From assembly GCA_973895155.1 (NCBI GenBank), contig OZ316893.1:24603520-24667519 (forward strand): a stretch of DNA of 64,000 nt, given 5' to 3'. The position numbers were made by a program, and so were the translations under genes. Position 1 is the stretch's first letter. Every line of letters begins with the position of its first letter. This stretch comes from Marsupella aquatica (Eukaryota; Plantae; Marchantiophyta). The notes under the pieces are model-generated. The model was not told the DNA's origin. It did not search any database and saw only the letters and a program-made list of their open reading frames with translations. This document shows positions 1 to 64,000 of this stretch, piece after piece.

Positions 1-2979
1 CATGTGTGGGGACTACAGGCCACTGAACCTGGTCACACCCCAGGACAGGTACCCCATGCCACGGCCAGAGGAGCTATTTGACAGCATTGGAGACTCAGAC
101 ATCTTCACTCTTGTGGATCTAAGGCAAGGCTTTAACCAGATTTTGCTGCTTGCAAAGGACCGCAAGAAAACAGCTTTCCATGGTAGTAACCAACTATGGG
201 AGTGGTTGGTGATGCCATTTGGCTTGAAGAATGCGCCCATATTCTTTCAAAGAGTCATGGACCAGGTTCTTCAAGGTGCTGAGTTTCTGAAATGCTACAT
301 TGATGATGTGTTGGTCCACAGCAAAGGATTTGACCAGCATCTACTTGACCTCGAGGAGCTATTCATGAGGCTTAAGAAGGTGAACCTAAAGATACACCCC
401 AAGAAGTGTGAATTTGTTGTCAGATCAGTAGTATACCTTGGGCACCGCATTCTTCCAAATGGAACCATGGCTCACTGGGCCAAGGTGGTATCCATCAGAT
501 TGGAAATGCCCACTCCTACCGATGTTCACACTTTGAGGAGTTTTATTGGGTTGTGCAATTACTATCGGATCTACATCAAATATTTCAGTACCATTGCACA
601 CCCATTGTATGCTTTGTTGAAAAAGAATGTGACTTGGACATGGAGTACAGATGCTGAGGCAGCATTTGCCACTTTGAAGGAGAAGCTCTCAGAATACCCG
701 GTGCTGAGAAGACCTGATTTCAGCAAGGTCTTTGTGTTACACACAGATTGGAGTGCCCTTGGGATTGGTGCCATGCATTCTGGGCCAGCATGATGAGGAA
801 GGTAAAGAGTACGTCATTGCCTATGCATCCAGGAGCAACAATCAGGCAGAGAGTCATTATTCTTCTTATGAGGGTGAATGCCTTGTTGTTGTGTGGGCTG
901 TCATACATTACAGGCCCTACCTCTATGGGACCAGGTTTGTTCTCTACACCGACCACCAGCCCTTGAAGTGGTTGATGACCAACGACAAGCTTACTGGCAA
1001 GCTTGCTCGTTGGGCGCTCATACTCCAGGAGTATGATTTTGAGGTAATTCATAGGCCTGGTGTGACACATCAAAATGCTGACACTATGTCCCGCAGCCCT
1101 TTGATAGCCTCTGATGATTCCTCAGATGCACGGCAGGATTTTGACCAGGTTTCCATCCTGCCTACATTTCATGTATCTTCCTATCTTGCTTTGCTGCCAT
1201 GCTACATTGTTGACCAACCTGTGGTGGACATATGGGAGGACAGCGACACTCTGAGATTTTTGCAGCATGGGGAGTACCCCATACATGTTACTGCAACCTA
1301 GAGAGACCGAATTCAGCAAAGGTCCAAGCGTTACTTGTGGAAGGGAGATCATCTCGTGCGTTGCATGCCTCGGGGGTCTCACTTCCACAAAAATGGCATA
1401 TCACGTGCGACGAAGGATAGGGTCATTTTATTGGTTCTAAGGGAAGACTTAAGAATTTTTGTAGAAGAACAATAGGGTCTTTTAAATTCAATTTTGAGAC
1501 TTATAAGAATATAAAGGTCTTTTTAATCCAAATTTTAGAATATTCCAAGAATATTCCAACTTTATAGGGGTTAAAAAATAATTTTTTTTCTTACATTTTA
1601 GGGGGTCCGAGGCCTAAAAACGTCGCAGGCGATGGGGAGGTCCCCATATAGTGAGACCCCCGAGTTGCATGCCAGACAGGGAAGTGGTGGTTCCACCCAT
1701 TCATGAGAGGGTTGGCCTTATCCGTAAGGTACATTCTGAGCTTGGTCATTTTGGCGTTAAGAGACTTACAGCCTCTTGGTCCCTCATTATCATTGGAGAG
1801 GCATGCATGGCCAGGTTCGAGATGTTATTGCCCGGTGTGAATAGTGTGATAGAGTGAGGACTTCTTTGACATCTCGGCAACCCACACTTCATCCACTCCC
1901 TATTCAGGGCATGTTTTTATCGCTGGTCATGTGATTTGGCTGGAGAATTACCCCTCACATCTCGGGGTAATCTCTACATCATGATCATGATAGAGCATTT
2001 CTCCAAGTGGATAGAACTTGTGGCATTGCCGGATAAGACCTCCCGTAGCACCAGCCAGGCATTCCTGCAACAAGTTCTCAGCCGCTTTGGAGCTTGTGCA
2101 AAATGTCTCACTGACCAGGGCTCAGAGTTTAGAGGACAGGTCCAGGAGCTGCTTGATCAGGCCCTCATTGATCATCGCCGGACATCACGAGATCACCCAC
2201 AGGCAGATGGCTTGGCAGAGCGCATGGTTCAGACATGCAAGAAGGGTCTCCGGAAGATTTGCCTCACCAAAAACAAGGAGGATTGGGACCTGGCCTTACC
2301 CTACATTGCCATGGGGTATAGGATGTCCAGACATGCATCACTGTCTAATTTTTCTCCCTACTTCTTGTTGTTTGGTCGTCACCCAGTTCCACCTTCTGCT
2401 CTTGCTGCTCACATGCTTCAGGTGGTGGACTTGGATTCAGCTGTGACTTGGTCTGATGTGATCTTTGAGAGGGCTGCCCTATTCAGGAGAGTTATGCCCA
2501 TGGCCATGGAGAATTTGGCCATTGCACAGCATAGGGACACACTGCGTTATGCACACACACAAGGGAGCACTTTTCAGCCCAAGGTCAGGAAGTTTGATGT
2601 GGGAGATTTTGTGTACTTGCAGCGGCAAGCTAATGACACCCTGGACACCTCTACCAGTCGTACTATTCTCAGGGTTAAAGCTATTCGACCGTCTGGAGTG
2701 CTAGAGTTACAAGGGGCAGCTGGGCGCACAATTGCTGACAATGCCAAGAATTGCGCCCCTTGTCATCTGCCTAACCTGGATCCCACCATTGTGACTTCTA
2801 CCTGGATTCCACCTGTGGACTACCCTTGCAAAGTGTGTTTGCAAATTGACGATGCTGACCAGATGCTGCTATGTGATAATTGCAATGGAGGGTACCATCT
2901 TTTCTGCCTGCGGCCTGAACTTACCCAGGTGCCAGAAGGGTTATGGTTTTGCCCTTCCTGTGCTCCACATGCCACCTGA
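1..2979 (+). pseudogene. pol: Ty3/gypsy pol (RT-RNaseH-integrase) with C-terminal PHD finger; disrupted
   Basis: RT motifs (DLRQGFNQI, MPFGLKNAP, YIDDVLVHS), RNase H (VLHTDWS, YASRS, YTDHQPL), integrase (HSELGHFG, TDQGSEF, DGLAER) and a C4HC3 PHD (CKVC..CDNC..H..C..WFCPSC). Frameshifts near 770-790 and 1780-1930, in-frame TAG at 1299-1301, MITE insertion at 1369-1664. Confidence 0.93.
1369..1664. mobile_element. MITE with 15-bp perfect TIRs inserted in gypsy pol
   Basis: TIRs CTCGGGGGTCTCACT / AGTGAGACCCCCGAG; TSD TTGCATGC (1361-1368 and 1665-1672), or a 10-bp GTTGCATGCC if the TIR is 14 bp. Removing 304 bp restores the pol frame (..HLVRCMPDREVV..). Confidence 0.92.
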
Positions 2980-3196
2980 CTTTTCCTCAGCCCTCCTTGT
3001 GACTGTGGTCTGGGGGGGATACAGAGGTTTACACCTCCACTACGTACATACCACCTCAGTTGCTTTTTCTTGGCACTTGGGAATGTGATTGGACTTTTTC
3101 TATGCATGTTGGTTGCTAGCAGCTTGCATATATGCATTGTCGGTGACTTGTATGTTTTCGATACACTATGGCTACGATGCTATATGTCACGACAGC

Positions 3197-3731
3197 TGTC
3201 ATGCCGAGGGACAGTGCTGCTTGTGCACATTGGCATGTCCCTCGCATGCCCGCTAGGTAAGTAGTTAGGGCTAGTGTACTACTTGAGTTAGTGTCATGTT
3301 CTTGTAGCAAGTCTGGGCCGTTCTTGAAGCAAAACGTGCTTGTTAGTGTGACGCCTTGACTTGATCTACTTAGGGTGTGTTTCTCTTTGTTGGTTTTCAG
3401 TTCTTCTTGAATCGCTGTTGACAGAGCTCAAACAGTGCTCGTCGGTTCCGTACACGGGATTCACACAGTGATTTGTTAGATGCTCCCGGCCGATCTTGGC
3501 ATCCTGCCGGTTTTCGATTCGATTTCAGTACAATTGTTTCTCTTACGCCTTTTATATATAGAGGTTTACACCTCCACTACGTACATACCACCTCAGTTGC
3601 TTTTTCTTGGCACTTGAGAATGTGATTGGACTTTTTCTATGCATGTTGGTTGCTAGCAGCTTGCACATATGCATTGCCGGTGACTTGTATGTTTTCGATA
3701 CACTATGGCTACGATACTATATGTCACGACA
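3197..3731 (+). repeat. Probable 3' LTR of the PHD-gypsy element
   Basis: Starts TGTCATG and ends CACGACA (imperfect inverted termini). Lies just after the pol stop and a PPT-like TGGGGGGGA (3011-3019). Its last 172 bp (3560-3731) are duplicated at 3023-3194. Confidence 0.6.
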
Positions 3732-6700
3732 AAATAGCTTAAAGTATTCATGGGTGTAGCTAGGGTTTGGGCATATATATTTAGGTATTAAGCAATTTAA
3801 TGAGGCCTCAATTGTTGTTGCTATTACTGGAGGGCTACAAAAGGGCTGTGGAAGAGAGTAACTGAAAGAGGCCCCATTGGAACTTTGGTAGTAATTGAGG
3901 GTAGCTTAGGCTAGGGTTTCTTGTCCCATTTTTAGTATTATTTCAGGTTTAGGGTCCAGGCTAATATTACGTTAAGGGGCAGCCAATGTACTCCTCAATT
4001 CCAATATTCAGTATAAACACTTTGGAGCTTCAAGCCCGGCTTCAAGTAGAGGTCAAAAGTTAGAGCTTGATGCCATAACAAGATAGTGGAAGGACAATGT
4101 TGGCTGGAAGGATTGTCGCTGGACCTTGGAGGACTTGCATTGTGGAGGTCTAAGTAGAGCATATTGTTTGTTTGTCATGGACGCCCGCTGCTATTTGTTT
4201 TTCTAATGTTTGTTTAAGTGTCCTTTCTATCCGACTGTTTCTAATGTGGATGCATGAGAAGAGAAGGAAGACAATAAACCAGGAAGGGACCGTAGCTTGG
4301 TGCAGAAGGAAGTCCAAAGCTTGAGTTTTCATATCCAAAAGGTTTGTGTGTCTTGTATTGTTTTGTGTTATTTTCAGTGTTGTTTATAATTGCAAGTAAG
4401 ACTATTGCCAGTTGTTTGATTTTGAAGAACAACCCGGATGTAGTTTGTATTCATTTTATTCTATCATTATCATAGAACCATGAAAATCCCGTGATAAGCC
4501 CAATGGTTGAGGTGTTCAATGCACTTCTCATAAAGGGAGGACCTCTCTTGTAATTTGCATTCAAGTACCTGCCATGAAGGTCACCTATGCTTCTTCTTTG
4601 AGGCCATGAATATATGGTGGCTCAAGCAAATGAGTTGTAAGTTCTCATTGGCTCAATTCCCCTCTGTTATATGGAAAATAATCCAGTCATGCAACGGTTT
4701 GTGAAGCAAGGTTTCTAACGGTTTAGGGTTTAGAGGATTGATGCCTCGAATAGGCAACCGATAGTGTCTAGTTTCCTATTAATAGTGTATGGTACCCACG
4801 ATGCTAAACTATTTGAGTGAAGAGCACAACATAGACAAGTTGATAGTTGGACAACCATACTTAGAATTATATGTATAAATATTTAGGTCTATATATGCAC
4901 TGTATAGGAGATAGGATGTACTATCCAATGGAGAGATAGAATAAATTGCATTGAGTGGAAAGACGAAGCAAATTGAATGGTCACAAAATTTGGGGCTCTA
5001 ACTTATGATCGAAATACTTATCTTTTCTTTATAGGCATTGTTCAATTCAAAACAAAACTTTGCTTAAAGGTTTTTAGGGGTAAAAAAAGGTCGGTTTGAA
5101 GTACATAAGGTTTTTTTTAAAATTCACTTATAAGTTAGGGGGTCTAGACCTAAAAATGCCCCACAGGCGCAATGTAGGACCCTTCACACAATGACCCCCC
5201 ACCACCAACACCCCCCCTTAAGAGTGCCGCCAATGATGTTGTTGATGCCAGGGTTGATGCAAAAGTGTTGTCAAACAGGTTCAACCTAGTCAGTGGTGTT
5301 GCATGTCAGGTTGGGCCACGGTACTGTGTGGCCATGATGCTTACCATTCATTGGCCAGGAGATCCAGTCAGCAAGGGAAAGATGCAAGGACGGGGCAAGG
5401 TGATGAGAGGGCAGAGGGAGGGGAGACTCAGTTAATTTCTCTTAGTACTACTATCTAGCTTGAAAAAGTTTTGGGGGACGGTAAAGCTTGACGACGAAGT
5501 TAACTAACAGAAAGGGTTTTCCAATCCGTTTGAGTGGGGCTTGGTCAAAGCTTCCCTTATTTGTTGAAAAGGAGAAAACACTCACATCTTTTGAACCTTC
5601 TAATTATATCTGAAAGCTTCAAATTAAATATAACTACATGTTTGCTGGTTATAATGGGCAGCCACGTACTTCTCCTTGGGTATCAATTTGATAGTAGGAT
5701 CACGGGAGGCTATGGAAGCCAACACCAACTGAGAACCATTGAACAAGCCCGGTCAATCAATGTGCACAGAATCAAAGGGGATTGCGTGATTCGCTCGTTC
5801 TCTCCATTTCAGAATGGCCACCAAAGTCACCATTAAATCCTGCTCGTAACCTCAACATTGGGTAAGTTGTCTTCATGCCTGAAACTCGACATGCAACCTC
5901 TACCTGTAGACTGCATGGTATCTCCAAGTTCAGTCCACTCATTTGTTGAGACTGTTTCTCATTCAGATCTTTGAAGAGCTTTGACATACATGATCTCGGT
6001 AGAATACTTTCTAATGCCTTCATGGCGGAAATGGGACCCCTCATGCAATTGTTTTCCTCAATTTTGAAACGGTAATCTAAAACGCGATCTATCTAAAATG
6101 TGATTATGTCATAATCTATGAACTTGATAGCCTAAACTAAAGACCCGTTGATTGCAATAAAATTCACCTCTCATCTGCTATCAGTCGTTGATTGTGGCCA
6201 AGTTTGTGCAGGTCTCCGTTTTTCAATTGACTCACTTTCCTGGGACCTTTTTCTCTCCCTACCTCTCCAAAGGAATTGAAGCTCTCGTTTCCTTAGAGGC
6301 TTACGTCTAATGCCGGCAACCTTGTCCTCCTGGTCTTTTCTTTTGCCTCGAAAAGACCAACATTGTTCTCCTGGTCTTGCTTTCTGAAGACAGACTTTAA
6401 TAGGGGCATGGCCATTTTCAATCTGCAAATTACGAGGCCCGCAAAATTCTGATGGAGAATCAATAATAATCAGTTTCACTTTAATCCATGTTCCAACGCG
6501 TTTCTGTGGACTGTCCACATGGCGATGCCTGGTCTCGAGCAAGCCACGGGGCCCAACCCGTGTGGGTAATTTGTTTTCGACCTTCAACCAAGGATGTTGG
6601 GGTGATTACGTAGCCAGCGTTCGAATAGTCCAAATCTTGACCGGGCCAAGACTTTCAGGGGGGTGTGATTAGCAAGATTGACATTCAGTGATCTACTTTG

Positions 6701-7338
6701 ATCTACTTTATTAATCGATAGATTCATCGAGCTTTTGACGAAGGTGTATACGCAGCTCAGCAGCCTTTTTCTCTTCCTTTGTCCAGCAGCCATTCTTGAC
6801 GGTCTCTCAATTGTTGGCCCGAATCAGAGGTATCGATGGGTCCCATGTATTCGAGCTTCTTCCGTTAACTTACCAGCCAGACATAGTTCTTCCTCTCCAG
6901 GTTCCTAAAGCAAGAATCTAGGACAATTGCACGTATCCCCAAACAGATCACGAGGAATAAAATCTATCTACTACACAGATACCATTCGCTTCACTCTCAG
7001 AATGAACTCTCTGAAGAATCTCTATGTCTTTCATTCCAGAAAATATCGACCTGATCGTTGAGTCTTGGCAGCTTGAAATCAGTGCTTCAATCGGATTCCG
7101 GATAATGATTCTCATCTTGGTCTGGATGTGCATACAGTCAGCCCTTTATCTTAATTCTGCCTGCAGTCAGTGCACCATGCCTAAGTGCAAAGTCTATCTT
7201 ATTTGGTGGGTCTTTTTTGCCATGACAGCTGAGAGGACCAACCTCACTAAGAGATGAACATCACATATAGGAGTAGGCAATAGTGTAGGGAAGCCCACAT
7301 GTAGGACTGCCCAGGGATCCAGCAAGGGACCCTACTAC

Positions 7339-7579
7339 CAGTGTTTCCATTCTGTGCAAATTTTGGCACATTTGCTACCAGGCTAAGGGCCGGGGCAAAT
7401 TTATTTAAACATATTTGCCCAAAATCAAAGTTCCAGATCTGACCTTACATAGATCTAAGGGTCATAATGTGACCGTACAAGGTCATAGCCCTGCAATTCA
7501 AGTACAATTTGTTTGCAAAGCCTAGACTTCTCAAGTTGCCATAAGTGCCACCGGCCTAAAATACAAACAGGAAACACTG
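7339..7579. mobile_element. hAT-like MITE
   Basis: Inverted termini CAGTGTTTCC / GGAAACACTG, typical of hAT TIRs; the flanking duplication is only imperfect (gaccctac / gacccatac). Confidence 0.55.
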
Positions 7580-7667
7580 GACCCATACCAGGAGGGGGAT
7601 TGAAACTAGGGGCCCAATTAAAGCAGAGAAGTCAGGGGCAGATGAGATAACTCACTCCACACCCCAA

Positions 7668-7738
7668 TGTGTAGAGCGGGGATTGAACCTGGGACCTCGT
7701 GGTTCCAAGCTGATCTAAGGCAATTGGTTAAGTCAGTC
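7668..7738 (-). mobile_element. tRNA-derived SINE-like head (Pol III B-box)
   Basis: Minus strand reads ..GAGGTCCCAGGTTCAATCCCCGC.., a T-arm/B-box; the rest does not form a clean cloverleaf. Confidence 0.4.
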
Positions 7739-9907
7739 TTTCTTTCCATTTTATGGACCAGTCGAGTGGGTTCTACTTTTTTCTAAGTTTCAAAGGCCAT
7801 CACTTTAGAACAAATCCATAAGTGCAGATTTCTGTACAAGGCTACATACACAACTTATCCACAAAAGCATTAAGCTTGTGTTGAACTCTTCATGATATCT
7901 TGTGTCAGATGAGTTTTGGCATAGTTTTGCCATGTGTATAATACTTTGCACTTAAGGAGTAATGTCAGGGCTTATTTACGGACCCCATGAGAGGTCCCCT
8001 CCAAAATTCCTGGCACCAGAGCGTGCCACGTCAACAACAACCGCAACAAACAAGATTCGTCAGTTTTGTGAATCAAACTTACAATTTTCATTCGTGTTTG
8101 CATCAAGTTGGGTGTAAATTTTTGGATGCCATGCCGTAAAAAGAAATGTAAAAATTTAGAAATCCAAAGAGAAAAATGGGTAAAACTGTCACTTTGTAAC
8201 CGTTTTAGTTACGTATCCAATTTTAAAAATTAAATTCGAAGATTTGAAAATTATTTTTCATATAATAAACAATGACTAATAACTAACTTAACTTGATAAC
8301 TTCCTTGTTAAAGGGTAACTAACACATGGGGTAAGATTTCCAGCCTTTTGCAATTCAGGCAAACTGCCAGCTATGGTCGGAACTTGAATTCAATGAATTG
8401 ATACAATTCATCTGATGAGACATTGATCTGGTTTCAAATGGACTTGCCTCAAATTGACTATTGATTCTGTTAGCTTGAGAATTTGGTTGCATATAGCAAA
8501 AAAGCCTGATTTTGACAACTATTTGTGATTATCATGCTGTCGATTTCGGCCTGCAAAGCAAAGTATTCATGTGGCAGTTGAAAAAATGTCAAATTTCTCG
8601 GGCCATGGCTGAATGGGTCCACAGTGATTTTGTGAGAAAGTCTAATCTAAACAATGCAAGGTGTAAAATCTATCATATTTGTCCAACACAACCTGACTAC
8701 CAGCTAGCTTCCCTTCCTAATCAGACTTCTATCTTCTGAAGCTTAAGCTTTGCCCTTCTCGATTTGGTGAATAGTTGCGTCAAGGTCATGAGACTATTAA
8801 CTGCCAAATTCAGACTTCAGTGAAATCTCCAAGCTCGTCTCCAAGATTTCCAATTATTTGAAAGTACATTGACAAATCAGGCTACATGCAAATATTCTAA
8901 AGAGGACTCAGCTACTAGAAAGCTTAGGGTTCCTTGTTGAGAAAAGCAGATATCTCAATTGATCTTGAGAAAGTAGTATTCTCAACTCAAATTGAGTGCT
9001 CAGGGCACTTCAGTGGTCAAATATAGTGCCATTTAATGCCTAAATCAACTAACCAAATAAAACTATGCCTTGGGTTTATTAATTAATGTTCTAAAATTAA
9101 TGAAAATATCTCATAGATCTTAGTTAAGTGTTTTAATGTATGCTAGCAGAGCATTATGGACCATATTAGCCTCTCAAAACGCAAGCTAAAGGGCCTTGTT
9201 TTCCTGGTCATTATGAAGAAGATTGCAAAATCACATTTGGATGAGGTAATTAATTTCTCCTATACTTTCACTAAAATTTGTAAAACTATCTCATCAAAAT
9301 AATCTGTGATACCATAGCATTTTGGACCATAATAGCCTCTCACAACTTGAGTTAAAGCTTATATTACATACATTCTTTTTACTCAAACAAGGCCTAAGAA
9401 ATGTATCCAGGGGGTCCACAAACTAATTTATGTATTGGTCCAGTGACAAGTGCAAGTCTTGCATGTATAACAGTGCATACCAATTACAATTGCAAGGTTG
9501 GAATTTTCTGAGAAGTGTGCACTTAAAGAGAGTACAGATTCGGTGTTTCCTGTCAAGGACTGCTTGCATGATTCTATCAAACTTGATAAAGTTTTCCCCT
9601 TCAAAAACATGTTGCGTCAAAAATTTCCAAGACCGTCATTAAAAGATTACAGTGTCCAGGGTCCAAAAAATAAAAGAATCAGGTCAAAGAGAAGGAAAAA
9701 AAAAAGACAAAGTGTGAATTTTTTTAGTGGGAATGAAAGAGCAACGATTGTCCAAGCAGGAAGGAAATGGACAAACAAAAAACAAAACCTAACACAATGC
9801 ATGAGGATCAAGGAGGATACTCCCTCCATGTTCCATGCAAAGAAGTATTTATACATACTCAATACCAAGATACTACATAGTTTTATATAATATTGGTAGA
9901 AGTTTAA

Positions 9908-12641
9908 TCCTAAACTATAATACACAGTTGCGCCAAAAAACGGCGTGGTCGTCATTCAAATTTAGAGTGTCCTTTTGGGTGATAATAATTGAAACCTGTA
10001 AATATGGAACCAATAAAGGGGGGGGGGAGGGGGGACGTGAAAAAACCTGGTACAGGGCAGGGTGTGCACAAACCAGGTACACAAAGATGCACAAGACAGG
10101 TACTATTGTACTTTCAGGTACATATTGTATTTTCAGGTACAGACATATGAACTCATTCATTACTCTGGGGAGCCCACATACAAGGTACAAAGGGGATAGA
10201 GGTCCTCTAGAGAGGTACAATTGTACCAGCAGAATACAACTTTTACGAGAAAGGGAGAAGCGTAGCTTCTTTCCCTTTGGAGTTTGAAGTTCTCTATTCC
10301 AAGCTTATGTGAGCTCATAAGGGCTCCTGGCATTTAATGAGAACTTTTAAGCAACAACAACTACTGAATGGCCAGAAGAGGGAGAGTGAAGAGGAAGCCA
10401 TGATAACTCCTGAGACGACCCTGGCCCTAGCCTCGATCCAATAAATGTATTTTTTTGGTGCAAGCTTTTGCCAAATTCTACCTCCCCAAAATGTGTTCAC
10501 CACTTTTTCCGCCACTTTTGCCAAACATTTGCTAGATTTTTTGCATACCATTGGCCACTCTCCCACCAAATCATGGACCTCATTTGCCAAAATCTAACGG
10601 TTGTATGTAAATCTAGGGACATCTGACGAATAGGATATAATTCAAGAAAAATTGTGGAAGAATACTCCTAGCATCTCCTACCTTTGAGAGGCTGACATTT
10701 GCCACATTGGCTAAAAACAAAAAATTAATGTCTTAAACCCGGGGCCCCAAAGTCCCATCTCCAACCCTAACTCAATCTTGCCCCGGGTTCCAACTCCCCA
10801 ACAACCCCTCAGTTGTTGTTATGTCTTGCCACTTTGTTTACCACAGGAAGAGACATGGGGTGGGAGCCAAAATATCTGGACCAAAGTTGGTTTGGGGGTG
10901 GCAGGTCCTCCAATATTGGAAAGTGTTGCAAATCACACCACTATCCCAAGGGGGCATGGTATTGGCGACTAAGGAGCCGAGTAAACTTGGATGAGGTTAC
11001 CAAAGGGGTTCCATGCAAGGGGTAGGCAAATTGTTTTGTTGAAAAGTGGGCTGAGTCGTGCCGTTGCCTCAAGGGGAATTGGCGTTGGGGCGGCCAAAGC
11101 CAAGAAAGCGGCCGCAGTCAACTTTAATCAAACTAAGCTTAAAGTAACCAAAAAATTGGGGTTACTGATGAGGTTCCAAGATATATGCAAGTGCAGGGAA
11201 AGGGCCATTGAAAAGTCAGCCAAGCAGTGCCGTTACCCCAGGGGGTCTCGACATCGGGGCAGACAACGCCAATTAAGCTATTGCGGCGACTGTAAGTAAG
11301 AAGTTTGAAGTAAGTGGCCAATGATGGTAACTTTCAGCAAAAAGCTTAATAACGTAACAAAAACTTTGGGGTTATCAATGGGGCTTCAGGATGCAAGGGG
11401 TGGCAAAAAAGTGGCAACAACTTAACAATTTTTTTACTTAACTTAACATGGTTTAGTAACAATATTTTCAATTGTACTTAAGAACATCTTTTACTTCACA
11501 ACTTACATCTTTGTCTAACGACATCCTTTACTTATCGACCATTTTGTACTTAACAAAAAACACTTAATAACATCTTTGGTGAAACATCTTCTTTTACCTG
11601 ACGACATCTTAGACATAAAGACATCTTTGGCACATCAACATCTTTTTATTTCACGACATTTTTCACATAAGAACATTTTTTCTTCACGACACCTTTGGCC
11701 GGGCCTTTGGCAACACGACATCATAGTTCTTAATGACATCTTCTTACTTCACAACATCTTTCACATATTAACGACATCTTTGGCAACATGACATCTTTTT
11801 TCTTAACGAAATCTTTGGCAACACAACATATTTTTTCTTAACGAAGTCTTTGGCAACATGACACCTTTTTTGTTGACAGCATCTTTGGCAAAACGACATA
11901 TTTTTTCTTAACAACATCTTTTGTGCAACACACGGGTATTGAGCTATCTTTCACATATTAAGGGCATATTGGGTGAAACAACACCTTTTTACTTATAACA
12001 TCATTTACTTCACAATAACTTAGTTTGGCAAAATGACAACTTTTTCTTAACGCCATCTTTCACATAATGACATCTTTTACATTTTGGGCGACACAAAATC
12101 TTTTGTGCAATGCACGAGTATTTTTCCTCAACGACGTCTTGGTCAACACGACATCTGTTTTCTCAATGACGTCTTGGCCGACACAACATCTTTTTTCTCA
12201 GTGATGTCTTGCCCGACACAACATCTTTTCTCTCAACAACGTCTTGGCCAACATGACATCTTTTTTCTCAACGACTTCCCTTTGCCAACACGACATCCTT
12301 TGTCTCAATGACTTATTGGCCGATACGACGTCTTTTTTATCAATGAGATCTTGGCCGACACGACATCATTTTTCTCAACAACCTCTTGGCCAATACAACA
12401 TTTTTCTCAACAATCTCTCGGTCGACACGACATCTTTTTTCTCAACCAATTCATGGCCGACACGACATCTTTTGTTCTATACGACCTCTTGGCCAACATG
12501 ACATCTTTTGTTATCACCGACATTTTGGCCGACATGACATCTTTTGTTCTCAACAACATCTTGGGCAACACGACATCTTTCTTCTCAACAACCTCTTGGC
12601 TGTGACGACATCTTTTGTGGAACGCACAGGTATTGAGCTAG
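9908..12641 (+). mobile_element. Non-autonomous Helitron
   Basis: 5' A|TCCTAAACTATAATA start. 3' end GTGGAACGCAC hairpin remnant followed by GGTATTGAG-CTAG|T (CTAG at 12638-12641). No coding capacity. Confidence 0.55.
11480..12615. repeat. Degenerate minisatellite of ~32-bp units (CAACACGACATCTTTTTTCTCAACGACATCTTGGC-like)
   Basis: Many recurrences of ACGACATCTT / TTGGCCGAC / TTCTCAAC inside the Helitron. Confidence 0.85.
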
Positions 12642-15600
12642 TTGCATATATTACTTAGTAAATAGGATACTAGGTAGACTAAATCAAAACTACTCTGCCA
12701 ATTTTTGCAGCTATTTGTCGCATTCATTATCCATATCATTTTCAGTGCTGAAAAACAAAAGCAATAAAGGCCCACAGACATAGTAAAGAGGAGGGCACAC
12801 TCGCAATGCAGGGTCACCCCTCAAGGGCTCCAACCTTGCATGGGTGGGCAGGGGGGGCGGGAGGGGGGAGGAGCGAGTGGAGGGAGGATGAATAAGAAAG
12901 AGGAGGACCAAAAATAGTGAAAAGGGAAAAGGGGGGTTAAGGTGGGGTTTAAGGTTTAAAAGGATAAAAAGGTAAAAGACCAAAGAACAAAGAAAACAAG
13001 AATAAATTCAGGTGAGGCTAACAGTAGTCAGAGATTCATGAAGGTTTAGCTCTTCATTTATGCTTTTCATTTATGCTTCATGAACTAAGTTTGAATGGTC
13101 ATTTCGTCCTCTAGCCTCCAATTTATTTTCCTTGCTTCCAATGGTTGTCGCTGTGATTATTAGCTTTGAATACATTTGGCAATGTCGCTTTTAGCAAAAA
13201 AGAAAGCAAACTCCAATGGCTTTCCAAGCTTTGATGTGACTATGACTAATTTGGGTTCAGTTAAGGGACTTTCTTCAGCCCTTGTGTTGGACCACATAAG
13301 TTTATTAGATTCAACATGCAGATTAAGACTCAATAGTTATTGGGAAGTTCTGGACTTGTTTCTTTTGGTGTTTAATTGCTCAGTTTAGTTAATGCTGAGG
13401 ATGTATAGAATGTTCGTAGACCCAGAATTGGTACTTTTGATGTTACAATCATAAAGTCACAGCCACCTATGATAGCGGCAGTTTTAATCACCTAGGAGAG
13501 ACATGTAATTCCAGCCTTGCTTTCGGCATTAGACCACTTTGAGAACATTCTGTAAGCGATTCGCAACTCCTGTTATATTATAAGATTGGCTTATTAACCC
13601 TCAGTCCCGAATTGGAGGTGGGCGGACTACTCCACGTTTAACAACATCCTCGTTATTAACGAAAGGGTGCCCTGAGACTAATCTGAGTATATCGAAAACT
13701 TCATATAGTAAGCAGTCGTTTGCCCTATAGTAACTCTACATCGAAAAGAATAATGTAGATGCCTCTGCAGACTGGAGCCAGGAGATCGAACTCAATTCTG
13801 TAAACTTGGATAAACTAAGCTCTAATTATATTTCGGAATATCATCGAGTGCACCATTATCGTTTCCACGGATTCTGTAGAGCAAGTCACCAAATGCCTAA
13901 ATTACTGAAACCATTTTCCCAATTTACGATCGACCGGGATCTGTGTGTCAATATCAACCACAGAGGTTGCAGGTTCATCTGGGATTAGTCTTTCCGAAGC
14001 TTCCATGTTTCTCAATTGAAATTTTCAATTAGTTCCTTGATATGTTGAGACTGTAAATTCCGAAATTCGAAGGGGCAAGCTTCGGCGATCAATACTTGAT
14101 CTGGACTTTGCTGTTTAGATGGCACACAAGAATTGTTACAATTGCTCTGTATTGCGCTAGGGTCTCAATATCGTCATTAAGTGTATGACAAACAAATCTG
14201 CGTCTGTTCTGTCTAAAATATTTAACAGAGAATAGTTGCACTGGATGAAAATGCAACGTTGACCATTGCCTTCAAAGCAATAAAACCGTATAGTAAGAAG
14301 AACTTAAACCTCGGCTGAAAGGTGATCTGGTTACTCAAATCCAGCGAGTCCAGGTCTTCAATAGCATCATCGAGTTGTTAATGGAGTGTTCCATATTCTG
14401 TTTCTGGAGATCAAACGATGAAGTGCCAGCTGTATTAGATTTCCTTATGGAATTCAGGGCTAATACTTGATCCACTTTAAAGGCAGTGATGAAATCTAGT
14501 GCTCCAATTGGGTACTGGCCTACCATTTGGTAGTTTACTACCAGTGTATCCACTAAGTTCGCGATCTCACTCAGTGCCAGTCATCAATTGAACATGCACA
14601 ATACAGTTCAAGCCTTGTGTCCGCCATCTGAATACACTGTCATGCTAGAGACCAGAATGAAAGGATTCAGTTCGCATTGTTCGCATTGCGATGAGTAGCT
14701 TTTGTAATGTAAAGCACCTTGTGTTCATTGCATATTAGAAGCACTTTCTGTGACTCTGTGTGAATGTAGTTCCCATGCTGTAGTTGGTCTATCGCAAGTT
14801 TTCCTCACCCTTATAGGCAAATCATGCCTTCTGTCGACAGGATTTTGTCACACAAAGAACCAGAAATTAGTTGGTTGGTCAGTTGATACTAGAGATGTAG
14901 ACCTTTCGACACATACCGTAGGTCGTCTCATTTTTTGCTACCCACATTTTGTAGCTAAAGACTCGCGGTTAAAGATTCCAATTTTTTGGTCTCATAGCCT
15001 ATTGGGATCTTCGTGAACAAAAAGTTGCTTCATGGTTAGTTTGATGTGCTCGACCAGTGTCCGTCCCAAGACATTTGAGTGGGCAGAAATCAGAATGGGG
15101 CACTTGACTGACAATGATGCCATTCCTGGCTGTTACTTCAGGATGATAAGTCAGTAGCTGCTCATGCTCTAAAAAAAGGAACTGGCAGCTCACAGGAAAG
15201 TTTTCTCGGGGCAGAATGAGGGCATACTGTTGGTCTTCACTTCAGCATTTACTGACGAACGCAAAAGTGCCAAAGTTTCAATTGCACCTTCGAGAAAGTG
15301 CAAAACAACCCAAGCTGCTGCTGATGAGCGCAATTTTGTATTTGCCCCCAGCAAACCAATTAGCCCCTTTTACTGCATCAAATTACATTCTGACCTTGTG
15401 AGACTGTCTAGGCTTCATCTCGTACTTCAGAGAGCAATGTACACAGAGGGCGGTCTTGTTCCCATAATTATCAACGGATTTTTGCAGTCGATAATGAGAA
15501 TGTTGTTTCCATCACACCACGATTATGAACATCTACACTAGCAGTTGGAGATTAGCAATCTAGAAGGTAGTGTGGCAAAACATTCGGTTCAACTTGGAAA

Positions 15601-18600
15601 ACCAAATACTTGCCATTGCCATTATTGACAGGTACAATTTGGGCACTCCGATATAAGTTCTACTAGAGGTGTGTTTGGAACTCATTACCCTTTGGGTGAC
15701 AGAAAAGTACCGGCCACGTGAGTTGTACTCATTCATTTCTGATTGACCACCCAGGCGGAGACGGTTCAAGGTAGTGCAGCGAACACAGCTGAGAATGTCG
15801 ATGAGTTCGCACCGATTGACTGACTTGGGCGTCCGGAAAAGGGATCGTATTGAGATGTGCAGCAACTTACTACCGAACTTAACTAGAAACTGGGTCAATC
15901 CCGGGTGTTGCTAGTCATGAAGTGCAACATTAGTCTATATATTTCTCTCATGCAGCTTTTCAAATCTCTCTCCGAGCGGCTGCGCGCGGTGATATCTCAC
16001 TTTTAGTGCTGGTCGTGCATATCCGTTAGAGGAACCACAGCACAAACTACTGTACTGTCAGTCAAGCCCAGGTATTAATTTGTGGGAGAAGTGGAGCCAG
16101 GTCAATCGGACAATCCTGAGCATTGGAGTTGGCAAATAATGCCATGAAAATAGCATTTCCTCAAACATTCTAAGCTGGCGTTGTGTATCATCCTTATCGT
16201 GTCCACTTTCCAATAGAAAACAACAATCAATAGAATGAGGGCCGACTGGATTCTTGTCGTTCAAATCTTGGAGCAATGTAAACGAAACTCACGGAGGTAC
16301 CCTGAGAGTCACCCCGTCGCATCCTCTTGCCAGGAGACCGGGAAGGGCAGGTTCAATCGGTCGCTCTATCTCCCAGAGGTCTAGATTGCCTTGCTTGCCT
16401 GGCCTGCCAAAGGAGTCTTTGGCAATGGTGGGGATCTCGACATTCTAATTGTCACTTCTTATGAGCTCAAATTGACATTCCGATACTCTAGTGTCTGAAT
16501 GCTATCACCGGGCCCTCCAACGAACTCTTGCTCTCATGATCTCCAATTTTGTTCTGCACCTGTGGTGTGGTGGGCACACATCGATTATTTTGCGATTGCC
16601 TTGCGATTGGCTTGTCTCGTCTTGAAATGCTCATCCTTCCGAGCGCTATTATTGTACAACAATGGGCCATGAAAAGGTAACTGAGCAGGTGGGGGGCCGA
16701 ATCCCAATGTTTGTCCAGTTTGGACGACTCGTATGGTTAATTAGGAATTCAACTATGGATGGCGGAGTTTTGCATTTGGGTAACAAAGCCTGAAGAATGG
16801 GCTTACCTGCAGTGAGCAAGGAAGGCGTCAAATGTACTTACTTCATTCTACGTAAGGACTTTCTTCCTGGGCACTCCGAGGCAGCAAATTCACCAACTCC
16901 ACCTCCTCAACCACTTCCAGATTCTGCAAAATCTGGCGATGGAAGACCAAAGACATACAAATCAAAGAAGACTCCTCCTGGAGTAACTCCCCTTCAGCCC
17001 TCGGACACATTTGATGATGATAATCTTATGGAACTTGAATTTGGTAGACCTTGCAAGCATATGATATCACAATCTTTGGGAGATAGGAGCAGCAACTGTG
17101 AGTTTTGCCGTGGGGCCAAGCTGGTGGAAGAGGCAGCCCGAAACAATGACCTTTTAGCTGACGAAGCTGATGACTTGAGCTTGGTAAGACTATCAAAAGC
17201 TCATCCGCACACCATGGACTCGCTACTTGAAATGTTATTTCATTTCACAGATCTCCTGACGCATTCCTGATTTGTGACCCCAGATTATTATTTCAATATC
17301 ACCGCAGTTATGTCAGTTTCCCCTCGTTCTTCATAATCTTTGTCCTCATCAGTTCAGTGCATTCACTTGTTTGAATGTCAAATCTCTGCCCCTCTACGTT
17401 TCTTTTTTCTTAGATTGCACGTCTGCGGCCCTTGGATTGGAGGACCAGATCGAGTTTTTCTCCAAGCAGGGGTCAAAGCGTGCATCTGTAAAGCAGGGGT
17501 AGGATCTCGTCTGAAGCATGCAACCTGTAGAGGGAGATGGTGCTCGATATGTCGATCGATCTTTGTTAGGCGCATCTTCCGTGCTGCTACCTTTTAATCA
17601 AGTGCATAGCCCAATCTGAACATCTGAACGGGAACTTCGGCTACACAGGGTACAGAAACCACGACGTACAAATCCTATTAATGATCGCTAGGGAATCATT
17701 GGACAAAGGTGATTTTTTACTTGAGCCAGCCCCAAAAACAACTGCTGCCCACAAAAGAAGTCTTCCGAAGCAACGCCAAACAAGTAAAAAGGGAGAGTGC
17801 TGTCAATCACAAATTTGGGGAATCTTGTCAAACAGGGTTTTGTATCTACAGAGAAAATTTCGGTAATCGAGATTCACTGATTCCTTTTGGATAGGCGTAC
17901 TTAATAGCCCTTTCCGTTCAGAAGACATTTGTCGAAGCCTTGGCCTTCTTCATTTTCCAGCTCTTTTGCAACGTTTGGATACATATAAAGATAAACATAT
18001 CCACGCGAGAGTTCAAATCATTGCAATCATCATGATCGTCTGTTTAAGTTGCGATGAACAGTGACGATTGGTTGTGAACCTCATCATCGTAATCATCCAG
18101 CGCACTTCTTCCAGTTCCGCTCACTTCACGAAAAAAGAGAAAAGAGATTACCGAAAGAGGTTGAGATTGACGGTCTTCAACCAATGACCTTCCTCTTCAC
18201 GCGTGCTTAACGCTGAGCCACCAAGGGAAGGAAAGTAATCCGTGATTCATTCCTACGTCAGGAAAGGTTTGAGATAGCTTGAGAAAACTTCCGTAACAAA
18301 CACGACAGCTTGATGTCCAAATCCGTTGTTCGATGAGTTGTTGTGTCGGATATTCAATAGAATGATCAATAATGTCTCTACTTCACGAGCAGAAAGTAGA
18401 GGTGAAAAAGAGAGATGGCATCTCGTCATGATTATGTCTCTATTCCTGTGGTACCCATGAATCCACGCAAGTACACCCATCGAGAGCTAAGTACAGTACT
18501 GTATAAAGAAATTGCCGGCTTAAAAAGTCAAATTAATAAAGAATCTGTACAAGGAACACCAGAATGATGGACTCTTTTTATCCGAAGTACCGCAATGATA

Positions 18601-21600
18601 AGATCTCCATGTACAGTGAAACAAGATCCGTTTCGGTCAGGTGAGATACCGTTGGATCATTGACACACAGAGCAAAAACATTTATCGAATCACTTATAAA
18701 AGATTTTCTTTTCCCAAATTTCTCACTCACAGTGACGAACTTTAAAACACTATTCAGTTTTATTGTGGATTACAATTCATGCGCGAAAATTCCATAGCAG
18801 TACGGTAGGAGCATTGAGGGTGTAGCCATTCTATCCAAAAGTACAATCTGCAACTATAATATCTCTTGCAGTCATACTGAAAGAAGATGTTGTTCCGGTT
18901 ATGGTGATTATAGGAGCACCATCATTCCGGGGGCCTGCCAAATGAACTAAAAGAGTACTATGGACCCAAAAATGAATTCACTCCGGAGCTTCCATTGGAT
19001 ATTGTCTCCGAACTGGACACAACACTATTCAAAAGGCTGTGGCGAACTCTGTGTTCGTCCGCCACCGAGCCTCCTCCTGCCAACCACCCTCTGGTGCTGG
19101 CTTCGGTAAGGCTCGGTAAGTTTACATCAAGACTCCTTGTATACTATCCACCAAGGAGCAATTTGGAGTGCGAGGACTGAGCAACAAGTTTGTACTTGCC
19201 GTCTCTACTACTTAGTTACCTATCCATGAAAGCTCGAGCAAATGCACAGCGCATGCTGTGGAAAACCTCCTCCTGTATGTCTCGGAGGCAGCCATCTTCA
19301 TTCTGGAGTGTCTAACACTTAAACTTTTTCCAGACAGGGCAGCCTAATACATTCCATGCAAAAAGCTTTTGGGGACGAGCTCTCCCGTACCTTCACTACT
19401 ATAGTGGTTGCAAGGCGTCAAAAGTTGCAAGGCAGATTATCGATCATGGTAGCTACTTTGAGGGGGCCAGCCTACTAACCACTGACTCCACGTCTTAAGG
19501 GCTTGCAAGGCTTCAAAAGGTGCAAGGCAGAGAAGGAGGAGATCATTTCTTTCCTTTAACGAGATCAAGTCTTCCAGAAGGCTAGACTAATTACCCTTAG
19601 CGATTTCTGATGGAGAGCAATGGTGCAAGGGAGAGAAAACGGAAACTCTTTCTCTTGTGCCCGAGAAGAATTCTTCCAGCAGGCTAAACATACCGTGAGC
19701 GAAACCGCATCGACATTGGGTGGTGGTACAAATATGTTGCACTCGGTCCAGTAGCTTGGCGAGAGTAATTTCTGCTCATTCAGAAAAACAGGTACAATCC
19801 TCAACATGGACTTTGCCTGGGCAGTAACTGACCCGCATGTGTTCCGCAATTTTGTATGGGAGGCGTAGACAATTAAAAGACATGACAAGCCAAAGTCTGG
19901 AAGGGAATTTACAAAACTATGAAGTGACTAGCAATTTGTCATCGTGTACGATTGCCATTCGGGCACGATTGTGTGAAGAGACCGCTTACACGTTGCTCAT
20001 CTTTGTCACAGTGAGTGACTACTGTGCTGTGATGGCCGTCGATTCATGATGCATTCGTCAGAGATGTGAGATTTCTAGATGCGATAGCCGTCTGCCAAGC
20101 GTATAGAAAATTGTGCAGACAGCATTCGTAGCATAAGACCATCATCCAACTGAGGTGAATCAGAACCAAAGCCTGACGTGTGGTCCAAGTGTCAAGCTCC
20201 GTTGTGGAGAATTTGGAGTGGGCGGCTACAAGGTGATCAGGATGTCAGCCTGTAAGTGAGGTATGTTTTGTGCCAGTGTAGTGCTAAATCATTTGAGAAT
20301 TGGTGCATTTCACGTGTGCGTCCGGTATAGGGGAACACCTCAATGAAAAGTACTTCTTCTAGCTTATAGAGTCAAGGACTCGTGTCCCACTAGTCAAGTT
20401 CGACTATCAGTTATCACCTTGCAACGCCAGCGTGCACGATTTCCACTGGGCTGCTGAGGTTCCAATTGAAGAGAGGACCTATTCCTTGCAGTGAGATACA
20501 ACGTTAGTCTACACCGTATCTACTGCATGACCACTGTGAATCGGATTTTTTACTTCGGTCATGAGAACACCACCTTCTTGCCAGCCATTGCAGACTACTT
20601 TTAATGAGGGGCATGCGGACACAGTGTAGCTAAATTGCAATAAGGAAAATCCCTTTGTCATCACTCCATCACGGTGTGTATTCAGGCTAGTCATGCACAG
20701 CTACTCAGTCGGTTTGCCATAGTCTAATTAGAAGCACTCAATCAAGTTGAACATACATATCCAAATAGTTGAGCGATTCCATCAAACAAAAGACATTACA
20801 TACCACACAGATTGACCCTCGGTATTCAGACTCTAAACTAAAAACAAACACCAGAATCGCAGAAAATTCCGAGGGAGCTCTGAATTTTACTAGTGAATTG
20901 CGGGCAATAACTGGGATGCGTGTGAATCGAACGTTCTTTTTTTTGCCACGCAGGATTTGCAAAACCTTCAACATATTCAGCCCCTCAATTACTACATGAC
21001 AAATGTTACAAAATGTCGGACTTTCATCCAATCATTGAAGTAGTTATTCATCCAATGAACTCTTCAAACATGACGAAGTTCGGTAGAATGACAGCTTCAC
21101 TATACTGAACAAATAGAAATTACATTCCTCCTAGAGATGATAAGAAGACACATACAGACTTCGAATATCTAGATTATCATCAAGCATCTCGAGATCCGCT
21201 TTTCACCTTTCCATCCATACAATCACCTTTACTGCTAGTCAAGAAAGAAGGAAACGCATCAGTAGAGGTATAATCTCCACGAGAATCTTCTGCTTCGTCC
21301 TAGAGTTAAGGTAAATTTGTGACTCCTGGGACACATGAATCCGACAAAGAATCCCAATCCAGCCACAACTTAAGAACCGTCGTTTGCTTCGGTGGAAAGC
21401 TGCATCCAACCAAAACAGATTAGTAACCCTTGTCTTTTACACCTGGCGACTGCATTCAAGAAAACAAACAGAGACCGAGACAGGAACAGTATTTATTTAT
21501 CTGTTCATCACGGGGCACGCTGTACCTTATTTTAAAACGTGTACACGTCAACCAACGAACAAAATCTTACTTCCAGGATACAGTTCCAGGAGTGGTGACC

Positions 21601-23419
21601 AACGTATATTCAATTGCCGCAGGGTATTAAATCAACATTTAAGAAATCCAGTATAACTCCCTAAAACGACCATGGACAGAGTGCACGGGGAATCCACTGA
21701 GTACTTCAGTGCAAGAACGATCTATCTGATAGCAGGGGGTTCGCACTTCTGCAAACTGACTTAGATTATTCCATGGTTCTCCTTGCCAAACTGGTAAAAA
21801 GCCTTGTTCCCCTCAAATGCTGTTTCGTACATTGGCAATCTCCCAAGCCAAGAGCTGTATTCAGACACGAAGGTCAATATGCCAGAGCAGGATTCACACT
21901 TATAACTGTGGCAATCCATCAATTACTGGGTTCTTTTGAACTGCTTCAAGCAGCACCACAAATGCATGCGTATGAGAAAGATATTCTATCATGACGAACA
22001 CAGTCAATCATGTGCTACGAGACAAATTGGTCGTAACCATGAGCTTCTGCTCGCCGTAGATATCAGTCTTTCATTATCTACAGAAACACGCACAACGGAT
22101 TATCAATTCTGAAGTTGGCTCCACATGAATAAGAATCAAGTTTCGGTGTTCGCTCTGATCTGAAAACGATCAACGCAATTCAAGATTGTCCAGGAAGAGG
22201 GGATTTGACCACATCAAAGTAAAACAAAGAGAGATGCGCTCCAACCTGTACCTAGTCTTTCCACTCCCTCTACTGAGTAGTGACTGGTAGCACAGTAGCA
22301 AGTGACTGGTCGTCTATGCACGTTGTACTACATGTGCCTGTCAGCAGCAATTCTCATCGACGGTAACTTCTAAATCTCCGACCAGTCCCGGTTCATCTGG
22401 GACGGAATTGTCCTTCGAGTCACGAGTCATGACCGTTATGCGCTTTGGCAATGAAAACTACTAGAGGGCACTTGTCCACAACCTAGACACAATCTCCCCA
22501 TTCGAAGGGACACATTCGGCTTAATACCTCCTGTATTACATAAGCAACAAATCTACCTGGAGCGACCCAGCACCTCTGCCAAAAGGCATCAAAATTCTCT
22601 GTGAAAGTTCCAATATCATATCACGCGTCGAATATACAGCACAAGAGCAGGTCTTGAATAGAAGCCAACGATGTACAACCAGCCTTCAAGGCTCACTACA
22701 GTACTCTGAAATACATAACAAAGCCCAAAATTGAAGGAAATGGGGCGCAACGGAATGCGTCCCATCAAGACGAAGAGCAACAGAGTATCTTACGACTAAG
22801 CTGTACAAAATTTCGGTGTCCTTCCACCGCTTATTCCAACCTAGTAGTACTCCCGCATATTATGACCATAATTAAGAATTCCCTAAGAAGTAATCCATCC
22901 GACTCGGAATTCCATACATACAATAACAGGACTTAGCACATCCAGTTCCGGTTACACCGAACCGAGTGACTCGCTCCGCAAAGATAGAAACGATTTCCGG
23001 ATCTCATTTGTTTCTAAACCCTTATCAGAACGCCAATCAACTGCGTGACCTTCAAACTCTCCCATTTCGCTTGTCTTGCATGCATCACGAGAGACCTTTC
23101 CAAATCCATATGCCTTGTTCGACGTCGATTATACAACACGCTAATCCTCTGCTGTCACTACCGCGGAGAATAGCCCATCATCACCTCCGCTGTCACTCAC
23201 TGACTTGGAAACTGACCAAATCACCGTAACCATTACAATCGTCACCTCTTGGTCCTCCAACAGAAATGTCGGAATACCGTAAGAGAGACTTCAAGAGAAA
23301 CCCATCGTTCTCTCTCTCTGTCTGTCTAGGCCGTCTCTCAGCCTCGAGACAGAAATGTCACAATACCTTACGAACGGCATTTCTACGTCTCGATGACCCA
23401 CATCACTGAGATATTGTCA

Positions 23420-24934
23420 TTATTGAGTTCCCGTCATGTGATCTTCACCATCTATGACGTACTGAGTAGCGTTGTCCTCAATCCCACCTTTACGCTCGAC
23501 AGATTGGAACGGACCACCACCAACAGCGTGTTGCTGTTGCAGATTATGCAGAATCTGCAAAGCCAACGAGCTTCTTTGACCCGGAGTTTCTTCGACTGGA
23601 CTTCCGTGTAAGAAAACACCCAGAAGCAGCGATACCACATTCTGTTGACTTTGCATCATTTGAGCCTGCATTTGCGCAATAGTCGCCTGATGTCCCAACT
23701 GGAGAGTCGTCATCCGCTCTCTCCACTCTTGCTTCTCCTCCTCCCGCTTCTCCTCCCACGTCCTCTCTTTGTGTTTCTCTTCCTCCCACCTGACTCGATT
23801 CGTCAAATCGCGCTCATATTCTCTGTCCTCCCTCTCCCTCTCCCTCCTCCTCTCCTGCTCCTCTCTAATCCTCTCTCTCTCCAGCCTATTGTACTCCCTT
23901 TCGCGCTCTGCAGATTCACGGAGAAATTCGCGCTGCTCCCTCTCCCGCTCCTTGTCCCTCTCCCGTGCCTCCCGCTGCGCATCCCTCTCCCGCTGCTCGG
24001 TAATGTATGCTCCCAGGAAGGCCAGGATCTTACCCTCGGTCAGCACCGGGCCGCCCCCATCGCTTACACTGCTCATAGGATCTCGATGCCGCTTCAATTT
24101 CTTCTTCCTCGGTCCTAGGTCCTCCTCGTCCCTCATCATCATCCCGTCCTCCTCGTCCGCATAGCATTCGAGTCCGAGGCCCGAGACTACACCGGCTCCC
24201 CCCGTCAGGTCCTCTCCTTCCAGAGTTCCTCCGCCTCCTCCGCCGATGGAGCCATTCCCTCCCTCGCCCCCGAGCAGACGCGAATTGCTCCCGTTGAAGG
24301 CATGGCGGACACGGGAGGAGAATTCGGACAAGCGTCCCCGACCGCGACCTCCTCCGCCTCCGCCCCCGGGCTTTCCCTGAGCGCTGCCATCGAAGGACTT
24401 GTTGACGAGAGTGCTCGAGGGGCTGCCAGAGCCATTGCCGAGCGAGTCGTTCATGTCCAGCTCGACATCTCCGAACACTTCCTTGTAGCGTAAGAAATTC
24501 GACCAGTGCACAATGCCTTCCGTCCAGTCATACTCGTCTTGCAGCAGCTGCCCTCCACCTCCTCCCCCTCCTCCACCACTCTGTCCACCACCGCCACCAT
24601 TACAAGCAACATGACCAACAATACCGCCGCCGAGCTCCTTGCTGCTGCAGCCTCCGTTGGACGTCGCAGCATGGAAGGAGCGACGAATCTTCTGCTTGAC
24701 TCCCAGATACTGATTCCTCATGTTCTGAATTTTCACGGACAGATCTCGCCAACTCCACTCCCACGGAAACGACACATTATCCCGGAAGTGGTGCACGGCA
24801 TTCACGTGCGTTGCAATGGGCTCGAATTTCTTCTCCCGTGTCTTCAGCTTGGCGAGCGTCCCCGCTCTCGCCATCTCGCCGTACTTTGAAATCAGCGTCT
24901 GTTCTTCTTCCTCGCTCCATTTCTTGCGGCGCAT
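23420..24934 (-). CDS. Trihelix (Myb/SANT-like DNA-binding) transcription factor with coiled-coil C-terminus
   Basis: 504-aa uninterrupted ORF. N-terminal WSEEEEQTLISKY...KFEPIATHVN...WSWRDLSVKIQNMRNQY trihelix domain, Gly-rich linker, NLS PRKKKLKR, E/R-rich coiled coil; GC-rich coding-like composition. Confidence 0.9.
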   Translation of the reverse strand: MRRKKWSEEEEQTLISKYGEMARAGTLAKLKTREKKFEPIATHVNAVHHFRDNVSFPWEWSWRDLSVKIQNMRNQYLGVKQKIRRSFHAATSNGGCSSKELGGGIVGHVACNGGGGGQSGGGGGGGGGQLLQDEYDWTEGIVHWSNFLRYKEVFGDVELDMNDSLGNGSGSPSSTLVNKSFDGSAQGKPGGGGGGGRGRGRLSEFSSRVRHAFNGSNSRLLGGEGGNGSIGGGGGGTLEGEDLTGGAGVVSGLGLECYADEEDGMMMRDEEDLGPRKKKLKRHRDPMSSVSDGGGPVLTEGKILAFLGAYITEQRERDAQREARERDKEREREQREFLRESAEREREYNRLERERIREEQERRREREREDREYERDLTNRVRWEEEKHKERTWEEKREEEKQEWRERMTTLQLGHQATIAQMQAQMMQSQQNVVSLLLGVFLHGSPVEETPGQRSSLALQILHNLQQQHAVGGGPFQSVERKGGIEDNATQYVIDGEDHMTGTQ

Positions 24935-25929
24935 GTCAACAACACCACCCCGCGCAACTCGCCCTACCAGAATTGGCCTTAACCGAAAATCGTCCCAATC
25001 TCCAATCGAGCTTCAATGTGGTCCACCACCTTCACATGCGTCCACCTCTTTCGACCCAACCACAAAGCAAGACTCACATTCGAAGATGCCAAGCCCAGCA
25101 CTCACATTCAGAGACCAAACCATCTCGACTTGCATGATGCCGAAGGCGTCTGTACTCCACACCACGACGAAGCTACCATTTCTCCAATGCCTCTCCACTC
25201 CCGCAGAAGATCGTTTTTCCTCCAAACCAAAAAAAAAAAAAAAAAACAACGTTACCCGAAACCCCCTCAGAAGAAGCGTTGATCGAGTTCCACGAGCTCA
25301 AAATTTCTGCGCGACGCAAGCGCAATCGAGCTCACTCTCTCTCTCTCGCTCTGCGTCTGCTTCCCTTCCGTCTCGGCGACGAGGAGCACTCTCGCCTGGA
25401 CGATGATGACGACGAGCTGCGCAGCTCTCTGGCGATGGGGGAGCATTGTCGGACGATTGTCGGGCGACACTGAGAGCGGTTCCCAAAACGTCGGCTCGCT
25501 CACCAACCCGAACGCATCCACGCTCATGGATTGCTTTTCAGCTCGCCCTGCCTCCTTAACCATGGTTAGTTAGCGACACCATCGATGGTCGCGTTTGCTC
25601 CACACCAAATTTCTCCCCTCCAATTCGACCGAATCTCGCGTTTCCACGCCCTAAAAACACCGAAACCACGAGATTTCGAGATTTCCAGCAGCAGAGAAAT
25701 CGACAAATTGGGCACAATTCGCACAATTCGCACAGTGACAGCAATTATGGTACAGCTTCCGACTTCCGACAGTCAGTTCCTCGACTCGCCTACGACTGCA
25801 CCTCGTGCTCTGTCTCCTCTGCAACACACGACACGAAGAGGGGAGGGGGCTTTATGTGCCTTCACATCAGAGTACTTTTTGGTGCTCGTTTTCCGAGGTT
25901 CTAGGGAAAAAGGGAAAAAGGGGAAAACC

Positions 25930-27090
25930 CAACCCATCCTAGTCTACATGGGTAGGTCATGTTTATCTCAGTTTTCACAAAAGGATATATTAAATTAAAA
26001 TATAAGTTTATATTTACGAAAACAAGTTTAGCCGAGTTTTCAGAACATAATCTATTTTTTTAAAATAAAATGTATAAATTTTTGTTCATATTTGATAAAT
26101 AAGTAAAACCTTTCACACATATTTGAGTTTTCCAAACTTATATATAATATTTTATTAAAAATTATTTATTTATTTTTATAATATAATTTATTTATAAAAA
26201 ATTTTATTATTTTTATTTACTTTTTATTTTTTTTACTATTAAAATTTAAATTTATTTTTTTTATATTATTAAATTTCTATAATTTATATATTATAAATTA
26301 TTTTTATTTTTTATATTTTTTATATATTTTTTAATTATAAATCTTTTTGTGTATTTATATTATATAATTAAATAGAATTTATAAATATATTCAATATCTA
26401 AAAATATTTATTTTAATTAAAAGTGTCAAACTTAGAAAAATTTCAATTTTTTCTTTTCTCATAAAAAATTTTAAAATATAATCATGAAAAATAAATTTTA
26501 TTTTAAAATTTTATTTTAAATTAATAAAATATTTATTATCTTCATTCATTTATTTATTTAATTTATATTATATTATTTTTATAATATAATTATTAATATA
26601 TTATTATTTATTATATATTATAATATAATTTTTTTTAACAAATAAAAATTTTATACTTTTAATTTTATAATTTATTAATTAATTTAATTTTTAATATTAT
26701 GATATTAATAAATAAAAAATTAATTATAATATTATTAAATATTTTAAAATTTAAATATTTTCATCTTGTAATAACTTTATTTTTTTATTTTTTTATATAT
26801 TTTATTAATTTATAAATATATTAATATTTTTTTTAAAATACTAAATTTTTGGAGCACTAATTTTTATTCTATGATTATTATTTGTGAATATTTTTATTTT
26901 TATTTTTTTATTATCTCCCTTGATTGGATCGTTTAATATGAGGGATCATGTCTTTTTTGTTTGGTGTCTTTTATTTTTTATAATTAAAATATAATAAAAA
27001 ATAAAAAATAATATAAAAAAAGAGAACTTAAAACCCGAATGGACCGAGATGTTTCCCATGTCTATCCTTATGGACTGTGACATAGGGATT
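25930..27090. repeat. Extremely AT-rich segment with weakly inverted ends (possible decayed MITE)
   Basis: About 1 kb of near-pure A/T, flanked by CCCATCCTAGTCTACATGGGTAGGTCATG and CATGTCTATCCTTATGGACTGTGACATAGGG, which are partly complementary. Confidence 0.4.
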
Positions 27091-28479
27091 GATTGTTCTA
27101 TACCTCATTAAGGGTGAAATGGGCTACAAATGGATGGTAAATCGCCTTTAATTTTCCATAGGCAATTTATTTGCATCTAAGTTACCACTGGTGGCGGGAA
27201 GCGCAAGTAAATCCAGCGCATTTTACGGGGAAACACTCCCGCAATATCGCTACACTATAAGGATGTCAGAAAAGTTATATCCTCATGCCCAAAGTTGACC
27301 TCGTTGTGCAGCTCCCGTGAGAAGGTATGATCAAGCTTGGAGTTTTGTGCTATGTTTGTTGCTATGTCCTACAGTTTGTTGTCCTTTAGTTTGCACTTTA
27401 CAACACCTTGTCTCTGTGCCCTCAGCCTGCACCTCACCTCTGTCTGCACCTTACTTAGTCTTGTGGCTGACAGCAGACAGCTCTGCACCTGCTCTTTCCA
27501 ACATTCGCTTTTCGCCTGCCATCTTGTGTCATTTTCTATTGCAATCCCTGGTTGTCTGGCTCACTTGCTTCTCTAATGTTTGTGGCATTCCTGGATATTC
27601 CAGGTTCAGTTGTCAAAGTGCTCAACGTCGCCTTGCGTATGAGCTTCAGTCAATCTTTTTTGGTGGCTTATTGTAATCAGTTAATTTAATACAACATATT
27701 CAATGAGCAAATGTGGATCCATGTCATTTAACAACTTCAATTTGTTTGCTTGAAATACTGTCGAGGCATACAATGTAATTGAATGGAATGAAGGTCCAAT
27801 GATGAAGTAAGGAAGCATCTGAGTCTAAGAAATGAGGCGTTTAATCTGGAGGAAATAACCAACAAGCTAGAAGATATAATTTTCATGTTGCACACTGCCC
27901 TTGCCGATTTAATTCATTGAATATGAGATTGAATCCCATGGAATAGCTCAAACATCCCAATAGTCCAAGGATACTCAATAAAATACTCGAGGCGCTATGT
28001 GTAAAACATGCAGCACTGAGGACTTAATTAGCCAATTAATTAAGTTTACCGATTTGTATTACTTGGCCCAATTAGTGTTACAAGAATCAGTCCTAGAATG
28101 CTACTTCTTTGCCTCTTGCTCCATAAATCTTACTTAGGAAAGATGGACTCCATAGACCCTTATGAGTCTTGGCTCCAAACTGTTGAACTCAATTCTTCTG
28201 ACTCCGAAGACCTTGACTATGACTTTGAAGTTGACCTCCCTCCTCCCATCACTCATGTCTATGAAGTACCCCAGTCCCTTCACGCACAAGATCATACCAT
28301 TCATCCTACTCATGGTGTGGAGGACTTGCCCCGCACGGATAATTCGCGCAGGGATCCGACAATTGATGTCAAAGAGTTGGTGGAGGAGGATGAACCAGCT
28401 CAGATTCTTCTCATACATTCAGGTGGTCCTAAACATAGTCTCCTTCAAGTTTGCCTTGGATTGGTCAAGTAAGGGAACC

Positions 28480-28945
28480 GTTCTTTACTTAAAGCCCATG
28501 ATGATTTTAACAACACAACCTCAAATTGTGCAGGGTTTGTTGATGGTCACGACCTAGAGACCTTGGCATCATACGACAAATCCCCCTTAACCCCCGCCTT
28601 AACCACTGATAATGCTATAGTTGCCCAATGTTGGTCAACTTTGTCACCATCCACAAAAATCATCCATGATTTTCCATGGAGGACATTGTGGGTAACAGCT
28701 AGGGACTGAATGTGGGTAGTGGTCAGCCTCTGTATAGACAACAAGTAAAGGTGATCCCAAGCTGCAGCCAAAGAAAGTGTGCTCACAATAGCATCCAACT
28801 TGTGGGCAAACTGTGCACTAACTGTTAACCATGGTATGTGGTTGAAGGGAATAGAGGATGGCTTCCATTCCTCAAGGAATTCAGCAATGGTTTGGTACTC
28901 GCTATCATAGGTGACCACATGGTCAGAACTACCAATGTCCATACG
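28480..28945 (-). pseudogene. DUF1917 / C11orf68 (Bles03, eIF4E-like fold) family remnant
   Basis: FLEEWKPS..IPWL..WD..IQSLAVTHNVLHGKSWMIFVDGDKVDQHWATIA..GDL..AKVS matches the family motif order as recalled; the expected C-terminal ICVYT/YKPD part is missing. Confidence 0.65.
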
Positions 28946-29981
28946 GAGGTAACAATCCTGCAAGGTAAGAATCCTGCAAGCAATAAGGAACAGGGTAGCA
29001 TGACTTATATAAGGTCCATCCGTAACCATACAACTGTATTTGAGAGTCCTTTTAGAAATCCTGGAATTTATGGTTCATGATTGTTTGAAGTGGAAGGAGA
29101 GTGGCTTAGGCATTTCAAGTTGGTGTTCAATGGTCTAGGGAAGTATGATAGAGATCACGTTGACATGGATCTGTCATTGATGTATGAATTTCAGGGACAT
29201 TCTAGCACAAATCAAAGCGTTGTGAGTAAGATGAGAAGCGCTATGAATCCTATGTAATAAAAAGATACAATCAAGTCTGAAATCATAAAAGTTTTGATTT
29301 GGAAGAGAAAGGAATTGGTAACGTCCTTAAGGGCGTAAGATCATTCATACAGCAACCCGGATGACCACGGTAAGGGGGACACGCAGGTTCCAGCAAAAAA
29401 AAAGTTTGACAATACGTACAGCAACGCAAAGCAACGAATACAAAATGCAAGAATTTAGCCAGATCAAGCTAAAATGCTATAGTGCAATGCAAGAATAGAA
29501 TCGCCAATGACAACAGCTCGGAAGGGGCATCGACAAGCAGCAAGAACTTTCCAACGTAGGCTTAACAACAGGTAAAGCAAGATTGGGGACAAAAGTCCAA
29601 CCTTGGACGTTTGAAGAAAGCACAACCTCAGCCCTTTCTTTCTTCTCAAGGACCGTTTTGTCTACCACACAATGAGGCGATGCTTCATAGCAACACTGTA
29701 CAACAGAAGGATTAGCTATGGGTTCCAAATTGAGTCAAATTTCAATGAAAAAGCGAAAGCGGAAGATTCCATGAAAACACTGGTCTCACCTTCTAGAGCA
29801 GGCATAAAGCTAACTCTGGCCTGTCACCGATGCCAAAATGAGAATGGATGGAGTGACCGGCTGAACAGACTCGTTGATCGGGAGATTGAACTGGAACTTA
29901 CTATCACAGGTCATATAACCATTTACAGGTCATTTTACGGACGGAATGGGAATGGGTATGAATAGTACCCAAACATATTTT

Positions 29982-30270
29982 TGTTGAGTATTGCTCTTAG
30001 TCTTGTGACTCTAGAGCTAACCATAGTTAGGCTAACTCAGGTTAGGACTTAGCTTAGATTAGCAGTGATGCATGCTGTATATAACCAGGGCTGATGCCAG
30101 CCCCTAGTGGATTCAGTTCATTGTTGGAGTGGGCAAGAGAGAAGTAAAGGTCTCTTGCTTTCCCGTGGACGTAGCCTCAATCGTGAGGTGAACCACGTAC
30201 TCACTATGTCGACTAATTTGTATGGTTTTCACATGTGCATGATGTCTTGGGATAGGGATTATCCCCAACA
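29982..30270 (+). mobile_element. 5' LTR of a Copia-type retrotransposon (truncated element)
   Basis: TGTTG...CAACA termini, TATATAA at ~30077, and a tRNA-iMet PBS TGGTATCAGAGC at 30273-30284. Non-coding internal sequence follows until the CACTA end at 31900. Confidence 0.8.
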
Positions 30271-31899
30271 AGTGGTATCAGAGCATGTCTAGGAGGTGAC
30301 ATTATGGTGACAAGAATTTCTTGTATAGTTGACGGTTTGAAGATCCTGAGAGTTTTTTGTTGCATGAAACTTGTTGGTGGTGGGCTCATTGGATAGATCG
30401 TTGAGAGGGCTTTCTAACGGTGGTTAGAAATCATCGATCGGGTTTCTGAATGAGGAGTAATCATAGAGAACGTTTCTTCTATGGAGTTTAATGTTTGACG
30501 GTATTTTTTGTGGGAGGGACTAGAGTTTGTTTTTTGCAACGGTGTGAGCTGTGCAGTGCGGGAGGCGTCGCATGTTATAGCTCAAGTTGTAAGTTGAAGC
30601 GAGCTGGCCGTTTTGGTACCTGGTTTGCTGGCGTTTGCAGTGCGAGTGTGACGTGACGAGTAGGAGTTGAGTTCTGGTTTTTTGACAAACTGTGGTGCTT
30701 GTTTTTCCTTGAACCGGGTTACTTGTCGTGACGCTTGACTCCAAGAAGCAAACGCAAAGTGCTACAGCTCAACGAAAAGATTGCAGCGAAGCACTTGTTT
30801 TGAGTCCAGGATTGGCACTTGACGCAGAGAGAGTGTGACTTGACGGAAGTTGTTTCTTTGCTATACTTGCAGACTGTGCCGGTGCAATTTGACAACTTTT
30901 TCCGTTAGCGATGGTCATTTCTCTTGTGCAAAGCAGCGGCATTTATGAACATATTTTTTCTTAAGGTCGTTTATGGTTTTAAGAGGGGTTTAGGGCATTT
31001 TTTGGTGTGTTTATACACACAAAAACGTGTGCATACACACACACACATTTTTCACCTAGCCCGGCTCGCATATGCGCCCCCTCCCTCGCAGCTGCTGCCC
31101 CCGACAACGGCCTCCCGGCTTGCAGCCCTGCCCTGCTTGTATGCGATTGCCGCCGCCTGTACGCGAATCCGCCTTGACCCGGACATACACGCTCCCCGTA
31201 CCCCTGCGCATACCCCCACCTGTGTAAGCTGACATGCATCGCGCATGTACGCGTGTGCGCATTTTTGAGCATATTTTTGCTAAGGGGCCTACAAGACCCC
31301 TTTAAGGGCCAATTTTCTTTGTTTTTCCTCGTCTCGTCTATTGGCAGTCCTGGGCCCGGTGACCCTCTATTTTAATTGCTCTGGCAGGGAGAACGGCCCC
31401 CTGTGAGCCCTGTTGTACTGTGCGGGGAATATCTGCAAAATAGAGAGTGTGTTTTTGGCCGCTAGTCAAAGATTCCAAGGTTCGAACGGTAACTTTTTTG
31501 GATATTTTTTGGCAAGGACGTAGCCACTGAAGTTAGCAACACAGCGCAATGATCGAATCACAATTCCAAAGACGGGTTGTACTTGGCATTTTGGTTATTC
31601 CCTGAGGTGATCAAAATAGGGGAGTTTCCCAAGGTTTTACCCACCCGACCAAAATTTGAATAAAATTTTGGTTGGATTTTGGTTTTGAATTTGATTTTCA
31701 GTGTTGGACTCCTAGCTTTGTGGTCTACACGGCGGTGTTGAGTTTTGAGTTTTTTGAGAAGTTGTGAAAAACAACATTTTTTTGTGATTTTCTCATATGA
31801 GTGACTCGGAGGAGACTGGGAGAATTGAAGTTGGTGAAGCTTCAAATTTGCGTCGGTCAGAAGTACTGTTTGAGAAAGAGCTTGTACCATTTGAGGAGG

Positions 31900-32890
31900 C
31901 ACTAGAAGAAAACAGGGCCCTCTATGACCAATCACCCAATGTCGGAGATGAATAAATGACCAAAATTTTTAATGACACAAAAAGAATGACAGGGGAATGA
32001 CTGCCCACAATCACCAATGGACTGAAATGACAAAATGTTAACTTTTGCGTCATTTTGTATTATGTCTGTAATGACTGATGTGACCAAAATGACCCAATTT
32101 CCCTAAATGGTCAATTTAGACACATGTCTTAAATAACGTAATTAATAACAATAATGATAAATCAGTATATAGCAACATTATAGTCACTTTGGACAATGAT
32201 TGAAATGACCAAAAATCTATTTGGGTCATTTTGGACAACGGTGATAAATGACAAAAAATGTATTACAGTCATTTTAACCAACGGTGTTAAATGACAAAAT
32301 ATAGGGTCAATCTGAAAATGAGAATATATCAGTGTTTATAACAACATATTGTCATTATGGACTTCTTCCATAAATGACTAACTCTAGGGTCAATCTTGAA
32401 ATTAGGACATATCAGTGTTTACAAGAACATACCGTCATTATGGACTTCTCTCATAAATGACTAACTCTAGGGTCAATCTTGAAATTAGGACATATTAGTG
32501 TTTACAAGAACATACCGTCATTATGGACTTCTCTCATAAATGACTAACTCTAGGGTCAATCTTGAAATTAAGACATATCAGTGTTTACAAGAACATACCG
32601 TCATTATGGACTTCTCTCATAAATGACTAACTCTAGAGTCAAACTTGAAATTAGGATATATCGGTGTTTACAACAACATACTGTCATTATGGACTTGTTG
32701 CATAAATGACTAAATATAGGGTCAATCTAAATATCATGATATATCAATGTTTACAATAACATACAGTCATTATGGACTTATTGCATAAATGACTACTTAT
32801 AGAGTCATTAAAGAACCCAAGAGATATGAAGATTAAAATATTCAATAGTCATTCCAGACACCGGTCATAATTGTAGAGTCATTGATATAG
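31900..32890. mobile_element. CACTA terminus with subterminal TGAC-rich repeats
   Basis: CACTAGAAGAAAAC at 31900 followed by dense AATGAC/GTCATT motifs; the matching opposite TIR was not found. Confidence 0.7.
32302..32810. repeat. Tandem array of ~6 x 83 bp
   Basis: TAG(G/A)GTCA unit starts at 32302, 32385, 32468, 32551, 32634, 32717 and 32800. Confidence 0.9.
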
Positions 32891-32911
32891 TTGATAACCC
32901 TTCCACTAACT

Positions 32912-34527
32912 AGTGCGGGACACAATACTCATCATTGGCCTCCCACTGGTTGGGGCATTAGCAATTTGAACACATGTCTTGCATTTACTTTAGGCATGAT
33001 GCACCTAGCTTTGGGGAAATCACCTTTGGAGTGATTTTCTAGAAGTGTCACCATATATAGATGCTCGCATATTATTGTATCCAAAGGCAAATGAAACATT
33101 TTTGTCTCTCCAAGAAGTAGGGCAATACCAATGGAAGGTTGTCATCCTTTGTTGTAATTGTGTCATGTTTGTGCCGGTGTTTGGATGGGGAATATTTTAA
33201 TTTGCAAATAAATAGTGATGGGGCATTCAAGGAGCTAGTGTAATCTTTATTGGGTCATTTCTAAAAATATTTGCATCACAAATACCAATGACTACAAGTA
33301 GGGTCATTAAATTTGTCATATGGACTGTCATATAAGTCAAGTGACTAGACTTGTGGTCATTTGTGTGGTCCCTCATGCAGTCATTAAACACAAGCACAAA
33401 TGACCAGTTTGGGGCTAGGGGCTGGAGGTGGGCCCTAGAGTGCATGGGGCCCCACATAGAGGTGAGAACCCCTCCACTGGGTGCGGGACACTATACTCAT
33501 CATTGTCCAACCACTAGTTGCGACATAAACACTTTGGACACATGTTTTTGTGTTTACTTGAGGCATGATGCACCTTTGGGGAAATCACTCCCAAGTCGTA
33601 CGACTTTGGAGTGATTTGCCAAAAGTGCAACCATGGATGTATACCATCACATCCAAAGGCAAATAAAAGTTGTTTTTTGGTTCTCCAAGAGGTAGTGCTG
33701 CACCAATGGAATGGGCAGGGGAGTCGTGCTTCTCTGCATGGTGTGGGTGCAGGATTAGGGTATAGGAATATTCCAACCTTGCAAGGAATCTAAAGCCGGC
33801 TCTCTTTGGAGGTACTAGGGCCTTTATTGGGTCATATGTGAGCAATTGCCCATCATAAATGCCAATTACTACAAGAAAGATCATTAAAATGGTCACATTG
33901 GATGTCATATAAGCAGAATGACCTAAATTATTGTCATTTGAGGGGTCCCTCATGCAGTCATTAAGGAAAAGCACAAATGACCAGTTTGACACTAGGGGCT
34001 GGAGGTGGGCCTTAGAGTGCCATGGGGCCCCACATAGAGGTGAGAACCCTTCCACTATGTGCGGGACACTATACTCATCATTGTCCAACCACTAGTTGCG
34101 ACATAAACACTTTGGACACATGTTTTTGCGTTTACTTGAGGCATGATGCATCTTTGGGGAAATCACTCCCAAGTCGTACGACTTTGGAGTGATTTGCCAA
34201 AAGTGTCAAATAGGCGCATACCATCACATCCAAAGGCAAATAAAAGTTGTTTTTTGGTTCTCCAAGAGGTAGTGCTCCACCAATGGAATGGGCAGGGGAG
34301 TCATGCTTCCTTGTGTGGTGTGGATGCGGGTTTAGAGAAGAGGAATATTCAGACCTTCCAAGGAATCTAAAGCGGGCTCTCTTTGGAGGTACTAGGGCCC
34401 CCATTGGGTCATTTTTGGGCAAAGTTGTGTCATAAGTGCCAATGACTATAAATAGGGTCATTGAAATTGTCATATAGGATGTCATATAAGTCAAATGACT
34501 GGACTTGTTGTCATTTGAAGGGTCCCT
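32912..34527. repeat. Tandem array of ~2.8 x 570-578 bp
   Basis: GTGCGGGACAC(A/T)ATACTCATCATTG recurs at ~32913, 33481 and 34059. Units 2 and 3 carry a ~42-bp palindrome (33578-33620, 34156-34198). Confidence 0.9.
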
Positions 34528-34853
34528 AAACATAGTGACGGACCAAACGAGAAGTGTGACCACACTTCTCATTTTGCCCACAGCAGAAAAAAATTCTAAG
34601 GCAAAAAAGTGTTGGATACTGAATTAGTATTCCCTCTAATAACCCAGATTTTTAGATTTTTAAAATGTAGGGATACGGCGTATCCCATTTCAGATCCCAC
34701 CGCAGTTTTCAAAAAAAACAAAAAACAAACGCAGTAAAAGGGGTGAGTACGGTTTACCCATCAAGAATATTCCTAGAGGATTCCTTTTAACGGTCACTTT
34801 TAATCGACTACGACAAAACTATGGTTAGAAACTGACCATGGTTGGGGGGAAAC

Positions 34854-34980
34854 TATAAATAGGAGAGCCCGACTCAATTTTTTTGTCTCATTTCTTCTTG
34901 CTCCCGCATTCGCTTGCTCTCGACGAATCCACAGTCTGTATGCATATTCGTATCCCCCAAGTCAGACTACAAAAACAGGT
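34854..34980 (+). promoter_or_regulatory. TATA box + leader exon + splice donor (cassette 1)
   Basis: GGGGGGAAAC-TATAAATAGGAGAGCCC...CTCATTTCTT...CAG|GTGAG; the donor is 125 bp after the TATA, the same spacing as cassette 2. Confidence 0.6.
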
Positions 34981-35011
34981 GAGTAATATATCTTTTTGGA
35001 AATCACGAGGA

Positions 35012-35314
35012 TGAATCCCAAATGGGATACGGCGTATCCGATTTGGGATTCAATCTTGAAAAATCCAGTTATGGCATGACGAAACATGAGAAAAAGAGGT
35101 TGGATGCCAAGTGGGATACCCGGTATCCCACTTCGCATCCAACCTCTACATAAGAAGCTCTTGTTTGAAAAATGCAGGAAATTTCAATGTTGAATGCGAA
35201 AGTGGGATACCCGGTATCCCATATGATATTCAACCTCTGAATATCAATCAGGTTAGGTCCGAAAGGCGAAGTTTGAATGCGAAGTGGGATACGGCGTATC
35301 CCTTCGGGTATTCA
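35012..35314. repeat. Periodic palindrome array 1 (4 copies of TGAATGCGAAGTGGGATAC-NNN-GTATCCCACTTCGCATTCA-like)
   Basis: Hairpins at 35012-35052, 35095-35147, 35189-35234 and 35273-35314, with centres 89, 91 and 82 bp apart. An extra core lies at 34670-34686. Confidence 0.9.
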
Positions 35315-35489
35315 ACAATAGCTTTTTTGCGATGGCGAAAGATATCTCAAGTATTGACAATGGTTTTGCAGGCTAGGTTCTGATTAACTTTGATAGAAGC
35401 TCTTGCTTCCTTTGAGCCTACCATTTTGGAGTGACGAACTATTAAAGCTTTAGCTTTCTTTGAGACTTACATTTTCAACCGTGAGTTCA

Positions 35490-35816
35490 ATGACGGTCCA
35501 GATTCAAAACCGAGATAAACGTGCCCGTCAATTGTATAAGAGATTAGTTGAACTCACAGTGCTTCCTGTTGGATTAGGAGCGCTTTGGATGGGAGGCGTA
35601 GATCCTCGAGATAGTCTCAATCCGCTCTGAATTGAGTTTTGAGAAAAGAATGAGCAAGGAGTTCCAATTTGGTCAAGAATTTATTTGAGTGGTTGTCTGC
35701 ATTATGTTGATTCTTTGTGTAATTATTGTCATGATGATCAAAACAAGTATCATCGATTGGCATACTTGTGTTGTCGAATTTGGAACGAAGATCCTTGGGT
35801 TAACTCTTCCCATTGA
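35490..35816 (+). pseudogene. Small Cys/His-rich orphan ORF with two internal TGA stops
   Basis: MTVQIQNRDKRARQLYKRLVEL...NPL*IEF*EKNEQGVPIWSRIYLSGCLHYVDSLCNYCHDDQNKYHRLAYLCCRIWNEDPW; both stops are compatible with CGA>TGA. Confidence 0.4.
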
Positions 35817-36026
35817 ATCTTTTTGATTCTTGGCTCACAAATATTTGGAGTCTTGTTCAGTATTCTTGGCTCACAAAGATTTAGACATGATGTTTTTCTT
35901 TTTCTTTTCTTCAATAAAGTAATTGAATCTTTTGATCCCGGTTTTGTAGGTTCTTCAAAAAGAGAACTTCTCTATTTTCTCTATCACTCCAGGTATTTCT
36001 TTTTTTTTGTGTCAAACTAGTTTGGA

Positions 36027-36536
36027 ATGGCCGTCCCTCAAAACCTTGTCTTCGCAAGGTTAGCGACCATATTTGAGAAAGAGAAGAAGAAACAAATTGA
36101 GCAGAAACAGGGCCGAAGAGAATCCGGACTACTTTTGGATGGACTTCCTGATGAGATTGTTGAAACATTCATATGGCCAATTTTGAAAGTTTCTTGCATC
36201 GAGGACGAATTTGATTCTTCCAAGATCTCGGCTGAAGACAAACTCAGCCGACTAAAAGAAATGATTTGGCTGGGATCCTCCTCAAAAAAATGGAACCAGC
36301 TTGTAGTTTGTACACAAGTATGGGGTCTCCTTCGACTAGCACGAAGCCAGTTTGAGGGATTAAAAGAATTGCTTGATCATAGCGTTCCCCATCGAGACCC
36401 ACTTCAGAATGTTCATCTCACAAACTTTTTTAGGATGAAAATTTTGAATCTTCCCCCAATTGATTTCCTTGGTTTGTTTTCGACATCAGAACTAAGTCAA
36501 TTTCAAGGGGACTGGGTAAATCTAGAGAAAGATTAG
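36027..36536 (+). CDS. Small F-box-like protein
   Basis: 169-aa ATG ORF with LLDGLPDEIVETFIWPIL...LGSSSKKWNQLV, which resembles the F-box LP.E....I...L...V(C/S)K.W..L motif with an insertion. Confidence 0.55.
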   Translation: MAVPQNLVFARLATIFEKEKKKQIEQKQGRRESGLLLDGLPDEIVETFIWPILKVSCIEDEFDSSKISAEDKLSRLKEMIWLGSSSKKWNQLVVCTQVWGLLRLARSQFEGLKELLDHSVPHRDPLQNVHLTNFFRMKILNLPPIDFLGLFSTSELSQFQGDWVNLEKD

Positions 36537-36920
36537 CAAGCCAGCCTAGTGGAAATATATGGACAGACTTGAGGGTTAGCTTGATTCATGTTCTATCATT
36601 CATGTTTAGGTATGCTCATGGTGAGCTACTTGTAAAAATGTTTTTCATGAATCAATATAATATCTTTTGTGGCACATCTTTGGGCCAAACTCAGATTCTC
36701 AACATATTGCCCTAGCTGGCTTCCAAACCTTTAGTTTCTCGTTGCCAATAGCATCCAAATGAGGGTATCCCATATCGGATTACCCCACTATATTTTTCCG
36801 TAAAACATTCTTCAAACACGGTCAAATGAAATGGTTGTAACGCATACTAGATTTGCCGCGAGTATTTCATGCGACTATTGCGAGTAACTAACTCCCTTGT
36901 TACGTAGTGAGGGGAAAAAG

Positions 36921-37047
36921 TATAAATAAGAGTGCCCCCCCGAAAAGGTACGCTCATTTCTTATCGCTTGCGCCACCTCTCCCTCTTTCCAAATCCTTGA
37001 TCTCTATAGATATTTGTATTCGCTCGGCAGACAATCCTTCACCAGGT
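36921..37047 (+). promoter_or_regulatory. TATA box + leader exon + splice donor (cassette 2)
   Basis: GGGGAAAAAG-TATAAATAAGAGTGCCC...CTCATTTCTT...CAG|GTGAG; donor at 37046, 125 bp after the TATA. Confidence 0.6.
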
Positions 37048-37089
37048 GAGAATACAGTCTACACTCCATTTTGAGACAAACTGGGAGGA

Positions 37090-37277
37090 TGAATCCGGAG
37101 TGGGATACCGCGTATCCCACTTCGCATTCACTTTGGCCAAATTCTTGTTTGAGAAGGAAAACGCACTGAGATTTGGGGATGAATACGAAGTGGGATACCC
37201 TGTATCCCACTTCGCATTCAACATGCAAATCTTCAAAGTTTTTCATATTTCTCAGCGCAACTAAGGGGTTGAATACT
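37090..37277. repeat. Periodic palindrome array 2 (2 copies plus a third cut by the CACTA insertion)
   Basis: Hairpins at 37090-37130 and 37180-37220 (90-bp period). The next unit starts TGAATAC at 37270, again 90 bp later, and is interrupted by CACTA at 37278. Confidence 0.88.
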
Positions 37278-38132
37278 CACTAGAAGAATCCGAGGTGAAC
37301 TGAGACCGCAATATATGACTCATTTTGGCTCATGTGACTTCATTGTGACTCAACGTGACTTGACCCACGCTGTGACCCTTGGAGTTGCAAAAGTTGAGAC
37401 CAAAAAATGGAAGTCACTATTGATACTGGGCTTTGCAACTTGCTTGATACCCATTTGTGACTGATCTGTGACTTTATTGTGGAGTCTAGCCTTGTTTCGA
37501 CGTGACTGCAATATGACTTCAGCGAGTCACATCGTAAGTCACATACATGACTTACCCGCATTCAACAACGACTAGCGTGTGACTATTTAGTGTCACAGGA
37601 GAGACCAATGGAGACCCTGGCCCGCGTCACACAACAGAACCATTTGGGACTCTATATACTCATGTTTATAACTAATAAGGTTCACATGCAAGTTATAACC
37701 ATGACTAATGAACACAGAGGGACAGTTCATAAGGAGAGAGAGCACTCGACATTACAATACATAGAAACCTGATGTTCTAACTTTAGAAATATAACACATT
37801 GAATACAAGAAATGAACATAGCATGAATGACATCCACATGAAACAAAGCATCATATAAGCAGATCCTACATAAAACATTCATAAGAATTAAACACAATCA
37901 CAATCTTGCTAAAAAATGAAGATCATTTGAATTCCAATGGAATAGTTTACAATGTGATCAATGTAATTTAGACAAAACAGGAACTCATAATTGATGACTG
38001 TAGGATGAGATAACTGAAAGCACATGCATGATACTATGAATCTCCAAGAGGACATGATTCTTGTACTGCTTCTTGACATCTAAAATCTACATAACATGAC
38101 TCACACTACAAACAAATAATGGCATGACATTG

Positions 38133-41100
38133 TTATGGATCCTCTCTGAACTTGCTTGGCCATAATACCAAAGAACCTGCAGCATCTCCAAGTGTCTTTT
38201 GAGGAGGATCATCATTTGTGTTTGGAATGGGAAGGACAGCTTTAGGTTTCACTAGTAATGTGACTAACACTACTGAATAACCTGGGGGAATCCTCTTGCC
38301 ATGGAACGTTGTGGAACCAACCTGCACTCTGGAAAATCCTACTCGTGTTCCACTCTCATCAACAGCTAACAAGCCACTTTGTCCCTCAGCATTAGGTGCT
38401 TTCCCCACTTCCACCTTAGATCTTTCTGCCAGCACTGTTCTTGGAGGTTTGTATGAAACCTTTGACGTGGCTCTGCTCCCACTAGCAGACTTGCTTCGTG
38501 TGCGCATGCTTCCTCTCTTCACAGTAGTGAAGCTAGGCTCAGTAGGTTCCTCTGTTAGGACTGTCACAGTAGCAGGTTCATCACCTGGGAGTGTCATACC
38601 AACTAACTCTTTGGTTGGATTTATCTCAACAAGAGGCACACCTGTCATTGAGAATGATACATTCTGCAAATCATTTATCTCTGCAATGGAGTCAAGATCT
38701 ACATAGCATGAATCTGGCTCAATGGTATCATTGTCATGCTTGCTGATATCCTCATTTGCCCCAACATTGATATCATCCACTCCCTTGCCAATGTCATCCT
38801 CATCCAAACATGGTTGACTGCCCTCTGTCAAACAAGTTGCTTGTACAGACTGCAACTTTGTTGCCTCTAAATTACAGCGAGTATTTGCCAGGTTCTCATA
38901 CTTCTTCTCTGTAGCACCTGTCTTATTCTCTATGGACACAACAACCACAATATATGTTACTGAAAATAACACATTCAACAAACAATGTCAATTCAAACTA
39001 TACATTTAATAATCATATCCCACACAGTTGTAAAGGCCTTACCTTCAAGCCTACATGTCGTTGGCATGCCAGAAGAGTGCATCGACTTTGCCACCTCAAG
39101 TGGTGATGGTGGAACTCCTGCAGAATTGGAATCAATTTTATCTCTCACCGACACAACAGCTTCCATTAATGTCTTGAAGTTCACATGGAACAAGTCAGTC
39201 AATGAATTCAAACGTTCATTGATCTCTGGAAGACATGTTTCGACAGCCTTCAAACGACCACTTATCTCTGTAAGTGAAGATCCACCTCCCTACATGACAC
39301 AGGGGTATAGGTTCAATCACTCCATATGAAATGTTGGGCAATATATGCACAATCAATGTTATATACAGTGTACACCTGAAATTCAACGCAGGTCATTCAA
39401 TTACCAATCAGAACTCATATAACTTACATGCTTGGAGGATTCAGATGCACCCTCTTGAGCCCGGGTGTTCACAATTTCAGCCCTCAACTCTTCTTTTGAA
39501 GGGCTTTGCCCCAATTGGGCTTTCTGCACATGCATGGCAAACACAAGTTATCGATCAATATTCAGGGAACGTACACTAAAAAACAAAGTTTACATGTATG
39601 GGTTTACACTAAAAAATAGTACATAGTGTAGCATAAATTACATAGCTAGGCCATTCATTCTTACCAAACGTTTAGCTGTCGGTGCAGTGCCGGTCCTTCC
39701 TGTCAGATTAGGGTTCTGAACACTCAACCTGGCCTCGGTCATCTGTGAACTCTTCTTTTTTGAAGCATCTGTTACAAAATAAGCTACTAACCTTGCCCAC
39801 ACTTTATCATCACAACTGGCTGGTGGAGGCATATCTGGCTTCTCCCCACCTTCCTTCCAAGCCTTATGCATTCTCCACCTCTCTTGCTTGATAATTTTAC
39901 CTGTTGTACTCTCTAGGCAACCTATGTCCACGCCATCATCACTGCCCACATAATTCCATTTGGCAGCAACATTTTCACATACAGTCTTCCAATCTTTTGG
40001 ATGCTGTTTTTTAAAATTAATAACACTCACATCTAACCAACGCAATACTTCAGCTTTCAAATCAGCATGCCATCGGTTCTTGCAAGGACACTCAGCATCC
40101 ACCCATTGTCTCTCATTCAACTTTACGTTCCCTTTCTTTGTCACCTCCCCTCGTGCACTGCTCTCGGTAGTACTGGGCGTTGTATTGGCCACCCCTTCAT
40201 TCACCCTACCTGGGGTTCTGAAGCCACCTGGGAAAATACAATGCCATTCATGCTTGAGAACTACATATAGCAGAATGGATGACGGCAACATTCAATGCTT
40301 CACTTCAAGAAAAATTCTCCAAACATACATACCTATAGCTCTGCCTGTAGATGCCTGTGCAGGGACTGCACTCTGAAATTGTTGCGACCCTGGACCACCT
40401 GTCCAGCCTAGTACAGGGGCCGGATGATGTCACTTTCTAGGTATGTGTGTGCAAACATATGTACTGAAAAATAAGTACAAACTGTAGGAAAACAACTGAA
40501 CATTCACCGACATACCTGTCCCCCTTCCGTGCTGCATCTGCATAGGGGCATTAGTGAATACTTGAGTCGATGGTTCGACTGTCCAACCTGCACACATACA
40601 TTTTCTATCATTATACATGTGCAGAGTCCCCCCCATGTGAATGGACTCCACATATAATGAGTTCTTCCATTGCTGACAAGATCAGACATTACCTGCTCCT
40701 CTTCCAGAGTTTGTAGGTACTGAATTTTGATATCCCTGCCAATTACCTTCACCACCTTCCCAACCTTGTTCATTCCACGACCCACCACCATCCTCCCAAC
40801 CTGGTTCAACCCATGTCTGTCCTTGTGGACATTGGAACTGATCATTACTAGCATTTGCCCAATCAGGTTGGGCAGAATCTGCATGCAATGGCAGGTGGAC
40901 AGAATTTCATGTTGTCTGAATCCAATACATCCCAAACAATGTCAAAAATTGATATGCAGTCTGAAATTCAGGAGTGCCATGCCTTCACAAAGAACTGGCA
41001 TATAGATATATACTCACATCCCCATGGTTGAGGTGGACGTCCATACCCACGAGATTGTGGGTTTGGACCTGCTCTGCCTCTACCACGGGCATAACCTAGA

Positions 41101-41860
41101 GCTTGCCCCCTGCCATAGTATTGGGCACCAGCTTGGGATCTACCACTACTACCACCTCGCCAACCTTGATCAGATGTCAGCCCCCCTGCTGGTATGGTGC
41201 ATGCATAGGCTTCGAAGGCAAAACAGAACTGGCAGGACGCTGCATCACATCACCAACTACAATGTCAGGAACTAAGCAAGGTACATATGTGTAGTACTGA
41301 ACATATGAAACCTCTAAACAAGAGTTTTTAACTCAAAACCTTGTTGGGAAAACTACTTACATATTTCTTTTGGGGCTGCTCTGCAATGTATTCATCTTCA
41401 TAACCCCCATCCTCATCCATTTCCTCTGGAAAATACTCATCATCTGCATCTTCTTGTCTAGTGTCTGCACCCACCTATGCAGCATCAATGTCATCTCCAC
41501 ATTCTGCCATTGTAGGTACGACCTTCTTGCTCAACCTGTCACTCCGACGCACAGGCCCAGAGATAGTGCTGGTCACCCTTCTTGCGTACTCCTTTTGTTT
41601 CTTTGAAAATGCTGTGGCTCTGCGACATTCCAATATGAGAATACAGTCACAATTTCAGTGCCACATTGAACTATTCATGTCACACAAACTCAGCGGAGGG
41701 GTGTAGTTGAGAATCGTTCCCTTACAATTCAGCCACATCCTTTTCCAGATCCAGTTCTGCGATTTTGGCTTTCACGTATGCTCGTTGTTCCATAACTTTC
41801 CTTTCATACTCACACATCTCTGTGTCACTCTGTTCCATCCTACTGGACCACAAAAACATG
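38133..41860 (-). CDS. tnpA: CACTA TnpA-like accessory protein (multi-exon; exon structure approximate)
   Basis: Exon 39638-40291 has a Ptta/Transposase_24-like PPASCDDKVWARLVAYF..SSQMTEAR..GRTG. Exon 38133-38981 ends in a Tnp1-like FHGKRIPPGYSVV..LPIP..TLGDAAGSLVLWP. Small exons with GT-AG junctions lie between. Confidence 0.75.
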
Positions 41861-41994
41861 TCATCTATGGTCACCCCGTATAACACAATGCAACCACAAT
41901 CACCAGGCATCCATCCATACATCTGTGTTGCTTCAGAATTACTTTATTACACATCCTTCCCCTCACTAATGTCCATGCAAACAATTCACATTAC

Positions 41995-44900
41995 TCATGG
42001 CACAGGCACACTGTTGGCATCTGCATCTCTGAATTCGCCTCCTTCAGCAAATGCATCTACCCTTGTCACAGGAATGAAGTCCCCGCTATCATGAACTACA
42101 GGCACTTGGTCTGAACGCCGACGATCAAAGGCACTATGAGAGTGTAAATGAAACTCAAGGTTTGATCCTTCCATCCGACGTTGCCTGGCCTGTTTATGAC
42201 ACACTACACGCCAACCTGGGGAGTCTTCCACATCCAGGAAGAAAGCTTGCTCCACCTGACTAGGAAACACAAATGGCTCAGACCATTCGGGCAATTTCCC
42301 TCTGAAATTGGCCAGCAAGAAACCATCGTTGTCTCTCTTCATGGTAGCCCTGTTACCAAGCCAATCCTGCCGCACCCATGAACCTTTCATAAGAATCACA
42401 GGACTGGACACCGCCCCATAGTCCAGAGCCCATATGTCAACTAATTCTCCCATATATCCCATCTCCATCCAGGCCCTGTCGTGATTGTGGCTCTGTTGCT
42501 CAAATACAGTGATGAGCCCGCAGTCATTCGTCACCCTGTAGGCACTGTCACCATCCTTCACTCAGAAGTGATTCCCATATGCTCTCATCCGTTTGTAAGT
42601 CTTCACTTTCAGGCTAGGGGCATTAGACAGTAGGTAAACATCTGCATCCATGTCTGGGTGGGTCTCGTGATGCTCTCTAATTGCCACTCTGATCCACTCC
42701 ATGAAACCTGGAAAAGTTGTTCCTGCAGTGGGATGGGCCGCCTTCAATGACTCATACCCCCTGAACGAACAACCACACAGCATTAGCTTGGGTAAACATG
42801 AACAGGCTGAAGGAGAAAACCACACGAACACAACATTTAAGCTCATGAACTGGATTATAGCACATGTATGCACTCACTGTATCCTCCATCACCACAGTGT
42901 TGTGCAATACAAAGTCATGTGCCAAGTCTCTCATAGATATGGTCAGGTTCTTTGTGGTTGCAGCCCCTTCCAGTACTTCACCTATCACCCCTTCCTCCTC
43001 ATCAGAATTCCACACCCTGGTCTTCACATGCTCATATTGTGCTATGTATTCGGTCAGAAATCCCAGAGTCTCATCCTTGATGTAACCTTTAGCCATGCTT
43101 GCTTCAGGTTTGTAATATGTTCTCACGTGACCTTTGAGTAGCTTCATGTACCGTTCCAAAGGGTACAACCAACGAGCACTCACAGGCCCAAATTGGTGTA
43201 CCTCTTCCACAACATGGACAAGTAGGTGGGTCATGACATCAAAAAATGCGGGAGGAAAATAAATCTCCAGGTCACACAGCACCTGAGCGACATCTTCTGT
43301 CAGTTGTGGGAAGTGTGTTTCATCCCAAACCTTCACACAAATACGACGAAACACATCACTGAGTCGCATGATCACAGTACGAACAGGCTTCTACAACAGG
43401 CCCCTCAGGCATAAAGGCAACACCTGTTGCATCAACATATGGCAGTCATGGCTTTTCATACTACCAAGCTTTCTAGTCATGATATGCTTCTTGAAAGCAC
43501 TGCCATAGTTTGAAGAAACCTTCAAAGAACTCAACCTCTGCACAAATAGTTCCCACTCTGTGTCTGTCAGAACATAGGGCGCTTGGTACTTCAAGAGCAC
43601 ATCAGCTCTGTGGGCATGTGGCCTCAACCAAAGATGGGGTTTCATTCCCCTCTGTTCAAGATCCAATCTCACTGAACCAGTGTCTTTCTCTCCACACAAG
43701 AATCTGAGTAGACTCTCACAAATATTCTTTTCAATGTGCATAACATCAATGTTATGTTTGCTTGGCTCAAACTCCTGCATCGTTGCAATGCAAAAGCGTC
43801 AGGAAATGCCTCAAGTTTAGTCTCTCTCTTCGAAATGAATGCACATGCTCTGAACCAAAACATGTATCCCAATTAGCATCAACTCCAAGAGGCTTACCCT
43901 CCAGTACTTGAGCTCCAAGTCCAATATGCTCAGTCTTTTTACACCATATCGCTTTATTGGATCACTCACTCCATCTTCCCTGCCCCCTCGTTTGATATAG
44001 TCATCCCTCAGTGCTCCCCACTGCCTGATCTCCTCTTTGGTCACTCGTGCCGGGGGTCCACGTTGCTCAATCTCATTGCCAAAGTGTGCAATCAGTGCCT
44101 GTCTTTCTCTGTAAGGGTGATCTGCCTTCAGAAAACGACGATGGCCCATGTATATCACTTTCTGCAGGGCTCTGGAGTACTCACTGGTGACATTGCGCCC
44201 ACAGATAGTACAAGCACAATATCCTTTTGTTGTTTGGCCTGATATCATCCCATGGGCTGGGTAGTCAGCTATAGTCAGAATGACAATGGCTCTAAGGATG
44301 AATGGGTTTAACCTCCCAAGCCTCTGTAGGACATCATATGTGAGAACTCCTTCCTCCCAAAGCTTTCTCAATTCCTCCACTAGGGGAGCCAGAAACACAT
44401 CTATGTTGGCAGATATAGCACTGTCTGGCCCTGGTATCAGTAGGACCATCAGAACAAAAAATCGCTTTGTAGTCATCCAAGGAGGAAGGTTATAATTCAA
44501 AATAGTTACAGGCCAGCACGAAAATTTGTTGTTCTTGTCTCCAAATGGGTTTACCCCATCCAATGACAGCCCAAGTCTGACATTCCTCGGCTCAGCAGCA
44601 AATTCGGGATACATCTCATCTATGAGTTTCCATTGCCTTGAATCTGCAGCATGTCGTTGTAGCCCATCATCACTTTTCTTGTCAGTTGCCCAAGTCATCA
44701 TCTCCGAGATGGCACGGCTTCTGAACATCCGCTGAAGTCTGGGAATGAGTGGAAAATGATGAAGTACCTTGGCGGGAACCATAGACTTTCCTGAGTTCCG
44801 ATACCTGTGCTTCTCACACTTAGGGCATGTCAACGATTCTTTATACTCCTTTCTGAAAAGAACATGCCCATCAGGACAGGCATGGATCGAATCATAGTTC

Positions 44901-45721
44901 AATCCAAGATTAGATATGCATCTTTTTGCCTCGTACATGTTCTTGGGCAAAATATTACCATTTGGTAGCACAGTTGTTCGCAAGAATGCCAACAACTCAG
45001 AAACCAAAACGTTGGGGACATTGTGGTTGCCGCAAATGTTCAGGAACATGATGACAAATCCCAGTTTAGAACATTTGCTACCGGGGTACAAAGACTTCCT
45101 GCCTTCCTGTATTTGCAGGGGAGAGCCAAACATCCCATCATGCCCAGGGGTTTCCTGCCCTATCTCAAACTCATCAAGAGGCTCTTCGACAGGGGGCACA
45201 CTTGCATCTGCAGCCGTATCCTCTTCATTGTCCAGCCCATCATGAAATGCATCCAAGTCTTGGAAGATGTCTCTCACCATCTCTTCCACATGAATTCCTT
45301 CGTCACGTGATGCTGCCTGAGCACCATCCCGTTGGAGAGCTGACAACCCACAGAGACCAGCTACAACATTTTCAAATGCACCAGGCAGAACCTCACTTGC
45401 CCGTCTTGCAGCATTGGCAGCATCAAATTCTAACCTCCACTCCTCGTCGGAAGAATCTTCCTCTGCAAGATCATTCCAAACTCGATGTCGTGGATCTCTT
45501 CCATGAACCGCGATATGCCGCCAAACCTCATTCAGACCCCTGGTACGGGATCCTTGGCAGATTGCACAAGGACATCTCATCCTACTGGCTCCTGAAAGTC
45601 TGGTTCGTAACCTTTCACGCTGCCAAAGCTTATTATCATGGCATGATATCCTTGTGGGATGATGCAAAGGCAGTGCCTGTGCCCTGGGCTGGGTCTGGGG
45701 AGGGTGGTGACCAGGGTGCAT
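41995..45721 (-). pseudogene. tnpD: CACTA TnpD (Tnp2) transposase with two premature stops
   Basis: CPCAIC, IHACPDGHVLF, RNVRLGLSLDGVNPF, YNLPPW, DVMHIEKN, MKSHDCH, FFDVMTHL, WLYPLERYM, EPFVFPSQVEQAFF. Intron donor at 43897; in-frame TAG at 43391-43393 and TGA at 42562-42564. Confidence 0.95.
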
Positions 45722-46328
45722 TGTAACAGGCTGGGAGCTCTGCAGTCATGGACAGCAGTGAACAAGGATGCCTAATGGTGGTATTTGTGTTCCATATATC
45801 CCTGACTGTATCTGCCAAAAGAGTTAACATAACGTGTACTAAATTCTCACAAACCCTAAACCACCCCAAAAGAAAAAAACAGGTTCGCAAGTAGTGTACC
45901 TATTGTCAAGTGAATGACACAAAATTCCTAAATGTTGGAGGGTGTCACCACCTCCTCCGCTGTCCTCAAATGTACCGCCTCTGCATGTACGTTTACAGTG
46001 ACACCCCCAGGCAGCAGGAAACAACAATCCGCCAACAGTAAAATAAGCCCAACTGCCACCAACCATAACAAGGTACATTAGTTCAAAGATCACATTTATT
46101 TCAATGATCTGATTTATACAAAAAAACTTGTGTCCAAACTGATGCTACTACTCCTCACTCTGATTCAGAATCGCTAATGACCCATTCCTCACTTGTTGTC
46201 TCATAGTCCTCTCTGTAAGGATCCTGACCCTTCCGTGGCCAGGCCTCAAAAAGATCATAGTCCATTGGGTTTTGACGCTTCCCAGCTGCTACTGATTCCA
46301 CAAGCCAAGCATATGAAACCACAAACAC

Positions 46329-49300
46329 TGTCAAACACTTGCCAAGGAGCTTAAGCGGCTTTTCTCCCCAAAAGACTACCTAATACCTGCTCCATGTCAT
46401 ACCAGGGTCACAAAGGATTGACAAAACTTCTGAAGTGTGCTTACAATGTCCAATCACTCCATACATAAGTAGTTTCAACTCTCCACTTCTAGAGAGGTAG
46501 TCCCCTTGACTACTTTTGTACTCACCCCTTCCCCTCTCCTCTACTCCAAGGATCAGCAAGGGGGATCTCCGCTCCAAGCTGTCACCTTAGAGTAGATTCT
46601 CACACAAACACCCAAGAACCCAAAGTACTTTCCTCTTCAAGCTTAAGTCTCCTCAAGACCCTCAAAGTAGTGTTACCCCTCAACCTTGCCCCCCTGGCCT
46701 TGGTTTGGGTCCACACATCCCCTTTGAGCCCTAGAGAAGGCTCCTCTATCTAAGGACTCTTCCTCTTGTTCTTACTTCTTGTTAACACCACACACCAAGC
46801 AAAGTACTTTCCACCCTCAAGCTATAATCCTCTCTAAGTCTCAAAGTAATGCTATACCTTAACCTTGCCTCCTTGGCCTTGGTTTTGTACTAGCACATCC
46901 CCTTCAAGCTTAGACCAAGATTATACCATAGCATGGACTCTTCTCTTGCTCTCATATACTTCAAATGCACTCACACTTAATGGTCACAATGAAGATTGGT
47001 AAGTCTCCTTTTATTGCATCACCTTTACAACAAAAGTTCACTACACATTCTCCACACTAAGCATGGACCACCTCTCCTTTCTCAAGCTTAGCCCTACCTT
47101 GGCAAGGTAGAGATTTCACTTAAGAGATGAGACTCCCGGTCCCTAACAAATGAAAACTTCCTCCTTATATACTATCTCCTTCCACATCACACCAAGCTTG
47201 ACCTGGGGTCCAACTATACCTCCCCCAAGTCCTCCTAACACACAAAGTCCAACTCTATAGTTCATAGCCCACCCTACTACTTGCTATTTTGCCTCCTTCC
47301 AAGCCCTGGAATATGCCACACATGAGTGGTATGCTTTGACTTCCAAACCTACTCCCACTTATGGTCCTCCTCACCAGCTTACCAACCCACTTGAAAGCTC
47401 GCAAAAAGAGTGAGTGAGTCTCAAGTTGTGCCTAGTCAAAGTTGGCCTTATTTTACTTGTAACCCCTTTACTACCCTAAGTAAACTACCCCCTATATTTA
47501 CTTTTCTTAACTTGATGGCCTTACACCTTTGGCCAAAGGTAAGTACCCTTCTCTAGAGCCTAACTCAAGTGGTATGGGTGCAAGAAAGGTCAGCCCCTAA
47601 ATCTGGTATTCATTCCCCTATGCCGACTTTGGTTTGCAAGTTGTCGGGACTCCCTCGTGGCCTCGGTTAAAAATATATTTGAGTGATTACTTTTCTGGGG
47701 TTCCACCTTCACCAGGGGGTGCCTTATCTTCCCCTAACTCAGCACAAAAAAATTTGGGCCCCAACGGATACCTCTAGCCAAAGTTATGCCCATTCTCCCA
47801 AGGCCTGTTTTTGGTGTAAAGCGGGTGTAAGCGGCGGCCCGATTACACTTACCTTATATGCCCCTTATGGGGATTCCACGTGTCATGAGGGGAGAGCACT
47901 CTCATTATACTCATGTTTCTTATGAAGAAATTGTAAGGACAGCAATGTTTGCAGCCATTTCTCTCTCGTGAATTCAATCTAAAACCACAGCATTCTCTAT
48001 TGGATTCTTTCTTGTGCAGCAGTCCAGCTGATCAGCCGCCAGCCCCTCAATTTCACAGCCACCATAGCTCACAGCCAGCCTAGTCAATTTCGCAGCTAGC
48101 CCACCTCTTCAATTTTGCCGCTAGCAACACAGTCAATTTCGCAGCTAGCAGCACAGTCAATTTCGCAGCTAGCAGCACAGTCACATCAGCGCATTTACAG
48201 CACAACAACAGCAGATTTGAAGCACAGCAGCAGCAACCATAGCTTGATTCCTTCTCAGTCAAGCAGGTCTCTCTTCTCAATTTCGTAGCTGCCCACCTTT
48301 GCAATTTCGCAGCTAGCAGCAGCATCATTCAATTCAGCAGCATCAAGGCAGCAGCCAGCCAATTCTCATGAGCATCTCGTGCCTGATTAGTAGGAGCACC
48401 TCTAATCTAGTGTGCAGCTGTCATAGCAGCAAGCAGCCTTCCCAATTCAAAGCCAGCAGCGATCCTAATTTGCAGCCATAGCTCTTTTCCTTCTCAGCAG
48501 CCATAGCTTCTTCAATCAGCAACAGCCCTTGCTTCTTCAATCAGCAGCAGCCATTTCAATTCAGCCGCCCTTCCTTCAATTCAGCCGCCCTTGTGCTCAA
48601 TTGATTCCTCAAGTAATCATGCAGCACCTTTGGACAGCCTCCCGGTGCTTGACGTCCTCACCAGCCTCGTGCTTGCTCCTCCTTGCCTCGTGCTCGCTCC
48701 TCCTTGCCTCGTGCTCGCCGCGTGATCGTCGCCCACGCGGTTTACACTTAGAAAAAAATACATTTTTTTTTTGGAAAAACAGCATTTTGGGGCGATTTTG
48801 GACCCCCCTCCAAAACTCACACATAAGTCCAAAAGGACTTCTGAGTAGCTCCACTGATTCTATGGACATAGGACTATGTCCGGGTTTACTAAGATATAAA
48901 CAAAACCCTATAACAACTTTTCTAAAATTAGGCAAAGAGGGTCAAGTCTTTATGTCTTCCAAAATTCTTCTCAACTTTGAGATGCTCCCAAAAAGTAACC
49001 AAGTGTGACAAAGTTGTCCCACAAGTTTCTAGGGATAGAGGGGACCATACTTAACCCACTTCCAAACTTGGAACCCCTACATTTACCCATCAGCTATTTT
49101 TCCCGGGACCCGCTATTTGGTAACTTTGATTTTTGCCAAAATACTTATAACTCCTAGGTTAAGACCCCACTTGACTTCATACTTTTTCAGGGTTCCCTAG
49201 GGACCTCCCAGCACCCATGGGAGAAATATCAGCCAAAAATAAGATGTCCGGTGTCGGGTCATTTTTCGGTCCCGACTTAGTCGCCTATTATAACTAAGGA

Positions 49301-49516
49301 CGGACTAGTTTCCTGCCCCTCCTATAGTAACTTGCTTACCCCTAGATAACTTTGCATAACTAAATTCCCTCTTACCTCTACTAAGCTTCCCTTCTTACTT
49401 AAGTGCCCTAAACCTAGCTACTCTGATAGCACTAAAACTTTTTCCCTAACTATTTCCTCTTCTAAACGAAAGAATGTCATGTTTCTCTACACTAGCTGAC
49501 ACTGAGCCATCCCACA
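46329..49516 (-). repeat. 3' LTR (3188 bp)
   Basis: Direct repeat of 55680-58867 at a constant 9351-bp offset. Contains an internal ~180-bp diverged duplication (~46620-46950) and CAATTTCGCAGCTAGC repeats (~48050-48320). Confidence 0.97.
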
Positions 49517-49556
49517 TAGCCCCCTACTTAAGTGTGCAGCGTCCCCGCAAACACAC

Positions 49557-52500
49557 TTATTCCTGATTAAAGTACCTTTTCAACCTATCATGATGCACTC
49601 TAGTAGGGAACACCTCTCCTTCAAGAGTAGCAAGCTGAATTGACCCATTAGCATAAACCTGGTGAACAACATAAGGACCCAACCACCGAGTATGCAACTT
49701 GCCTGGAAAATGAGCATACCTACTGTCATAGAGTAATACCAGTTGTCCAACAAGTAAAGAAGTTGGCTTCTTCAACTTCTTGTCATGATGTTGCTTCACT
49801 TGAGCTTGCTTCTTCTTCACTTGCTTGCTTGCCTCTTCCCGGATTTCCTCCAACTCCTCCAGCTGGTAAGCTCTCTCCATTAAACTCTGGTCAGCCTCCA
49901 TTCTCTCCTCCACACTTACCCTCAAAGTAGGCACTTCAAACTCAACAGGTACAAGGGAGTGTTGTCCAAATACTAGGTAGAAAGGACTATGGCCGGTTGT
50001 GGTCTTGAAAGCAAGGTTGTAGGAGTACACAGCTGAGTATAATTTGTCATCCCAATCAGTCTTGTGTGCCGCCACGGTTTTGTTCAAGATCTTGCCAATG
50101 ATGCCATTAGCTCTCTCCGTTAATCCATTGGCCTTGGGGTGATAGGGGGTGGTCTTCCTATGCTTAATCAAGTAATGGTTAGTGAGCTCCTCCACAACTT
50201 CATTCAAGAAGTGAGTCCCCCTATCACTAACCAGCTCTAGAGGTGGCCCAAATCTGGTAAAAATCTGTTGATACATGAACCTTGCTACTGTGAGAGCATT
50301 ATCCTTGCTGGTTGGTCTTGCCTCTACCCACTTAGTAGCATAATCAGTTGCAAGAAGGATGTATCGATTCCTTCTAGACCTGGTCACAGGAGTGATGGGA
50401 CCTATGAAATCTATACCCCACTTCTCAAAAGGTGCAAGAGGTAAGATGGTGGTAAGAGGGTGATGCCTTGAGTGAGCTGGCTTACCTGTCCTTTGGCAAG
50501 GGTCACATCCCCTCACAAAAAGACTTACATCCTTATGAAGTGTTGGCCACCAATACCCTGCATCAAGAATTTTCCTTGCTGTTGTTGCACTTGCATAATG
50601 GCCACCAGCCTCCTCCTCATGCATAGCTCTCATCACAATGGAGATTTCCTTCTTCTCCAAACACCTCCTTAGTCTCCCATCAACTCCTTCCTTGTGAAGG
50701 ACACCCTTCACCAATAAGTAAGGTCTGATTTTTCTCAGGAAAACAGCAGCCTCCTCTTGGTTCAAATCTCTTGGTAGCCGGGTTGTGAGAAGAAATTGGA
50801 TGATATCCAAATACCATGTATCTCCTCCACTTCCCACATGAAAGAGGTCTTCATCTGGAAACTGATCATCCACCTCCTTCAAGTCCTCTTCTCCTTCAAT
50901 CCTTGAGAAGAAGTCTGCATTCCCATGCTTCTTACCAGGCCTGACCCTCACCTCATAATCAAACTCTTGGAGCAACAAGATCCACCTTGCCACTCTACCA
51001 GTTACATCAGGTTTATTCACCATATACTTGAGAGCATTGTGATCAGTATGAAAGACCACCTTATAGCCCAACAAGTAGTGCCTAAACTTCTTACAAGAGT
51101 AGATGATTCCTAGAGCTTCTCTATCGGTTGGTGAGTAATTCTTTTCAGCTGGTGCCAATAGTCTACTTGCAAAGTAGATAGGGTGATCCCTATTCTGGTC
51201 ATCAAGTTGACTAAGCACCACACCAATACAAAAGCCAGACACATCCACATACACATGAAATTCTCTACTCCAATCTGGTGCTATCAAGATAGGGGCTTCA
51301 ACCAACCTGTTCTTCAACTCCTGAAAACTTGCTAGCCTCTCAACTGAGGGTTCAACCTCAGCCCCCTTCTTAAGCATGCTGGTTAGGGGTAAAGCTACTT
51401 TAGCAAAGTCCTTAATGAACCTTCTATAGTAGTTTAAACATCCCAAGAATCCCCTCAACTCTGTCACTGAAGTTGGAAACTTGACAGCCATCCAAACAGC
51501 AACCTTCTCTTGGTCCACTTCTATGCCCTTCTTGGATACCTTGTGGCCAAGTAGTATCCCTTCTTCCACACCAAAGAAGCACTTCCCTGGGTGAAGCTTC
51601 AAACCAACTTCCCTACATCTTTGGAAGGTCATCCTCAAATGTTCAACATGGTCCTTCCCCCTTCCAAAAACAGCAAAGTCATCTATGAATACTTCCAAGA
51701 ACTTTCTCAAGTAGTCATGAAAGATATTCATCATCAACCTTTGGAACATACCAGGGGCATTACAAAGACCAAAAGGCATCCTCCGAAAGGCATAAATCCC
51801 CCACTCAGTAGTAAAGGCTGTCTTCAACTGGTCCTCCTTCCTTATCCAAATCTGGTTGTAACCTGAGTACCCATCTAGGAAGCTATACACTTCCCAACCA
51901 GCTACTAAATCAAGTACCATATCAGTAAATGGAATGGGATAGTGGTCCTTCTTAGTGGCCTCATTGAGTTTCCTAAAGTCTTGGCAAACTCGGATCTTAG
52001 GCTTACCATCCAAGCCTGGTTTCTTTGGTACTATGACAATTGGAGAAACCCACTCACTATTCAACACAGGATAGATGAAACCTGCTTCCAGCAATTTGTC
52101 TATCTCTTCCTTCACCATCAAGGAGTACTTGGGATTCATCCGATATTGCCTTTGTCTCACAGGTGAAGCTCCTAGCATCAAGTCGATTCTATGCTCACCA
52201 AGTTCAGGGTTTACACCAGTAAGATCCAAGTGACTCCAAGCAAACACATCCACATATTCACCTAGCAAATCTTGGATAGTTTTCTCTTCACCTGATCCCA
52301 GGGCATTTCCCAAGTTGAAGGTCTTGTCTTGCTGGACAGAGATGGTTCTGTACTGCTCAGCTCGAATCACCTCCATCTTGTTCCTCATTGTGGAGTCAAA
52401 AGTGCCCTCAAGTTGTGCCAACCTCATGCCTCCATAGACGGGTGCATTTTCAGCACTTAACTCCTCCTTCTCCTTGCTTGAATGCTGGTCTTCCTGAGTC

Positions 52501-55500
52501 TCATCCTCCTCTGAGTTTGCAGCCTTCAATTGGTCCTCTAGCTCCTTTATCTTGAGCTTTAACAAGGCTAAGTGCTTAGCCTTTAACCTCTGGTCATTAC
52601 TCCTTGTCTTGATCTCAACTTGGGCAGCACCCTTGCTGGTCTGATCAACCTCCTGAGCCATTGTGATAGTGTCTTCTTGGTTGCTCTCCTTGGCTGAGGT
52701 CTCAGCCTGCTTCACCTCCTCGAGACTGGTCACTTCACTGAGACTGGGCAGAGGTGAATGGCTGGTAAGAGCCTCCTGCTCTTGCTCCTCTCCAAACACT
52801 TCTTCTTCAGTCCATTGGCTCACCATGTTCAACATGTATACCTCATCCTCATCAGATTCAGATTTGGTACTCAACTCATCGGAAAGTTCAGAATCATATT
52901 CATCCAACTCATCAGTAGTCTCTCCTTGATGCTTGTCATGACCCCATGAAACTGAAGTGGCTGGTTTGCCAAACCTAAACTCCTTCTTGCCCCAATCAGA
53001 CACTACTTTGGCTCCATATAGCCAAGGCCTCCCAATCAAGATTGGGTAAGTAGATGGCCTTGCTGGTCTCATCACCAAGTAATTCAACAAGAACTCCTGC
53101 CCCCCAATGAGAGTAGGTACTTGAGTAAGTGTCCCCACCGGTAGCACTCTTGCTCCATTTGCTAGCCTCATTGTCCTTGCTGTTGGCTGAAGTTTCTTGA
53201 AACCTAGTTGTTGGGCAGTAGCCTCAATCATGATATTCACACCTGAGCCTCCATCAACTGGTACATACGAGAGTACACACCCATTTACTTGAACATCAAT
53301 CTCAGGTGCTCCAAGGTCTTCACAAACCATCATCACATCAGCTGGGGTACCAACCTTTGGAAGCTTCCTTCTTCTCCTTCCTACCAACATCTCCTTCAGT
53401 TGCCTCCTATACAAAGGGTTGTCTTTGATCAGCTGCCCCACTGTAGCAGTAACCAAACAATCTTTCACATCCTTCTTGATGTCATAAGAGGGTACCTTGC
53501 TGGTCTCTTTCTTCTCTTCCACCTCAGCTTTTTCCTTCAAAGCTTTAGCAACCTTCAGGTCTTTGTTGATGGCCTCTTGATGCTCCTTAGCCTCCATCTC
53601 CTCTAGTTGCCTCTTGACTTCCTCATTCACCTTGGGATAGAAGAGCTTCGGATGGTCTCTCTTGTAGTCACTATCTTCAGCTGGTGGGACTTGAACTTCT
53701 GCTCCAACTTCAACTTCGATTGGTGACTCCGTTGAGTGCTCCTTTCTCTCCTTCCTCTTCTTCCTCTCTTCCACTCTTTCCTTCTTTCTTGTGGACCTGG
53801 TAGACACCTTGTAACACACAGCTTCCTCCTCAGGTGTCTCCATTCCTGGTAGATCTGGCTGGTTCTCCCCACCAGCAACTTGTGTCACTCCATCTTTGGC
53901 CTCCTCTTGCCACTCCATACTCAAGAAGTTCACTGTGGCTTCACCGGGAGCCTTGGCAACCGCTGGTGGTGGTGCTTCTATCCTTCCTATCATCATCTTG
54001 GCAGCAGATCCAATAGGACAGTTGGCTGTGGTATGACCCTCCCTTTTGCACACAGCACAAAGAGGATAGGGAGCTCCTTGTCCCTGCCTCCTTGGTTCGG
54101 GGCAACTGTTGGAATAGTGCCCTGGTTTTTGACAGTTCCAGCAGATCACCACGGTAGTTCTTGCCACTCCCCCAGGTCCTTGAGGTCCCATTTGATCCAC
54201 CATCCTTGGTTGAAGACCAGGCATCAGTTGAGGTGCCATGGGTGGAGCTGGTCTTCCTTGCAAAGTTCTTGGGCCTCCTGAAATCTGGTACACCATCTCC
54301 GGGGCTTCTTCATAGAAGTAGTCCACCACTTCACTTGCTTGATAAACATCGTTGGACTCTTCATTGACATACTGAACTTGATTCCTCCAACCTTGACACT
54401 CTTGAGGTGTATGGCCAAAACTCTTGCACTTGACACACCATACATGGGCTCTATTCACCGGCACTTTTCTCCTATCAGGTTGCACACCAGCAAAGTGAAC
54501 TGATAGGGCCTTGAGTTGGTTGGTGATCTCACTCATCTTGTTATCCATCACCTTCTTCTCCTTGGTTGCTGGTGTAGAACCTTCCACCAAGTTGAAGGTT
54601 GCAGATTTGTGGTGCTTACCACCTGGCTTCTTCTTGCTGGCTCTCCTCTTCTGGTCGCTTTTTCTCTTTGCCTTCTTCTTCTTCTTCTTCTTCTTCTTCT
54701 CGGAGTCCTCCTCAGAATCAGATTCTGAATCAGAACTGGAACTACTCTCCTCAGATTCCGACTCAGAAGTATCCTCAACTGAACTACTTGATTCACTTGA
54801 GCTAGAAGAAGAATCACTATAAGCAAATCGCTTCTTCTTTCTCCTACTCTTGGAACTAGAGATCTCAGCACTCCTATAAGACTGAGCCGCCTCAATGGCC
54901 TCATCCAACGTATTAGGGTGAGATTGCCTTACTGAGACACCCATCTTCTTGGGTAGGCTTGCCACAAACCAAGCCAACAACATGGAGTCTACTGGTCTGG
55001 GGTCAAGCTTGGTAGCTAACCTTTGAAACCTTTGCAGAAACCTCCTTACTGACTCCTTGGATCCCATTCTGATCTCTCCCATCTTGATCAGAGCTTCCGA
55101 TTCTTCTCCCACCTTCCTAAACTCCTGCAAGAATGCTAGCTTGAAGGCATCCCAATCATTCTTGATGGCATTTGATAGGCTATTGAACCAAGGTCTTGCT
55201 TCTCCTCTCAAGACCCCCGCCAAAGTGGTCAACTTAATATCAAACTCTCCATTGGCTTGGGCTGTCCCAATGAAGTCCTCCAACCAAGCATCAGGATCCT
55301 CCTTGGGCTTGCCATGGAATGTCTTGTACTGAAATCTTGCTCTTTGAGTCACCACCATGGCTGCTTCTTGATCTTCACTTGTGTTGGTAGTGGAAGAAGA
55401 TGTATCACTCCACCCTACACCAGGTTCCGCTTCAGCTTGCAAATGAATGTCCACCCAATCTGGTTGCTCCAACTGGTCACCAAAGTTGAAACTAAGAGAG

Positions 55501-55535
55501 GCTTCTTTTAGTGCTTGACTCCTTGTAGTGGGCAT
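49557..55535 (-). CDS. gag-pol: Gag-Pol polyprotein (gag, 3 CCHC knuckles, protease, RT, RNase H, integrase)
   Basis: Single uninterrupted ORF (open from 55625; first ATG at 55535). Motifs EDPDAWL, CVKC/CWNC/CAVC knuckles, VDGGSGVN, FLDGYSGYNQ, FIDDF, YVDVSG, GHY..CDPC, IDFIGP, SDRGTHF, GLTERAN. No chromodomain. Confidence 0.97.
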   Translation of the reverse strand: MPTTRSQALKEASLSFNFGDQLEQPDWVDIHLQAEAEPGVGWSDTSSSTTNTSEDQEAAMVVTQRARFQYKTFHGKPKEDPDAWLEDFIGTAQANGEFDIKLTTLAGVLRGEARPWFNSLSNAIKNDWDAFKLAFLQEFRKVGEESEALIKMGEIRMGSKESVRRFLQRFQRLATKLDPRPVDSMLLAWFVASLPKKMGVSVRQSHPNTLDEAIEAAQSYRSAEISSSKSRRKKKRFAYSDSSSSSSESSSSVEDTSESESEESSSSSDSESDSEEDSEKKKKKKKKKAKRKSDQKRRASKKKPGGKHHKSATFNLVEGSTPATKEKKVMDNKMSEITNQLKALSVHFAGVQPDRRKVPVNRAHVWCVKCKSFGHTPQECQGWRNQVQYVNEESNDVYQASEVVDYFYEEAPEMVYQISGGPRTLQGRPAPPMAPQLMPGLQPRMVDQMGPQGPGGVARTTVVICWNCQKPGHYSNSCPEPRRQGQGAPYPLCAVCKREGHTTANCPIGSAAKMMIGRIEAPPPAVAKAPGEATVNFLSMEWQEEAKDGVTQVAGGENQPDLPGMETPEEEAVCYKVSTRSTRKKERVEERKKRKERKEHSTESPIEVEVGAEVQVPPAEDSDYKRDHPKLFYPKVNEEVKRQLEEMEAKEHQEAINKDLKVAKALKEKAEVEEKKETSKVPSYDIKKDVKDCLVTATVGQLIKDNPLYRRQLKEMLVGRRRRKLPKVGTPADVMMVCEDLGAPEIDVQVNGCVLSYVPVDGGSGVNIMIEATAQQLGFKKLQPTARTMRLANGARVLPVGTLTQVPTLIGGQEFLLNYLVMRPARPSTYPILIGRPWLYGAKVVSDWGKKEFRFGKPATSVSWGHDKHQGETTDELDEYDSELSDELSTKSESDEDEVYMLNMVSQWTEEEVFGEEQEQEALTSHSPLPSLSEVTSLEEVKQAETSAKESNQEDTITMAQEVDQTSKGAAQVEIKTRSNDQRLKAKHLALLKLKIKELEDQLKAANSEEDETQEDQHSSKEKEELSAENAPVYGGMRLAQLEGTFDSTMRNKMEVIRAEQYRTISVQQDKTFNLGNALGSGEEKTIQDLLGEYVDVFAWSHLDLTGVNPELGEHRIDLMLGASPVRQRQYRMNPKYSLMVKEEIDKLLEAGFIYPVLNSEWVSPIVIVPKKPGLDGKPKIRVCQDFRKLNEATKKDHYPIPFTDMVLDLVAGWEVYSFLDGYSGYNQIWIRKEDQLKTAFTTEWGIYAFRRMPFGLCNAPGMFQRLMMNIFHDYLRKFLEVFIDDFAVFGRGKDHVEHLRMTFQRCREVGLKLHPGKCFFGVEEGILLGHKVSKKGIEVDQEKVAVWMAVKFPTSVTELRGFLGCLNYYRRFIKDFAKVALPLTSMLKKGAEVEPSVERLASFQELKNRLVEAPILIAPDWSREFHVYVDVSGFCIGVVLSQLDDQNRDHPIYFASRLLAPAEKNYSPTDREALGIIYSCKKFRHYLLGYKVVFHTDHNALKYMVNKPDVTGRVARWILLLQEFDYEVRVRPGKKHGNADFFSRIEGEEDLKEVDDQFPDEDLFHVGSGGDTWYLDIIQFLLTTRLPRDLNQEEAAVFLRKIRPYLLVKGVLHKEGVDGRLRRCLEKKEISIVMRAMHEEEAGGHYASATTARKILDAGYWWPTLHKDVSLFVRGCDPCQRTGKPAHSRHHPLTTILPLAPFEKWGIDFIGPITPVTRSRRNRYILLATDYATKWVEARPTSKDNALTVARFMYQQIFTRFGPPLELVSDRGTHFLNEVVEELTNHYLIKHRKTTPYHPKANGLTERANGIIGKILNKTVAAHKTDWDDKLYSAVYSYNLAFKTTTGHSPFYLVFGQHSLVPVEFEVPTLRVSVEERMEADQSLMERAYQLEELEEIREEASKQVKKKQAQVKQHHDKKLKKPTSLLVGQLVLLYDSRYAHFPGKLHTRWLGPYVVHQVYANGSIQLATLEGEVFPTRVHHDRLKRYFNQE

Positions 55536-55640
55536 GCCACTCACAATCACCTTCTTATCTCCCTTCTTCTCTTGAACAGCAAACCTGCAAACACACCTCC
55601 AAGTCTTGTGGCTCCACTCCAACAAAAACTGTAAAGAGTT

Positions 55641-55659
55641 GTCCCCGGCAGCGGCGCCA
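55641..55659 (-). promoter_or_regulatory. Primer binding site (tRNA-Asp-type TGGCGCCGCTGCCGGGGAC)
   Basis: Classic Athila-type PBS, located 20 nt inside the 5' LTR end. Confidence 0.85.
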
Positions 55660-55679
55660 AAAACAAGGGTGGGACTCTA

Positions 55680-58600
55680 TGTCAAACACTTGCCAAGGAG
55701 CTTAAGCGGCTTTTCTCCCCAAAAGACTACCTAATACCTGCTCCATGTCATACCAGGGTCACAAAGGATTGACAAAACTTCTGAAGTGTGCTTACAATGT
55801 CCAATCACTCCATACATAAGTAGTTTCAACTCTCCACTTCTAGAGAGGTAGTCCCCTTGACTACTTTTGTACTCACCCCTTCCCCTCTCCTCTACTCCAA
55901 GGATCAGCAAGGGGGATCTCCGCTCCAAGCTGTCACCTTAGAGTAGATTCTCACACAAACACCCAAGAACCCAAAGTACTTTCCTCTTCAAGCTTAAGTC
56001 TCCTCAAGACCCTCAAAGTAGTGTTACCCCTCAACCTTGCCCCCCTGGCCTTGGTTTGGGTCCACACATCCCCTTTGAGCCCTAGAGAAGGCTCCTCTAT
56101 CTAAGGACTCTTCCTCTTGTTCTTACTTCTTGTTAACACCACACACCAAGCAAAGTACTTTCCACCCTCAAGCTATAATCCTCTCTAAGTCTCAAAGTAA
56201 TGCTATACCTTAACCTTGCCTCCTTGGCCTTGGTTTTGTACTAGCACATCCCCTTCAAGCTTAGACCAAGATTATACCATAGCATGGACTCTTCTCTTGC
56301 TCTCATATACTTCAAATGCACTCACACTTAATGGTCACAATGAAGATTGGTAAGTCTCCTTTTATTGCATCACCTTTACAACAAAAGTTCACTACACATT
56401 CTCCACACTAAGCATGGACCACCTCTCCTTTCTCAAGCTTAGCCCTACCTTGGCAAGGTAGAGATTTCACTTAAGAGATGAGACTCCCGGTCCCTAACAA
56501 ATGAAAACTTCCTCCTTATATACTATCTCCTTCCACATCACACCAAGCTTGACCTGGGGTCCAACTATACCTCCCCCAAGTCCTCCTAACACACAAAGTC
56601 CAACTCTATAGTTCATAGCCCACCCTACTACTTGCTATTTTGCCTCCTTCCAAGCCCTGGAATATGCCACACATGAGTGGTATGCTTTGACTTCCAAACC
56701 TACTCCCACTTATGGTCCTCCTCACCAGCTTACCAACCCACTTGAAAGCTCGCAAAAAGAGTGAGTGAGTCTCAAGTTGTGCCTAGTCAAAGTTGGCCTT
56801 ATTTTACTTGTAACCCCTTTACTACCCTAAGTAAACTACCCCCTATATTTACTTTTCTTAACTTGATGGCCTTACACCTTTGGCCAAAGGTAAGTACCCT
56901 TCTCTAGAGCCTAACTCAAGTGGTATGGGTGCAAGAAAGGTCAGCCCCTAAATCTGGTATTCATTCCCCTATGCCGACTTTGGTTTGCAAGTTGTCGGGA
57001 CTCCCTCGTGGCCTCGGTTAAAAATATATTTGAGTGATTACTTTTCTGGGGTTCCACCTTCACCAGGGGGTGCCTTATCTTCCCCTAACTCAGCACAAAA
57101 AAATTTGGGCCCCAACGGATACCTCTAGCCAAAGTTATGCCCATTCTCCCAAGGCCTGTTTTTGGTGTAAAGCGGGTGTAAGCGGCGGCCCGATTACACT
57201 TACCTTATATGCCCCTTATGGGGATTCCACGTGTCATGAGGGGAGAGCACTCTCATTATACTCATGTTTCTTATGAAGAAATTGTAAGGACAGCAATGTT
57301 TGCAGCCATTTCTCTCTCGTGAATTCAATCTAAAACCACAGCATTCTCTATTGGATTCTTTCTTGTGCAGCAGTCCAGCTGATCAGCCGCCAGCCCCTCA
57401 ATTTCACAGCCACCATAGCTCACAGCCAGCCTAGTCAATTTCGCAGCTAGCCCACCTCTTCAATTTTGCCGCTAGCAACACAGTCAATTTCGCAGCTAGC
57501 AGCACAGTCAATTTCGCAGCTAGCAGCACAGTCACATCAGCGCATTTACAGCACAACAACAGCAGATTTGAAGCACAGCAGCAGCAACCATAGCTTGATT
57601 CCTTCTCAGTCAAGCAGGTCTCTCTTCTCAATTTCGTAGCTGCCCACCTTTGCAATTTCGCAGCTAGCAGCAGCATCATTCAATTCAGCAGCATCAAGGC
57701 AGCAGCCAGCCAATTCTCATGAGCATCTCGTGCCTGATTAGTAGGAGCACCTCTAATCTAGTGTGCAGCTGTCATAGCAGCAAGCAGCCTTCCCAATTCA
57801 AAGCCAGCAGCGATCCTAATTTGCAGCCATAGCTCTTTTCCTTCTCAGCAGCCATAGCTTCTTCAATCAGCAACAGCCCTTGCTTCTTCAATCAGCAGCA
57901 GCCATTTCAATTCAGCCGCCCTTCCTTCAATTCAGCCGCCCTTGTGCTCAATTGATTCCTCAAGTAATCATGCAGCACCTTTGGACAGCCTCCCGGTGCT
58001 TGACGTCCTCACCAGCCTCGTGCTTGCTCCTCCTTGCCTCGTGCTCGCTCCTCCTTGCCTCGTGCTCGCCGCGTGATCGTCGCCCACGCGGTTTACACTT
58101 AGAAAAAAATACATTTTTTTTTTGGAAAAACAGCATTTTGGGGCGATTTTGGACCCCCCTCCAAAACTCACACATAAGTCCAAAAGGACTTCTGAGTAGC
58201 TCCACTGATTCTATGGACATAGGACTATGTCCGGGTTTACTAAGATATAAACAAAACCCTATAACAACTTTTCTAAAATTAGGCAAAGAGGGTCAAGTCT
58301 TTATGTCTTCCAAAATTCTTCTCAACTTTGAGATGCTCCCAAAAAGTAACCAAGTGTGACAAAGTTGTCCCACAAGTTTCTAGGGATAGAGGGGACCATA
58401 CTTAACCCACTTCCAAACTTGGAACCCCTACATTTACCCATCAGCTATTTTTCCCGGGACCCGCTATTTGGTAACTTTGATTTTTGCCAAAATACTTATA
58501 ACTCCTAGGTTAAGACCCCACTTGACTTCATACTTTTTCAGGGTTCCCTAGGGACCTCCCAGCACCCATGGGAGAAATATCAGCCAAAAATAAGATGTCC

Positions 58601-58867
58601 GGTGTCGGGTCATTTTTCGGTCCCGACTTAGTCGCCTATTATAACTAAGGACGGACTAGTTTCCTGCCCCTCCTATAGTAACTTGCTTACCCCTAGATAA
58701 CTTTGCATAACTAAATTCCCTCTTACCTCTACTAAGCTTCCCTTCTTACTTAAGTGCCCTAAACCTAGCTACTCTGATAGCACTAAAACTTTTTCCCTAA
58801 CTATTTCCTCTTCTAAACGAAAGAATGTCATGTTTCTCTACACTAGCTGACACTGAGCCATCCCACA
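55680..58867 (-). repeat. 5' LTR (3188 bp)
   Basis: Copy of 46329-49516; all six-frame ORF translations in the two LTRs are identical. Confidence 0.97.
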
Positions 58868-60163
58868 AACACATTATGGGACATGACATAAAAGCGAATG
58901 TCTCCCTTCCCAAACTTGCGGCAGGCTTTGGGATATGACTTAGTAATGACATGAGTGGTGTCCTCTGTTATATTCTCCTCCACTATCCCACCTAGGTCAA
59001 GCACTGTGGACTTGTACACTTTGCACTTAACCTCTCCAATTCCCGCCTCCACAAATACCATGCTCAGCCCTTTCAGAATGGGGGTTGGTTGCTTCGTCTC
59101 CTCAGCCAACATACTCTTCAGCCTTGTAGAGCTCTGTCCTTTGTTGAGTACAGGTCCATATTGGAGATCAGCAAGCCGTGCCTTTGCTTCCCAGACTTCT
59201 TGTTCAGCCCAAGCTGATGCAGTAGCTTCTTCATCCTCCCACAACTCATATTGCTCAGTATCCTGTACAATCTTATGTGCTATGGAATCTGTGATCCAAG
59301 AGGCCTCAACTACTTTTAGGCCTTGCTTAGTAATTGCAGAATTCATGTAGGACCATGACCACTTCTTTATCACTGATAGCCATGTCCCTGCAACAACATG
59401 TGTAGTCTCTGGAGTGATGTCCTGAACTACAGTGCCATGGAGCTCAGAGAATCGTTTCTATACAGTTGGCCAATGCACTTTGGTCAACCCATGCTGGCCA
59501 TGGACCAAAATCGCTCTGACCCCTGTAAACACTGCTGGGTGGTCACATTTTCTACGTTTACCAGGCTCCATGTACACACACCCTACGTGATGACAGTGAA
59601 TTTTGGAAGAATGGGTTCACCTGACAATACAAGGACAACAAAATTCCTGCTTTTTGAGTTGATCTGGCCCACTGGTGCTCAGGTCCGATTTTGATAGGTA
59701 CAAGGGATATGTGAACAATACGTACTAGGCACCTGCACGGATGCAGGACATTGTTTGAATATATACTACAAAATCCATATCCGTGGTGAAATGAAGTGCA
59801 ACCAACTTGTCATGGCACATACATATTTTGTTGTAAAGGAGGATACATTCAATGACAAACTTATAGGGCAATTTGATTAATTGCATGCCTGATAATTTAT
59901 ACGCTTACAACTTAGAAGTCCTGTTTTAATTTAGCAGTCTGATGAAAGTGTTTATGAAAATGACCACTCAGCCTAAATACTTCCAAGAAGGCTTGTAAGG
60001 ATAAGTTTGTATAGGCATGTACCCAGCCACTGACGCCAGAGCACAAGATAAGTGCTGCCTATATAAACTCGCCTACCCAACTCCTTTTCAAAATTGGAAT
60101 CTCTGCAATCTCAAAAAATAGTACATCCACATCAGGTGCACTGTGCATGTACAATGTTCAGCT

Positions 60164-60844
60164 TCACAGCCAAGATATGTGATCTCTCACAGGAGTGCGC
60201 GAGGTAGGATCAATGGCATGGCGATGACAATAAAATATCCATCGATCAACACCATGTGCAGAGTGATCATAGATTTCTCTGTCACAAGCATAACCCTCTG
60301 CTTGATGATCTTTCAGGCAATGATAGTGCCACATAGTGGGACACCTAGCACAGTGGACTATGTCAGTCCAGTAGTCATCATCATGCTCACCACATGCCTT
60401 GCACCTATGAAGTGGGCAAGCTATGGCATGAGCAGGCAAACACTCAAAACAGAAAAATCTCACACAAAAACGGTCTGGACATTTCCTAACATTTGCTGCA
60501 GCATCAACAGAGCCCTCATAGGACCCCAACTTCCCACACTGTGCACACTTAGCCTGCTTCTCCAAACAATCAGTGCACATCCAGTCTCCCTGGTGTGTTG
60601 ACGGGAGGCCCACCCCTGGACAGTTGTTTTCTGCAGCAAGGTCAGACTCCGGGTTGAGGTGGAAATGCCTCATGCAAGGGCCCTCACAAATGACCAGGCC
60701 CCCACCATCGTCACAAATGGCACAACAATGAGCTGCCTTCTGGAAAATCTGACTTGCAGAGAAGTTAGTAGCATCTGCCCCAAGTACACCTGTGTTTCTC
60801 ACCTCTGTCACACGCTTTTTGGCTTGAATTTTAGGCCGTGCCAT
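60164..60844 (-). CDS. Stand-alone EDM2-type triple-PHD-finger protein
   Basis: Intact 226-aa ORF. CAICDDGGGLVICEGPCMRHFH..WMCTDC..CAQCGKLGS..ACPLHRCKAC..CARCPTMWHYHCL..IFYCHRHAIDP..TPVRDHI follows the recalled EDM2 PHD cassette (CAICDNGG..CEGSCLRSFH..CPLHKC..CRRCPKSYHRKCL..IYCQEHEID..TPVRDH). Confidence 0.85.
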   Translation of the reverse strand: MARPKIQAKKRVTEVRNTGVLGADATNFSASQIFQKAAHCCAICDDGGGLVICEGPCMRHFHLNPESDLAAENNCPGVGLPSTHQGDWMCTDCLEKQAKCAQCGKLGSYEGSVDAAANVRKCPDRFCVRFFCFECLPAHAIACPLHRCKACGEHDDDYWTDIVHCARCPTMWHYHCLKDHQAEGYACDREIYDHSAHGVDRWIFYCHRHAIDPTSRTPVRDHISWL

Positions 60845-60855
60845 GCCTGCGCATG

Positions 60856-60999
60856 AGATAGACTCTACAATTTAGCAGACTGCACAGAAAGTAAAATATA
60901 TTTAGCATTTAAGGTACAAAGGCATTTAGATAGACTCTACAATTTAGCAGACTGCACAGAAAGTAAAATATATTTAGCATTTAAGGTACAAAGGCATTT
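60856..60999. repeat. Perfect 72-bp tandem duplication
   Basis: AGATAGACTC...GGCATTT at 60856-60927 and 60928-60999. Confidence 0.95.
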
Positions 61000-61614
61000 G
61001 CTACTGCAATGAATTGGAATGGCCACACAAGGATGCAGAGCACACATACTTTTGGTATGTTGAACCCACACACAAAACTGATCCCCTAATACAATTTCTC
61101 CACCAACACCTCAATTTTAATTGTGGCTATGATTCACCAAAGGAGATCTGCAACAACATTTCATGCATTTGAATCACATACAATAGTCGTGACATGTAAA
61201 ACAGGCATTCTTCGAAGAGGATTGGTATGAAGCAGTGTCATAAGGGTTGAAATTTATACATCCTAAATAGGTTATGATAGTGGCTGAGACAAATAAGTGA
61301 GGCATAAATCATTTTGCATATTATCACATGGCCCATACATTCATTCAACGTTGCAATGTTCACCAGGTTAAAGCAGTCATGAAAGCAGTCTTTCAATAGA
61401 GACTTTTATGCGAGTTTGCTAGCCTCTTAAATTAGGATATTTTGCTTAGTGTAGGCATAATAGGATATAAGTTATGTACTGTTGACCCTAAACCCTGGAC
61501 CCAAAATTGCTCATACATCAAAATTTTAAGTAAATATCCTCTGTGTTGAAGTCAGAGTGTTAAGCTATAGGTCAATGGTATCTGGTCTGTGCATGCGGTG
61601 TGACAAGTGGTCCT

Positions 61615-62064
61615 CTAGAGCATGTGATCCAAACATGTGTAGACACCAAAGTCACCGGTGGTGGGGTCTGGGAGGGCAGGACAAGTGACATCACCAGGCA
61701 CACTGCAGGATGGCGAGTGGTTCCAGATGATACATTGTGCTCTGTGCAAAAATCGGCATCCAAGAGAACGGTCATCCAATTCTGGGCCAGAAGCCCTACA
61801 GGCAGGACAGTCATATTGGCAACTGTGTACACACCCTTGGCACCTAATTTGTGGCGGGTCATGTACAAGAGACACAAATACCAAGGATGTCGGGAAGGGT
61901 ACTGAAGCAGGTAGAGGCCGGCTGTAGTTGTTCCTGGAAACAACAGGGTACTCAAAGTACCATGCAGACTGGGCTGGAAGGATCCCAAGTCTGACATACT
62001 CAAGGCGCAACATCTCTGCCTTGCGTGCAAGTCGCACATGTTCAGCGTTGCGGGTCCTCACCAT
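61615..62064 (-). CDS. Cys-rich orphan protein (putative zinc finger)
   Basis: 149-aa ATG ORF with CQGC..CQYDCPAC..GCRFLHRAQC..HSPSC..C..C; same strand as the neighbouring genes. Confidence 0.45.
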   Translation of the reverse strand: MVRTRNAEHVRLARKAEMLRLEYVRLGILPAQSAWYFEYPVVSRNNYSRPLPASVPFPTSLVFVSLVHDPPQIRCQGCVHSCQYDCPACRASGPELDDRSLGCRFLHRAQCIIWNHSPSCSVPGDVTCPALPDPTTGDFGVYTCLDHML

Positions 62065-63072
62065 AAGTGTTGCTTTCGTTGTGATGTCCTCTGTTCACGT
62101 CCTTTGATGAGCAAGGTGAGCAGGAGGTCGACTTGCCTCGCCAACAGCAACCACCTAAACTAATCAGTTCCCACTCATTGTCTTGGTTCCAACTACAGGT
62201 CATAGTATACACATAGCATGAAACGTGCATAGTACATATTTGATTCTGAGTTTATGAGTTTCCTAAGACAAAGAGCTTGGTGATAAACCCATATTCTCGA
62301 CGGACATGTATATCAATCATATTAAACTCCTGTTTTTTCATCCAGAAAGACCGAAAGTCTCACCTTGCAGGTTGCAGCAGAGAGAAAATTCACTGGTTGT
62401 CGTGTTGTGCAAGTGAACCTCCACTGATGCCCCGGTGTAGCCCCTCAGATGCAGGTGACACTTACCAACTCCCAAGTTGCCTGGTCTAACAGAAAATGCT
62501 TATATCTTCAGAACTTTATAGAGCAAGTACATGATCACATACTTCTGGATCTATTCATATTTGGAACTCTTGCCAACTACAACTCCCATTATGCACAAGC
62601 TCACATCAACAGAGAAAGATACAGAATGCATACTTACTATGGCTCTAAGCACCTTCACTACCTTGTTGAACCCAGTCCTGAAGTCTTTTCAGCGTGTTTG
62701 TTGTGCTGTCTCCTTTGGCACCCAACACCTTAGTCCTTGATGTAACAGAATGCGATTTTACAAGTTAGATGCTTTGGAACCTTCTATGGTCTTAGCTGAA
62801 TTGATGTCATCGTAAGTGGTGAAAGACAAGGAAGACGAAAGCTGGTTGAAGAGCTGTGGACAACACACTAGCATGAAGTGCTTCAACCAATCCACTGCCA
62901 AACGGAACTCTTACACAGTCACATTCTTTTAGTAAACAAAAACTCAGTCAAACTTCAGAATCAAAGTACAGACTCTGAAGGACCAAAGGAGGATGTTGTG
63001 AGTTTCTCTGTTGTTTAATGTGTTACCCTTCTAGTTTCGAAGTTAGCAAATGCTGAATAATGTGTCTACCAG

Positions 63073-63415
63073 ATCTTCGAAAAGAAGCCCACCACAATTA
63101 AGAACTTCGGTATCTGGGTCCACGTATCAGAGTCGTACAGGTTATCACAACATGTACAAGGAATATTGTGATACCACAAGAAACGGAGCTGCAGAGCAGA
63201 TGTATGATGAGATGGCTTCTTGTCATAGAGTTCGGTTCCCTTGCATCCAGATCATGAAGACTACGACAGTCCCTGTCTCTCTGTGCAAGCGAGAAAGTAC
63301 CAAGCAGTTCCATGATTCAAAGATCAAGTTCCCCTTGACGTACTGCAAGATTCAACCTCCATTGCGAAAGCTAAAGAAGACTTACAAGGCCACCAAGCCC
63401 AACACAATTGTTTGA
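63073..63415 (+). pseudogene. RPL18A: 60S ribosomal protein L18a (eL20) last-exon fragment
   Basis: After a CAG acceptor: [16 protein letters not shown], then a frameshift, then [56 protein letters not shown]-terminal exons were not recognised. Confidence 0.9.
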
Positions 63416-64000
63416 GTAGTGCGGGTGCAGGTTCCCAATTTTGAGACAATTTGGCTCATTTTATGTCCCGAGGGAATCCTGGAGTTTATGTATTGAGTTT
63501 CTAGGTGAAGATGCTTAATATAAGGAAATTCAATTATCACTTCGTTCCCAACTTCTATTAATTGAAAATACACAAGCTGGAAGCAAGAAGACAAGCCACA
63601 ATCTAGCATCTTAGCCAAACACAATCGTCCCGACAAAGCAAAACTCAGCTGGACAGAAGTCACTCGGATCCACAAAAAATTGAAGATTCACCTCCAAGCC
63701 GGAGGCTGATCACTTCAGTACAGCAGCTTCTAGACGGAACAAACTCTGCTCAGCCCCACAGAAACACAAATGTTAAGGTTCCAAGTCAGAGCTCACAAAC
63801 AGAAACTCAGATAAATAACATTCAAAATCTGTCCAGGTTTGTGCAAAGTGTACATATTCATTCTTCTGGAATGAACACGCAATGCATACATCACCTAGAC
63901 ACAGTCATTATAAATCATTGGGCGATTGGGGACCACTAAGCAGGTGTGTTCCTATTTCGAGGCTACAGGAAAGGATAGAGTGACACCAAACTCAAGAGTA

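What the first reader, a model, noticed from the sequence alone, without database searches (positions are those of the whole stretch)
34670..37277. Two ~90-bp-periodic arrays of long palindromes with non-identical spacers (CRISPR-like layout) behind TATA leaders
Seen: consensus TGAATGCGAAGTGGGATAC-NNN-GTATCCCACTTCGCATTCA with arms up to 25 bp and a variable 3-nt loop. There are four copies at an 82-91-bp period (35012-35314), two plus a truncated copy at a 90-bp period (37090-37277), and a lone core at 34670. Arm changes are often compensatory within a copy (GAATCCCAAAT/ATTTGGGATTC versus AGAGGTTGGATGC/GCATCCAACCTCT), so symmetry is conserved more than sequence. Spacers of ~40-50 bp are mostly dissimilar; two share TCTTGTTTGA. 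Each array starts 30-45 bp after a splice donor, i.e. in a predicted first intron. Inference: phased operator sites for a dimeric element-encoded protein, a hairpin or small-RNA source, or recombination/replication sites of an unclassified mobile element.
Basis: partly seen in the sequence, partly recalled or inferred. Interest (0 to 1): 0.8.

Follow-up and report, generated by a model that had tools for sequence, protein, structure and literature searches.

The report
Palindrome arrays in liverwort transposon promoters
A repeated, likely mobile element in a leafy liverwort carries a duplicated promoter block whose predicted first intron holds evenly spaced long DNA palindromes; these are likely docking sites for a regulator protein that would keep the element's genes on, and they are not a CRISPR array.

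Summary
The palindromes are real: six full copies, one truncated, one lone core, plus a degenerate ninth site near 36765. They belong to a multi-copy element in a leafy liverwort genome. Its left end is at 34529/34530, inside one CACTA, and a second CACTA at 37278 cuts it off. The two arrays are paralogous copies of one cassette: upstream site, TATA, short exon, GTGAG donor, array. Cassette A precedes an F-box-like ORF whose family has five named members in Calypogeia fissa.

Two first-stage claims fail. Symmetry is not conserved more than sequence (98/114 versus 95.7 permuted, p 0.28). The spacers are inherited along with the element rather than acquired. What is conserved is two blocks per arm, TGAAT and GGATAC, around a variable 8-nt middle (2/132 versus 22/96 deviations), which looks like protein contacts. 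CpG is retained in the cassettes (55 CG:49 GC versus 177:486 in the flanking CACTAs).

Best reading (0.5): operator arrays for an element-encoded activator or anti-silencing factor, like VANC or TnpA targets, in an unclassified element. The binding protein, the transposase and transcription are not shown.

The parts
34529..37277 (.). Visible part of an unclassified multi-copy element, inserted in the third 577-bp unit of a CACTA and cut on the right by a second CACTA
   Evidence: Unlike sequence before 34529 in 18 contigs of X1 (agreement 0.4) and 6 of X2 (0.52); a unitig of X3 ends exactly at 34529; all 30 bins of 34300-37600 covered in all 4 runs; junction against the other two 577-bp units
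34540..34579 (.). Terminal hairpin, 19-bp arms, 10 nt inside the end; its arm also occurs in tandem in other copies
   Evidence: (I24); loose end at 34561 and A>G at 34571 that improves pairing
34670..34698 (.). Upstream site U0 of cassette A (core plus right arm; the left arm is complete in some other copies)
   Evidence: 4 contigs of X3 carry a full left arm before 34670
34854..34861 (+). TATA box of cassette A (predicted)
   Evidence: sequence; aligns with cassette B
34976..34984 (+). Predicted splice donor CAG|GTGAGT of cassette A
   Evidence: a third exon type ending CAG|GTGAGA joins at 34990 in 3 contigs of X3
35012..35052 (.). Palindrome A1
35095..35147 (.). Palindrome A2 (longest arms)
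35191..35232 (.). Palindrome A3 (one extra base in the left arm; middle of the right arm unpaired)
35274..35314 (.). Palindrome A4 (middle of the right arm unpaired, both blocks intact)
36027..36572 (+). F-box-like ORF, 169 aa to a stop at 36534-36536 that the other laid copies lack; next in-frame stop at 36570-36572
   Evidence: 8 homologs of 109-206 aa; F-box PF00646 weakly in 7 of 9 aligned members, best E 5e-4, none for this copy; T>C at 36534 makes up all the depth in all 4 runs; one homolog cluster has 5 members named Calypogeia fissa
36753..36782 (.). Degenerate upstream site of cassette B (right arm with both blocks; left core missing)
   Evidence: (D3, I23, I25)
36921..36928 (+). TATA box of cassette B (predicted)
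37043..37051 (+). Predicted splice donor CAG|GTGAGA of cassette B
37090..37130 (.). Palindrome B1
37180..37220 (.). Palindrome B2
37265..37277 (.). Palindrome B3, truncated by the CACTA insertion at 37278; complete in other copies
   Evidence: joints from 37274 into a full arm in X2 and X3 (table 5c); CACTA end and transposase domains

Best explanation
The palindromes are repeated sites inside a multi-copy, likely mobile liverwort element, placed upstream of and just inside the predicted first intron of a duplicated promoter cassette, and they likely act as operators for a dimeric or tetrameric regulator, likely element-encoded, that would keep these promoters unmethylated and active. SHOWN: the repeat family, its left end, the paralogy of the two cassettes, the site anatomy (TGAAT-N8-GGATAC-N3-GTATCC-N8-ATTCA: four GRATNC-like half-sites, two per arm, 12 bp apart), CpG retention, and inherited linkers. 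INFERRED: (1) the arrays arose by old tandem duplication of a ~90-bp unit, after which selection kept the contacted blocks while the linkers drifted; (2) the mirrored changes in A1 and A2 came from template switching, not selection on a stem; (3) a protein binds the double-stranded sites and recruits demethylation or transcription machinery, as VANC and TnpA do; (4) the genes so driven, such as the F-box-like ORF, are accessory genes of the element. The protein and the transposase are not in the window.
For: Two-block conservation: 2 of 132 deviations in the outer and inner blocks against 22 of 96 in the middle; p 0.022 after allowing for the post-hoc choice of block. A3 and A4 lose mid-arm pairing yet keep both blocks at the same spacing. 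Position is fixed relative to TATA and donor in two paralogous cassettes that align without the palindromes (0 of 500 shuffles reach the score), and a third exon type joins the same array start. CG:GC is 55:49 in the cassettes against 177:486 in the flanking CACTAs (Fisher p 2.5e-7); CpG o/e is 0.74-1.03 against 0.27, 0.34 and 0.13. The element is multi-copy with a sharp end. Precedent: VANC binds motif clusters in introns and other non-coding parts of VANDAL elements (PMC5735166, passages); TnpA needs dense motif clusters and causes local hypomethylation (bioRxiv 10.64898/2026.08.24.746577, section 4).
Against: No binding protein, transposase, RNA or methylation data were found. The inner block was partly chosen by the search itself, and 12 arms are not independent. 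CpG retention in the cassettes is not significantly above the rest of the same element (29:42, p 0.13), so it may reflect the element's history rather than the arrays. Palindrome bins are 7-51 times deeper than neighbouring spacer bins, so most palindromes lie beside other linkers, and I could not see whether these are all in such cassettes. VANC and TnpA motifs as described are 8-10 nt, and the VANC paper's main text never uses the word palindrome. The half-sites could equally be read by a host factor.
Confidence: 0.5

Rival explanations
1. The palindromes are recombination or replication sites of the element: recombinase-binding arrays or hairpin substrates of an HUH/Rep enzyme that shuffle, invert or amplify promoter-gene cassettes, in an integron-, REP- or hr-origin-like way.
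For: Four half-sites around a 3-nt centre suit a recombinase or initiator (inference). Contigs join arms to linkers not present in this window (table 5c). The terminus has a hairpin 10 nt inside, next to a conserved A at an inferred A|T target, which is Helitron-like geometry (PMC11417382 passages). Baculovirus hrs are both origins and enhancers (PMC4535591 abstract).
Against: No Rep, helicase or recombinase among 41+97 ORFs scanned. The end lacks CTRR. No clear inverted linker (best reverse-strand pair p 0.037 among 20 tests). The sites sit inside the intron, not at cassette borders. Novel joints are also expected from paralogous arrays.
Confidence: 0.17
2. The arrays are intronic hairpin RNAs processed to small RNAs, or RNA structures that control splicing or stability.
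For: The + strand folds far better than shuffles (z -8.9 and -7.0). The sites lie just after a predicted donor. The flanks of B2 pair weakly beyond the arms (p 0.027, 1 of 6 copies tested; the A2 result, p 0.003, includes its longer arms).
Against: Any palindrome folds well. There is no excess of compensatory change, and A3 and A4 stems are broken in the middle. The same site lies upstream of the TATA box in both cassettes, outside the predicted transcript. Rfam gives 0 hits at gathering score and only weak miRNA-type hits.
Confidence: 0.12
3. The palindrome is itself a tiny mobile or foldback unit (micro-MITE) that inserts near these promoters.
For: Palindrome bins are 7-51 times deeper than spacer bins.
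Against: Regular 82-91-bp period; the same register in two paralogous cassettes; linkers inherited across copies and across organisms A and B (X2 pieces 35010-35101 and 35078-35183 differ by 0 and 2 letters); no flanking duplications seen on inspecting the flanks printed (no formal test).
Confidence: 0.1
4. A neutral, decayed tandem repeat whose arms are kept only by template switching and gene conversion.
For: Template switching can fix stems in one step (bioRxiv 10.1101/2021.04.15.439925, abstract and opening) and explains the three mirrored changes in A1.
Against: It predicts symmetry above sequence conservation, which was not found, and it does not explain why two blocks are invariant across loci while the middle varies.
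Confidence: 0.11

Closest known systems
VANC target clusters in Arabidopsis VANDAL (Mutator-like) elements (PMC5735166 and PMC10398659, passages read)
   Same: Repeated motifs clustered in non-coding parts, introns included, of a multi-gene transposon; linked to low CG methylation
   Different: VANC motifs are 8-9 nt and sit in fast-evolving tandem repeats; here the site is a 41-53-bp palindrome of four half-sites, linkers are unalignable within an array, the host is a liverwort, and no VANC-like gene is seen
TnpA-binding motif clusters of Spm/CACTA elements (bioRxiv 10.64898/2026.08.24.746577, abstract and section 4 read)
   Same: Dense cognate motifs near an element end and promoter; local hypomethylation and activation
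   Different: This element's end is not CACTA; the arrays are promoter-linked and recur 2.6 kb inside; motif size and symmetry differ
Baculovirus homologous regions (hrs) (PMC4535591, abstract and introduction read)
   Same: Short arrays (3-8 units of 64 bp in that virus) each holding an imperfect palindrome, acting as enhancer and origin
   Different: Here in plant nuclear DNA; only the palindrome, not the whole unit, is conserved; no viral genes; motif absent from viral contigs
Helitron-like elements HLE1/HLE2 and Replitrons (PMC11417382 passages; PMC10288648 passages, section 9 part 1 of 2, and a search of its supplements)
   Same: Hairpin close to the end, a conserved flanking base, cargo genes; both groups are reported in non-seed plants
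   Different: No TC or CTRR end, no Rep or RepHel in view, other end not visible; internal palindrome arrays are not mentioned in the passages read
CRISPR arrays (definition recalled)
   Same: Leader followed by regularly spaced, partly palindromic repeats with dissimilar spacers
   Different: Repeats vary, spacers are inherited element sequence, no cas genes, eukaryotic intron setting

Membership tests
CRISPR array | Near-identical repeats | tested here: not met
   Arm-to-arm identity is 12-19 of 19; no CRISPR-DR family at gathering score; the one weak DR hit (E 0.8) lies in the ORF, not the arrays
CRISPR array | Unique spacers acquired from foreign DNA | tested here: not met
   Spacer bins are covered in all 4 runs and two organisms; a variant of the A1-A2 linker printed matches about 28 of 40 positions by eye; no match in 50,697 phage records or elsewhere in the window. 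Plant TE and plant virus libraries could not be searched
CRISPR array | Adjacent cas genes | tested here: not met
   No such Pfam family among 41 and 97 ORFs scanned; the element's other part lies outside the window
VANC/TnpA-type anti-silencing target cluster | Motif clustered in non-coding parts of a multi-copy TE | tested here: met
VANC/TnpA-type anti-silencing target cluster | Motifs embedded in recognisable tandem repeats | tested here: not met
   TRF reports none here; linkers 37-54% identical
VANC/TnpA-type anti-silencing target cluster | Local loss of CG methylation | tested here: inconclusive
   CpG retained relative to flanking TEs (p 2.5e-7) but not significantly relative to the rest of the element (p 0.13); proxy only
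VANC/TnpA-type anti-silencing target cluster | TE-encoded protein binds the motif | not testable with these tools
   No whole genome is held; no candidate gene in view
Helitron HLE1 | 5' TC start, or 3' hairpin followed by CTRR | tested here: not met
   The hairpin is 10 nt from the end, but the end reads neither TC on + nor CTRR on -
Helitron HLE1 | Insertion between A and T without duplication | tested here: inconclusive
   The 577-bp unit has A then T at this register and A34529 is shared by the laid contigs; the other end is not visible
Helitron HLE2 / Replitron | Short terminal inverted (HLE2) or direct (Replitron) repeats at both ends; Rep or RepHel gene | not testable with these tools
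   Only one end is in the window; the terminal 9-mer is absent from the 7 Replitron supplementary files held as text
CACTA subterminal repeat | Element end begins CACTA/CACTG | tested here: not met
   The variable flank is left of 34529 and the end reads AACATAG; CACTA ends are at 31900 and 37278
Baculovirus hr | Palindrome arrays in a baculovirus genome, bound by IE1 | tested here: not met
   Plant nuclear setting; no viral contig match. It resembles an hr in layout only
pre-miRNA / hairpin RNA cluster | Covarying stem | tested here: not met
   (p 0.21-0.33)
pre-miRNA / hairpin RNA cluster | Precise small-RNA duplex from the arms | not testable with these tools
   No RNA holder listed
F-box protein (ORF 36027) | F-box motif | tested here: inconclusive
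   7 of 9 aligned members match PF00646 at E up to 1, best 5e-4; this copy does not; the models are low confidence (pLDDT 42 and 50)

The most novel reading that the evidence does not exclude
An undescribed class of plant mobile element, possibly rolling-circle, runs its own regulon. Every gene sits behind a copy of one promoter cassette with hr-like arrays of four-half-site palindromes. One element-encoded protein reads them both as anti-silencing enhancers and as recombination or replication sites that shuffle the cassettes, which would be a eukaryotic counterpart of baculovirus hrs or integron sites.
Probability: 0.13. Interest if true: 0.85.

Novelty: new variant of a known kind. Interest (0 to 1): 0.5.

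Why it matters
Sequence-specific anti-silencing by transposons is worked out for VANC and TnpA in flowering plants. A liverwort element with a long, symmetric, four-half-site target repeated at each promoter would extend this to an early-diverging land-plant lineage and a different protein fold. The long, information-rich site also makes the cognate protein easy to find by DAP-seq or pull-down. It could give an orthogonal activator or demethylation tool. The element's end fits no family tested here, so it may also be an unclassified transposon group.

Tried and rejected
No whole genome is held for this window, so no genome-wide map was possible.

Core motif: 0 hits in viral contigs. It gave 9 hits in metagenome contigs, all single cores with perfect arms of 9-14 bp, no arrays and no longer similarity to the window; these were rejected as chance. 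Compound motif: 0 hits in viral contigs and 4 in prokaryote genomes against about 2.2 expected. Terminal 21-mer: 0 in viral contigs.

No RNA holder was listed; this is no evidence either way.

For the ORF, word-index searches found nothing at near or longer lengths, nor did Pfam on the single sequence or PDB sequences (a weak HMG-box-like match at E 0.32 is not counted). The exhaustive search did find 8 relatives. Both structure predictions were low confidence, so no fold search was run. The ESM Atlas gave no answer. No loci around the homologs could be fetched, so it is untested whether they have the same promoter arrays.

Rejected: that the region is internal CACTA-1 sequence (variable flanks at 34529); that the TAGTG ending at 36909 is a CACTA end (contigs run across it, and there are no subterminal motif clusters); alternating inverted linkers.

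Literature searches found no description; exact-motif search (10 papers listed, none on plants by title; seen as listings only); 0 mentions of 'palindrom' in two liverwort genome papers. Supplements of bioRxiv preprints and TE libraries such as Repbase could not be seen and may hold this family. Earlier scan notes held nothing on this sequence or place.
Full report
SETTING. The window is TE-rich plant nuclear DNA. The trihelix-like gene at 23423-24934 is 88% identical to a Calypogeia fissa protein and 50-56% to Riccia and Marchantia proteins, so the host is most likely a leafy liverwort. A CACTA-type end with ATGAC/GTCAT-rich, 83-bp and 577-bp tandem units runs from 31900 to 34527. A second CACTA starts at 37278 and carries Transposase_21, DUF4216, DUF4218 and Transposase_24 domains. 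It is itself interrupted by a Gypsy element with two identical 3188-bp repeats. No whole genome is held.

OBSERVATION. The donor and TATA motifs are also present. The linkers are not a decayed satellite. The claim that symmetry outlasts sequence fails its control. Left and right arms of the same copy agree at 98 of 114 positions against 95.7 when arms are permuted among the six copies (p 0.28). Mirrored changes number 4 against 2.3 (p 0.21), all in A1 and A2. One extra base in the A3 left arm was set aside for that alignment.

ONE CASSETTE, TWICE. The two loci align from the upstream site to the first palindrome. The promoter-exon part aligns on its own, without palindromes, better than all 500 shuffles. 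Both read: upstream degenerate site, about 140-155 bp, TATAAATA, a short predicted exon, CAG|GTGAG, 33-44 nt, array. The upstream site of cassette B (about 36753-36782) was not in the finding. Three contigs of run X3 bring a different exon end with the same donor to the start of array A, so the family has at least a third cassette.

THE CASSETTES LIE IN A REPEATED ELEMENT WITH A SHARP END. Contigs of four runs (two organism codes, two studies; X1 may be the window's own source) were laid on 34300-37600. There were 2020, 962, 536 and 1121 pieces, most under 99% identity, and all 30 bins were covered in each run. On 34470-35370, 18 contigs of X1 and 6 of X2 stop matching before 34529 with mutually unlike flanks (agreement 0.4 and 0.52), and one unitig ends exactly there. 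That is the signature of an insertion boundary, here inside the third 577-bp unit. A 19-bp hairpin starts 10 nt inside. The geometry and the inferred A|T site recall a Helitron 3' end on the minus strand, but CTRR is absent (definitions from PMC11417382), and the other end lies beyond the second CACTA. The truncated third copy of array B is explained: other copies continue from 37274 into a full arm, so the CACTA insertion cut it. Summed depth is not copy number, but palindrome bins are 7-51 times deeper than the adjacent linker bins in the four runs. The site is therefore far more widely repeated than any one linker. Linkers are inherited: X2 pieces spanning 35010-35101 and 35078-35183 differ by 0 and 2 letters, and a diverged A1-A2 linker in X4 matches about 28 of 40 positions by eye. 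This removes the CRISPR-like reading.

THE GENE. Cassette A is followed by a predicted intron and an ORF at 36027. Its stop at 36534 is read as a sense codon in all laid depth of all four runs, so this copy looks broken. An exhaustive search found 8 relatives of 109-206 aa at 28-37% identity. One cluster holds five Calypogeia fissa proteins, each with a different contig length, which fits a multi-copy, element-borne gene. The alignment shows an F-box-like L-x-G-L-P-x-E-(I/L)-V-E...W pattern, and 7 of 9 members match Pfam F-box weakly. The predicted structures were uninformative.

WHAT IS CONSERVED. Across 12 arms, TGAAT (2 of 60 deviations) and GGATAC (0 of 72) are nearly fixed, while the 8 nt between them vary (22 of 96). 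Allowing for the post-hoc choice of block, p is 0.022. A3 and A4 have lost mid-arm pairing but keep both blocks at the same spacing. Each palindrome is thus four GRATNC-like half-sites, two per arm 12 bp apart, head to head across 3 nt. This pattern suits base contacts by a multimeric protein on double-stranded DNA better than an RNA stem (inference). From recall, and not tested here, such half-sites resemble plant GARP/Myb-type motifs, so a host factor is possible. CpG is retained in the cassettes (55 CG:49 GC) against strong depletion in the flanking CACTAs (177:486, p 2.5e-7), but the contrast with the rest of the element is not significant (29:42, p 0.13).

MECHANISM AND RIVALS. The best reading (0.5) is promoter-linked operator arrays for an activator or anti-silencing protein of the element, analogous to VANC and TnpA. 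The mirrored changes are ascribed to template switching. Rivals: recombination or replication sites (0.17), hairpin RNA (0.12; strong folding, but no covariation and sites upstream of the TATA box), neutral repeat (0.11) and micro-MITE (0.10).

NOVELTY. The motif has no relatives above chance in viral, metagenome or prokaryote collections or in Rfam. The paper searches named under Tried and rejected found no description; TE libraries and preprint supplements could not be checked. Papers seen: PMC5735166, PMC10398659, PMC11417382, PMC12885004 and PMC9985172 as passages; PMC10288648 as passages, section 9 part 1 of 2 and a supplement search; bioRxiv 10.64898/2026.08.24.746577 as abstract and section 4; PMC4535591 and bioRxiv 10.1101/2021.04.15.439925 as abstract and opening; all others as listings. 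The likely function is of a known kind. The site architecture, the duplicated cassette and the unclassified host element are new as far as I could search. Verdict: new variant of a known kind, interest 0.5.

Noticed in passing
window 58846-60871 (-), right of the Gypsy insertion: BRCT and PHD-finger ORFs that probably belong to the CACTA starting at 37278; the Gypsy element sits in the BRCT gene, has 100% identical LTRs (46329-49516 and 55680-58867) and an AACAC target duplication, so it is very recent.
   Followed up: partly
window 1870-2976 (+): Retrotransposon integrase ORF ending in a PHD finger (E 7.7e-12) where a chromodomain is more usual.
   Followed up: no
window 28550-29074 (-): Bles03 (PF08939) domain ORF in a repeat-rich region with no other recognised gene.
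   Followed up: no
window 11600-12640: Array of 35-bp ACGACATC units ending in a canonical Helitron-like 3' end (CTAG then T at about 12637-12641), with an internal near-copy of that end at about 11941.
   Followed up: partly
window 33574-33625 and 34152-34203: A different 52-bp palindrome with no loop inside the 577-bp tandem units of the left CACTA; the first unit lacks most of it.
   Followed up: no
window 63047-63412 (+): Frameshifted ribosomal protein L18a fragment, probably a captured or processed pseudogene.
   Followed up: no
L010, L011, L013 at 570-670: Foldback hairpins made of 11-12-bp GGATAC tandem units in Paenibacillus and Peribacillus records; similar build to the liverwort arms, probably convergent.
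   Followed up: no
window 29200-31899: Probable LTR end and tRNA-Met primer-binding site at about 30265-30285, followed by a leader that the CACTA at 31900 interrupts (by inspection).
   Followed up: no

What the first reader, a model, noticed from the sequence alone, without database searches (positions are those of the whole stretch)
60164..60844. Free-standing EDM2 PHD cassette upstream of a transposase: possible anti-silencing factor or decoy
Seen: an intact 226-aa ORF made almost entirely of the triple atypical-PHD block, ending at the TPVRDH motif and lacking the other EDM2 domains. Known: Arabidopsis EDM2 PHDs recognise H3K9me2-containing marks, and the ASI1-AIPP1-EDM2 complex allows full-length transcription across intronic heterochromatin. 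Inference: a TE-borne copy could target integration, promote read-through of the methylated element, or compete with host EDM2. It is still open while neighbouring genes carry stops.
Basis: partly seen in the sequence, partly recalled or inferred. Interest (0 to 1): 0.8.

Follow-up and report, generated by a model that had tools for sequence, protein, structure and literature searches.

The report
Transposon-borne EDM2-type chromatin reader gene
A plant DNA transposon of the CACTA type carries its own small, long-conserved gene for a zinc-finger protein related to the plant chromatin reader EDM2, beside a BRCT-domain gene and its transposase, and this protein likely helps the element stay active on silenced chromatin.

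Summary
60844-60164 (-) is an intact 226-aa ORF: three atypical PHD fingers plus the EDM2-type RDH end, without EDM2's other domains. It is not a host exon. It lies in a high-copy CACTA element: Cys-rich ORF, PHD, twin-BRCT gene, TnpD, TnpA-like, and a CACTAG end at 37278. A recent 12.5-kb LTR retrotransposon splits this copy; public contigs show the empty site and similar depth across all these genes. The ORF belongs to a family of about 27 short proteins or fragments, one clade, 37-81% identical among the first 14 hits, sharing start, end and zinc ligands, and only about 32% identical to host EDM2-like proteins. So it is old and under purifying selection. That it is open while neighbours are broken is expected by chance. 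The family lost EDM2's acidic flank and gained an N-terminal R-x-K-x-x-A-x-K arm with histone H3 K4/K9-like spacing (12 of 27, against 1 of 125 others), so EDM2's H3K9me2 reading cannot be assumed. Best reading: a transposon accessory chromatin protein that counters silencing (function untested). No such CACTA gene turned up in ten literature searches. Transposase linkage is shown only for this element family.

The parts
60164..60844 (-). Stand-alone EDM2-type triple-PHD ORF, 226 aa; accessory gene of the CACTA element
60815..60841 (-). Conserved basic N-terminal arm (residues 2-10; family pattern [AS]-R-x-K-x-x-A-x-K), H3-tail-like spacing, or NLS / AT-hook-like
60847..60848 (-). AG acceptor-like site 2 nt before the ATG; similar sites precede the BRCT and TnpD starts (possible 5'-UTR intron, untested)
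60856..60999 (.). Exact 72-bp tandem duplication upstream of the ORF
61615..62064 (-). Candidate second accessory ORF, 149 aa from its first Met, Cys-rich, no Pfam or PDB match; summed depth of diverged contigs peaks here as over the PHD ORF
58868..59571 (-). Twin-BRCT ORF, 5' part; one stop private to this copy at 59458-59460
46155..46323 (-). Twin-BRCT ORF, 3' part, beyond the LTR insertion
   Evidence: empty-site loose ends
46329..58867 (-). Nested Ty3/gypsy LTR retrotransposon: 3188-bp LTRs with no mismatch, 5-bp TSD AACAC, open 2039-codon gag-pol frame (49557-55676)
41995..45721 (-). CACTA TnpD transposase (Transposase_21 E 1.8e-70, DUF4218, DUF4216); broken in this copy by two in-frame stops and a small deletion; start Met uncertain
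38133..40291 (-). TnpA-like exons (Transposase_24, E 1.6e-4, below cut-off)
37278..37630 (+). CACTA terminus (CACTAG...) with subterminal GTGAC/GTCAC repeats; contig depth steps up about tenfold or more here
63070..63415 (+). Broken plant-type RPL18A fragment with an intron-like stretch before it; probably captured cargo of the same element (inferred from depth)

Best explanation
The ORF is an old, conserved stand-alone gene inside a high-copy CACTA transposon, derived from an EDM2-like PHD block, and its product likely acts on chromatin to keep the element active against host silencing. Shown: the gene order Cys-rich ORF, PHD, twin BRCT, TnpD, TnpA-like, CACTA end; amplification as one unit; family-wide conservation of start, end and zinc ligands; loss of EDM2's other domains and acidic flank; gain of a basic N-terminal arm. 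Inferred: the protein is expressed and nuclear. Having no catalytic domain, it would work as an adaptor or competitor: the PHD block would occupy sites or partners used by host EDM2-like readers on the element's heterochromatin, and the arm would add a nuclear, DNA or histone-like contact. This would help the 12-kb-plus multi-gene element be transcribed and mobilised while repressive marks persist. The BRCT neighbour would serve the DNA-repair side of transposition (inferred from the domain only).
For: One unit: in run X1, near-identical contigs on both sides of the PHD ORF (59562-60110, 0 differences, depth 1641; 61242-61496, 3 differences, 1291), over BRCT (1799) and over TnpD/TnpA (1554-2020) share one depth class, against 22 for an exact contig at 30876-31414. 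Loose ends at 58863 (X3) and 46328 (X1) read across the empty LTR site. CACTAG end with 12 subterminal motifs in its 400-bp bin, next-highest bin 4, and a depth step in 3 of 4 runs. CpG observed/expected 0.25 in the ORF, like TnpD 0.37 and unlike the host-type ORF 0.99. Selection: 14 homologues at 37-81% identity; 11 positions of Cys/His invariant in 15 of 15 rows; 10 of 12 family proteins with a scored end stop within 9 residues of the RDH-W motif; against L001 pS 0.84 (saturated) and pN 0.36 over 212 codons. One clade, SH-aLRT 97-100 in three quick trees; best host identity about 32-34%. Context from papers: EDM2 binds H3K9me2 chromatin and suppresses proximal polyadenylation (PMC7529245, Introduction); TnpA activates Spm elements while H3K9 methylation persists (bioRxiv 10.64898/2026.08.24.746577, passages).
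Against: No function was measured. The far end of the element is not in the window, so the TIR pair and TSD are untested and the PHD gene's place inside the termini rests on depth and the empty-site junction. Linkage to a transposase is shown only for this element family: the one independent locus (L001, 1.5 kb) shows no neighbour, and the other homologues came without DNA. Contig depth is not a true copy number. Residues typical of H3-tail reading in host PHD1 (acidic flank, median charge -12 in 70 hosts against +4.5 in 26 family rows) are missing, so histone binding itself is uncertain. Several family members are visibly broken (L001, P0012-P0015). TnpA already supplies anti-silencing in Spm elements, so a second factor is not required.
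Confidence: 0.5

Rival explanations
1. Integration or excision targeting: the PHD protein tethers the TnpD/TnpA complex to a chosen chromatin state (for example heterochromatin as a safe site), with the BRCT protein recruiting repair factors; it does not affect silencing.
For: A reader plus a twin BRCT next to the transposase is the kit expected for chromatin-directed integration. This copy sits among methylated repeats. A retroelement in the same window carries a PHD after its integrase, and PHDs occur on a few MULE transposases (Table S6 rows of PMC12973397).
Against: The PHD is a separate protein with its own conserved stop, not fused to the transposase. No contact with TnpD was tested. One insertion site says nothing about preference.
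Confidence: 0.2
2. Histone-mimic decoy: the N-terminal arm imitates H3 residues 1-10 and draws H3K4/H3K9 writers or readers away from the element, or blocks the protein's own PHD groove.
For: In 22 of 26 family rows anchored on R-x-K, position 7 is Ala in 17 and position 9 Lys in 13. Summed identity to the recalled H3 decapeptide is 108, against 73 +/- 3.5 for shuffled N-termini and 66 +/- 3.7 for locally shuffled ones; 1.2% of templates that keep A-R-x-K but shuffle the rest score as high. R.K..A.[KR] occurs in 12 of 27 family proteins and 1 of 125 others.
Against: Noticed after the fact; rows are related, so the counts are not independent. Position 3 is Pro in 11 of 22 and positions 5-6 are aliphatic-Lys, which fit an AT-hook-like or NLS arm as well, and bryophyte host paralogues carry GRP motifs before their PHD (AT-hook label recalled). 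In several members the motif is not at the N-terminus. The arm is unstructured and undocked in the AlphaFold model (pLDDT under 50).
Confidence: 0.13
3. EDM2 substitute: the protein reads H3K9me2 as EDM2 does and recruits the host ASI1-AIPP1 machinery to suppress early polyadenylation inside the element.
For: The closest host relatives are EDM2 and EDM2-like proteins. The element is long and multi-genic with acceptor-like sites before three ORFs.
Against: No RFD, acidic or methyltransferase-like region. Altered PHD1 flank. Which EDM2 part binds AIPP1 could not be checked.
Confidence: 0.1
4. Passive cargo or a host gene: a captured fragment (Pack-CACTA style) or the last exon of a bryophyte PHD-last paralogue, with no role for the element.
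For: The element seems to carry a plainly broken RPL18A fragment. Host paralogues ending at RDH exist. An AG lies 2 nt before the ATG.
Against: Only about 32% identical to any host protein; saturated pS with kept zinc ligands; shared start Met; no host N-terminal exon anywhere in the window; TE-like depth and CpG loss.
Confidence: 0.07

Closest known systems
EDM2 and EDM2-like plant proteins (Arabidopsis EDM2; Selaginella XP_002976689; bryophyte PHD-last paralogues such as Calypogeia CAM6087769, Marchantia MARPO_0172s0021, Ceratodon KAG0504417)
   Same: Triple atypical PHD block and the C-terminal RDH motif; best host scores to the family profile.
   Different: About 32% identity; no RFD, acidic or methyltransferase-like region; basic instead of acidic flank; shortened second finger with a His-to-Cys ligand change; separate clade; sits in a transposon.
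NSD1/2/3 PHD1-3 block
   Same: Pfam NSD-type PHD families and the best solved-structure matches by profile (E 8e-11).
   Different: No SET, PWWP or C5HCH; lacks neither start nor stop of its own; RDH end is EDM2-type; lower score (42 against 78 bits).
TE-encoded anti-silencing factors: En/Spm TnpA and VANDAL VANC proteins
   Same: Non-catalytic accessory protein encoded beside a DNA transposase in a plant TIR element.
   Different: Those are sequence-specific DNA binders that cause DNA demethylation (passages; VANC from search listing and recall). This is a host-derived histone-reader fold, in addition to a TnpA-like gene.
Pack-CACTA captured gene fragments
   Same: Host-derived sequence inside a CACTA element; the RPL18A fragment fits this class.
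   Different: The PHD gene is whole, ancient, conserved at protein level across diverged copies and far from any host donor.
PHD-bearing transposases and integrases (MULE transposases with PHD; Ty3/gypsy integrase-PHD)
   Same: PHD finger used by a mobile element.
   Different: Those are single canonical PHDs fused to the catalytic protein; this is a separate triple EDM2-type protein in a CACTA.

Membership tests
CACTA (En/Spm) transposon | CACTA terminal motif with subterminal repeats | tested here: met
   CACTAG at 37278; 12 GTGAC/GTCAC in that 400-bp bin against at most 4 elsewhere; depth step
CACTA (En/Spm) transposon | Matching second TIR and 3-bp TSD | tested here: inconclusive
   No matching end found above 58868; it probably lies beyond the window
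CACTA (En/Spm) transposon | TnpD transposase (Transposase_21, DUF4218, DUF4216) | tested here: met
CACTA (En/Spm) transposon | TnpA-type gene (Transposase_24) | tested here: inconclusive
   E 1.6e-4, 22.3 bits against cut-off 28.7
EDM2 | Repeated atypical PHD fingers and RDH end | tested here: met
EDM2 | N-terminal RFD domain and acidic regions | tested here: not met
   Absent from the ORF and the window; flank is basic
EDM2 | C-terminal methyltransferase-like (ELP) region | tested here: not met
   ORF stops 4 residues after RDH; no host C-terminal match in the window
EDM2 | Nested within host EDM2 orthologues in a tree | tested here: inconclusive
   Best trees place the family outside all sampled hosts, but AU tests reject no donor group (p 0.16-0.35)
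EDM2 | Binds H3K9me2 chromatin; acts with ASI1/AIPP1 on polyadenylation | not testable with these tools
   needs peptide arrays, co-IP and 3'-end sequencing
NSD methyltransferases | SET, PWWP and C5HCH domains | tested here: not met
Pack-CACTA neutral cargo | Recent fragment close to a host gene, decaying neutrally | tested here: not met
   About 32% to hosts; pS 0.84 against pN 0.36; conserved start and stop
TE anti-silencing factors (TnpA, VANC) | Activates or demethylates cognate elements in trans | not testable with these tools
   needs expression in planta
Histone H3 mimics | H3-like motif with K4/K9 spacing | tested here: inconclusive
   Above shuffled controls but post hoc, and also fits an NLS or AT-hook-like arm
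Histone H3 mimics | Motif is modified or bound by histone writers or readers | not testable with these tools
   needs biochemistry

The most novel reading that the evidence does not exclude
This CACTA lineage evolved a three-part counter-defence kit: a reader taken from the EDM2 family and fused to a histone H3 tail mimic that acts as a decoy for H3K4/H3K9 writers and readers, a twin-BRCT adaptor for the repair machinery, and an unknown Cys-rich protein. It would be the first transposon-encoded histone mimic in plants that these searches could find.
Probability: 0.13. Interest if true: 0.9.

Novelty: new variant of a known kind. Interest (0 to 1): 0.66.

Why it matters
Known plant DNA-transposon anti-silencing proteins recognise DNA sequence. 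A conserved transposon gene built from a host heterochromatin reader would show that elements also fight at the histone level, and that gene flow runs from the host's silencing-related machinery into the transposon and is then kept by selection. The protein is small, non-catalytic and has many natural variants, so it is easy to test on peptide arrays and in planta, and it is a natural minimal EDM2 PHD module for asking what that unsolved block binds. It also flags accessory genes that annotation misses because they lie in masked repeats.

Tried and rejected
No whole genome is held, so no direct copy count or far terminus. No RNA holder listed. Complex prediction of the PHD block with its own N-terminal arm gave no verdict (score 0.13). 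The single-sequence BRCT model was too poor to search (pLDDT 41). A likeness of the second BRCT to DNA polymerase lambda is recalled only; the PDB search gave weak BRCA1 and LIG4 matches (E 0.01-0.03). Foldseek with the PHD model (pLDDT 65) gave only generic PHD/PZP matches, TM at most 0.26. Viral contigs: 0 of 27 pattern hits confirmed. Genome contigs: 1 of 21 (L002, bacterial, E 2e-4), a chance frame with stops, dropped. Metagenome contigs: 1 of 63 (L001), too short to show neighbours. The search for longer forms found no PHD-transposase or PHD-BRCT fusion among 2667 candidates, which is weak evidence. The Atlas did not complete. The careful tree did not finish; quick trees were used. In that tree 113 of 170 profile hits had a full region and 60 rows were used; 14 partial family proteins were left out. 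The donor lineage is unresolved. Two primary EDM2 papers were not held. Earlier findings of this scan: none.

Full report
Observation. The ORF is real: 60844 to 60164 on the minus strand, 226 aa, with an in-frame stop 9 codons upstream of the ATG. Pfam finds three NSD-type PHD modules in order, each weak. A profile of the ORF's family aligns the C-terminal C-x-x-H...P-x-RDH stretch with an RFD-bearing EDM2 homologue (78 bits) better than with NSD2 (42 bits, no RDH end). A search of 1.84 billion representatives returned, after the short family members, proteins that sources name EDM2 or PHD-type proteins of liverworts, a moss, Selaginella, a fern and seed plants. The EDM2-type label is therefore right. 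The host is a plant: the RPL18A fragment scores about 150 bits on the top seven PDB entries and under 80 on the rest (that these entries are plant ribosomes is recalled). A non-seed plant is my inference only.

Setting. On the minus strand the order is: Cys-rich candidate ORF (62064-61615), PHD ORF, twin-BRCT ORF (from 59571), TnpD (45.7-42.0 kb; Transposase_21 E 1.8e-70, DUF4218, DUF4216), TnpA-like exons (40.3-38.1 kb) and a CACTAG end at 37278 with dense subterminal repeats. A Ty3/gypsy element (46329-58867; LTRs of 3188 bp without a mismatch; TSD AACAC) has jumped into the BRCT gene of this copy. Public contigs read across the empty site from both sides (loose ends at 58863 in X3 and 46328 in X1), so BRCT normally runs on towards TnpD and the PHD stop is about 1.9 kb from TnpD. 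In run X1, near-identical contigs either side of the PHD ORF, over BRCT and over TnpD/TnpA have depths of 1291-2020, against 22 for an exact contig at 30876-31414; if that one is single copy this means roughly 60-90 copies, but the tool warns that depth is no copy number. Within the ORF (position 60201) about half of the depth of 3891 carries the window's letter and half belongs to a sibling subfamily (contig with 32 differences, depth 1978). Summed depth rises about tenfold or more at the CACTAG end in 3 of 4 runs. CpG is depleted in the ORF (0.25) as in TnpD (0.37) and unlike the host-type ORF at 23.4-25.0 kb (0.99). The element is at least 12.2 kb; its other end was not found in the window.

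Not an exon, not neutral cargo. Two searches gave 14 homologues of 166-304 aa at 37-81% identity, all from unannotated contigs. The profile search raised the family to about 27 proteins or fragments. They share a start near M-A-R-x-K, and 10 of the 12 with a scored end stop within 9 residues of the RDH-W motif. Eleven Cys/His positions are invariant in 15 of 15 aligned rows and most others are kept in 12-14. Against the one independent DNA locus, L001, pS is 0.84 (saturated) and pN 0.36 over 212 codons. The 13 members with a full region form one clade (SH-aLRT 97, 100, 97 in three quick trees) outside all sampled host proteins, to which the ORF is about 32-34% identical. None of 177 fetched proteins matches the window outside this ORF apart from an unrelated retroelement PHD. 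Against this reading: several homologues are broken, their surroundings are unknown, and L001 is too short to show a transposase.

The lesions in the neighbours are few and private (the BRCT stop reads as a sense codon in all 4 runs; one TnpD stop and a 5-nt deletion likewise), and a 226-codon gene would escape them by chance with probability 0.5-0.7 (and hand arithmetic). The end at RDH may be inherited: bryophyte paralogues P0024, P0028, P0049, P0057 and P0068 end there too. AU tests could not choose between these, canonical EDM2 or the moss protein as donor (p 0.34, 0.16, 0.35).

What changed in the protein. The 40 residues before PHD1 have a median net charge of -12 in 70 host proteins and +4.5 in 26 family rows, and the host F-D-x-x motif before the first Cys is replaced by S-P-H or A-A-H. 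Acidic residues there commonly hold the H3 tail in PHD fingers (established knowledge, recalled), so EDM2's specificity cannot be assumed. The family instead has an arm [AS]-R-x-K-x-x-A-x-K: in 22 anchored rows Ala7 is in 17 and Lys9 in 13, which matches the recalled H3 spacing above shuffled controls (108 against 73 +/- 3.5; 1.2% of templates with A-R-x-K fixed score as high). The pattern occurs in 12 of 27 family proteins and 1 of 125 others, the 280-aa Marchantia P0068. It was noticed post hoc, rows are related, and Pro3 with aliphatic-Lys at 5-6 fits an NLS or AT-hook-like arm equally. The arm is disordered in the AlphaFold model.

Mechanism. Shown: a conserved non-catalytic gene amplified with a CACTA transposase. 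Inferred: it is expressed, nuclear and chromatin-bound. I favour an anti-silencing adaptor or competitor (0.5) over integration targeting (0.2), histone-mimic decoy as the main action (0.13), a direct EDM2 substitute (0.1) and passive cargo (0.07). The reasons are that the closest host proteins act on H3K9me2-marked TE chromatin to allow full-length transcripts (PMC7529245, Introduction read; PMC5364540 and PMC10241880, passages), that Spm elements activated by TnpA keep H3K9 methylation (bioRxiv 10.64898/2026.08.24.746577, passages), and that the PHD is not fused to the transposase.

Novelty. Ten full-text searches (listings and abstract starts seen) showed no CACTA-encoded EDM2-type PHD or PHD-plus-BRCT element. 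In the supplementary domain table of a survey of 1007 plant genomes (PMC12973397, passages and matching rows of Table S6) all 5 PHD rows are MULE and CACTA has one BRCT singleton, but that survey was limited to elements of 2-12 kb and could miss this one. PMC13547354, PMC13317346, PMC11982613 and PMC9406493 were seen as passages only and had nothing on it; their supplements, bioRxiv supplements, subscription papers and Repbase were not seen. I file it as a new variant of a known kind, TE accessory chromatin proteins, not as a member of EDM2.

Verdict. Real, TE-borne, old and selected; function untested. Interest 0.66.

Noticed in passing
window 46329-58867: Intact Ty3/gypsy element with 3188-bp LTRs without a mismatch and an open 2039-codon gag-pol frame: a very recent insertion.
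   Followed up: yes
window 1-3000: A different Ty3/gypsy remnant whose integrase frame ends in a canonical PHD finger (Pfam E 7.7e-12).
   Followed up: partly
window 61615-62064: 149-aa Cys-rich ORF with no Pfam or PDB match; diverged copies pile up over it as over the PHD ORF, suggesting another conserved accessory gene.
   Followed up: partly
window 59571-58868 and 46323-46155: Twin-BRCT gene of about 290 codons between the PHD gene and TnpD; its family and host source were not searched.
   Followed up: partly
window 37278-46328 and 58868-62600, runs X1, X3, X5, X6: Near-identical pieces of the element (0-7 differences in 200-590 nt) occur in runs under four different organism codes; close relatives, mixed samples or horizontal transfer cannot be told apart here.
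   Followed up: no
P0068 (Marchantia MARPO_0172s0021, 280 aa): Short PHD-only protein that groups with liverwort host paralogues yet carries the same R-P-K-x-K-A-x-K arm; may be a host counterpart or show the ancestral state.
   Followed up: partly
window 63070-63415: Broken plant-type RPL18A fragment, antisense to the element's genes, preceded by a GT...AG stretch.
   Followed up: partly
window 34670-37232: Palindromic GTGGGATAC/GTATCCCAC repeats in two clusters flanking a 171-codon frame (36021-36536, no Pfam match, start reminiscent of an F-box, recalled); lower-copy repeat that the CACTA end abuts.
   Followed up: no
window 33245-34527, 32288-32795, 11705-12618: Tandem arrays of 577, 83 and 35 bp.
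   Followed up: no
window 23420-25012: 530-codon host-type ORF without CpG depletion and without Pfam match; looks like a trihelix-type transcription factor (recalled).
   Followed up: no
window 28547-29074: Frame matching Pfam Bles03 (E 6.4e-8).
   Followed up: no
window 26000-27030: Extremely AT-rich island (GC 9%).
   Followed up: no
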